A program made the position numbers and the translations under genes. Below the pieces are notes generated by a model that saw only the letters and a list, made by a program, of their open reading frames with translations, did not search any database and had not been told where the DNA came from. A stretch of 60,756 bases of DNA, counting the filler, from Hausera hauseri (lineage: Eukaryota): assembly GCA_046269625.1 (NCBI GenBank). It is 12 parts of 12 records of this genome, joined end to end, with 100 filler letters (N's around TTAATTAATTAA, not from the genome) between each part and the next. Parts side by side here need not be neighbours in the genome. Positions count along the whole stretch, not along the records: positions 51,524 to 56,036 come from JBJURY010546897.1; 11 more parts are not named here. One strand, 5' to 3'. Below, one piece after another: positions 1 to 60,756 of the stretch (position 1 is its first letter; the number at the start of each line of letters is the position of its first letter).

Positions 1-176
1 GTCAATTGATTACGAAAACTGCTATAATAAACGCCCTAAAATCACCGAGAGGGAATTAAGGAGGATGGTAGCACAGAGCAAAATCAATGGTGGAATAACC
101 TGACAACTACAGATCGGGTTATTTCACCATCAAACAAGGAATTGATTCAGATTTAGAACAATACTTTGTTTTGGGA

Positions 177-204
177 CTGACCCTTATTTTGTATTTTCTT
201 TCAG
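177..204 (+). promoter_or_regulatory. Putative splice acceptor (branch point CTGAC, polypyrimidine tract, AG) for the retroelement accessory ORF
   Basis: CTGAC at 177-181, then cccttattttgtattttctttcAG ending at 204. Frame 1 begins immediately after the AG. Confidence 0.5.
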
Positions 205-2607
205 AATGGTAAGTATGATTATCCCAATTAGAGTCAACAATTCCTACAATGGTACGCAACAATCTTCATTCCCAAATCGAAAGCCATATACAGAAGAATA
301 AATGACGCATTAAAAACAGAAATGTACGTCGAATACCGGAAAATAAACGAAATACCAAATGACTTGAAAGGTGCTACCGAAGAGAACCGCACAGTTTTCC
401 TATACGCGATGCGCGAAAACAATAAAGCTATGTCGTACGGCCTTAAGGAACTGATCCGGAATAAGATCACCCAAATGGAAGATATATTTATCCATCTAGC
501 TGATGGAGAAGTATACTATAGAATAGCGAACCAACGCTGGAACTGTAATGAAGAGCGCCAATACCGATTTAGTACATTCAGAATAAGCGGACAAGGCATA
601 GAAAGTATCGATTGTTGTCTAGAATTTAGAATAGCGACTCTCCCTGTTAAACTCATGTTTGAGGTAATACATAGAGAAAACTGCAACTTAGGCTTGCTAG
701 TACTAGAATTCAAACAAACCCCAACCGAAGCGGAGAAGGACGAACACCACCAGTCATATAGGCTAGTACAGGATGGACGTAACATAAGAATTATGGCAAT
801 AAATTGTGGCAGAGAAGATGATGGGTATGGGATACCTATCGAAGTATCTATCAGAGAAAGAGATGGAACTGAGCTTTACTCTACCATTATAAACCCCCGG
901 AAACATGTTCAGGAATCATACGTGGTAGTAACTGGGTTAAGAAAAGAACAACTTATAAGCGGAAAAGAATTTCAGCAGGTCCGTTCCGAGTTAGACCACT
1001 GCCTTTACGGGTGTATGATAACGGGATACAACGTAAAACGGGAAATCGAGCTATTAGGGATATCCGATGCAAATATTGCCGGATTTAGGGAAATAGCTAC
1101 TCACCCGATGGTCCAGGAACGAATGGAGGAGACCGTACAAGGAAGAAATAGGCCGACCACTGCGGAAGCCTTCTTCAAGCTCATGATTGAATCAATGAAT
1201 AGTAATTCAGGCAGAATTCCAAGACTCCTAACGAGAAGCCAACGTTCCAAATACTTGCAGGAAATTTATAAGACATTAAAATGGTAACACAAATGGGCCC
1301 CTAGGAATCCTACATACAATCTACGTAGTTCCCTGGAATCTGAACAAATAAGCGTCAAATATAGAAAAAACATCAAGCCTTATTCCCCAGCCAGAACCGT
1401 CCAGCCCACAAGTACACATAGCCTTATGGTTACACTACAGGAACCTATGGAGAAACAAAACGGAAACAAAACGGACTTACAAAATAAAAGCAACCTTATG
1501 TCAAAGAAACAAAGAGAGGAACCGAGACTGGAATTAATGACTAAGAAACCAAAATTAGAAGAGGAATCCCAATCCAAGAAGACCTCATCCATTTATAACT
1601 ATCTATTCAAGAAGAAAAGAGAACAGCAGGAACAAAAAGTGGATAACCAACAAAACAGGCCAAGTACCTCACAGAAGGTAGAACCTCTAAAAAGGGAAAT
1701 TAAGAGTCCCATAATAACGGAAATTAACGCCTTGATAGGAAAAAGAATAAAAGAAAACGTACATTGCAGAACAACTCAAGATTTTCCCAGAATACTGGTA
1801 ACCACCGAATATTACAGTAAAAAGATAATAAAGGAAGCCATGTTTTTCATCAAACTTGCTCCGACAAGAGAAGTCTTTGAGAACACCTACGTATGGGAGA
1901 ATTCCAAGCTAGGAACTTACCTCACATCAGTCTTCCGTTTAAAAAGAACGGGGAAAATAATAGTTCCCGTGGATAAACAAATTCGAATATTGCCAAAGAA
2001 ACAATAACAGAAATATAAAATAGAAGGGAAGATTCCCGACCTAGATAAAGATCTCGTGGCAAATTGGACCTTGATCCAAGTAAACTGTGACCCTCGGAAA
2101 AGCGCCATTAAATCCAAACAAAAGGTGATACATGGATATCTGTATCAAGACGGAGATGATCTCGTGTTCGAACCAATCAAGCTATTTATTCAAGTTGACT
2201 TGGATAGAGACAACTGGGGCTAGGAAGATAGCGAATGTCCCGTATGTGATGCAAATTTAAGATAAGGCTATGTAGTTTTAGACAATAAACATTGCTGTCA
2301 CAAATACTGTCGAGATTGCCTAGAGAAGTGGACACTCGACAACGGGAAGACAACGTGTCCGGTATGTCGGAAAGAGGCCACGGAATTGAAATACTACTCA
2401 GACGGGAGCTACACACGAATTGTTCGGATTAAACCTCACCATAGTTACAATTTGGAAACAAGCCCAGTAACCAGTCAAGACCAACGAAATTCGCCAACAG
2501 ATCTGCCTGAAAGAATAAATCAATTAAGGCAACCTAGGCCGTCGGGTGCCATCTCTTCTGACGCAATAGGCTCCTTCGAGGATGCCGCTCAGGGAGGAGA
2601 AATGTAA
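205..2607 (+). pseudogene. LTR-retrotransposon 3' accessory ORF (~800 codons): inactive DEDDh/REX4-like exonuclease domain plus C-terminal C3HC4 RING finger
   Basis: ORFs 322-1287, 1426-2007 and 2386-2607 are all in frame 1, broken only by single stops at 229, 1285, 2005, 2221 and 2263. 784-1120 reads IMAINCG...EVSIRERDGTELYSTIINP...VTGLRKEQLISGKEFQQVRSELDHCLYGCMITGYNVKREIELLGI, which follows the REX4/ISG20 pattern with DxE replaced by NxG. 2236-2367 reads CPVC-x14-CCHKYCRDCLEKW-x8-CPVCR. The ORF ends at the PPT/LTR junction. Confidence 0.75.
2591..2602 (+). promoter_or_regulatory. Polypurine tract (PPT)
   Basis: AGGGAGGAGAAA directly before the LTR TG. Confidence 0.8.
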
Positions 2608-3329
2608 CAGTTGTAGCCAGTGGACCGCAAACACTTCGTCATCGGAATACATTTAGAATTATTACAAACCGAATTCCAGATATAAATTTGTCATTCAACT
2701 AATTTTAGAAATATTACAAATATTGCTGTGCGCAAATTGAAATCATGTATATAATAGATAAGTAATCTAAATGTAAATAATTCGATGCGAAATCAGAAAA
2801 TGCCAAAATAAATTTAGAAAATTTGTCATACGAAGAGAAACACTACTATATAAACAGGCTTGTTCATAGAATAAAGGGACATTGTTATAGTATCGTTCAA
2901 GTGAACCGACTTAGAGTCGTTCAAACTAGACTTCTTTGATATCGTTACAATCAGTTCGAATTGCTATTGCCCTACAGTTCTGTAGACTATTGACTTCTAT
3001 TCATTTCCGTACGTGATCGTGTATTCAATAAAGGTTAATATTATACGTTGTTATAAATGCTCATATAGATTTATATCATCTCTTAAAGACGATTTGTACT
3101 ACCCTAAGGTAAAAATTTTACTTAAACTATATAGGTAAGACTAAAAATTGTAAACTACAGCACATAATTTTGCAAACAGTACCAGCATAGTTATATAACT
3201 TCAGTTAAATTCTTAAGGCACAAGCATACTATTCGAGAACGAATATTCCTAACCTGCTGATTTAGCAACTAAATTTATACGTAAATATTGTTATAGTGGG
3301 AGACGGTAATGGCCACCCCAACTGTAACA
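2603..3329 (+). mobile_element. Long terminal repeat (727 bp) of a Ty3/gypsy element
   Basis: Starts TGTAACAGTTG and ends CAACTGTAACA (11-bp inverted repeat, 10/11 match). Contains TATATAAA near 2847 and AATAAA near 2870 and 3027. Flanked by a PPT and a PBS. Confidence 0.85.
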
Positions 3330-3333
3330 TATT

Positions 3334-3351
3334 TGGCGACCCTAGCAGGAC
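3334..3351 (+). promoter_or_regulatory. Primer-binding site, tRNA-Arg-like
   Basis: TGGCGACCCTAGCAGGAC, 4 nt after the LTR end. It is complementary to a tRNA 3' end (GTCCTGCTAGGGTCG-CCA) and resembles Arg PBSs. Confidence 0.7.
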
Positions 3352-3503
3352 AGTTTGTGCCTCGCTAGATATTACTTTCAAGAGTCGACTAAAGACATAC
3401 CGGAGATTAGCGCCACTTACACCAAATAATTGTAATACGATAGAAGTAAAGAGTTTAAACTTGGGATTATAAGTGGTTAGAAGGGAATTAAGTAAAAATC
3501 AAA

Positions 3504-4424
3504 TTGAGAGCAAACATTGATAGTTTCAACTTGAATCAAAACTTATTGGTGAACGGCAAAGAGAAACTTAACCAAAGAGAAGCACTAAATAATCTCTATC
3601 CTGAAGATAAGATAATAGATAAGTATTGTTTATCTGACACTGAACTAAACTCCGTTAAAGAATTTAAAGCTCGTCCTAAAATTAAAGTAGACAAACCAAA
3701 TAAAATAAAGATGGCAGCAGAAAACCCAGCCNNNNNNNNNNCAAAAACTTGATATATTTAAGTTCGATTCCTTAAGTTTACCGGCGTACGACGGTGACTT
3801 GGATGAGCTAAATGACTTTCTAAGAACTTATAAATTGCACGCAGAAGGTGCCAGTCTTAGGCCCGAGGTTATGATTAAACGACTGTCATTATACTTGAAA
3901 AATCGGGCTGCAGACGCCTATAGTGAACTTACTAATGTTGAGAAGAAATCATGGTCCTCTGTGGTAGAAGCCCTAAATCGTAAACTATTACCAACGGTGA
4001 CGCCTCAACAGAAGCTTATGGCCTTCCAGAATAGAACGCAACAAAAGGGTGAGTCAGTTACTAAATTTGCATTCGCACTAAAGAAGCTTGCTAATAGTTA
4101 CGTGAGTACGTTAAGGATAGCCAATGCTGCAAAGGCAAAGGCAGACGCAGAACGCGAAGCGGCACAAAAGGCGAGTCCATCAGATTTGGATGTAATGAGG
4201 ACAACTCAATTAATAAACGGTATATGGTCTACAGATTTAATTAAGCAATTAATTCTAGCTCGACCAGACAATTTCCAGACAACATTACAGTCAGCACAAA
4301 ACTTAGAAATAGCATTAGATAGATACGCTAGACAAAGTGGTAGATATGACCGAAACAATTATCGCGATAATCGAGATAGAAACCGAAACAATAGAAGATT
4401 TAACGATAATAATAAAGACCGAAG
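3504..4424 (+). pseudogene. gag: Ty3/gypsy gag (truncated by contig end)
   Basis: Lies after the PBS. ELNDFLRTYKLHAEG...LSLYLKNRAADAY...SWSSVVEALNRK...RTQQKGESVTKFAFALKKLA fits the retrotransposon gag/major-homology pattern, followed by an R/N/D-rich tail. Confidence 0.85.
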
Positions 4425-4524
4425 NNNNNNNNNNNNNNNNNNNNNNNNNNNNNNNNNNNNNNNNNNNNTTAATTAATTAANNNNNNNNNNNNNNNNNNNN
4501 NNNNNNNNNNNNNNNNNNNNNNNN
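4425..4524. other. Artificial contig-joining linker (44N-TTAATTAATTAA-44N). Also at 9623, 14984, 19115, 24124, 28579, 37704, 42013, 46749, 51424, 56037
   Basis: Identical 100-nt spacers with stops in all six frames, separating unrelated sequences. Confidence 0.97.
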
Positions 4525-6161
4525 CACAACTTTCGATCTAGAATTACTAGCCATAATTCTCAATGTCAAACACTTCAGACATTTCCTCGAAGGAAACGCG
4601 TTCACAATCCGCACGGATCACAAACCACTTATTCACATGATGAGTATGAAAATCCCATCGCCTCGTCAAGAGCGACATATCTCATTTCTGTTGGAATTCT
4701 CATTCCAGATAGAACACATAACTGGAAAAGATAACACAGTTGCTGATTTCTTTTCCAGAACTGGGATATCGACAATATCATTTGACCCAATTTTTAAGTA
4801 AGAGGTTCTCCGATCGAACCCTCCACATGAAGACGATATTACGTTCTTCAAAACAGTCGACACTAAAGATGGAATACACTACAACACCATCCTCAATAGT
4901 TGTCCGCGCTCAATTCTGGCAGCAAACCTACGGAAACAGGCGTTTGACATCATTCACAACATCTATCACCCATGATGAAAATCCACAGCTCGCCTATTAA
5001 GCAGTAGAGTTTGTTGGCCTCGTATGCTAAGCGGCATAAAGCAGTGGACAAAGAATGTTCACTTTGCCAACAGTATAAAGTCAACAAGACTATACAACCA
5101 CCAATCCTACACTATCCTACTGGCTCACGGTTTGAAACCATCCACATGGACATAGTAGGACCACTTCTCGAATGTAACGGATATCAGTACATCCTAACCA
5201 TTCTCGACCGGAAAACAATATGGCGCGAAGCCATTCCAATCCACCAGATAACAACGCAAAGCCTTGTGGCTGTATTGCTAAATACATGGATTTCTCGGTT
5301 TGGAGTACCTAAAAACATTATAATAGATTAAGGTACCCAATTCGAATCAGCCATGTTTAACCAATTAATTAAATCGCTTGGTTCAAAGCACATATATACA
5401 TCACCCTATCATCCGCAGGCGAATGGCTTAATTGAACGATTTCAACGTACACTCAAATCATCCCTACGAATCCTATGCCACGAAAACAAGAATTGGCTGG
5501 ATGCCTTACCCATCGTGCTATTAGGATGGAGAAACACTCCGAACACTAGCGCTGATGACTCTCTGGCACCACTATTATTTGGTGCCCACCTCACATTTCC
5601 AAGATCTGGTAAGCAACGAGGAAGTAACTTCCATTCCTGCTGTCAACCAAGCTCGGGAGTATTTACTGTCCATAGAAACGAACCTTGCATTCCACAACAA
5701 TCACAAAAACCAATCATGCCCAAGAATCTACAAGATGCGTCCTTTGTCTGGCTCAAAAGCCAACAAACACACGGTTTTAAACCGTACTACACAAGCCCTA
5801 CAAGCTTATAGAAATCACTGAGCACAACGCCAAAATATTACGCGACAATGAGGAACATATAGTTCACTTGTCGAATATGAAACCCGCATTCGCCCATCAT
5901 GATTCCGATACCGAAGATCCCATCCAACAAGACGTACCAAGCATGTCAGGAGTAGACAAGCTTCGAAAAAACTATGAGAAAATTGATCCATTCTGCACGG
6001 ACACTAGCGTAGCATATGACCCAACCCCGGGCCAAACTGAAACACATATTACCCCAATGCCCATACTTCTGGAAACGGAACGTACGATAATACGCATTCA
6101 AACCCCTGCCGCACCGGTATCGAGTCGCACCAGGAGTGCCTCCACGATACCTCGATTTTAG
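4525..6161 (+). pseudogene. pol: Ty3/gypsy (CsRN1-like) pol: RNase H C-terminus and integrase
   Basis: FRHFLEGNAFTIRTDHKPL, HITGKDNTVADFFSR, CSLCQQYK, IHMDIVGPL, WISRFGVPKNIIID*GTQFES, YHPQANGLIERFQRTLK. Contains frameshifts and stops. Confidence 0.92.
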
Positions 6162-6200
6162 TAAAACCCTACAGGCTTAAAAGAAAGAGTACCCGATTGC

Positions 6201-8003
6201 ATGCAGCATGAATGTCGCATCAAAGCAGGTGGAGATCAAACCCAGTGCCAAAATCGACACTCGCTCATACCGCTTTTAATAAGTTATGAGCGCGCCACAT
6301 ACAACCAGGCGAAGCATTGGGTGCTCGCTGAGAAGCCTAACAACTCTCGATTCGAAACGGTTTGCGGGCCATTCCACAACCTTTGTTCCACTACAAAGTT
6401 ACATTACGCACATTTTGTCGTTAAACTATTGACACACAAAACCTATCGAGAATGTGACACGGTCTACTTCGACACTATTCATCCATATACCTTTTGTAAA
6501 CAAGGGTTTTTATGAAGACCTTTTTTACTCAAAACATACAAAAAAGTTGTCGTACAATTCACTTACAGACGCGAATTCAATCGAGCATGCGAAACGCTCC
6601 ATCTTGATTAGAATAAAGGCGAAATTCTGCGGTGAACTCAAGCAAATTTCAGCAACATGAATACAGCAGACATGACCTATGCATTAAAAGAGATGAGGAG
6701 TGATAATGTACCAAAAAATTAAAATAAACCCCCTTTACTTTTTTCTGAAAGTACAATACATTATCAATTTATTTTCTTTATTTGCAAAATATGCTAGTGA
6801 TAAATTTATCAGCCACAATCCCATCACATGATACCTCCTAAAATCAGCATAACGTAACGAGAATTTGTTTATTGGTACATTTTTTGATAAACTACGTTAA
6901 AGACTGCTGAATAGCGGTAAACAACATTTAAATATTATTCCATTGACAAATTATTATTCCATGCTTTAATAAGGGATGTAAAAAGCCATTTAAATGTTCT
7001 TTTCTTGATGGTAACATCGCATTATATTGGAAACAATAACATTATCCACAATAAAAATCCAACATTAAGCTAACCAAGTCTTACTTTACTTTTATCCAAA
7101 ATTTCCATGACACGAAACGATTTCCCTTTCTGATGCATGACCGACATAATACGACCAAATGAACACGTTCCAGCATGGACAACGAAATTCCTTCATTGAC
7201 AATTTATTGTAAATACATCCAATTTCAAGCACGAAGCAATTCAATTAAAATAACATCTATAAAACCAAACGAAGTAGCAAAATCTCGACACGGAAACAAT
7301 TCAAATTAAAATAGGACTATTAATTTATGGGAAGATCGAATTGGTGTGCTGAGAACCATTTCTATTAAACAAACGACGATTGCGTTTGTCGGAGTTTTCA
7401 TCATCCGCTAGTGACAACAAAGGCTGACATGAAGATATTATTACCAAAACCTAACAATGTCGGTATGTAGCGTAACAAAATCGTTATTAATCTTTATTAT
7501 TGGTTTTTCATGAGATGATACATTTTGATTTGTTTTCAAATGAATTCTCGCCGACGGAGGAATATTGATTTCGGTAATCGAATACCTGCCCATTCTTTTA
7601 AGGATTTCTAAAGTCGTCTTATATGCAGCGGTGTCTTATTCCGACCAATTCAATAACTTCATCAAATTCATCTTTGAATGCATCGGACATCAGTGAAACA
7701 TCATCAACACCTAAAGACAACGTTTCGAGTAAAACGCCAAAAAGTTATTACATTTCGCCAAGGAATTCGTAAAATACTGCAATAACTTTGCACGTTTCAA
7801 CAAATTTAATTCAACTTTATTCGGGCTTAAGTTCATGGACAATGTTATTATCAAACGAAATGTTGAGCAAATATTTTCCAAATGGATTCCGAAATCATAA
7901 TCAACTAAAACTAAATCAAACAACCATCAAAGATATTAAAAACTATAAAACACACCAAATTCAGAAAAATATCTGGACATCACAATATTTACACATTGAC
8001 TAA
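6201..8003 (+). pseudogene. Degraded extra coding region downstream of integrase (putative accessory ORF)
   Basis: ORF fragments 6201-6660 and 7788-8003 lie between the integrase and the PPT. 6440-6640 weakly resembles the exonuclease-like segment. Confidence 0.35.
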
Positions 8004-8942
8004 TTGAGATTATTTAAACAAATTAAAACAGTATTATTGCAATTAACGTTCAAAACATACCTGTGTATTTCCATCATCAATTAAGAATCCAAGTTATCAT
8101 TGAATTATCTATCAGACAAAAACCGAAAATTTATAGATAATACCAATAAAATAATAATCACAGAATAATATTAATAAAATGGCTGAATATTTGATGTTCT
8201 CTAAAACAATCGTTTGATTTTGAACAAATTTACAATTTTTTTTGTTTTGTATTCGCAGTAAAAGACATGAAATTTAATCAAAAAGTGCTATCGAAATTTG
8301 AAGGAACAGAAAATTAATTAATGCCAAATTCAACTGTAATTTCATTTTTTAAATGACAATAAAAATGTTGAATAAAAATATGATATTTTAAATACCGAAT
8401 GACCAATTTCGTAATTCATATGCATTAGTAAATTATTTTGGGAAAATACAATTTCAGTTTCTTAGGGCCAAGAGGATTCAGTACGCAATTGGGTGAAAAT
8501 TTCGTTAGAGTAATTTCAATTTTAAATACAAAATAACAAATCAAACAAACTTTGTTTAATACCAAGTTATGTAACATTAAAATATGCAATATACCAATGA
8601 TGCAATAAACATGATATTCAAACAGTAAAAACGTCCCTTTTGCAAAAATAAAATTAATTAAGAAATTAAAATAAAAATTGGTGGGTATGGATAGAAAATC
8701 AAACGCTCTAGGAAAGGCTAAAATCACAATTTTAACTGTTACTTAAGAGACGAGTAACGTAAATATGCAAGCAAATTTCAAGAAAAATCTAAATTTTAAC
8801 TTTTAATTACGCAAGAAAAAAGTAACATGTTAAATGAATAACAAAAATCGATTAACTTTCATTGTTAATGCAAAATTAAAACTTTATTGCTAAATTGTTT
8901 AAAAATTAAAATCAACAAGTGCTTTTAATTTTATTTCTCATG

Positions 8943-9622
8943 CGGGGGAGCCTTGTAAGATTCCAGCTTACAATAACACAAAATTTAAAATCACAAATAA
9001 TTAAAATCTCACGGATTCGGTAAATTAAATATACTAAAATCAAATTTTCTTACAAAATAACAAAAAATAAAAGCGAAAATTCGGGTTGCAAGTGTTGGAG
9101 CAACCAGCACTTGTAGCAAACAACAAAAAATCATCACTAAGCAAAATCTGTGAATTTAAACTCATTTATTTAAATTCACACTTTAATAGATTTTGATTTT
9201 ATTCAAAAGTATATATACACAATGTCAGAAACGTCGAATACAGTCGGAAAGGGCCGAATAACGGAAAAGTCAATCATGCCTGTGCCGCCTCCCGCCAAGC
9301 CAAAAATCAGTGAACCCATCACCCGAAAACAAGGCACGGTATTCACTTCCAAACTGGAAGTCAATAAAGTCATTAATTTGACATCAGGGTACCGGATCCC
9401 TAATCGATCCCAACCAGAATTGGGGAGAAGACAGGACCCAGACAACAGTCAAGTCTTAACCATCAAGCCAAAGCATCCATGCCCGACTCGGCGAGACACC
9501 GCCTCCCGCGGAAGACGACGCCGCAACACCGACAAGCGAGCCCCGTACCGATCCTACTCGGACTTTCTGACGGTACGGGAGCTGTTGCAACGGAGCCGTT
9601 TCATACGGCTCCTAGCCATATT
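8943..9622 (+). mobile_element. PPT and probable start of the 3' LTR
   Basis: GGGGGAG-CCT-TGTAAG, a typical CsRN1/gypsy PPT-LTR junction with TG at 8954. The LTR end is not visible. Confidence 0.5.
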
Positions 9623-9974
9623 NNNNNNNNNNNNNNNNNNNNNNNNNNNNNNNNNNNNNNNNNNNNTTAATTAATTAANNNNNNNNNNNNNNNNNNNNNN
9701 NNNNNNNNNNNNNNNNNNNNNNTGTTTTTTATGTACTGTAAATGCATTTGCCGGACTAGAATTGTGGTTTGTCAATTTTAAATTAAATTCCAGGTTTTTG
9801 TGATTATTACGTAACAAGCGGTAAGAATTTTTAAAAGAATAATCAGTAGTATAGTAAGTAACCAAGTACAAATGTTGGTTTTATTTAATACTACTGTGTG
9901 CTGTTGATCCGTTAGGCAAAATGGTAATAACGCGGGACAAAATATCGTTTCAACTTAGCTGTGCCAAAACGGTG

Positions 9975-10810
9975 AATCTATTACCAGAAATGGAGGGCCA
10001 TGTCTTAGACCGTGGCACTACAGCCCTGATACCTCTTCTCCATCCTATTGATATCCTGGTGAAAACTTCCGCACTGTTCCTCGCTATAGACTCCGACATT
10101 CACGGAAAATAATCCAGGTGAGAGCCTAAAGGTGCAGCTTTATACTCATTCGTTATCCGAGAGTTTGAAAGTTTCTGATCATCTGTCTAACAGGATTTCA
10201 CAATCGTCCGACTTGTGGTTTCCAAGAAAGTTATGCACAACGTGAACGAAAGAATTTCAAACTTCACGTTCAACTGATGCCATCCGAGACCAAAATTCAG
10301 TATCTTTTGTTTGCTGTCCAATTTGTGTAACTATGAAACTGCGATCTTTCAACTTTGCTTCTTTCATTTCTCGAAATTTCTCGGCAAGGTACTGAAATGC
10401 AGCAGTTTCCATCCTGATTATTTACAAACGTTTTCATTAATATGTAGTTGATTAACAAAACCTTTTGAGTATCGACTAACGGTACTGCTTTCACGCAGTG
10501 CCTTCCTGGAGTAAATTGATCTCGCGTGGGCCTCTCTTTTCTGACTAGTGTAACAAAGGAAGCAAGAGAACTTTGAATATCCGCTTTGGAGACCAAGCAA
10601 TGTCGCAATGACTTTCAGATCTCCATAGATCAGCCATTTATGTTCATCATACGTAACATGTTAACAGTGTTTTTAAAGTCTCAAAAGTTTCTTTTAGAGT
10701 AATGGAATACGCAATTGAAAGTGATGCAACTGTTACAGTTATAGAGAAGCACAGTTTTTAAACTGCCCTTTGACAAATCCATAAACACACTCCACTCAGC
10801 AGCACTGTAA
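9975..10810 (-). pseudogene. Chapaev3-like (CMC superfamily) DDE transposase relic
   Basis: Minus strand reads EWSVFMDLSKGSLKTVLL, WLIYGDLKVIATLLGLQSGYSKFSCFLC, PLVDTQKVLL, VVHNFLGNHK, MSIKLH, SHLDYFP and YSEEQCGSFHQDINRMEKRYQG. Confidence 0.8.
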
Positions 10811-12627
10811 TCCATACCTGTGGTGCAGCAATCCCGAGTGCGACCACCAATCTAGACGGTATGGACCACTTTTGAGTCTTTGGACTGGTCTCGCTGCGTC
10901 CCTGACCTTTTCGTCACCGCCGGTATTTGTTTGACCATGATTGTTAACCAGATAAATAGTGATATCGATCTGGATATTCAATTTGAATTTGTTAATTTGG
11001 GAAATTCTATCAGCCAAACAGCTTATCAATGTAAATCTCTTTCAAATGAGATATTTGCCTATCTTGTTTACCAATGAAGTGAACTGGTCAGTTCTGTTTA
11101 TAAATAATGTCTCTTTAATTTCTGATGCACAAAAATAATGCTAAGCTGGATGCTGTTGCGATTATTTCCCACACACAGCTAGACCAAGGAAGGTTGTTGG
11201 TAAAACTCTCTTATCCAGAAAATGTTGGACTTCCACAATATCACTGCTCCACAAAACTTGACAATCTATAGAGATAAAGAAATCAGGTTGCACAACAATT
11301 CCAACACAACGTCAAGTTGTCATTTCATCAGTTTGTTCATCATTGATGAGTCTGCACTGTACAAATTATTAATGCAAATAAAAGAAGTTAATTTGAACTT
11401 CTCTTGGCGTATGTTTACCCCTAAAATTATTCTTAGACATACCACGTTTTCTTATCTATTATTATAAATCAATATCGAAAATCAACATTTTTCATATATA
11501 ATTGGTTATTCCTTTTATTCAACCTGTACATAAATCAGGATCATTCCTGTGCAAAGCATTCCTTACTCCTCTACTAATATTCTACATGAACAGTTTAAAC
11601 TTCCTTGGTTGGAATCTGTACTTCAAGAAAAACATGGGATAATATCTGTTGGACCTTCTTTACCACAGCTTATAACAATTAAGAAAGAAGATCATCACTA
11701 TCGACCTTCAGTATTTAGATTTCAATTCATTGCTTTGATAGCTATCTCACATTTTAATCAAAGACCTTAAATTTAAAACATTTGATGTGGCCATTGCAGA
11801 TAAAATCAAGGATATCTACACTCAATCCGTTGACTATTCCCACAGAATCAAACATTTAACCTTAACAACTAAGCGTACAGTAAATCGATTTCTTCAATCC
11901 TTAATTTCGACACAGTAAAAACAATTTGACTCAGCGTTTAAAAATAAGCGTATTAAAATATCTGTACCACCTTTTAAAATTTTTCCACAACCAGGACAAA
12001 AGTTTACCTTTCACATCTGTTCAAATGTGTATACACTAACAACCGGTGAACCCTTACAATCAAGAAAACTTCTATTTCTCTTTTCTATATATGGTTATTT
12101 GTGATCATTGCTTCAGGCATAATAACAGTTTGACTCGCTTTGGCCATGTACTTTAAACTATCCAATAAAACATTTTACCTGTAACACTTTAACTTATACG
12201 AAAATGTAATGCACTATGATTCTAACTTTAATTTAAATTACTTACCGGCAGATGAAATTGCCAGTAGACAATGTAATAATTTATATAGTACAATATTATT
12301 ACATTTAAAGTTAGCGACAGCCTATTATGTTTTGGTTTGGGCACATTTTTCTAATACTCATTAATATTTTAGTGAATTCGAGTGATTTCAGTGAGCAGAC
12401 CGTATCAGCGTCAAACTATGTCAGTGGATATCTACAGTTTCTCCGCGAATCGAATTCCACTCAATAAGCGGTTTGTATGTGGTCTACTATCCGCATAGAA
12501 ACAGGAAAAGCATCCGTCGAGCGCACGATGAATGACATCCAACCACTTCTACTGATACAACAACTTAATTCCTCGTCCTCTTCTGGAACTTCTCACCTTT
12601 TGGACCAATCCCCATTGATCCGTAATA

Positions 12628-13906
12628 TTGGACAAAATATACAATTTACCAATATACAACAGATTCCCCGCTAACCTATGTTCTTCCCTAGTAGCTTACC
12701 TATCTCCTTTCTTACCGAAATTCTTCGCTCTCACTCTACATACCGATCCTTACGTATGGATACATCGCTTCGATATACTGTTATCCAGTAATCTTCTGTA
12801 TTCACGATTCCAAAAAAATATAAAGGAAATAATCTACAGGAATGTTGAATACTAATTTCTTACTGGTCTCATATTTATGAACCTCAGCTCCTACATCAAA
12901 CCATTGAACAACAATTCTCCACTTCAAACTTCCCATTACAACCCGAACATGTTTTGTTGACCGTTATCCAAGGCTTTATCGTTGTTGAGATTCACAAATT
13001 ACCCTTACCTATATTTAAATTTTACGTATATTTTTATAAGTCCGTCTTGCTAACAGCCGATGTTTGGTCTTCGACATCGCTTACCATTTTAGTTAGAGAA
13101 ACATCTCTTCTATATATTCAGTTGGAATATACGGATGTTCCATCTTGGCGTCGTTATTTAGACATCTCACACAACGGAGGAATATCATTAAACGAGTTAC
13201 ATTGGTTCCTCCCACCTCAAACCACTATATACCCACGTTCGAATTCCTCACTCGTACCCAATTCATGAGTTTATTTTTGCTGGATATGCTGTACATTCTC
13301 TAGAAATCTCCCATTACCGATTCTAGTTTTCCTGGCTGATCTTATTGCTCATCCCGACGAAGCCCTTAAAATAAGGTACAAAGGTACGTGCGTCCACGTG
13401 AAAAGATCGACTATGTTGACAAACATTGTTATGGCGTATCGTTGGACGATCTGGAATTGGCACCAGATTTTACTCTCATTAAGGCTCATATCCAAAAAAC
13501 CATATATGGCATAGTTTTGGTTATGTTTGATCCCCAGTTCTCTCTTATCCTCTGGCACCTACCTAACACAATATTACTTGGCTACATTGACCTTAATTAT
13601 AGCCCAAATGGATTTAATTGATTTTGTACGTTGTACAAATCAATCAAATACTTCGCGCCAGTCCAGATGGATGCCGAGTATATGGACTTTATCGCCAACG
13701 ACATATACAAGGAAATGCGACGTTTCAGTTGGCTACTTCCTCAGTGGCGTCCACAGTCCTTGTCCAATATAACATCGAAACCACCATATAAACCGTTTTC
13801 ATCCATACGACACTGTCCTTGGTCGCACATGTCTTGCTTGGAAAGTCCACCCTTAGACTCTTTTTGGGATCTTCTGAAGTGCCGACGGACGCTGAAAGTT
13901 CAATAA
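12628..13906 (+). pseudogene. Second accessory-ORF homolog with DEDDh-exonuclease-like segment
   Basis: IRYKG-YVRPREKIDYVDKHCYGVSLDDLELAPDFTLIKAHIQKTIYGIVLVMFD matches the REX4 core. The N-terminal part VVEIHKL...STSLTILVR...LYIQL...LDISHNGGISLN parallels the ORF at 322. Confidence 0.6.
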
Positions 13907-14037
13907 TGTATTCCTTACCACTCAGCCGATTCCTTCACGAAGTTTTGAAGGCAGCCAAATCAAATTAAAAGTTACGTGCCAATGACTTCATAACGTTGAC
14001 TGATTTAATTACCTTGGACTCGACCTAATTGTGATTA

Positions 14038-14950
14038 TGTAACGCAAGTGGAAGGTGGTAACATCGGCCCCCATTGTGTTGGGGATGAATAATCGTGGGA
14101 TCATTCGATCGGCAATACTGTTGCAGATAATTAGATAATTAATTGAATTTTCCTTTTTGTATTGTAAACCATTCTCCTTTGTGAATAGCAGACAGTTTCC
14201 GTTTGTGTGTTGTAGATAGTTAAAAAGTTGATTGTTGTTGATCCATGTGTTGTAGAATAACTAATTGGAGATTTGATTGGACTATAGAAGTCTGGAAGCT
14301 TGTACATAATTAATTATTAACAATAACTAGTATTGTTGTAGTTAAAATTATTCTTTTGGATTAACTAGCGTTTCAATCCCATGTAAATGGTCCAGTCTAT
14401 TGTGACAAAGAAATAAATCAATTGTTATTCAACGTAAATAATTCAAGTTACATAGAAAATTGTAAATAACTGATCTCTATGAAGAACAGCGATCGCAGCG
14501 AGTAACATAAATACGCGATGACAAGCGAAGTAAAAAAAGAAAAAATTTAGAAGGAGATTGCCAGGCGAAAGATTTGGATATATTTGGAAAAAGAGTTCAA
14601 GACATCGGTCTACTTTCTTATTGATTGACTCTGATTCTATTGCTGACGTTAACCGAATCGGACTCTGATTTATTGCCGTTGTTGATCTAATCAGTGGGTA
14701 TTTTCTTAGTTAATATATTATCTGTTGTTAAAATCTGTTATATAGTTTTGCACCGCTCCTTAAGAATGGTTAAATAGAACCCTAAGAAAGTAAAATCGAG
14801 AGTAACTTTTCCAGATAAGAGAGAATCATTTTAAAATTTGCACAGGACCGCACACATTTTCAAGCATTCTAAAAAGAGACATTCGTTTAATGAGAACGTT
14901 AAACCAGCTTGCATAAGATAAAACTTGATTTCAAGTGTAACTACGTTACA
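14038..14950 (+). mobile_element. Candidate LTR (~913 bp)
   Basis: Begins TGTAACG and ends CGTTACA (7-bp inverted repeat), just after the accessory ORF. No clear PPT or PBS. Confidence 0.4.
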
Positions 14951-15409
14951 GTTAGAAGTTGTATAGGGCCCACCAAAATCTCCNNNNNNNNNNNNNNNNN
15001 NNNNNNNNNNNNNNNNNNNNNNNNNNNTTAATTAATTAANNNNNNNNNNNNNNNNNNNNNNNNNNNNNNNNNNNNNNNNNNNNTTTTCATTATTTCAACA
15101 TTTCGCAGATTAGATATCAAATATTCGATATCAGGCCGTCAGACAATCAACTAAATATTTCAAAAAAAATGTTTTGACAGCTGTATTCTAAATTTTATTC
15201 ACAAAAACTAAACTTATTTACAATAACAGCTGTTCTTCACACCAATCAATGTCGTTACTCTACATACGTAACATTTGTTATTATTTTACGTATTACTTCT
15301 GTTTTAAAATGTATATTTAATTCACAAGTTTGAATTAAGCGTAAAAATACTTTTGTAGAATATGTAAAAATCCATGTTAGTTCATATCTAGTTATCAGGT
15401 TAGTTGCGT

Positions 15410-16374
15410 TTTATTTCGAATCACAATTCATGTTGGCAGCAATCTCGAACAGTCCTACCAGATTCCACCATGCCTGGTTAGTATTACCAGAAGATATAGC
15501 CACGAGGATACCATGAAAAACTGTCTCCAACCAGAATTACGAAGAACTCAAACTGACCATACTGAAACAACGACAGAAATCTAAATATGCATACATAGAA
15601 GCTGCACTGACCAATCTCCATCACGGAACGGACAAACCCTCACTGATGTTCCACAGGCCTTACGCGAAGCCAATATAGACAACGAATAGATCGAAAAGTT
15701 TAAATTCTTTGAAGCATTGCCGGCCCATCTCCGAAGCAACATCATGGGGTACATGGAACTACAGAATCCGTCAATGGAACTACTCACCAAAAACGAGAGA
15801 GTCATACTACCAACGTCGCTACACAATCAAGGCCATCCAGGGATTCGACGGACAAAGAAATTAATTCAAATGTCATATACCTGGCACCAAATGTCAAAGG
15901 ATATACAAAAATGGTGCCAAGAGTGCCAACATTATGCAGGAGCCAAAATATACAGGCACGTCAAATCTCCAATAACTCCTCACATGGACATAGTCAGGCC
16001 ACTTCCACCAGTGAACTGTAAGACGTACATTCTGACCATAATCGATAGTGTACGGTGCCAACTTAGCGATCCCAGGTGCAATATTCCACCAACCAGAGGA
16101 GACAGCACCGGACGTAATAAAAACATCCGAGAGTCGAAAAATGATTGCCACGAACAGCAACAGTCATCCGATAATTCCAAAAACGATTGAAAATTTCGAC
16201 TTCGTCTATGTCCGAAAGCATACAAAGAAAGCACTGGAGGTGCTCTACGAGGGACCATATCGAGTCCTAGAAAGATATCCCAAATACTTCAAGTTGGAAG
16301 ACGGAAACAACCAGCCTTCCTCACAATTCCGAACGGACTTGAGAAGGAAGAACTATAACAACATGGATTCGTGA
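15410..16374 (+). pseudogene. Internally deleted CsRN1-like gypsy element: gag fragment joined to integrase fragments
   Basis: gag reads FESQFMLAAI...LPEDIA...NYEELK...DKPS...FFEALP. Integrase reads HNQGHPGIRRTKKLI...CQEC, HMDIVRPLP, and the GPY module YEGPYRVLER. Confidence 0.85.
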
Positions 16375-16512
16375 AAATTCATAAAAGGAATTAAAACGAT
16401 AATTTGTTTAAATAATACTTCGTTTGAATAAATAAAGTTCTTGAATTCGTAATCCATCGTTTTCATTGTATATCATTATGCATAACTATATAAAAATATT
16501 TCTTCTTTTCAG

Positions 16513-18620
16513 CTGTCATAGGGAATCATAAGGTTCGGCTTTAGAGTCTCGTTTGAATATATTATATATGATACCCTATATTTTCGAACTCAAAATATTA
16601 CATGCCTTACTTTGGAATTACATCTTCAGAATCTCCACGATTTTCTATCATTTATAAATAATCATCGTCATTAATTCACGAAAGGATAAATTTGTATTTC
16701 ACCAAATTGCCGGTTTGTATGTGTTAGAGTTCGGTTGGTGAAATAAAATTCAAAATTTATTTTAAATTTTATACAAATTGTCTTTACGACTGTTGATGGT
16801 CATCTGACAAATCGTTTGCAGATCCTGGAATTCACCATCAGCACATAAATATCTTCAATTACTGAAGAACATCAATTTCTTATTATTCGTCATCCGGAAG
16901 GCCGAGTTCGGGCTGTTCGACGGTCAAAACCAGTCTGCGCCAAATTACAAATTTATCACAACGGATTCTCCTCTCTCGCATACTAACAGTGAATTTGCCT
17001 CCGTTTGTCTAGACATTTTGATCTACGAAATCGATCGCTTTTAAGGCTCTCACGAGATGATATTCCGACCCCTCTATCCGATTATAATCCCTTTCTTTAT
17101 AGTCAAACGTCCCCTTATTAAGGTACCGTATTATGGAATGTTTATTGAAGGCTATAAATTGCAATAATAACTACAACTTCGTCAGTTACATGATTATATA
17201 TTTCCATTGGCGATTACAACGACAGATATCAAGAGGCATATATGCACTTTACTGCCGGGTACCCATCGTCAAGTTCGCTTATTTATTCGTATTCTGCAAC
17301 TCATTCACTGGCATTTTTAATAATCGCGATTCGCTACCTCCAACCGTATGTCCAATTAGCGTCAGCGGAATTTAAACCTGTGTACGTAGAAATTAATTTC
17401 TCTGTTAGTTGTATCGATGACCCTCATCGAGTTACGTGGATGATTCTCCTACGTAAGGTAAACAACTATCGAGTCTGACGTATAAGTAGTGGGATCTAAG
17501 GTTGCTCGCGTTTACGATGTGAAATCTTATTATCATCCCTTCTTGTGGTCGAACCTGATCATAATGTTTGGTTTCTATTTTACTGAAATGATTTTAGGAA
17601 ATTACTTAATGTCCATGATTCAAATGCAGGAATTTGTGATTACTCGAGAGACGATAGACGTTTATAAATATTGTAAAGCCTCTCTTGTGTATTCATCCAA
17701 TATATTATGTTGTTATCACGACTGCCCTGATTCTATAACCAGAACATTTAAATTACGATGCCCAAGCGGTCATTCCTCGACTTGACCATAAATCCACACC
17801 TGCCAGATTTCGAACTTACTGGTTTGCAATAAAACTCGATTATGTTATAGCAAAATATCAGTGGTAACTGTGCACGAGATATGAGGCAGCGTGACATTGT
17901 CATTCTTAAAGGAATAGGTAGATTTCTGAACTACTGTCATCGTTACATTAACTTCAGTATCTAAGGATTACACAATCTGCACCATTACTACTCCACATCC
18001 ACGGGCGATCCACACTGACAACCACACAACGTTAATTTGCTGCTCCTTAACAGTAATCGATTTTAACTAATCATTCTCGCTTGATCTACCTAGTCACGTT
18101 CGTATCCTAGTCACGCTCGCGCAATTATCGGTGATAACGTAAGTCAACGCTGTCCCTGAATTGGGCCAATGACACAAACACTCATCAACCTGGCGTCTGC
18201 AACGAATGGTAGAATTTTCACTCGGGTCTGCGGCGAATACAAAACAAATCGTTTATCGATTTGTCTCGAGTAGGATTAATCACTAATTCCCAGTATTCGC
18301 ACTTTATTAGTTCGATGTCATCCGAATTATACAATCAACTGTCCTATTGATGACGGCCATCGGTAGTGAAATTCGTTGTATTACTCGATTCCTGGAGCGC
18401 TGAGGGTAACAAATAATTATCTACTCTAGGCGATTTTAACTTCTGAATCATCAGTTCCTCTGCCCATAGTTTCAGATATTTATCGGGGTTTTGATATAGA
18501 CTTGCAACTGTATCATATCATTTTTATTTGACCATTGTGCCGGTTACGGTGGCACACCCTGACTCCACCAATCGTATGTGCATGGGATCGCCGATCTGCT
18601 GAATTAAGTTGCGCCATACT
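16513..18620 (+). pseudogene. Heavily degraded third accessory-ORF homolog downstream of integrase
   Basis: Preceded by ttcttcttttcAG (16512). Fragments QIAGLYVLEF, FKIYFKFY...WSS and LQIYHNGFSSL align with 12954-13268. A possible RING remnant lies at 18460-18600. Confidence 0.45.
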
Positions 18621-19429
18621 GTCGCTGAACAAGCAATATTGATAGTCACAGATTCCCGATGACGACCGCTCCCATCGGAATAATTCATCGTGTACTTAGG
18701 AGAATTATTTATTTTTTATAGAAATTATCCAAGTTTATTGGCGGCTGTTATCATTTAATTATATATTTAAATGTATTAACCATAATTCTGAATGATAATT
18801 TACCGTGTTGTTCTTGAGATCCGTTCTGGGTATTTTCATTGGTTTATACTAAAAATGATAGGAGTGTTTAACGGTAATAGTGTTTAATCAGGTTGTTATA
18901 AATGTTGCTAGTGGCCCTCAATTATGTTCACTATTAATTTCTTTTGTCAGTCTCCGATTGGTTTTCGTTGGCTTCCAAAAATATCAAGTATCTAAACGAA
19001 TCTGTTATTCTGGTCTTCAAATACATGCATTTACTCCACTGGTAGGTAATTATGAGGTACAAATCGTATCTCCAAAATTCCGTAAAGTGACTTCGTTCTT
19101 GGTTCAGCTGGTTTNNNNNNNNNNNNNNNNNNNNNNNNNNNNNNNNNNNNNNNNNNNNTTAATTAATTAANNNNNNNNNNNNNNNNNNNNNNNNNNNNNN
19201 NNNNNNNNNNNNNNTATCTGCATGTGGGACGAAGTCGAGACAATGTGAAATAAAGTCACATTAAGGACCGTGAGGTTGCCAACGACTCCATGGTATATTT
19301 CTCTGTTGTATTTCTGTATATAAAGTGTATATGTCTATATACTGTATTATTTTCATTATTGATTTATACTTATTCATATACTTATTGTTGTATTCACTCG
19401 TAATAGTAACATGTATGATTTCTGTAATC

Positions 19430-21190
19430 ATGCCGTCATAGCGTCAGCAAGACCTCGTAGAATGGCTTCATTTGAAGCCTTGAAGATTATTCAGATGCTA
19501 GATAGTTCAGACGACTATGACGACATTGTCGATGGAGATAAATCAACAACGAAGATTACATCGAAGAGCGGGAAGAAAACGCTATGATGCCGAAGATGTA
19601 AAAAACAATCTCGGTGATGTTGAAAGTGATTCTAATGACGCAGAGAAAGGTGGAGACTGCGTAAGTAGTGACGAAGAACAAATTGGCAATGAAAATGAGT
19701 CTGATAATGATAATATTCTTAATGATATAGCAGACCAAAGGCAAATGAGTATACAGCGTTATCTGTCGACAGACGTAATCAATGGTAACCAGTACCACCA
19801 CTGACTAATTCAAGAAGTCAAACACGTGCTCACAACGTAGTAAATCAGCAGCCAGGTCTCACTCATGAGGTTTCAGAAAAAGCAGTAATACATCAAGGTT
19901 CTTTCTATAGTTTTATAACACATAGCACGATTCAGATCGTTGCGCAATGCACGAATGACGAAGGTGCTAGAGTATTGGGAAATGACTGGATTCCAACAAC
20001 TTCATTAGAGATTGAAAAATATTTTGGGTTATTATTTCTGGAGAGCGTTTAGCGTGGTTGCCTGGAACCGATAATGAATCTTTGGAATGTTGAATAAGCT
20101 AGACCTATCATCTGTGCAGCAATGGTGCGAAATCGTTTTCAATTACTGACATGAATAATGCGTTTTTATTCCAAGGACACAAGAGCGGAATGCCGACAGA
20201 GAGATAAAGTGGCTCCAATAAGAAACAAACATGACAACTTCGCAGTTAGATGCCGAATGTTGTACAAACCATGAACTCAGCTCTGTATTAATGAACAACT
20301 GGTTGTCTATCGTGGTTTCTGACCATTCAAAATCTACACCTCCAGTAAACCAAGAAAATATTGGTTTAAGGTATAGGTTTGTTGTGATGTATAGACATTA
20401 TACGCGTGCAACTTGGAGCTGCGTACCGACAAGTAAGGTCAAACATCACAAGAAGATCAAGCAACAAGAGTAGATCTGCAGCTGAAAGAACCATGGACTA
20501 GTTCAAGGAAGGTTGTATTGGAGATTATTTCTTCACATCACTCACTCTGGCAAATGCACCGCTAACCAGACAGGTAATCTACTGTGGAACAATCGGACAT
20601 AATTGACGCTTTCTTCCATTTGCTATGTTGAGCTCAAAACAACGAAACATCAGTTCGAGTTCTTTTGCTTTTGACGGTGACAAAACAGTGGTGTCATACA
20701 CACCGAAGCAAAAATCTGAAATAATCCTTCACTATAATCGAACAAAAGGAGCAGTCTATAATGTTGACAAACTTATCAGAACGTATTCATGCCAACGTAA
20801 ATGACGAAGATGGCAAATGATTTTTTCTAGAACTTTTTGGACAGCGCTGCCTACAATGTAACCGTGGTCTTCTTCTCAGTAAATACTGATTGCGACAGAG
20901 ATAAACCACAACGCTACCGTCTTTTACTCGAAAGAATGGCTATGGACATGATTGTTGATGCAATACATAATCGAAAAAATGGCCGTACAGATGCGATTAC
21001 ATTCCCAGCACACATTCCTGACTGTATTTCGACAGTAGCAAAACCACTGGTAAAATGAGCTCATTGTATACTGTATCCGAGAACAACAAACAAAAAGACT
21101 GGAAAGGTGCAACATTTCCAACAGCAGCATCTGCAAGGACCATGCATGCAATGTCTGAGATCCACAGTGCAACCAGTAGATCACATGTAA
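19430..21190 (+). pseudogene. piggyBac (PGBD-type) transposase relic
   Basis: Acidic N-terminus, then CTNDEG, EIEKYFGLL, AMVRNRFQLL, DKVAPIR, LCINEQLVVYRG, SKPRKY, DYFFTSL, HYNRTKGAVYNVDKL, RRWQM and LDSAAYN, with a Cys-rich tail. Many stops. Confidence 0.9.
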
Positions 21191-21422
21191 TCTATAGATT
21201 GTTACTGATATTGAACAGTACTGAACAGACACATACGCTATTTTCCTTAAAGAACAGAATAAAACATTCAATTGTTGATTTTTAAAAAATAAGCTTTGAT
21301 AACAGAAACAGATTCATGATTAGTATGTACGTTTTGCAAAACAAACAGTAAAACAACCAAAATATTTTCAAAATATTATCCAAAATATTTTCATCACTTT
21401 TAAATTCCGGTGGATTTTGAAT

Positions 21423-21587
21423 TCAATTTTCAAGATATCTTTCACATTCCTGAATATGTTTTAATTTAATTACTTTATATGAATGCGTTTCTGATTTTAA
21501 ATGCCTTTCTAATCGTAATAGTTTTTGGAATTGTTTTCCACAAACTTCGCAATACACGTTATTTTCGAATGTTTGATGTGTTGCCAT
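21423..21587 (-). CDS. Small C2H2 (U1/matrin-like) zinc-finger ORF
   Basis: YCEVCGKQFQKLLRLERHLKSETH = C-x2-C-x12-H-x5-H. Confidence 0.55.
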   Translation of the reverse strand: MATHQTFENNVYCEVCGKQFQKLLRLERHLKSETHSYKVIKLKHIQECERYLEN

Positions 21588-21655
21588 TTTGTATTGTAAG
21601 GAGGAATTTAAACGGATATTAATGTTTAAATTCAATTCAAAATTAATTCAATAAA

Positions 21656-23500
21656 TAGCCAATAGAAAGGCAGGAAATTAAGAAAAGGAGGAAAATAAGA
21701 CTCATTTAATGATTGAAGTAGGTAATTGTTATACAAACTTTTATAATAAATCTCTTATGAATAATTCTATTATACAATCATCAAGTCAGGTTGGGGTTGG
21801 GATGGTAGAGATGCGATCTACTAACATGGCGATCAACGCTTCAAGAGACTTCTTCGAGAAGAAATTGATGCCGAGAGAATTCCAGAAAGGTGACAACGTG
21901 GAAACCTTTATTGGAAAATTCGAGAGATACTTCGACTTCATAAGGATGTCGGAGACGGAACGGGAAACTGCGGTACTGTGCCTGATGGCGGAGGAAGAAG
22001 AGGAAAAATACAATCTGGTGAACCAGAAGGTGAAAGGATACCAAAATCGGTTGAGAAAAGTATTTTTAAAACCCACAATGCTGTGCAGAGATACGTATGA
22101 GGTCTTGAACTACAGAATGAGGAGGCAGAACCGGACGCCTACTTCAACAAAATTGAACAATTGTCGAAGAGCAGACTTAGCCACAAAGTAACATTGGAAA
22201 CCCTAACAGAAGAATTGATGATCCACTTTTGCGACAATCCAGAGATGACAGAGGAAATTTATCGCTGTGACGAAAAAAGTGTCGAACAAATCAAAGAGAA
22301 AATACGAAAAGTCCACGAAGTGGCAACAAACACGGAAAAGATAAACACAGTCAGAGAATACACCAGAGAGAGTCGACGGAGTTACCTGGATGTGGCGGTG
22401 CACAAATATGATAAACCAATACAGGAAAGGAAGGATTTCAAACTGCACAAGACGCAGGCAAAGAGCACGATTAAATGCTAGTAGTGCAAAAAGATGGGCA
22501 TACAAGCATGACGTGCAACCTCCAACATGCACCAAGATATTTTGGTTTCGGGAAAGAAGGATATATTTACAGGAATTGCTCCGAAAGGAAACTTATAATA
22601 TGCTACGTGTGTGGTCAGCAAAGACACAATGCGAAATTGCATAAACATAAAATGCAATAGATGTCACAATAGAAAGCACAGAGAAGAAGAGTGCTATAGA
22701 AAATTGGACAAGAGCAGAAGAGGACGAAATACGTATACAGACAATTTCAAACGTGCGGGGTATGGTGAAAAAAGATAAGGAGAAAGGGTGAACAGCATGC
22801 ATGCATACGTTGCAAATATTAAGGAGGACTATGAAGAATCCGTCACAGAGTCGACAAACCCAAAAGACTGAGCCTCGACAGAATTGGAGCTAGTTGGGGC
22901 ATTACATTAAAAAACTCCAAAGGCTCCAAAAACACTGAAAGGAATGGACAAGGTATTGAAGAAATGAAGGAACAAACACAGGAAAAGGTACCGAAGTTCA
23001 TAGAAAAGGAAATATTTGGGGACAGAAACAAAGAAGTTCGATTTACAGAACGTCAAAACGACAGCCTCCATGAAGAGGGGATTTTTTGCCTGGAAGGACT
23101 GACGGAAAGGCAGATCACATACGATAAACTACAAGGACGGCCAGGTATAAAAATAAAAATACAAGGTAGATGGGAAGACTGCCTATTGGACACAGGAGCA
23201 CGGGTGAACGTGATGAGTAGGAAGATTTTTGAAAGATTGATAAATGTCCAGCTGGAAAAATCAGATATCACGCTCCGTTGTGCAAATGATAGCCCCCTAG
23301 ACTGCATGGGTGAACTGTCCGTAAATGTGAAATTCAAGGGTGTACAGAAGCGCGTAACTTTTATAGTAGTAACAAATATATCATCAGAAATAATTGGAGG
23401 AATGGAACTACAAAAGTCTTTTGCAATCGAATTAAGTTGGCGACAGAAAGATGGGGAAGAACAAAGGTATAATATATGCAACATTAGTAATAAAATGGCG
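21656..23500 (+). pseudogene. Ty3/gypsy gag (three CCHC knuckles) and aspartic protease
   Basis: gag reads PREFQKGDNVETFIGKFERYF. Knuckles at 22476-22642 include CKKDGHTSMTC and CYVCGQQRHNA. Protease reads CLLDTGARVNV...IIGG. Confidence 0.9.
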
Positions 23501-23503
23501 GTT

Positions 23504-23905
23504 CTGCCCCACCCCGGAGGGGTGGGTAATCGATAAATCGATTTTGCACATGTGCCAATCGATAGTGCACCCGGAGCAATATCGATCCAAAAAGTGACTA
23601 GCAACGGTGTCGTTAGGCACCGTTGCGAATGGCACTTTTGCACTTTTGCTTATCGATTGCTGAACAGTGCACTATTAATCGAATCGACCTGCACTTTGTG
23701 CAACCGGTAGTGCACACGAGTGCACATCGATTGGTGCAAGTGCAGGTGTGCAGCACATGTGCAAGTGTGCAAAAATCAATAATATCGAATTTCCGATAAA
23801 TTCAATATGAATTATTAGCACCCGGGACCAGGTGCAATTGGAAGCAAACATGATGTAATATACGAGTGTGCAGTTAGAATTTAAATTTATTGATTGAAAT
23901 TGCAA
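23504..23905 (-). mobile_element. Non-autonomous hairpin-terminated repeat (Helitron/Helentron-like), GTGCAC-rich
   Basis: Reverse-complement homolog of 30105-30500. GC hairpin CCCACCCC-GGA-GGGGTGGG at 23508-23526. Interrupts gypsy pol. Confidence 0.6.
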
Positions 23906-23939
23906 ACTGGTTATTTTTTCAACATGTTTTTAAGCGTAT

Positions 23940-24123
23940 GGAAGCAAAATTCGACCCAACATTGAGAGGGGACAGAAACCTTTATTAGAAAATGACACAG
24001 ATACTTCGACTTCATAAAGATATCGGAGACGGACCGGGAAACTGCGATCCTGTGTCTGATGGCGGATGAGGAACAGGAAAAATACAATCTGGTGAACAAG
24101 AAGGTGAAAGGGTACCAAAACCG
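23940..24123 (+). pseudogene. Second gag fragment of the same gypsy family
   Basis: ETFIRK*HRYFDFIKISETDRETAILCLMADEEQEKYNLV, near-identical to 21900-22050. Confidence 0.85.
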
Positions 24124-24223
24124 NNNNNNNNNNNNNNNNNNNNNNNNNNNNNNNNNNNNNNNNNNNNTTAATTAATTAANNNNNNNNNNNNNNNNNNNNN
24201 NNNNNNNNNNNNNNNNNNNNNNN

Positions 24224-25160
24224 TGGGTTTCCTTTCCGGACAATTCCTTTTAATGTGTCCTACTTTCCCGCAACCAAAGCATCTTGGTGTTTGTTGGAGG
24301 TTGCATGTCTTGCTTGTATGCGCGTCTTTCTTGCACAACCAAAATTTTACCATCCTCTGCCTGCGTATTGTGCAGTTTGAAATTTCTCCTTTCTTGTCTT
24401 GGTTTGCAAATTTGTGCACCACCACATCCCGATAACTCCGTTGACCATCTTTAGTGTATTCTCTGACTATTTATCTCCCGTCTTTGCTGCCACTTTGTGA
24501 ACTTTCTGTGTTTTGGTTTTGATTTATTCTACGCTTTTTTCGTCACTGTGGTAGATTTCCTTTCTCATCTCCGGATTGTCACAACAGTGGATCATCAATT
24601 CCTATGTTAAAGCTTTCGGTGTTATTTTGTGACTAAAGATTCCCTTCATCAACAGTTCGATTTTGTTGAAGTAGGCGGCCGGTTCTGCCCCCTTCACTCT
24701 GTAGTCCAATGCCTCACTCAGATCTCGGCACAGCGTTATGGGTTTTGCAAAGGCTTTTCTCAATCGGTTTTCGTACTCTTTAGCTTTTGGGCTGACCAAA
24801 TGGTACTTTTCCTGTGCTTCGTCCGCCAAGAAGCACAAGACCGTGGTTTCTCGCTTGGTCTCCGACATGTTTATGAAGTCGAAGTATCTTTGGCATTTTC
24901 CAATAAAGGTTTCCACGTTGTCTCCTTTCTGGAATTCCTATGTGCATCAATTTCTTCTTGAAGAAGTCTCTTGAAGTGTTGGTCGCCATGTTAGTAGATC
25001 GCGTCTCTACCATCCCGAACTCAACCTCATTTGATGGTTGTAAAATAGAATTTTCCATAAAAGAGTTATTATAAAGTTTATATTACACTTATCTTTATAA
25101 CTCGGGAAATGTGTCTTATTTTCCTTCTTTTCTGAATTTCCTGACTTTCTGTTGGCTGTC
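24224..25160 (-). pseudogene. Third gag copy of the same gypsy family
   Basis: METFIGKCQRYFDFINMSETKRE..., with knuckle CFGCGKVGHIKRNC. The upstream leader is homologous to 21656-21780. Confidence 0.88.
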
Positions 25161-26276
25161 TCAATTCCTCCTTACATAGATGGTTCAGTTTTGGTGAACA
25201 TTTGTCACTTACCGTCACCAACTTGCACCTCCTTGTCCTCATTTCTTTTCCTGTTTTCCCTTCAGGCTACTGGACAATTTTTTTACGGTGTCCGCAGGCG
25301 TTATATAAATTTCGCCTGTTCTTCAACTTTAAGCCTTAAGCCATTCGCGTATGTCTTTTTTAACTTCCTTTGAGCGTCGGCCAATTGCAGCTTCAACTGC
25401 GGAATCCTCCTCGGAATCCTCCATTGACTTTGGTTTTGCCTAAATTTCGAATGTCTTGTCGAAATTCACGTGGAACTGAGGGTCTTTTGCATTGTCTATC
25501 ACGATTGTCTCAATTGCTCATCCGGCTTTCATCTTGAGATTCAACCGACATTTCCGTCGGTCATAATCCTTCTGTTATTTGTTTTTCATCTTATACGTAA
25601 TACAATAAGCTCCTGTGTATTGTTTGCATCTGCAACAGCCTTCGTCAATTGTTTCAATCGACGTTTCGTTACTGGTTTCTTTGAGAATTGGCTTTATCAT
25701 TGCCTTTGCCTCCTGCATCTTCTATGGACTCTTGAGGCCTTCACTGCTGTCGAATTTGTGTTCGACAAGTAGTCGTCACTTGAATCTTGAGTCAGTGCAA
25801 GATCTTCGCACACTTTTCGGATAACTGAATTGCTTTCTTCATTTTTTTCCTGCTGTCCTTTGATTTGTCCGAATTTTCTTTGGTGCAGCTCGCCGATTTG
25901 TTCACGTCAATTTCTGATTGTCACCCGACACTTTCCGCTGCTGCAACAATCAGTTTCCAACTAACATTTGCGTGTTCGTTTTAGCGTAGAGACAAAATAA
26001 TGAAAAACTGCCTTATACTATTTACGAACCCCTTTTCGAAGGAGGTGAAATTAGTGACAATACACATGGTTTTTAGGTGTGCACACATGAAAACAAATGA
26101 AATCACATGATTTTTATATCCACATACACATACATTTTTGATACACATACACACCTATATACACAAAATTACCTATAAATGTGAACTGAAAATAGTTTGA
26201 ATTCTTTTCAAAAACAATGTCAAATGTAAATTTTGCTTAAGCAATTTTTATTTTTTACATAACTTTTTTTTAGTAA

Positions 26277-28578
26277 TGTCAATTTTACAAATACTGCACT
26301 TCTGCAGTGCGCAATGAAGAAAATTGTCACAGAACAATGGAAACATATTACGGAGTTTCAATTTGTGGTTTTCATTATTATATATGCCCATTTTGTGAAA
26401 CTGTCTCGGGACTTTCTTATTCGGAATTTTTCAGGCAGCATGGACATCACCTGTCCGATTTCTGTGAAAAGAAGGAAAAGGTGATTTTTCAAAATCAAAA
26501 GAAGGCACGGAAGATGGGAGGAGAATTGTTTGATACTGCAATCAGACAGAATAAAGAACTATCAACCAGTACTGCATTACAAACAGGAGGAAGTCGAAAG
26601 CGTTCTTGTGTCACTTTGACCAGGAAATTTAATCAAGGAAGACAGAGACATGCAGATGGTGTTGCTTTTAAAAGTCGAATAAGGAAATTTGTACTACCTG
26701 CAACAGGTCAAAATGCATTTCAGGATTTTCTGGATTCCATTTTAAATGATTGAATAGGAATATTGGAAGACAATCTGAGGGCGCTGACGTCTGTAAAAGT
26801 TAATTTAATGCTAGANNNNNNNNNNAAGAAGCAAAAAGAGCATTTAAAACAAAAAACAAGCCAACTTTGGAAAATAATATTAGTGCATTTTTGAATAATG
26901 AGTTCAGACACCTTATACATGAAGCAGAAGAATCTCAGGAAAAAAACAGAGGTTGAACGCTTTTGGTGATTAAGAATTTCAGGTACATAAGTATTTTCCA
27001 TGTGGAGGAAGTTCTTACATTAAGCTTTATGACTGGATTGAAAATAAAAAGGGCATGTAATGTTAAGAACAGTGGTCAGTTGTATTTTATATATGCAATT
27101 TTAACAAAATTTATAAGTCGGGATGCTCAAAAGGAGGAATTATACAGAGACCTTTAGCATGACTATGATTTGTCATGTATCAGCTTTCCACCATCATTTT
27201 ATGATATTGGGAAATTTGAGAAAATAAATTCAATTTCAATATATTTGCCATCGATGATTCGCAGGAAATTTATCCATTCAAAGTATGCGAAAGTGAAGGA
27301 AGAGATCAAAAGGACTTGCTTCTATTAAACGAAGTGGCCATTAATCATGCATGGATCAAAAGCCTTTCACGACTGGTCTCCAAACAAATTTCCAACCACC
27401 GTGGAAATATTGAAGTGTGTAAAAGATGCTTGACACATTTCAATAATGAGACAGGTCAAATGAAAATACAAGTACACAAACTTTACTGCAATAAAAAGGA
27501 GTGCTACGAGTTCATTTTCCAAAGGAGAATTAAAGTATGTTTAAGGAGTGTGAAAAAATGTTTTGAGTACCAATAGTCATTTATTGTGAATTTGAAGCAA
27601 TATTAAACTCGATACCAGGATGTTATCAAAATCTTGATCAGTCCCATGCTACAGCTTATCAATTGCATGAACTGTCTTCATTTTGTATGCACGCAAAAGG
27701 ATTTAATGAAACCCCTTTTTTGTACAGAGGTCTAGGAGCGGCTTTTTTATTTATGAAGAGATTGGAGAATATCGCAAGTGCAATTCAAAATATGAAAACA
27801 CAACGCATGGTTATTACGTTGGCTGAAGACGTTGAATGGGAAAATGCCATTGATTTCTATATATTCAGTAACAGCTTTACTTTTGATGATAACAAAGTCA
27901 GAGATCATTGTCACATCACAGTCTATTTTAAAGGAGCCGCATGTAAATCATACAATTTACGATGTCGAACAATCAACTTTATTCCTGTTGTTTTTCACAA
28001 TTTCATTGGGTATGATTGCCACTGTCTTATTAGAGAATTAAGTGAAGCTGCGGGAAAGATTGATGTCATCCCTCATAGTGAAGAGATATATAACAATAAC
28101 TAAACACATGGGGAAAATGAATCTCAGATTTATTGACAGCTTCAAATTTATGAGTGCGTCACTTGACAGTTTAGTCAAAAACCTTTCATCGATTTATTTT
28201 AAAGAAACAAGAAAAATTTTTTCTGCAGCACTTTTTGACTTAGTAAAGCGTGAAGGTGGTTTCTCCTATGATTACGTTACATAATGGGGCAAATTAGACG
28301 AAAGTTCACTACCAGACAAAAAGGAATTTTACAGATCACTATTAAATTCAGACATTAGCTATGATGATTATAATCATGCGCAGGCTTTCGATTGTAAATA
28401 AATGTGACAACAGCGATACATATCTTAAAACTGATGTTACTCCTTGCCGAAATATTCGATAGCTTCAGGGATGTTACCATAGGAAATCACAAACTGGACA
28501 CTGCACATTTCTTTACTGTTCTGGGAATGTTATGGGCGGCAATGGTCAGATATACTGGACTAAAATTGCAGATACTCA
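26277..28578 (+). pseudogene. Polinton/adintovirus-type protein-primed PolB relic (N-terminal half), copy E
   Basis: Cys/His module, then AFKSRI, SVKVNL, vOTU-like NVKNSGQLYFIYAIL, CKRCLTHF, endonuclease-VII/HNH motif VRDHCHIT...GAAC, and exonuclease motifs VVFHNFIGYDCH, LRFIDSFKFMSASLDSLVKNL, KTDV. Confidence 0.9.
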
Positions 28579-28678
28579 NNNNNNNNNNNNNNNNNNNNNN
28601 NNNNNNNNNNNNNNNNNNNNNNTTAATTAATTAANNNNNNNNNNNNNNNNNNNNNNNNNNNNNNNNNNNNNNNNNNNN

Positions 28679-29035
28679 TATGGGGAATAAGCAGGGAATA
28701 TAGCAGGATTATAGTGAATAAGAAGGGAATATATGAGTATTATGGGGAATATGAAGGGAATAAAGAGGGTTTATGGAGGATAATAGAGAATAAGGAGGGA
28801 ATATATGAGAAATAAATGGAGAATATAGGGAATATATGGCAGTATAGGAAAATATATTGGTAATATAAGGAAAAGGGAAGGAATATATGAGTAACGTATG
28901 AGGAATATACAGCTAGAATATAGCTTGTGTGTGCATGAGTAAAATGAAATAACTTGGAAAATGTATTGGATAAAATATATCGTGTTTGTGTGCATGTGTT
29001 CCTTTGCGGGTAAAATGAAGTAACTTGGGAAATGA
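28679..29035. repeat. GGAATATA-type low-complexity array plus GTAAAATGAAGTAACTTGGGAAATG minisatellite
   Basis: Degenerate tandem units. The minisatellite recurs at 35110-35370, behind PolB copy A. Confidence 0.75.
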
Positions 29036-29040
29036 ATCGA

Positions 29041-30500
29041 ATTCGGATTCTACATATGTCGTTTCCTATCTGTGTGCGCTATTAGAGTTATCGATTTCAG
29101 TGTGCTTCACATTCAAATTCATACTTTAAGATTACCAAATTAATTAAAACAAATAAGCACCGTTGAATTATATAATATTTATTGCATAATTTTCATCATA
29201 TTGACAAATCTTGTTTTAATCGACAACGGTGCACTTCATGGCGCTAACTTTGATTCCCTTATACGTTTTCGCATATGGAGAATCTATTGGACTGATCAGA
29301 TTCTTCGAATAACATATGCTTAATCGATTTTTCGAGTTCAAAGTGATAATTATTCGAATTCAATTAATGTATTCGAATATCTAACACGAGATTCAGATTC
29401 TCCATATATTGGTTCCTTTCTGTCTGCGCTTAAAGGTTTATTGATTTCAGTTTGCTTCACCTCCAATTTTACCCTCAATTGTGCAATCAAAATAAGCACG
29501 GTTTAATTACTTCGTATTTTTATGTACTTTTTACTTGTTATTAAACCTTGTTTTGATACACCGCGGTGCGCTACATCGCGCCGATATTGATTGCCCTATA
29601 GGTTTTGGCGCGTGGAGAATCGATTGAAGCCATCAGATTCTTCGAATAATGCATGCTTGACCGATTTTTCGAGTTCGAATAGCTAAATATTTGACTTGAA
29701 AGCTCCAATTCGAATATCTGATGTCATACACCGATTCGACATACATGACTTCCTGTGTGCGCTTAATGACATCGATTTCCGCTTTACTAAGCTTTAAATG
29801 CACATTTTGCTTAATTCGAAATGTTGATTTTGTATCTATATAGCACATTTTCATGGAATAACTTTAATGTAAAAGTGGTATTCGGACATGAGGAACGCTT
29901 GCCGTTAGATTTTTCGAAAAGTTCAATATTCGAGACACAAAATTTTCGAATTTCGAATATTCGACTTGATATTCGAGATCGCCATACTCGACTTCCTATT
30001 TGTCCCCGCTAAATGTTGTATCGAATTTTGATTCCTTAGGACCTAAGAAATTATGGAAAGTCTGCACCAGTTACACTTTGGATCGATATTATTCGAAATC
30101 CACTCGATCGATTTAAATTCTAATTGCACATTCGCATAGTGCACCGTATTTTCAATTGACTGCACCCAATCTCATGTGCTAATCATCAATATTGGGAATA
30201 TGGGAAATCCGATATTATTGATTTTTGCACACTTGCACATGTGCAGTGCATCTGCACTGTGTGCCAATCGATGTGCACTAATGTGCACTATTGATTAGCA
30301 CTTTGCACCGATCGATTCGATCAATACTGCACTGTGCTGCTGTCAATTTGTGAAATGTGCAAATATGTGCATAGCAACGGTGCCTAACGGCAGCGTCGCC
30401 TAGCACATTACCGATCGATAATGCTCCGTGTGCACTATCGATTGGCACGTGCAAATTTATTTATCGATTACCCCCTCCCCGGAGGAGGGGGTGGTGCAGA
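29041..30500 (+). mobile_element. Helitron-like non-autonomous element: ~350-bp diverged tandem units, GTGCAC-rich core, 3' GC hairpin
   Basis: Units start near 29041, 29391, 29730 and 29971. The first two share ATCAGATTCTTCGAATAA and GATTTTTCGAGTTC. Hairpin ACCCCCTCC-CCGGA-GGAGGGGGT at 30470-30492. Confidence 0.55.
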
Positions 30501-30974
30501 CTTCCCATTTATCTCCTACTCCCATAATAATGCTGAAATATGCTTTTTTGGGTTTATAATTGCAAGTTTTATTTTTAATTTAACAAAGTCAGTATTATTA
30601 TGGTTCAATAATCGAACAAAATGTAATCTATAAACAATTAAATGTCGGAAAACCTTTGTAGACCAAATGTTTGGTGAGCAAAATGTTTGGAACAGTCTCG
30701 AAATGAATAAAAAATTAAAAAATTCAATAATATTCGGTCAAACATGCATTGTTGGAAAAATCTGATCACTCCATTCGATTGTATGAAAACCTATTTGGCG
30801 CGCACATGCATTTAATTTATGATGCATTAAAACAAAATGTTCTAGAATGTTCAAAAAAAACCATAAATGAGGCAGTATGCATTGATATGACTATATGTTT
30901 CATTATTTCCAAAATCACTTCCACGAATAGTGAGATTTTTATTTGTGCTTCTCAAATAATTGGTTGATTTTTAG

Positions 30975-33900
30975 ATGTGCAATCTATACAAACAGTGCTT
31001 GGCTCAAATCCACGAGCCTGGATATTGCCACATTATGCAGAAATACTTCAGCCATCTATACAACAGGGCTGAGTATTATATATGCCCTACATGTGAGGCA
31101 GTGTGCCAGACCAAATATGAAGACTTTTACAATGCTCATAAACAACATCTGATTCCTTTCACCAAGTCAAAAAAACAAATATTCAATACTACTATACCAA
31201 TAATGACTTCCATGCCTAAGCAAAATCAAAGTTGCAGTTCATACGCGTATTGCACATGTGCAATACACAGCCCTCAGAACTGTCATAATGCCATGAGGAG
31301 CTATTATGGATAAAAATTCAATAGGATCCTTTATTATATATGCCCAGTATGTGAGACTGTATGTGGCGCAGATTACATACAGTTTTATTATGATCACAAA
31401 CATCATTTGAGTCACTTCGTATCAAAGCCAAAGAAGGCCATCTTTAACGAGCAACATAATTTTGATGCATCTGCTTCGCAGTATGATGCTTCGCAGTATT
31501 CTGCCTCGCATTATGCTTCTGGATCTGGTGCAACAGCCGCGAAGCATATTAGAGAATTGAAACGCGCAGCTGCATCATGCGCAGCAGTATCAGGCACGGC
31601 CACATCAGATGCACCGGCTCCATCAAAAAGCCCAAAACAGCAGTCAGTTGATACGGCAGCATTAAAGAGAAAATGACACAGACATGTTATTGAGGTAACT
31701 GATCAAACAACCCTCCAAAACTTCCTCTTATACACAAAGGACGCGACAGAGGGAATTCTTCAGGACAACATAGCTGAGCTGAAAGCTCTTAATGTGAATC
31801 TTATAGGGCCTTCAAGACCAAAAATAGACCAATATTGGAAAATACCAATAAAGCAGAATGGATGCAAAAGGTGCACGAGAAGCTGATCCACGAGGCTGAG
31901 GAGAGCCAGGATAAGAAGAGTGGATGAACCCTGGCAGCCATCAAGAGACTGCTTATGTATGTGCACAAGGACTACTCTATGCGGGCAGTTCATATATTCA
32001 GCTCCCTAGATAGATTCAGCAGGAAAAGGCATGCATCAATGTCCATAATAATGACAACATGTGTTTCATGTATGCCATTCTATCAAAACTCGTACGGGAT
32101 CAACATAATGCTTCACGACTTTGGCTATATAAGGATGTACATCACAAATATCACTTCCAATGTATTAAGTTCCCGCCATCCGTAGATGAAGTCAGGAAGT
32201 TCAGTCGAATCAACAATATATCCATCAATATTATCGGATTGGATAATGAAGACAAATTCTATTCACTGCAGATATGCGATATTGAATGGCATCTTCTTAT
32301 AGGGATCTCCTTCTACTAGACAATGGGAAAATGAAACATTATTTTTGGTTCAAGAACTTTGAGTTCCTAGTCAGATCTCAAATTACGAAACACACAACAA
32401 GAATCAAAATATGCAAACGATGCTTTTCCCATTTCAAGGGCAATGGGGCCGTGGACAAGCTTGCAGAGTAAAACATGTACTGTAACAACAATTATTGTAT
32501 CAATCCAGAATTTCCCAAGGAGGACTACATTGAATTCAAAGATTTCGAGTAGAAGATCAAGGTCCAAATAGTTATCTATTGCGACTTTGAAGCGATCCTG
32601 CGTCCAGTTCACAGCTGCAGCCCCAATGCCCAACATAGCAGCACAACGGCATACTAATATCATGAACTCTCATCATATTGTATGTATGCCACAGGACTGG
32701 ACAGTGAACCATATCTATTTAGAGGTCCAGGCGCAGCAGCACATTTCATGAAACGACTTGAAGATATGGCTTGTAGACTTGGTGATATGTTGCAGCAGCA
32801 TAAGGATACAATGAGCATGTCGAAGAAGCAAGAAGAAGAATGGCGCAAGGCAACAGCATGTTATTTGTGCTCCAAATCATTCACTGAAGAGAAATATAAA
32901 GTCAGAAATCATTGCCATTTTACAGGCAAATATCGAGGCACGGAATCCAACAGCCGCAATCTGCGTTGCAAAACACATACATGTGTCTGTAGTGTTCCAT
33001 AATCTCAGTGGCTATGATTCTCATTATACTGTTTGGGAACTAGGCAACATTGAAGGAAACATTAAGGCGATCCCTAATAGTGAGAAGTACATCACCTTTA
33101 CGAAGCATGTTGCGAAAATCAGGCTTCGCTTCGTAGACAATTTCCGTTTCATGCCGTCTTCACTTGACAGTTTAGTGAATTACCTCTTTGCAGAAGAACT
33201 GAAGAAGACGAAGCGGTTCTTTCCCATTACATTTGACCTCTTCAAGAGGAAGGGCGTGTTTCCCTTTGACTACATAACCACATGGAAAACGCTGGATAAG
33301 ACGTCATTGCCAGCCAAGAAGGATGTTTACAATATCCTCGCTGATTGCGATATCAGTGTTGCTGACTACCAGCATGCTCAGAACTTCTGTGATGCATTCC
33401 AATGCCAAACATTAAGAGAATACAGCGACATATACCTCAAGACGGACGTGCTGCTGCTGACGGATTTCTTTGAGAGTTTCAAGGATGTTATGATAAAGAG
33501 CCATGCATTGGATCCGGACATTTATTTACAGCTCCAGGGATGAGTTGAGCAGCTATGCTGTGCTATATAGGTATTAGGCTGCAGATCATAAGGGATTACG
33601 ACATGATCCTTATGATCGAGAGAAACATTAGAGGTGAAATATTCCAGGTCATTCACCGGTATAGCTAGGTCAACAACAATTATATGGCCCAGTATGATCA
33701 ATCCGAAGAATCCTCATACATATAATACCTGGATGCCAACAACTTGTATGAATGGGCAATGAGAGCCCCACTAGCATATTATAACTTTAAGTGGTTCGAG
33801 CATCCTGAAAACATCCCTGTACTGGACCTGTATCCTAGTGGAGATACGGGCTACATACTGGAGGTGGATATGGAATCCGGCTTCTATCCACACAATGCAT

Positions 33901-34915
33901 CAACAGCTGCCTTTCCTCCCTGAGAGTAAGCCTCCGCCCCATGGAAAGCATAGAAAGCTTCTCTGCCATATGGAGAGTAGAGAGAGGTATGTGGTCTACT
34001 ACATAAATCTTTTGTAAGGTGTTAGACATGGACTCCGCATTACTAAGATCCATAGAGCACTGCATTTCAGCCACTTCATGTGGCTGCAGCCCTACATAGA
34101 CCTCAATACAAAGCTGCGGACAAATGCCAAGAACGATTTTGAGAATGACTACTTCAAGCTTCACAACAACAGCGCATTTGGCAAGACTGTGGAAAACATC
34201 CGCAACAGGATCAACATTGAACTGGTCTCTGAGTGGAAGCGGGCAAAGAAGCTCATTGCCAAGCTCAATGTCCACAGCAGCAACATATATGCTGAGAACG
34301 TGGTCAGCATTCATATGCTGAAAACATCGCTTGAGTTTAACAAGCCCATTATGTGGGTATGACAATACTGGAGCTGTCAAAGACCTTGATGTACAAATTC
34401 AACTATAACATTATTATCCCCACATTCAAGTCCATACAGCTGATGTATATGGATACTGATAATTTCATCTATCAGATACATACTGAGGATATTTATAAGA
34501 ACTTTCTTAAGTTGGCACACATATGGATACGTCTGACTATCCGAAGGTGCATCTCAATTATTCAATTACCAACAAGAAAGCCCTCGGAAAATTCAAAGAC
34601 GAGGTGAATGGGGCAATCATTTCGAAATTTGTAGCTCTTAGATCCAAAATATATGCAACTGATTTATGTGATCAGATCAAAAAGAGAGATAAGAGCGTTC
34701 AAAGGGCTACCTTAGCCAAGATCACTTTTGCGAATTATGTGAGAGTTCTGCATGAGAAAACTCATAACATGTCACAGATGCGAAGGATGCAGTCTAGGAA
34801 TCATAACGTTGAGACAGTAACATTACAAAAAAAGAGCCTAGATTGGATGGATGACAAAAGACAGATCCTGGATGATGGAATAAGCACACTACCTCACGGA
34901 CATGTGGCATTGTAA
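30975..34915 (+). pseudogene. Near full-length protein-primed PolB relic, copy A
   Basis: Two Cys/His modules, vOTU-like INVHNNDNMCFMYAIL...HYFW, IYCDFEA, VRNHCHFTGKYRG, VFHNLSGYDSH, RKGVFPFDY, YLDANNLY, KLHNNSAFGKTVEN, YMDTD, ALGKFKDE, DDKR and TLPHGH. AATAAA near 34944. Confidence 0.95.
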
Positions 34916-35109
34916 ATATGTACTTATTGTTATTCCTTGATAAATAAATATTTTATAGAAATATCGTATTGTTTTCTTGATCAAGTAATGTGGAATATAG
35001 GCTAAGGCCAAGTAAAACTAAGTAACTACTATGTAGGATAAGGCCAACTAATTTTATAACACATTTGCTTCATAACAATATAACTTTGGCATAACGTTAA
35101 ACACTTTTA

Positions 35110-35660
35110 TAGTGTGTGCTTGTGTGTTTGTATGCGTAAAATGAAGTAACTTGAGAAATGAATTGGCTACGATATATGTCTGTGTGTGAGTGCGTGTTTG
35201 TGTGCATGTGTGTGTGCCGGTAAAATGAAGTAACTTGGGAAATGAATTGTCTATGATATATGTCTGTATGTGTGAATGGGTGTTTTTATGCATGTGTTTG
35301 TGTGCATGTGTGTGCGGGTATAATGAATTGGCTATGATATACGTCTGTGTGTATGTGCGCGCAAGTGTGTGTAAAATACAACTAATATGGGTGATATTTA
35401 ACTAATGTGAGTAATATGACTAATACAATTAATATCTGTAATACAAGTAATATGGGTAATCTGCAGGTACTATATACGTAATATGCTGGTAATATAGCTA
35501 ATGAAGATAATATGTAGGTAACATATGTCCTATCAAGGTAATGCATGTGAAACTATTCAATACATTAATCAAGGCAATAATCAATAGTCTCACTAATATA
35601 CTCATCAATAAATCAATGCACTAATCAATACACTAATCAATACTGTAATCAATACAAGAT
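35110..35660. repeat. Spacer of TG-rich minisatellite (~80-bp units) and TAATAT/TAATCAATA repeats
   Basis: Repeated GTAAAATGAAGTAACTTG.GAAATGAATTG.CTA.GATATATGTCTGT units followed by short AT-rich tandem repeats. Confidence 0.75.
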
Positions 35661-35692
35661 TTATTAAACAAAGAATAACAATATGTACATAT

Positions 35693-37703
35693 TTACAATG
35701 CCACACGTCCGTGAGGTAGTGTATGAATTCCACCACCCAGAATCTGCCTCTTGTCATCCATCCAATCTATGCTTTTCTTCTGTAGTGATACTGTCTCAAT
35801 GTTATGATCCATAGACTGTATCCTTCGCATATCCAATATGATGTGAGTCTGCTCATGCAGAACTCTCACATAATCCACAAAAGTGATCTTTTTGGTTAAG
35901 GTAGCCCTTTGAACGCCCTTAGCTCTCTTTTTGATCTGACCACATATATCAATTGTATACATTTTGGACCTAAGAGCTACAAATCTCGAGATCATTGCCC
36001 CATTCACCTCGTCTTTGGATTTACCAAGGACTTTCTTGTTGGTAATTGAATAGTTGGGATGCTCCTTCGGATAGTCATACGTATCCATATGCTGTGCCAA
36101 CTTAGCAAAGTCCTCATAAATGTCCTCTAGTATGGATCTGATAGATAAAAGTATCAGTATCCATGTACATCAGCTATATGGACTTGAATGTGGGGACCAT
36201 GATGTCGTAGTGGAATTTGTGCATCAGGATCTTTGACAGGTTTAGTATTGCCATACCCACACATGGGCTTGTTGAATTGCAAGGATGTTTTCAGTATATG
36301 GATGCTGACCAAGTTCTCAGAATATAAGATGCTGCTGTGGAAGTTAGGCTTGGCAATGAGCTTTTTTGCTTGCTTCCACTCACATACCAGTTCGATGTTG
36401 ATTCTGTTGCGGATATTCTTCATGGTCTTGCCAAAACGTTGTTTTTGTACGGCTTGAACTGGTCCTTCTGAAAGTCGTTCTTGGCATTGGTCCGCAGCTT
36501 CGTATCAGATTTATGTACGGCTGCAGCCAGTTGGACTGGCTGAACTGCAGGGCTGTATGGATCTTAGTGACGCGGAGTCCATTCCTGACCGCTTGGTGGA
36601 GATTTATGTAGTGGACTACATACCTCTCCCTATTATTTGGATGGCAGAGCAGCTTTCTATGCTTCTCATGGGGTGGAGGCTTGCTCTCAGGGAGGAAAGG
36701 CAGCTGTTGAAAGAAGCCGGATATTCCATATCCACCTCCAGCATGTATCCCGTATCTCCAGTCGGATCCAGATCCAGTATAGTGATGTTTTCAGGATGCT
36801 TGATCCACTTGAAGTCATCATATGGAAATAGGGCGCTCATGGCCCATCCATACAAGTTGTTCACATCCAGGTATGATATATGCGGATTCCTTTGATGGAT
36901 CATACTGGGCCATATACTTATTGTTGGCCTCGCTATACCGGTGAATGGCCTGACATATTTCACCTCTAATGCCTCTCTCAATCATGAGGATCATGTCGTA
37001 ATCCTTTATGATCTGGAGCCTAATACCTGTATAGTGCAGCATAGCTGCCCAACTCAGTCCTAGAGCCGTAAAGAAATGAGCTGGATCAAATGCATGGCTC
37101 TTCATCGTAACATCCATAAAGCTCTCAAAAACATCCGTCAGAAGCTTTACGTCCGTCTTAAAGTATATGTCGCTGTGTTCCTCTAATGTTTGGCATTGCA
37201 ATGCATGCCAGACGTTCTGGGCATGCTGGTAGTCCTCATCACTGATATCGCAATATGAAAGGATATTGTAAAAGACCTTGGCCGGAAATAATGTCTCATC
37301 CAGTGTTTCCCATGATGTGATGTAATCATAGGGAAACACGCCTTTCCTTTTGACTAGTTCAAATGTAGTGGGAAAGAATCGCTTCGTCTCCTTAAGTTCT
37401 CCTGCAGGGAGGTTCTTCACTAAAGTATCCAGTGACGACGACATGAAACGGAAGCTGTCAACGAAGCGAATCCTGATTTTCCCAGTATCCTTTATAAAGG
37501 TGATATACCTCTCCTCACTATTAGGGATCACATCAATGTTTCCTTCAATGTTTCCCAGTTCCCTCACAATGAAATGGGAATCATAACCACTGAGGTTGTG
37601 AAACACTATAGGCACATATGTACATGTTTTGCAGCGTAGATTGCAGTTGTTGCATGCCGCGCCCAGATGTGTGCCTGTAAAATGGCAATGATCCCTGACC
37701 TTA
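35693..37703 (-). pseudogene. Protein-primed PolB relic, copy B (convergent with copy A)
   Basis: VRDHCHFTGTHLGAACNNCNL, VFHNLSGYDSH, KRKGVFPYDY, GIRGEI, YLDVNNLYGWAM, MDTD and DDKRQIL. Closely related to copy A. Confidence 0.95.
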
Positions 37704-37803
37704 NNNNNNNNNNNNNNNNNNNNNNNNNNNNNNNNNNNNNNNNNNNNTTAATTAATTAANNNNNNNNNNNNNNNNNNNNNNNNNNNNNNNNNNNNNNNNN
37801 NNN

Positions 37804-38103
<300 letters not shown>

Positions 38104-38398
38104 TCAGCAATTTTCTCATATTATTAATCATCATTATATTTTGCATGTCTCTCTAACTATTTGTTATAAAAATGACCCAAATTTACAGTACAATCCTTCA
38201 TTTATGGTACTTGTACAATATTCACCACCTCCGCTAAATTATGAATTTTAAGAAGTTCCCTAAAAACAAAGACATATGCTGCAATTGTGGAAACACCGGT
38301 CACGTTCTGAGAAACGTTAAAAAGTCTCTATTTTTGCAGCAATCAAATTACATCCACTTCGTGTGTCAGTCGATTAATGTCAAACGAAAACAACTCAC

Positions 38399-38750
38399 CT
38401 TAACGCACCAATTAACGATCCGTAATTCGGTCACCAAGGAATGTCATACGCTGCAGCAAAATTTATCCAGAATTTTAAAAGTTTAAACAACACTTCATGT
38501 TTACTCGGTGTTCCACAATTTTTTCCAAATTCATATCCATATAAGATTGGTGATTAACATTCTTATTAATTTCCTATAGTTGTTTCGGTGTTAAATCGGG
38601 ATTGCCGTAGTTTGTCGAATTCCAGATATGAATAATTTCCGTTCGATTGTAATAAACCGGAATTGATATGCCCGATTTTATATTGCTAATGTAAACGATA
38701 AACGAAACAACAACGAATAGAAATAAAATGGTTAAGACGATTTTCAGCAT
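38399..38750 (-). pseudogene. First exon of a LicD/fukutin-related type II membrane transferase
   Basis: MLKIVLTILFLFVVVSFIVY signal anchor. After a stop and a frameshift it reads LFKLLKFWINFAAAYDIPW*PNYGSLIGALR (LicD YWLxxGTLLGAxR motif), ending at a GTGAGT donor. Confidence 0.75.
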
Positions 38751-39901
38751 TCGAATTGAACTAATTACCGATACGGAAAACGACTGTGCAAATGTGTCGT
38801 ATAAATAAATTATCAACAACAAATGCAGCTCACAAGTGACAATTCAGATTATGACAACAAGCGATGGCGTCAATAAAATAACACAATCGGCAGCCCACAA
38901 CAAAGCCATTCTACGCGTCTGATTGGATGTTGGTTAGAGCTTTGTATATTAACAGTTCAAAATTAATCGAAAGTATACTGCGTTGAATGATCATTAAATT
39001 TGACATAAAATTTGCAGTGCCGGTTTTCAATCAGCATCGACTACATGAAACTATATCAGTCGGAACTGTCATTGCTGGTATTTCACACGTTGGATAATAT
39101 TGCTAAAGGTCATGTATTATTAAAAAGTACAATTTTGTTAATTCAGCAAAGTTGACATTTCATAAAAGTGTTTTGTTTTAAATTAACACAAAACTTCGCG
39201 TATATTTTTCGATTTAATGCTGGGGAGTCACTTACTCAGGAAGTACCGATATCATAAAAATTATTATCCAGACGTCAGAAATTTCTGAATAACTGTAAAA
39301 GATAACAAAAAAGAAAAGTATTGTTGTCATCGGTTCACCGACATAGGCGCTAATGACGAAAGCTTATTGAAATAGGACAAATTAGTTCCACATATTAATG
39401 AAATTTCGGAATTTGTGATAACATTTTAGTCATATCAGATATCAGAATTTGTGCAAAATTTAAAATGATGTTTTGCTGATATTTAATTAAGTCTACACTT
39501 AATAAACATATACACTGGAGAAAACCAAATTTGTTTTACTTCAAACTTAAAATTGATACAAAGCTAAGACTTTCTGAATGTTCATGTTCAAATGTTAAGG
39601 CAGATAAAGTAGAAAATTCCTCTGTATGTTTGTGTTCTTCGCGAACAAAACGTTTATTCATATTATTTAATCAGCATAAAACGTTGTACTTGTAAAAACC
39701 TTGATTAGCAGAATAGTTCCTAGTCAGGATAAATTGAAGACGTGTTCATGGGAACAAAGCTACTGAAGAAATGTTTAGTTCAATTACTCTTCTTTGATGA
39801 AAATTACTTTTTTTTACTCCATCCAAGTTTTTTGTCAAAAATAATTTTTTTAAGTTTTTGTTAATTGATACCTAGTTAACCCACCTTTTCTTGGTTTCGT
39901 T

Positions 39902-40057
39902 CAGTGACGTGTCAAAGTGGGGGGGGGTGTTAAAAGCCTCCATGGAATCTGAATTCAAGATTATTAATTTATATTTGGTGACGTTTAAAAAATTTTTTTT
40001 TGGTATTCCGTAATAGCACACAAACCTCCTTTCGGAAAAATCCAAGTGACGCCATTG
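39902..40057. mobile_element. hAT-type MITE (156 bp)
   Basis: Ends CAGTGACGT and ACGCCATTG (imperfect TIR), with an 8-bp TSD GTTTCGTT/GTTTCATT. Confidence 0.7.
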
Positions 40058-40445
40058 GTTTCATTTATTAAATTCATATTTTTTCTATGCATGAACAGAT
40101 GGTTTTTATTTGACAATGCATCTGAATCATATCAATAATTATTTGAGTTTCGTGTCAATAAAAACCAAAAAAGCCAAGACGTAACCATAACAAACAATCT
40201 CGGTTGGTTTAATTTAAGTAAACGATCAAGCGATTATTTCGAACATTTTTAGTAAGTACTGAATCTATGTTATCGAATGATTTGTTATCTGAAGAATATT
40301 CATAAGAACACTGTATTTTAGTTTAGTCAATGATGATTAAATTTTCACATTAAGCGTTTCGATATTTTAAGTTTCGTTTCCTATTATTTCGATGACAGTA
40401 GTATAAAAAGCTGGTGGACAATAAAAATTTTCAATAATTTCAATT

Positions 40446-40882
40446 ATGATGAAATTTCTCAATCTCATAATTCTGATCCAATGTGTTCACATGACAATTT
40501 CGATACGATGTTACCCAACAGATTCATGGTTTAACATTCTCGTACATGTTGACAATATTCTATCGAAGGAGAACTTGGTCCAAGATATCTCCATCCAAAT
40601 GTTTGATGCGGCACAGTCTAATTCATTAATACAGAAAACGGATCTAGTAGCTGCGATAAACCCATTCTGCACATAAACCCATGTCTGGATCCTCCGGCAA
40701 TTTTGGTCTACGAATTATGCGATCCCAATAAATTTTGTGATTTCGTACAAGTTCAATATAAATTCAAAAAAATGACTGTTCGACAAATTCTAGAAAAGCG
40801 TATTTCCTACGTGTATTTGGAAAATGTAATAACGAATATGACAGTTTGTGTGAATCGCTCAATTACAACAAAACTATATTAA
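40446..40882 (+). pseudogene. Small secreted Cys-containing protein, frameshifted by a 17-nt insertion
   Basis: TATAAAA at 40403, signal-peptide-like MMKFLNLIILIQCVHMTIS, and AATAAA at 40943. Removing 40656-40672 gives a 139-aa ORF. Confidence 0.6.
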
Positions 40883-40999
40883 CATTGTTCAGAATGCCAA
40901 ATGTATTTTGTTAAAAAGATTTGTATTTCTTTGTATATTTTCAATAAATACATGCGAGTTTTTGAGTTCATTTAATTTGTAACGTCTAGTTCTATTTAT

Positions 41000-41500
41000 T
41001 CGTTGTATATATGTTGCGGTTTACAATGTAGTTTAACATGTTGCATTTTACAAACAATTCAATTTACGTTTATGGATTGTTCACGTTATTAGTGATGTCG
41101 TGGTCTAACGATTTAGTAGTTTATGTGCTGATTCAGTAGTTAATGCTAATTGCAGATGACTGCTTTGCAATCAATGCAGTTTGGCAGTTTGGTAATAATG
41201 TGGTTTAGTGAGACGTTGTGGTTTAAAAGATGTTACGGTTTGCGAGATCTAAGATTTAATGACAATGCAGTTTAGGTGCTGATGAAATGCGGTTTATGAT
41301 GAAGAAGTTGTGATTTGCGATTTAATTCAAAGTTCAAAAATGAATAGTTAATACTTTGTGATGACTAGTTAATGTTTTATGATTTAAGGGTAACAACCGC
41401 CACCACAAATTGGTTACCAAAATAGGTAACAACATCGCACAAAAATTTACCAAAAAGGTAACAATAACCTAAAAGCTATACCAATTTTTACAATTTTCCC
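41000..41500. repeat. Degenerate short tandem repeats (GTTGCGGTTTA-like; GGTAACAAC)
   Basis: Recurrent G(T/C)GGTTTA / GCAGTTT motifs and GGTAACAA(C/T) units. Confidence 0.5.
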
Positions 41501-42739
41501 TCAAAACAAAAGGTTCAAGAAACCATCTGACATTTCAGTTGTCATTTGATTTGAGTTAGCCGCATGAAATTGATTGTCTTATAGGAACCCAACAAAGTTG
41601 GTAAATTCTTTTTTGTTATTTTATTTTGATAATTCTGGTGTTTGGTTTGTCGTGTTTCCCAGTGTCTCTTTGTATTTTCAGCCATTTGCTCATTTTTGTT
41701 CCTGCCTCCAGGCTGCCACTCACACCTGCTCCTCGTATTCATTACTCTCAGCTGTTTCCACAACTAATCATTCCTCCCAGCCTAGTTACACTCATGGTTT
41801 CCTCTCACACATTAGCACCTCCAAAAAATAAACGTTATAATTGGGTATCCATGCGGATGCTACAGAAAATCCTGGGCTGCTATCAAAACTAAAAGAAAGA
41901 ACAGATTTGCAAATTAAAATTTTTTATTGTTTTATACAAATAGGGTGAAAAATAAATGTGAGGGTGATGTAAAAAAAAAAAAGAACATTTTTTTTTTAAA
42001 CTGATTTTTTCANNNNNNNNNNNNNNNNNNNNNNNNNNNNNNNNNNNNNNNNNNNNTTAATTAATTAANNNNNNNNNNNNNNNNNNNNNNNNNNNNNNNN
42101 NNNNNNNNNNNNGAACAAAATTCGAGAAAATCTTGGCAGCTAATAATGTATTAAAATATTGACGGTGTTCGGATTGACAAAAAAAATCACAAATGAAATA
42201 TTTACACTAAACCGCAAATTTAAAATGTACAAAAGTTCAAAATCTATTAACAAAATTATAAGTTCAATGTACGCGACCAAATGTCAGTAAATTTCAAAAG
42301 AAAACCGAGCAGTACGAAAATAGAGTTAAGGAACGAATAATAAGAATGAAATTAAACTTGAATAAATACAACTGGACAATGCAAAATTGCAAAACCAAAC
42401 GACTCTGATTTAGTACGTAGGGAATGTCGCTGAAAAATAGATCGTGCCCAATAAAATGTCTGCTAAATTTCAGTGATTTTAAAAATGTCTGTGATAGAAT
42501 CATCGGAAACATCCATTTCGAGGGTATGGATATCGGATCGAAAATCGGAGAAACTTGCAGTAGACGTCTCAAATTCGTTCATTCAACAATGTCATTAGTC
42601 CTTTCGAAAAGTATTTAGAATTGACATTTTCAAAGTGGAAAATCGGGATCCGTTCATGCGCCAGACACGCCGGCGGCGGAGAAACCCGGCCGTGCCCAAC
42701 CGAATGGGCCGGAGGGCAACGGTCGACGCCGGCACCACA

Positions 42740-45700
42740 CAAACATTATTCCGTGTATTGCGTATCACTCATACACTTAGATCAGGAGCAGTGCCATCAG
42801 AAGTTGGCGAAGTATTACGCTGTGGGGACGGACACATATCTATGTCCCACGTGCATTGCCCCACATATCCACAATACTGTACTAGTAGAGTGCATAACGT
42901 TGATGGTTGCCATACTGCAATAGAGCAGAACTATGGCATCATCACAACGCTACACAGTAAACGGGTCTATGTTTGTCCCGGTTGTTGTTGTTATATAGTT
43001 GATGATCAAATCAACTATGAACAATTCTATAATCAACAGAATGACCACTTAAACCAGTTTAAACGGTCCAAAAAGCAACTAATCATGGACTCAACAAAAA
43101 GAAGCATCCCCTCAACAACAACAACAACAACAACAACCGGTAGGAAACGTCAAGCATCCACAAGCTTTGACAAATACTCGCAAAGCAGCAGCAGTAAGCA
43201 ACAGCAGCAGCAGCAACAACATGACCATCAGGAATCACCCATTACCGTCAAGTACGATCTAAACAGATCGTACGTGGACATGAATGTGGATATGTCAGCG
43301 GCAACGACAACAACAACAACAACAATGCAATTGAGACATGTCCCGTCCCGTGTGCGAAACCGACTGAAAGTTGAAGTGCGGAAATTCAAACACAATTGTA
43401 AAGTGCAGTATTATGCACTTGCAGAATTCGAAAACGTGCAAGGTGACAGGAAACAATAGTACCTGTCACATCGAACTGTGCTATATGCCGAAGATTTCGT
43501 TGAGGACATTGGCGAAAAGACCGATGAGAAAATCGCTAAATATACGGAAAAAGGCAGCGGCTGGCGAATTGTAAAGATTGTCACTCTAGGCTTTATTCTG
43601 ACCAAGACGAGTGACATGATCTACCTGTCCGGACGTTCATTCATACCGACACCTGCATCCTTCAAGCAGTCTCTGGCGGTAGTGAATGTACAAGATACTA
43701 ACGACGAATACTGCTTTATTTATAGCATTCTGACTGTATTGAAATATGATCAAGTGTCCAGACATCATGCAAATTGTCCAAAGCAGTACAGTAAGTATTC
43801 TTCAGAATTGGACTACGACGAATGTTGGATGCCGATGAAACTCAAAACCATTCCGGCTTTTGAACGGCGTAATCCGACAATGGCAATCAACGTGTTCCGG
43901 TATAACACAATTATAGAGATACCGACAGATGAAGAAATATACAAAAATTCCCATGTAGACATAATCTACCGCAGTCGGAACGCAAATGGACGCCCAGTAA
44001 ATTTGTTGCTGTTGGAAAATGCAGAAAACTTTCATTATGTGGCAGTAACAAATTTTGATAGACTATTAAACATGGACCATTATTAGTTTGTCCAAAAACG
44101 CATACACTGCAAATGGTGTCCCATATGTCTACATGGCTTTAGGTCAGAAGCGATACGGGAAAAGCATGTGGCGCTGTGCAAGAAAAATGCAACAGAAACA
44201 AAAATGTATGTCATGCCAGTCAAAAAGGAACTGAGATTCAGTGACTGGTTAAAAATCGACAGTCTGGCATATGTGGTATATGCCGATATCGAGGCAATTT
44301 TACCACGGCACAACATCTACGACCAAGGGCATGTCCTAATCGCCGTCAGCATGCTGATTGTGCTAATTAAAACCCACGGACAATTACAATACTACGTTTT
44401 GCATGGATAAAACTGTGTCTGCGATTTCCTGCATTAGTTGGAAACAATAGTAAAAACGGAAATCGCGCCGTGGTATTGGAATAATAGCACTAAACCCTTG
44501 GTCTGGGCAAACGAATGTGAACCACTGCTTTTCGCTGCCACTGACGAATGTTACCTGTACCATAAAATATTGCCGTTCGATGCACAGGAATGGCTCGTAC
44601 CGGATCACGATCCTTTCACTGGTCGATACTTTGGAGCAGCATGCAATTCATGCAATTTGGCAAGACGGGTGCCGCCATTCCTGCCGGCCATATTTCATAA
44701 CTTCAGGGGTTATGACTATCACCATATTCTGAAATGGGTCATCAACGGATTTCCACACTGGGAGCTATACATAATCCCAACAACGATGGAGATGTACTTC
44801 TCCTTAGCAGCACGCAGAAACCGGTTTCAGGTACGATTTCTTGACTCATTGCAGTTCCTCAATGAGTCTCTAGCAAAGCTCATAAATGCCTTGCCGGATG
44901 TTCCGCTAACAGTGACGCAGTACCCCACGTATATTGCACGTAGCAAAGGCATATTCTCATATGACTTTGCTGTGTCGTACGAGCGGCTTCAGACAACAGA
45001 TGAATTGCCGCCACAATGGACTGAAATCAGAGAGGACAAGTACCACAGAGCACAGGAAGTATGGACAGAACTCGGCTGCAGAAACATGTTGGAGTACATG
45101 CTCCAGTACCTGAAACTGGACGTGTACTTTTTAGCCGATGTGTTTCAGACATTTCGTGCTAAGGCGTTGGTGGAAAATAGGCCGGAGCTGCTAAACTTTT
45201 ACTCCATACCGGGGATGAGTTGGGCATCGGCACTAATGTCGCTGGACAGGGAAATTGATCTGTTGCAAGACCCGGAAATGTATCGACTATTTAATGCTGA
45301 TATTCGTGGCGGCATGACATTTGCAACAAACATCACGTAACCAGTGATGACGATGATGATTATACAACGTCAATGTTGTACATCGATATTAATAACCCGT
45401 ACGGCTGGGCGCTTTCACAACCCTTGCCGTACGGTTCATTCGAATGGATAGTCGACATACAGGACCTGGACACAATAATGAAAAATCTGTCGAGGGTGCC
45501 AGACACGACAACAGCAGAAAACAGCTCAATCGGATACATAATAGAGGTTGATCTCGTGGTACCAGATAAGCTGCATGACTTTCTGGAGGAACTACCGGTC
45601 ACACCAATTACCCAATATCCGCCTAACGGTTTAAAAGTAAAGAAGCTGCTCATGACACATAAAACCAAATCAAATTACATAGTTCATTGGCGTATACTGC

Positions 45701-46640
45701 AGTTTTAGATGCAGCTCGGCGTGCGCGTCACAGCTGCATTGTGCAATCCACTTCAGTCAGGAGCCGATATAGAAGGCGTACATTGGTGGAAATTCAGAAA
45801 AACGAGCTGCAGCTTGTCAAAGTTCGAAAAGGACTATTACAAGCTCAAAAACAATTCACTGTACGGGAAAACAGTGGAAAATCTGAAGAAGCGGCTCAAT
45901 GTGCGCCTGTGCAACAACGAAAAGTGGATGGTTACGTACACCAGCAAGGTTTAGTTCAGGCGGTCAATGCACATTGCCGACAAATTGGTGGCCGTGCTTT
46001 TCAACAGGGAAGAAGTCGTGCTAAACCGGCCAAGCTACATCGGGCAAGTGGTATTGGACCTGAGCAAGTTGCGAATGTAAAAGCTCCAGTATCGCGACTT
46101 GGCACGTTATCGGCAAATGTTTGGCGGCGGCGGCTGGGAAATCAGTATTGTTGCCGGTGACACAGACAGCTTTTTCTTGGAGCTGAAAAACATCGATCGG
46201 GACCAGCTGCTCCGACAAATGATGGCAGATGGACTACTGGACACGTCCAACTGCCCGCCGGATCATCCGCTGTACAGCAGCGCGATAACAAGCAAAATCG
46301 GCTGCTTCAAGGACGAAAGCGAAGGTCGGGTCCAGTACAGGGAATGGATATTACTACGCCCAAAGTTCTACAGTCTTCTGACGGAATGTTGGCCAAAAAT
46401 GCGCGCAAAAGGCATCCAGCTGAAACAGACGAACTAAGTCACGGTGATTATCGCCGCGTCTATGATGGACAAGATGGAGAAGACGGAAAGGCTGTTGTGT
46501 CTCAAACGACCATACGATCGATTGAGCACCAGCTATATACAATCACAAATAGAAAGGTTGCTTTGTCATGCAACGATGACAAGCGAAAATGGGTGGGGCG
46601 GAATAAGAGTTGGGCGTACGGACATTGGCGTTTGAAGTAA
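42740..46640 (+). pseudogene. Near full-length protein-primed PolB relic, copy C (second subfamily)
   Basis: Cys/His modules, poly-T/Q tracts, KGSGW, VVNVQDTNDEYCFIYSIL...FHYVAV, VYADIEA, DHDPFTGRYFGAACNSCNL, FHNFRGYDYH, YLKLDV, IRGGM, YIDINNPYGWAL, KLKNNSLYGKTVEN, AGDTDS and DDKR. Confidence 0.95.
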
Positions 46641-47863
46641 AACACATACCGACAGACCAGTTCAAATATGAAATTCAATCCAGCCAGTTTATTGACAATT
46701 TGTGATTTTCTATTGTACATGTTGTATTACATTTCAATAACGTATTTTNNNNNNNNNNNNNNNNNNNNNNNNNNNNNNNNNNNNNNNNNNNNTTAATTAA
46801 TTAANNNNNNNNNNNNNNNNNNNNNNNNNNNNNNNNNNNNNNNNNNNNTGATATCAATATTATGCAAAATATAATTGATATAACTTGGCAATTGTTTTCC
46901 CAAGCAAACAAAGAAATTATTCACGTGTCAATGAATAACTTTGCACATAGTTTCTTTATAATTTGCATCGTTTTTTACTTTCTTCCAATTATCATTGATT
47001 ATCCTACATGAATCATATCATTTATTATTATCATCATCAAAGTTTATGACAAATAACTAAATTCACAAAAATGTTCAACATGCGCAACACAACCGAAACA
47101 ACCAGCGGCATGCGGCAAGTTAAATCGAAATTCATTGTTGACAATTCAGACGGAAATTCAATGTGACTGGATCTGATGCCGTTAGTCAGTGAATATTAAA
47201 TTGAATTGAAACTACAAAATACTGGATGCAATTGCTGTCATGGAAAATATTGCCGTTTATCTTTATTGGCCATTTTTTATCATTGGACTTTGTCGATTTT
47301 GTGAATGTCTACTGTAATAGTGCAAATAATACCAATATCGGATTCATGTTTCTGAGATGCGTTTGTAGTTGTTTTAAAAAGCAGAATTAATTTTTTTTTG
47401 CGTTTAAATTCTTGTTTATGCCATGTTAAACTTGCTTAAATACGAAATTATCATGGAGATAATCGCCAGACGTTTTTTAAAGCACGGATCCCAGTCAGCA
47501 TGTGAGATAAATTTTGGAAGAAAATTTAATCAAGAGAATAATAAAAATTACATTTTTAAAGTTCTAAAGGGAAAAAGACAGAAAATGTCTGATAACGATT
47601 TGGTTGATTTCTATCCAACTTTATGGCGACAAACATCTCAGTGGAATCTATCAATCGAGATTGTGTACTCATATAAATGATGTCAGAAATGCAAGGACTT
47701 TTTCACGGTAATATTCATATTTTTCTCAATTGTGAATTTTAAACTTTCTGATCTGCACGTTAGACGGTCTTTACAAAACTATTGTTTTATAATTGCATCA
47801 TCTGAATTTTACTAGTATAAGTCATTTATAAGACCCACTACCGATTATCAAACATCGACGTTA

Positions 47864-49390
47864 TTGTTGCCATTCATAAGGGAAAAATTCCGATCAAACA
47901 ATGCGAAAATGCTACTAAACATCCTGGTGCACATGTTCCCGACGATTCTGCGTGGGCTTAACGTAGCTGCAGTGGCATCATCGAGAAAAGTTCAAATATC
48001 AAATGAATGTAACCAAATAAATTCCAAAACACAATTTTCGTTAGAAGAGGAATTAAACAATTTCAGAATTCAGCTTTTGCTTATTGAAAACGAACGTAAA
48101 CCATGGAATAATCTAGTAGAAGCGTGCAAAGAATTCTCCATTGAGAATGGGACATTGGAATATTTCGAAATTTCCGATAAGTACGGAGCGATCGTTGACA
48201 ATTACACCACAAAATTACGGAACGTAGTGACGTGTCAGCATGGAGGAGGTAAAGGTGTTGTTCATTGGACAACACAATGTCGGTAAATCGATGATCATCA
48301 ATGCCATGCTTGGTACCAGATTGGTCACCGTATACAATGGCACGACAACCAGTTGCTTCGTTGGTATTCAGCAGTTTCAGATACTGGCATTGCAATACGG
48401 CAATGAAGAGGAAGTATTCAACAGTGAGAGTGAATTGGAATTTAGCAGAATGCAAAAGAATCGTAATATTCGCCAAAATATGTTTACACTTATGAATCAA
48501 TGTGACAAAGATGACGGCGACGAGGACAAGGACGCAATAAATGAGAACAGATAACGTATTCGCAATTAATGCATTAATATGCTGAAAATTCAGGGAGATC
48601 TTTGATGGTTTGAAGCCGAGCGACGAGTGTTTTTTGTATCGGGTATGGAAGTTTTAAAGTATCGACTCGGAGAGTTTGGTTTATTGTCTGACGTACAACA
48701 AATTCGATTGGAAGAGTTCCAGAGATTCGAAGATTTTCTATCGACGTACGTAAACGATATTAAACTACGGCATCGAGATGATACAGAAAAAGAATTTTTT
48801 ACAATTATTGGTGCGATTTGTAATGATTGCCAAGCTTTCATAAAAGAAATTAAAGATGCTAAAAGTAAATTAGACCCAAGGTTACTCAGCATGGTAATAA
48901 ATGACATCGACAATAAAATAAACGATATTGTGAATGAAATCTACTCTAGTACAGGACGAATTAGGTCAGAGTTACGGAAAAAAACGTCGTTGCGTAGAAG
49001 CGACCGTACATTAGTAATGTCACAGACAATCTCGTGGTTAGGTAAACCATTTTCCAATAGCAAATATTCCGATCAACCGCTTGAATTCGCAATTGACTAT
49101 GCGGATAAAGCTATTCGAAAGTTGAATACTGAGATAAATGATTGCGTGGTCGTATACATAAACAAGGTTATCAACCAGTGTAAACGGCTGTACACACAAG
49201 AGAAACGTATTGTCGTTATGGAGAACATCAAAAGAGAGACATTCAAATGCGATTATATGCAGGTTGAATTAAAGAGAAACAGTTATTTCAGCCATCTTCA
49301 TAATGTCAATGATGTTAATGCCAAATTTATTCAACCCGGACTTATCGCTGCATACCAATCCAAAGACGGTTTTGAACGTGTTAAAGTCCT
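47864..49390 (+). pseudogene. Divergent intronless mitofusin/Fzo-like dynamin-superfamily GTPase relic
   Basis: VDNYTTKLRNV, then KVLFIGQHNVGKSMIINAML...GTTTSCF (G1/G2), VFNSESEL, NMFTLMNQCD (G4-like) and RRVFFVSGMEVLKYR...RLEEFQRFEDFL. The G3 region is deleted. Frameshift and stops are present, and the gene is cut by a retroelement. Confidence 0.75.
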
Positions 49391-49416
49391 ACAAAAGACC
49401 AAAAAAGCGGAGACCT

Positions 49417-51423
49417 CGGTTACCCCGAAATTTCCCACCCGCCACGGCGAGGCTGAAGCTCCGACCGCCCACCCTATACCACTGGGTCAGACGGCATCCC
49501 TTGTCTCCGCCCCACGACACGCCTCCATCTACACGAACTCTCCTTATTTCCTATTCTTTTTCTTAAATAACAAACAAATTTGCACAAATGCAGTAACACA
49601 TTTAAACACGGCGGCAATCTATAACTTCACCTCCACTTTTCTTTGCACACCTGACTTTTACCTCACATTACGAAGCCATTGTACCTCTCGTTGGGAATCT
49701 GCAACCTTCTTCCATCTATATTCACCTTCACATTCACTTCCGCATCCGTGGTGGCATGGATTCACTACCCACTATTGATAACACGGACAAACCCATCAAA
49801 CCACCGATCTCTATCACTTACTTACCCAAGCAAAGTGCTTCAAATAACCCGACACATCACACACTCCCCACTCATTCACCCTGCACAGAATACTTCCTCG
49901 ACAGCCAAAATTCTACGCAAACATGGCTAAAACTTCATCAATTCTGGCTCCAATCACAAAACATCGTCAACCCCTTATCCAAAGCCAACGGCCGGTTTTT
50001 TCATTTACATGCCTCTCTCAAAACTAAAATTACAAACATCATCGACATCCTTCACCACATCGATCCATATGCTCAACTTTATAATGCTGTTTTTAAGCTC
50101 ACTGAGCCGTCAATTGATTCTATCATTCAAAGGTTCCTTAATGACAACGCCATGGGCCTACAGAAGCCTTCTTAATTCTTGCGCACATCTTTGTCTCACT
50201 TCAATACCCTTGGCGTAACATCTGTGCATAGTCCAGTACTTCTTTGTCGTTACTTTTTAAACGCATTGCCCCTTCAAATAAGAGCTCTGCTCACTGTGGT
50301 AGAGGACTGCACTGCACTGGAAAAGTTGGCCGAACTGGCAGACAAAGCTTATGAAGTGCTGCGCTCACACACACTATCAACTGTCTCTGCGGCATTAACA
50401 ACAAACCACCAACAACAAAATGCATTGCTACAACAACAAATTGCGCAATTACGCTCAGACAACGAAATTTTTTAAAAGACAATAAAATAAACGAGAAATT
50501 AAATGCGTTGACGCTGCCTCGACGAGGTTTTTCTAGGGCTGCCTCCCCTATTGTATTTTATCAAAGACAAAGACGGTCGCCTTCGTCCGCGCGGTCGTCT
50601 ATTTGCTACTATCACAACAAGTTTGGTAACAATGCAAAGAAATGCTGAATTGGTTGTAAATTTTACTCCCCGATTTTAATACAAGCAACATCGTTTGCAT
50701 CTATAACTCAAAATTTGGAACAAAAGCACAAAAATGCCTACCTGGCTGTAACTACAACAGGCACAATAAAGTCAATACCACTAAACCTACACAAAACAGT
50801 AGGTCAAATACACCAGCCACAAAAAACTGGTTTTGCCGCTAGGACACATGGCAAGTTTTAGCAAAGGCAACAACCTACAAAAAGATAGCCGATACACTTC
50901 TTTTGCTGTATTCACGTTGGAAGCAGCAGTTGTCACTCCAACAAAGCAAAACATTAATTTTCTCAGACACTGGCGCAGCAATCTCTTTACTATTACCAAC
51001 ACAGCACATCCAAAACAATTTCACTTCAAAAAACAACTGTTCACTGCGTCTGTTGAACCTTTACAAACTTTTGGTGTTATTAAATTAAATTTTACGCTTC
51101 CAAATTTTCCAAACTCATTCACTTGGAAATTTACAGTAGCCGGCGTACGCACACCTATATTGGGTGTATACAATTTACTTGTAGACTGCAAAGTATGTTC
51201 CTTAACGAGCGGAAACAATTTTAATCAAATTAGCAGCATTTTGTTGACCACCCGGGAGATCGCTTCCAGAAAGTTAATACTAAAGAAAGCGACCTCCGAT
51301 TTGACTTATTTTTATAATCATTCATTATATTGAAATATTTATTACGGCAACAAATACGATATTGCCAACTGCGTGGCACCTATTACTAATAGTACAGCTG
51401 CCAACACAATCTTCAACACGAAC
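49417..51423 (+). mobile_element. CsRN1-clade gypsy 5' part: degenerate tRNA-Trp-like PBS, gag with CHCC motif, protease
   Basis: CGGTTACCCCGA resembles TGGTGACCCCGA. gag reads MGLQKPS...FLNALP...LAELADK, followed by CYYHNKFGNNAKKC*IGC. Protease reads DTGAAISLL...FTWKFTVAGVRTPILG. Confidence 0.88.
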
Positions 51424-51523
51424 NNNNNNNNNNNNNNNNNNNNNNNNNNNNNNNNNNNNNNNNNNNNTTAATTAATTAANNNNNNNNNNNNNNNNNNNNN
51501 NNNNNNNNNNNNNNNNNNNNNNN

Positions 51524-54168
51524 TATATAAATTCGCACTTTACTCTGTTTAGTTGCGCATACTTCGCAAGCGCTTATCCAGTTTTTCTCATCAATATGTA
51601 CACTTGGTTAGTAGTATTTGTTTAGTATCCTCTATAAAGTCTTTCTCCAGGACATGTGTCCGGCTAAATATGAATCGTGTTTAGCCCTTAAGACGCCTAT
51701 TTTCTAAATTTTGCTTATAACTACTAATTTCCTTCCTTTTCGTTTACAGTACAAAACTTTTCATCATCTCTATGATGGGAATACGATATTTGTGTCCGTA
51801 TTGCTGTAAGTGCTTTTTTAGCTGATGACCTTTAGGCATTACATCTGTTTCAGAGTACTCAATGATTTGTTGTATAACCTTATCCTTTTTTTGTTGGAGT
51901 GAAATTTTGATTGCTTTATCTAAAGCTAGAATTCCCTGTCGATCTACTAACTCTTAGAGTCTATTTTTCTTCATTGTCGTAATAACACTTGTTTTTGTCT
52001 TTAGTCTAGATAATGCGTCAGCATCAATGTGCTTAGTACAGGGCTTATATTGAAATTCAATATTGTACCTTGAGATTTCTTCGATCCATATATTTAACCT
52101 GCATGTAGGATTGTTTGCTCGGCCTTTCAAAGTTGTAACTGCTTTGTGATCTGTTACGTCATTGAAGTGCCTTAAGGCTACTTTTACAGCTAACGTTCCT
52201 AATTCTCACTCCGAATAATTTTTTTCAAATTTCTTTAAGGAGCGTCGTCCATAAGCGATTGGATATTCCAATTCTTCATCCTTGCATCTCTGTGCTACCT
52301 CGTATCCAATTCCTTCTTTACTGGCGTCTGTCTTAATAATGAACGGAAGGTTAAAATCATGATATCTCGACACTGGCTCACTGGTTAATATTTTCTTCAT
52401 TTCATCGAACGCTTTTTGTTCACATCCGTCCATTTCCATTTGATTCCCTTTTTAGTAATCGATATAACGGCACGTTTATTTTCGAGTTATCCGGTACGTA
52501 AGTAGCGTAGTATCCACATAGGCCCAGTCAATGTCTTAATTCTTTTTATTTCTGCGGTTCCATACAGTCTGAAATATTATTCAATAATGATTTACCTGGC
52601 TTTGATCTTCTTTTTCCAACTATATGGCCAAGGTAAGATACAGCATTTTGAGCCCATTTACATTTCTTTGGATTTAGCTTTAACTCAGCTTGTTCTAATC
52701 TGATGAGTGTGTCTTCGATGTATTTTAGGTGTTCTTTCTCTGTTTTTGAGGCAATCATTACGTTGTCTAAGTACTCAAATGATGCTTGAGTCCCATTAAC
52801 ATTTTGTTCATTATCCTAGTGAAAATGGCTGGTCCGGCGGTAATTCCGAATGGCATAACATTAAACTCATACTCCATCATGAGTCTTAAACGCTGTTTAA
52901 TAAAGATCCTCATCTTCAATTTCTACTTGCCAATATTCGGATTGTATGTCCATAGTGGTAAACCATTTTGCTCCTGATAGTCTATCTAGTGCTTCTTTAC
53001 AGACGGTAAAGGAAATGAGTCTTTTATTATAAGACTATTTAGTGCTCGATAATCGATACAAAATCAATGTTTTGTGGTAACTTTCTTTTTGACCATAAAT
53101 ATAGGCGAGTACCAAGATCTAAAATTTGGTCTAATTATATCGGCATTAAGTTTTCACTCTATTTCCTTAGTTATTTCAGCTCTTAAAAAGTGTGGCGGTG
53201 GGTACCATTTTGGCATCTTCTGTTCCTCGAGATCAATTTTGTCGTTTGAACCAGGCTTTTTCGTAAGTGGTATAGTTAACTTTAACGCTTTTGCTCGACC
53301 AATGTCTTCTTCATCCTTAGCAATAATCGACTTCTATCGGCATAGTAATTCATAATACTGACAACATGCTTTTGGTGAAAATTTTGTGTCTACATGGGCG
53401 GAAACTCAGCATATTGGTATCGTTTTTCCTTAACGGTCATTGCTGATACTTTATAAGTGTACCCTAAAGTAGTATTAGCATATAGTTTTACTGGAATTTG
53501 TGCGTTGTTTGTTATTCTAACAGGTATCCGACCGGAGGCTGCACGGGTTAATACATTACTCAATATTATACTTGAATTCAACGTTTCTTTCGGCTCAAAA
53601 TATACCGGTAAATCGTCATCTGGACAAATTTGTGCGAATATTAATAATTCCGTTCTAGGCGGATATTTTCGTCTACCGAGATCCATACTTCTTCAATTTC
53701 TCTCTTATTAATTTTCGCCTCTTTTATTGGTCCAAGTTCGATTAGCTTCGAGGTGTTTAAGTTTACGGCTATGTTTGGTAGTCATTTTAATAGATCGCAT
53801 CCTTGTACTGCGTCATCATTTAAGTGTTCCATTATCGAGAATTAGTGTTGGAAGGTTTGTCCCATTATGTGGACGTTAGGATTCCATTTAAACCTGGGCT
53901 TTGACTCTTGTCCGAAAGCTCCTATGCTTCCGGGGTCGGTTGCTAGCGGTAACCGCAACTGAGTCCGTAATGTCTGTGGTATAGATCCGTCTTTTATAAA
54001 TGATCTCTCTGATCCGGTATCTATTAACGCGTATACCTCCCAATCGTCAATACTACTTTTGGCGAAATATCTACCCTCTTTAATTCTGAGTTGTTTAACA
54101 GTAGATAATCTGTGTCCATTTATACTGATTTCTTGTAAGCTACTCGTGTCTTTGGCTATTTGTCCCAA
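51524..54168 (-). pseudogene. pol: Ty3/gypsy pol: protease, RT, RNase H, integrase Zn-finger
   Basis: ALIDTGSERSFI, FCIDYRALN, KDSFPLP, YEFNVMPFG, EYLDNVMI, KLNPKKC, SYLGHIV, IKTDASKEGIG, TDHKAV and HDSYLAGH...CEVC. Confidence 0.95.
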
Positions 54169-54719
54169 TTCGCTAGCGGCATATGGTCCATTATTTACGC
54201 GATTTTTATCGTCTTGTGCGTATGTGTCAAATAACGGTTCTCGGTTGTTCGAATTACAAAAAGACTACATTCGTAGATTATCCCAAATTGATATTTTAGT
54301 TTCAATATTTTGTGGAATTCTTGGAGAGTATATTACTCTATGATCGTCAACCTATTGCTGCTGCAACGCTGATTTTACTCGGATTCCGTATATTTTCCGT
54401 AAGGCACCATACTGTTTTGTCCTTTTATAAGGGTCTTCATAGCTAAAGGGTTTCCGATAGGTTTCTGGCCTATAAGAGTCGATTAATCTTTTATCGCAAT
54501 TCTTATATACTGGTGCCGAAGAAGGAAGCATAGGCAAAGACGGTTTTACGAACATATGTTCTATATTTTTACTTAGATTGGAGACCATATCTCCTCCCTT
54601 AGGCTCATAATCATCTGAATTGTTTCTTCGTCATTTTATATCTCTTTATCCTATAAAGGATACGAGTTTTCGCTTTCCTTTCCAATTGTAATAGCCAGCA
54701 TGTCTTTCGACATTGCTTT

Positions 54720-56036
54720 TCCATTTGTTTTTTTCATATGCCCTCAAAATTTTTTCAATGGGTGTTATAATTGAGGTCAGAATTTTGCATGAAAATCCAG
54801 TCAAGGTAAGTAGTTCACAACCTTTAATAATGTATTAAATTAGCGTTTTAATTAGTTGTGCCAAGAAGTAGATGGCTAAAAATCCGGATGCAGCTTGTCC
54901 GAAAATTAAAAATCTTCCCATATTTTGTATAATATTTCTGTAGTAACTCTTTGATAATTGTTAGAACCAAGCAAGGATTCCCATTTCGCCTGATAGCGAA
55001 TATCATCTATCACTTCTGACACAGCTCTGTTCAATTCATTCCTACGCTGACAAGGAAAAGCTAAAAACTGTCTAAAAGCTTCAAATCCCTTTACTCGCGA
55101 TGTCAGTGAATTTATCGTCCGTAATACCTTTTAGCAAATTTGTACCTGTTAATTTACTCGGTGTGGCTGTTATTCCTCCATTTGGCAGACTTACCCCGTC
55201 TGTCTCGCTTCTTTTAAATATAGGTTCTCCTAAACTTGATTTACATTCTTTTAAAATTGTTGATTGCGTTGAGTTTTGCAATAAGACTCTTGTAAGTAGC
55301 ATTGCTAATCGAGGCACATTCTAATATAAGACTGGCAATTCTTGTATACAGCGTTTCTCTTCCACGTTTATGGAAACATCCCGTTTTTCTCACTCGTATG
55401 TTAATAGAACTTCTCTAGTGACTGGCCCGAAAATACCTTCTTTCATTGAAATTACGGGTGAGGCTAGATCGGGATTGGCATATGTTAAGACCATTTTGGT
55501 TCTCATAATTTCTATGTGCAACTTACAGTCATTCGAGATCATTTTGTGGTATAGCTCTGCTATTTCGGTCTATCCCTTATAATAAAAGTAGTCATCTCTA
55601 TTTTTCAAGTAGTCTTATATCTTCACATCCTGCGTTTCCAACGTAAAAGTAGTTATTGCGGCTTCTGATACAAAGAATGCTTCATAGTTGGTGGCGTACA
55701 TCACTACGTTACATCGTAAAAGCATTTGCTTTTTAATAAACTTTAATCCATGTTTGTCCGAAATCAAGATCATTAGTATGGAGTGTTTGGCCACGTCCTT
55801 TCTTGATCTGACATTGGTATCTATTGTATCTACGTATGTTTTTCCCGTAGTTTCGTTAAAACTTATCTTTATTATTTTGATAAAATTATAGTTGTTCGCA
55901 GGAGGTGGCGTCTAAATAATTATCGAATTTCGGAAGATGTAAGCTTTACCTTGAATATGGCACCTCTGATTTTCAGTATATGCTTTCGTGACACTGTGAA
56001 ACATTATTTTTTAATTTCTCATTTTTGTCTCATAAA
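54720..56036 (-). pseudogene. env: Env-like fusion glycoprotein (chuvirus-G / gB-like class III type), C-terminal half with TM region
   Basis: RCNVVMYATNY, DYLKNRDDYFYY, ELYHKMISNDC, ANPD, EGIFGPVTREVLLTYE*, RCIQELPV, LTRVL, SKGI, FLAFP, W-RFLIFGQAASGFLAIYFLAQLIKTLI*YIIKG...GFSCKIL. Order and spacing match chuvirus-like glycoproteins. Confidence 0.8.
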
Positions 56037-56139
56037 NNNNNNNNNNNNNNNNNNNNNNNNNNNNNNNNNNNNNNNNNNNNTTAATTAATTAANNNNNNNN
56101 NNNNNNNNNNNNNNNNNNNNNNNNNNNNNNNNNNNNAAA

Positions 56140-56354
56140 GGTACGCGGTGAATTAAAAAACTTGAAAGAGAAAATAATGGACGAAGTACGAGACTGCCAG
56201 TTTGTGTGTATTATGTAAACAAAGAAAAGTGGATACAGTATTCTTAATATGCAGCCATCTCGTTGTTTGTTAAATGTGTTCCACCAAATTAACCCACCAA
56301 TGGCCTGAATGTAAATGTGATATAATGGAAATTGTACACATTTATTACGAATGA
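56140..56354 (+). pseudogene. IAP-type C-terminal RING finger fragment
   Basis: ELKNLKEKI followed, after a frameshift, by LCVLCKQRKVDTVFLICSHLVVC*MCSTKLTHQWPECKCDIMEIVHIY*, which matches the IAP RING pattern CxxC...VFxxCGHLVxCxxC...CPxC. Confidence 0.7.
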
Positions 56355-57248
56355 ACGGAAACGTGGAGGTAATTTGTACCATTCTGATGAAACAATACTC
56401 ACAACGTAAATATCTCTTGTTTACAATGAAAGCAAACCGGTATGAACAAATTTGATATAGAGATGCAATTTCATTTCACGTTTGTCATCTTAAACAATGT
56501 CTTTGGAAAAAAATTCGGCATGTGACAGTTCCATGAGTCTCAAAAAATCCACGGTACAGCAAATATTCGCTCAGAAATTCCCAGTTATATGATGGATACA
56601 AATTATATTATCTGCGCAACGCTATTCAATTGCCATTAACGCAAAAGGTCAAAATCAAAGCGGTGAAATATGGTCTATTGGTGAAATAGATCAGCGACGA
56701 TGATTTGGATACCAGGGAAAATACAATTACAAAAGTTGACAGTGATCTGGTGTTAAGTAACGATATGCGAGATACTTCGTCGATTTTTTTTCAAAGGAAA
56801 TATGGCGAAAATTGTCAGTTCACATAGCGGAGAAGCAGCAGCAGTTTTGCCACTTGAAGGAGCTAAAGGCTACCTGACACAGAAGCTCAAAGGATACAAT
56901 GAAAGAAGCAGCGTCAAATCTCCAATATGGAAAATGGGGAAGTTTACTATGATTTAACTGACTTTGTGTTTTTGTGATTTTAGTTTTTCTCCGATCAATA
57001 AATAAATGTATTCGTGTTACATATTTTGCTTTCTCGTGCAAGGTTATTGTTTTACTTTTACTTCTGTTTTACTTAATAATAATAGGTTAAGTAAGTAAAC
57101 GAAAACAAAACGCAAAAGACAGTGAACAAAATATGTTATTGAAATATAAAAAAACGATATACATCGAATAATTGTCAATGATTGTCACAGTAACTGAACT
57201 GAACTGATTTGTTTAAACCGAAAGAGCACCGATTGTTTGGACGTGCGT

Positions 57249-59750
57249 TTATTTCAGCTGCCAATGTCCATACGCCCAACTCTTATTTCGCCCCACCCAC
57301 TTTTGCATATCATCGTTACATGACAAAGCGACTTTCGCACTAGTTATTGCGTACAGATGGTGCTCAATTGATCGGATGATAGTTAGAGATATAACACCAA
57401 CTAATTGTCCTCCTGCTGTTGCTGCTTCACATGTGCGACAATAATTACTGTGGCCGCTTTCCGTCTGCTTCAGCTGAACTCCTTTTGCTCGCATTTTCGG
57501 TCCGCAGTCCGTCAGAAGACTGTAGCACTTTCGGCGTTGGAATATCCATTCCGGATAGTAAGCCAGACCCTCACTTTCATCCTTGAAGCAGCCGATTTTG
57601 TTGGTAATCGCGCTGCTGTACAACGGATGATCCGGTAAATAGTTGGACGTGCCAGGTAATCCATCTGACTGTATTTGTTGCAGTAGCTGTTCGCGATTGA
57701 CTTTTTTCAGCCGTAGGAAAAAACTGTCTCTCACCGGCAATTATGCTAATATCACAGCCGTCAAACATTTGCCGGCAACGTGCCAAATTGCGATACTGTA
57801 ACGCATACATCCGCAACTTGCTCCGGTCCAATACCACTTGCCCGATGTAACTTGGCCGGTCCAGAACGACTTCTCTGTTTAACAGCGCCGCAACCAATCC
57901 ATCGGCAATGTGCATTGGCCGCCGAAACTGCGCCTTACTCGTGTACGTGACCAATCGCTTTTCGCTATTGCATAGGCGTACAATGAGCCGCCTTTTGAGA
58001 TTCCCCACTGCTTTTCCGTACATGGAACTGTTTTTCAGCTTGTAATAGTCCTTTTCGAACTTTGTACAAGCTGCGGCTCGTTTCTCCGAATTTCCACTTA
58101 TGTGCGCCTTGAATACAGGAGCCTGAGCAAATCTGATTGCACGATGCAGCTGTGCAACGCTAACACCGACCTACATGTAGAACTGTAGCAGACACCAATG
58201 GACCTCGTAATTCAGCTTCAGTTCATATGTCATGAGCAGTTTCTTCACTTTTTAGCCTGGTAAACATTGGTTAAATAATGCTACCGGTAAATGGTCCAAA
58301 ACTTCATGCAGCTAATTTGGTACCACTAGATCGACCTCCATCTGGTATCCGACTAAGCCTGCCATGCCTGCTCATGATAGGCTAACCATTATGTCGTCCA
58401 GATCTTGTCTGTCAACTACCCATTCGAATGAACCGTACAGCAATGGTTGCAAAAGCGCCCAGCCGTACAGGTTATAAAAATAAATATACAGCAGTGATGT
58501 GGTATCGGTTGCACGGATCCGATGCTCGTTGACAAATGTCATGCCACCTAGAAAACCAATATCAAACAGCCGGTACATTTCCGGGTCCTGCAGCAGCTCA
58601 ATGTCTCGATCCAGTGACATTAGAGCTGACGCCAAACTCCAGGTATGGAATAAAAGTTGAGTGGCTACAGTCTATCTTCAGCCAACGCTTTAGCTCGAAA
58701 TGTCTGAAACACATCGGCTAATAAGTAAACGTCCAGTTTTAGATTTGAAGCATGTACTCCAACATGTTTCTGCAGCCGAGTTCTGTCCAACACCTCTGTG
58801 CTTCCCGGTATTCATCCTCTGTGATACCTGTCTATCGCGGCGGTAATTCCCCTGCTGTCCGGAGACTCTTATATAATATTGTAAAGTCATACGGGAATAT
58901 GCCTTTTCTACGCGCAATGTATGGGTAATTGCTAGAGACCCATTGAAAAACTGCAATGAGTCGAGGAAGCGTACCTGGAACTGGTTTATGCGTGCTGACA
59001 GGGACAGGTATTTCTCAATTGTTTTTGGGATTATTGATAGTTCCCAGTTGGGAAATCCATTAATGGCACATTTCAGTATATAGTGACAATCATAACCTCG
59101 AAAATTGAAAGATCACCGGTAAGAATGGCCGCACACGCTTTGCCAAATTGCATGAATTACATGCTGCTCCGAGGTATCGACCAGTAAAATGATCGTGATC
59201 CGGTACGAGCCGTTCCAGTGCGTCAAACGGTAATATTTTGTGGCGCAGGGAACCTTCATCTGTGACTGCAAACGTCAGGCGTTCATCATCATCTGTCCAC
59301 ATCAAGGGTTTATTGCTCTTTCTACTGTAACAGGGTGCGATTTCAGTTTCCACTATGATTTGCAACTGCTAAAGGAAATCACGTACACAGTTCCAGCAGT
59401 AAAAGGAGCAATACTGCGGCTGACCGACTGCTTTATTGGGACAACCAACATACCAACGGCGAATGGAACGTGTTTTTGATCATACACGTTGTGCAGTGGT
59501 AGAATTGCCTCAAAGTCGACATATACTACATATGTCGCATTGTCCGTTTTCGACCAATCACTGAATAGGAGCTCCTTTTTGCGTGGCGTAACGTACATGG
59601 TTGTTCCCATTGAATTCTGCTTGCACAGCGTCACATGTTTCTCCCATGCTGTTTTTGATCTGAATCAATGCAGACATACAGGACACCATTTGCATCGTAT
59701 TCCCTTTTTGTTCAACAGTCTATTCAGATTTGTCACTGCCACGTAATGAA
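57249..59750 (-). pseudogene. Protein-primed PolB relic, copy D (same subfamily as C)
   Basis: FHYVAVTNLNRL, VYVDFEA, DHDHFTGRYLGAACNSCNL, GGMTFVN, NLYGWAL, YGKAVGN, PSYIGQVVLD, IGCFKDE and SWAYGH. Confidence 0.93.
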
Positions 59751-60555
59751 ATTTGTAATTAAAAAGTTGATTGACTGTACTTATTCATACATTTGTACAT
59801 ATTTTGTTGCGTTTGTTTTCGTGAATCAATATAATTTATTTCTCATGTCTTTGTTGTTGTTGTTGTTACATTTTAGTAAAATACTTGTGCTTTGTTATGG
59901 CATGACTTTTACATGTCCCATTTATCAGAACTCATTCGTTTGTATAAATCCTTCAACAGTCTCCGGAGTCACCTTTACAATCTTGATCGACCTTTACATG
60001 ATGCAGGATACTGTTCTCCCGAGTAGATATTACAGCATGCTGAGAATTGGAGGGCACGGGAACCTTATCTACGACAAATGAAACAGGTTGTTGGTGATAT
60101 GAACATGATATTTGGTCAGATTTTTCGCACATGGCAGAAATTGGCGGATAACTATGCATTGTGTGCCAACAGTCCACGTCAAATGAAGTTTGAGGATAAT
60201 TTTGTCCAAAGCGACCAGACGATGGTAGAATACGTTCCCATGCGGCAATAGGTGGATCAGATTTGTATTAAGCAACATTTCAATGTAACTAATTCCGATG
60301 GACACGTTCATTCGCCTACAGAATTGGTTAACCCATGTGGTTTGTGTACTCCTAACATTCATTTAAAACGATTTAATTGTTGTTGTTGTTGTTTTTGTTT
60401 TTGTTGTACGAAACAAAGGGAAATAAATGTTCGATTCGGACTTGACTTGACAGCATACCTGATTGTTATAGCCAGACAGGTGTGGTCCGACCAAATACTA
60501 GGTTACCCCAAAATTAAAATAATCCTTATAGTCCGATAGGTGGGGAAATGTGGTT

Positions 60556-60707
60556 GTCCAAAACTCGGCCAGTCTAAAATTTTTTCCGACTCTACTCATT
60601 GCGGTGTCTCCGAATATGCAGGTGTCCGAAAATGGGTCAGTCCAAAATCTTTTCCGACTCAACTCATTGCGGTGAGTCCGAATATGCAGGTGTCTGAAAC
60701 TGGGTCA
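60556..60707. repeat. 68-bp tandem repeat (~2.2 copies), GTCCGA-rich
   Basis: CAGTC(T/C)AAAAT...TTCCGACTC.ACTCATTGCGGTG..TCCGAATATGCAGGTGTC at 60570 and 60638. Confidence 0.85.
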
Positions 60708-60756
60708 TTAATAAAAATTAATAATAAAAAGAAAAATTAATAATATAGTAATATAA

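Follow-up and report, generated by a model that had tools for sequence, protein, structure and literature searches.

The window analysed here, a 60,756-nucleotide stretch of 12 joined parts of the Hausera hauseri genome (GCA_046269625.1), contains a dead, truncated Ty3/gypsy retroelement on its minus strand at 51524-56036. The element fills exactly one contig of 4.5 kb, flanked by two N-TTAATTAATTAA-N assembly linkers (non-biological, 51424-51523 and 56037-56136), and both of its ends are therefore cut. Its domains follow the order envelope (env) ectodomain, membrane anchor, 219-codon tail and protease, all in one frame, then reverse transcriptase (RT), followed by RNase H and the start of an integrase. 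Searches of the contig for a CCHC knuckle, for gag, for a PBS-like motif and for repeats gave nothing, and Rfam and tRNA scans were empty over the whole window.

Domains of the truncated copy

The Pol part is of the Ty3/gypsy (Metaviridae) type both in its order, protease-RT-RNase H-integrase, and in its gypsy-type domains. The aspartic protease (53773-54063, DTG motif near 54021), which shares the frame of env and has 2 stops in 140 codons over its region, gives a weak RVP match (E 0.003) and one of E 1e-11 to a profile from the protease segments of 40 relatives. The RT (52438-53360; RVT_1, E 1.6e-15), traced by tblastn frames and translation, carries several frameshifts and stops and a degenerate active-site motif. 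It is followed by a Ty3/gypsy-type RNase H (51960-52421; RT_RNaseH_2, E 1e-23; RT_RNaseH, E 3e-17) and by the N-terminal zinc finger of the integrase (51533-51754; tblastn of relatives, 28-40% identity), the remaining integrase and all beyond being cut by the contig end. RT, RNase H and integrase thus come after the protease, as in the original prediction, whose account of the damage (point stops and one compensated pair of frameshifts) is accurate from env to the protease but not past it, where several more frameshifts occur; these, together with the degenerate RT motif, mark the copy as non-functional. No BEL/Pao-specific family is among the matches, the Pol pieces matching gypsy-type RT_RNaseH, RT_RNaseH_2 and gypsy polyproteins.

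Upstream of Pol, at 55084-56034, lies the ectodomain of a class III fusion protein of gB/chuvirus type, preserved over its C-terminal two thirds and identified by PF24664 (E 4.6e-11) and by predicted fold. Its minus-strand frame, starting at 56034, holds 6 stops in 317 codons, compared with a shuffled mean of 24.0 (0 of 5000 shuffles as low). The contig end removes about 150 N-terminal residues of the ectodomain and, with them, the signal sequence, any gag region and the 5' LTR; residue 1 of this env aligns with residue 300 of a relative (P0013) whose ectodomain begins at residue 149. The membrane-proximal end of the ectodomain (54918-55082) is shifted to the neighbouring frame, which has no stop in 55 codons and matches 16 relatives with a mean local score of 55, the other frames scoring 19 and 17. 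The compensated frameshift pair is thus where the original prediction put it (55080-54915).

The model of the ectodomain (pLDDT 82.8) has herpesvirus gB and chu-like G as its top fold matches. Foldseek against the PDB gave, among the matches listed, only gB, GP64 or thogotovirus GP, with a lowest E of 3e-3 and no value below 1e-3, class III proteins took ranks 1-8 in VIA (best Z 8.3, HSV-1 gB reaching this value with an rmsd of 4.6 over 226 residues), and a BFVD search returned 30 matches below 1e-3; chu-like G matched the model at E 3.6e-9. A sequence search of the PDB with this copy gave two chance rows only. The class III fold anticipated for this region is thereby recovered by three structure searches, supporting the view that env is a class III fusogen with a gB/G/GP64-like fold.

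A predicted membrane anchor and, after it, a second segment of weaker hydrophobic or amphipathic character (54721-54918; PF24664, E 7.3e-10; Kyte-Doolittle 19-mer maxima of 1.91 and 1.48, respectively) lead into a hydrophilic tail or linker (54064-54720) that keeps the env frame, has no known domain and is likely cytosolic. Since the tail alone shows 4 stops (54648, 54633, 54354 and 54267) in 219 codons against shuffled means of 16.2-16.3, with 0 and 1 of 5000 shuffles as low in two runs, we regard it as coding. It has no Pfam match at E 1, no hidden second protease was found in it, and nothing in it aligns to the relatives. Between the anchor (54918) and 53644, the env frame spans 425 codons with 7 stops, where shuffling gives a mean of 30.4 and never so few in 5000 trials, and searches for an LTR, gag, CCHC or PBS-like motif between env and protease found none, as predicted. 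These stop statistics, with PF24664 and RVP, bear out the proposal that ectodomain, membrane region, tail and protease DTG share one minus-strand frame. The motif PSSAPVY is indeed present in the tail; it is not a canonical PSAP late domain, however, and a late-domain reading of it is weak in this copy.

Relatives with envelope and Pol in one ORF

A word-index search found no longer relatives of the env-protease frame among 3336 candidates, metagenome contigs gave 2 of 592 stretches among the matches listed, and viral contigs gave 63 pattern matches and no relatives. A full HMMER scan (phmmer) returned 133 matches, and in eight of the nine with E up to 1e-30 the protease follows env in the same protein, in a stop-free ORF. 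Env, protease and RT are joined in one ORF in 11 relatives, i.e., P0005, P0006, P0009, P0018, P0024, P0138, P0141, P0143, P0145, and two that were checked in DNA, L001 and L002, which are stop-free under the standard code over 3426 and 2693 codons, including the entire span from env to integrase. The order in L002 is gag capsid, CCHC, signal, env, anchor, protease, RT, RNase H, integrase, signal, ectodomain and anchor. By eye, a PBS-like TGG motif can be seen at the start of the L002 ORF, and no second LTR was found. Among 16 relatives, only nine have gag or CCHC upstream in the same ORF. A stop-free spacer of 130-390 residues is present in 18 relatives. The relatives keep the full ectodomain with its conserved cysteines; no intact close relative was found, the best ones sharing 24-30% identity with this copy over env and 42% over RT-RNase H. 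The env-tail-protease junction therefore does occur in intact single ORFs, and the prediction of a (gag)-env-pol lineage, with env upstream of Pol and sharing its frame, holds.

In the env tree (46 of 143 rows dropped as short), this copy falls within a set of 24 rows (SH-aLRT 97) that contains all 18 env-protease ORFs, and a protease motif lies downstream in none of the 74 rows outside it; 28 of the 55 off-frame residues of this copy were masked, the unmasked remainder lengthening its branch. The RT-RNase H rows closest to it are likewise env-first ORFs in 10 of 11 cases. For RT, 6 of 71 rows were dropped as short and 35 more for a careful tree of 31 rows; the best such tree has this copy and all 11 to the same side of a branch with bootstrap 56 and SH-aLRT 97. 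In these trees, which consist of gypsy-type rows only, this copy is a long branch and its RT placement has weak branch support.

This weak RT support, the single short contig in a fragmented, repeat-rich assembly, and the lack of any single contig of run X1, possibly the source sample, across the whole env-protease junction would fit a junction peculiar to this copy, in which nested insertion, recombination or misassembly brought a piece of env next to a gypsy pol. We consider this very improbable, as the frame persists over 425 codons with 7 stops where 30 would be expected, the same env-first relatives are indicated by env and by RT, and no repeat, PBS-like motif or gag lies between env and pol. 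In X1, moreover, related sequence is equally deep in the env, protease and RT regions, with individual contigs joining the ectodomain, anchor and tail start (54592-55436) and the tail to 54042. The relatives' sequences instead support an env-first, in-frame layout that is ancestral and lineage-wide, (gag)-env-pol, over a nested insertion.

In retroelements Pol is usually produced in smaller amounts than Gag, and Pol might likewise have been throttled here despite the shared frame, by programmed read-through of a stop or by translation from a spliced or internally started RNA, the env-Pol fusion being a minor product. Because no alignment partner exists for the tail, each of the four stops in it could, in this sub-lineage, be a genuine terminus or be read through. 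A protease is lacking at the end of five rows of the env set: by eye, P0013 and P0014 seem to be frameshifted or truncated, P0015 stops inside the ectodomain, and P0017 and P0021, ending shortly past the anchor, may be true env-terminal ORFs. Tor elements, too, express env by splicing or internal promoters (PMC4402516). However, stop density is alike in tail (4/219), env (6/317) and protease (2/140), as decay predicts, L001 and L002 run uninterrupted from env to integrase, and a spliced pol would not need the stop-free spacer of 130-390 residues present in 18 relatives. Regulated read-through or splicing thus appears rather unlikely. We think it probable that this dead Ty3/gypsy copy, with gB-type fusogen, anchor, tail and protease in one frame before RT-RNase H-integrase, derives from an active ancestor that made one membrane-spanning polyprotein.

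Predicted internal signals and a predicted second membrane protein

In such an ancestor, env, anchor, tail and protease, with RT, RNase H and integrase, would have been translated as a single membrane-spanning polyprotein. The fusogen, held in the membrane, would have carried the growing Pol on its cytosolic tail, an arrangement that fits the anatomy of the intact relatives, with topology and processing as we infer them. A hydrophobic segment stands just before the A/G-Y/F-D-C start of env, 518-545 residues before the anchor, in 15 of 16 non-redundant relatives and is predicted to be an internal signal sequence. Extra protease domains occur in 10 of 16 relatives. A second predicted membrane protein follows the integrase in the same ORF in 9/9 relatives vs 0/20 other gypsy Pol, in a region before which this copy is cut. 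A second internal signal after the integrase would insert it, and its sequence predicts a type I membrane protein, a candidate entry partner for the gB-like fusogen. Alphaviruses and flaviviruses have a capsid-signal-glycoprotein polyprotein, and by analogy the present layout may work in the same manner, with Pol between two glycoproteins.

The membrane topology could also differ while the layout stands, env crossing the membrane twice or serving as a mere tether for intracellular assembly without an infectious particle. A second hydrophobic segment does follow the anchor (1.48 here), reaching 1.5-1.7 in a few rows (at most 1.71 in relatives), so a hairpin is still conceivable, and how gB-type errantiviruses enter cells is described as unknown (PMC13524379). 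Yet in all of 17 rows the first segment outscores the second, in favour of a single crossing. With two crossings, the protease and RT would presumably face the lumen, where they would be separated from RNA and dNTPs. The full ectodomain with conserved cysteines is also retained, and the tails of the relatives have YP-type motifs, similar to budding signals, more often than expected (10/16 vs 1.3). Both variants together seem highly improbable, and we keep to the single-crossing polyprotein.

Pfam gave just weak membrane-anchor-type rows for the post-integrase protein of L001. Its single-sequence fold has a pLDDT of 36, and its Atlas neighbours are of the fibronectin type III kind (0.87-0.90, with low recognition, a lead only). 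A bolder reading, resting on the relatives and in our view more doubtful than not, is that env-first elements are two-glycoprotein retroviruses in which one ORF would thread the membrane at least four times. It would encode gag, a signal, the gB-like fusogen and its anchor, RT-RNase H-integrase together with at least one and up to several proteases, a second signal, and a fast-evolving, possibly fibronectin type III-like second glycoprotein with its own anchor. That glycoprotein might then be the receptor-binding partner of gB (the role of gD/gH/gL in herpesviruses), and the extra proteases might free enzymes and tails at the membrane.

Relation to known elements and viruses

Nematode elements are said to carry one continuous gag-env-pro-pol ORF; such an ORF is complete in L002, while this decayed copy keeps env to protease in frame, its gag end missing. 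These nematode ERVs (Sacco et al. 2022, as cited in PMC13524379) combine a metavirus-type pol with a captured RNA-virus glycoprotein in a flipped env-pol order, a combination likewise seen here, the likeness being known by citation and not by sequence comparison. Ty3/gypsy "errantiviruses" of GAG-ENV-POL order with an HSV/gB-type env are described from Nematoda, Bryozoa and Platyhelminthes (Chary and Hayashi, PMC13524379), and this copy agrees with them in its Ty3/gypsy pol, gB-type env and env before pol. They have gag upstream of env; this copy is cut inside env and has no gag between env and pol. By description, it belongs with these elements. The order, implied to be novel in the original prediction, is therefore already published, and this copy is a decayed addition to a described group. 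The main text of that paper does not discuss fusion in frame, additional proteases or any membrane protein after integrase, and we found no published description of the internal signal before env, the extra proteases or the post-integrase membrane protein. The copy itself is thus an ordinary fossil, its value being as a pointer to relatives, which suggest that Pol might be packaged without a Gag-Pol fusion, by tethering to the cytosolic tail of the envelope protein.

Outside BEL/Pao elements, gB-type glycoproteins beside gypsy pol are also already published (PMC13524379). BEL/Pao elements with a chuviral glycoprotein (Anakin; Dezordi et al., PMC7642597, PMC10084718) have PF24664 in common with this copy, which differs in its gypsy-type RNase H and integrase zinc finger and in env lying upstream of pol; its env groups with env-protease ORFs, apart from env-only rows. 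Insect errantiviruses (gypsy, ZAM) and Oikopleura Tor are also Ty3/gypsy elements with an envelope gene, but theirs is a separate ORF after pol, expressed via splicing or an internal promoter, and the env of Drosophila gypsy is F-type (PMC4402516). With herpesvirus gB and Monjiviricetes (chu-like) G this env has its fold in common, at 9-13% identity to gB and ca. 13-26% to the best viral G rows; here, in contrast, the fusogen would be one domain of a retroelement polyprotein. Herpesvirus gB depends on partner glycoproteins, and how elements that carry gB enter cells is described as unknown (Chary and Hayashi, PMC13524379); a further predicted membrane protein of type I, encoded within that ORF in 9/9 intact relatives, makes this question of gB-type entry testable.

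Reading frame and fold of the window copy

The window consists of short contigs joined with N-TTAATTAATTAA-N linkers, and the env-first element is confined to one of them (51524-56036), truncated at each end. An element of this type makes an invertebrate host likely. On the minus strand, the frame from 56034 carries an env ectodomain (6 stops in 317 codons vs 24.0 in shuffles) matching PF24664, a Monjiviricetes fusion family, at E 4.6e-11; from 55082 to 54918 a displaced env piece that matches relatives runs without stops in a neighbouring frame, after which the first frame resumes with the membrane anchor, a second PF24664 match (E 7.3e-10). Anchor, hydrophilic tail and protease share this first frame, whose 425 codons contain 7 stops; shuffles average 30.4, and 0 of 5000 had as few. 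The tail itself has 4 stops in 219 codons (ca. 16 in shuffles), and because this density is low and its decay rate equals that of env and protease, the tail was formerly coding in the env frame. Stop counts, shuffles and domain matches thus bear out the original prediction of env, tail and protease in one minus frame with a compensated frameshift pair (55080-54915). RT, RNase H and an integrase zinc finger follow the protease, also as predicted, though with more frameshifts and a degenerate RT motif. Gag, CCHC, PBS-like motifs and repeats were searched for within the contig and not found, in keeping with the claim that nothing of the gag, CCHC or PBS kind separates env from protease.

The ectodomain was modelled with stops read as X and an 86-row alignment (pLDDT 82.8, pTM 0.62). 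The best PDB matches of the model are herpes gB, with scores that are modest alone (best E 3e-3, none < 1e-3); structural comparison with herpes gB gave Z 8.3 and rmsd 4.6 over 226 residues, ranks 1-8 all being class III, and the best viral matches (BFVD) are chu-like virus glycoproteins (E 3.6e-9). Pfam, BFVD and PDB agree on the predicted class III fusion protein.

Outside this contig the window is largely fragments of mobile elements. On one strand of the first contig (232-4424) lie a 351-residue frame to which Pfam gives no match, a RING finger at 2266-2607 and, at 3709-4424, a retrotransposon gag that matches the gag of the relative P0145 (E 1e-15). Decayed copies at 43460-46640 (+) and 57249-59664 (-), 74-81% alike, and at 27220-28103, 32658-34915 and 35693-37747 resemble the protein-primed DNA polymerase B known from Polintons or adintoviruses. 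One contig contains a long inverted duplication (33082-34959 vs 35649-37513, arms 82-90% complementary), either an inverted repeat that has since diverged or a fold-back made during assembly. P-loop fragments at 48231-49778 look dynamin-type GTPase-like by eye, and separate contigs carry further pieces of gypsy-type gag, protease, RNase H and integrase (4526-5613, 15717-16046, 21682-23536, 24231-24937).

Env-first relatives and the age of the fusion

A full HMMER scan recovered 133 relatives. Among the 22 scanned with Pfam, picked by rank or length, a protease lies downstream of env within one protein in eight of the nine best, and adding cluster members and a second search gave nine proteins combining env, protease and RT. 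Since these proteins are automatic gene calls, open frames were examined in DNA (standard code): L001 and L002, 2 of 592 stretches among the matches listed, are stop-free over 3426 and 2693 codons, i.e., intact single ORFs across the junction. L002 is ordered gag capsid, CCHC, signal, env, anchor, protease, RT, RNase H, integrase, signal, ectodomain, anchor.

In the env tree, built from the window copy and 97 of 143 rows, this copy falls inside a strongly supported 24-row set containing all 18 env-protease ORFs; a downstream protease motif occurs in 0 of the 74 rows outside this set and is missing from five rows within it. Env-protease ORFs in relatives of the same set make a junction unique to the window copy very unlikely. 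Two of the five rows without a protease, P0017 and P0021, may be real env-terminal ORFs, and this weakens the case for a universal fusion. Of the 11 rows nearest to the window copy in RT-RNase H, 10 are env-first (38-42% identity), and the careful tree places all 11 and the window copy on one side of a branch short of strong support (bootstrap/SH-aLRT 56/97). One sequencing run, possibly the source sample, contains about half of the contig's words, and related sequence over env, protease and RT is so deep there (thousands of times the depth of single contigs) as to suggest a many-copy family; no single piece in this run covers the whole env-protease junction. Judged from these sequence comparisons, the env-protease fusion is very likely ancestral.

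Among the relatives, P0006 (HBK71150.1), a complete env-pol polyprotein, was deposited as a Flavobacteriaceae MAG protein and likely comes from a misbinned eukaryotic contig, and P0116 has immunoglobulin domains followed by a fused PF24664 glycoprotein.

Predicted membrane anatomy of the polyprotein

A hydrophobic segment directly precedes the conserved A/G-Y/F-D-C start, which sits 518-545 residues N-terminal of the anchor, in 15 of 16 non-redundant relatives; we infer that it would act as an internal signal sequence cleaved by signal peptidase. A single membrane crossing after env is favoured: in 17 of 17 rows the first hydrophobic segment is the stronger of the two, and Pol has to be on the cytosolic side. 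Pol would then stay tethered to the cytosolic fusogen tail, to be released by its own protease at sites where particles bud.

The distance from anchor to first protease motif is 129-389 residues in relatives and 298 in the window copy. Tails contain [LIV]YP in 10 of 16 relatives (1.3 expected) and YPxL in six (0.45 expected), motifs which we take to resemble ALIX-binding late domains; PSAP occurs in one of 16, and the window copy has SAP only. Two to seven protease motifs per ORF are found in 10 of 16 relatives (e.g., P0138, P0005, P0143, P0010, P0007 and L001), some located after integrase, and one in the window copy. C2H2 zinc-finger motifs are present in P0005, P0008 and P0138.

Each of the nine env-first ORFs that extend past integrase has two or more hydrophobic segments there, with signal/anchor-like spacing. 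None of the 20 other gypsy Pol proteins continuing beyond the integrase core shows this pattern (of 60 proteins examined, 23 have the core motif and three of these end in it; search up to 2000 residues). These segments predict a second type I membrane protein in the same ORF (signal, ca. 250-400 residues, anchor) in L001 (9050-10282), L002 (7700-8521), P0005, P0006, P0018, P0138, P0141, P0143 and P0145; the window copy is cut before this region. The ectodomains are alignable only between close relatives, and a resemblance to fibronectin type III is a weak lead. L001 has an extra signal-plus-anchor cassette within the ORF (4754-5400), between its second and third protease domains.

Comparison with published elements

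The env-pol observation is confirmed in the window copy, which is decayed. Sacco et al. 2022 reportedly found one continuous gag-env-pro-pol ORF, and a continuous env-pol ORF has probably been published too. The suggestion that the env-before-pol order might be new did not hold, as it is already published: Ty3/gypsy elements of Nematoda, Bryozoa and Platyhelminthes, in several clades, have only gB-type env and a GAG-ENV-POL order, according to the available part of PMC13524379, which credits the flipped order in nematodes to Sacco et al. 2022 and states that cell entry of gB-carrying elements is unknown. The same portion of its text, figures aside, contains none of the terms "polyprotein", "in-frame", "fused", "fibronectin" and "accessory". 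In the literature searched, a gB-type env-before-pol order appears in no paper besides these two. For arthropods, the accessible part of PMC10084718 reports no clear capture of chuvirus-type glycoproteins by gypsy. The lead left by the intact relatives is a two-glycoprotein, multi-protease polyprotein, a reading we consider possible, if rather doubtful.

A separate downstream ORF in L001 (10617-12107) matches RNase T-type exonucleases (PF00929, E 1.4e-5), and P0018 has a similar-looking stretch ahead of env, by eye; the L001 ORF resembles ORF3, a DEDD exonuclease, described for rotifer LTR elements in the available part of PMC5408684. In the elements described in the parts of PMC4402516 and PMC5408684 at hand, env or additional ORFs lie downstream (3') of pol, whereas in the window element env lies 5' of pol.
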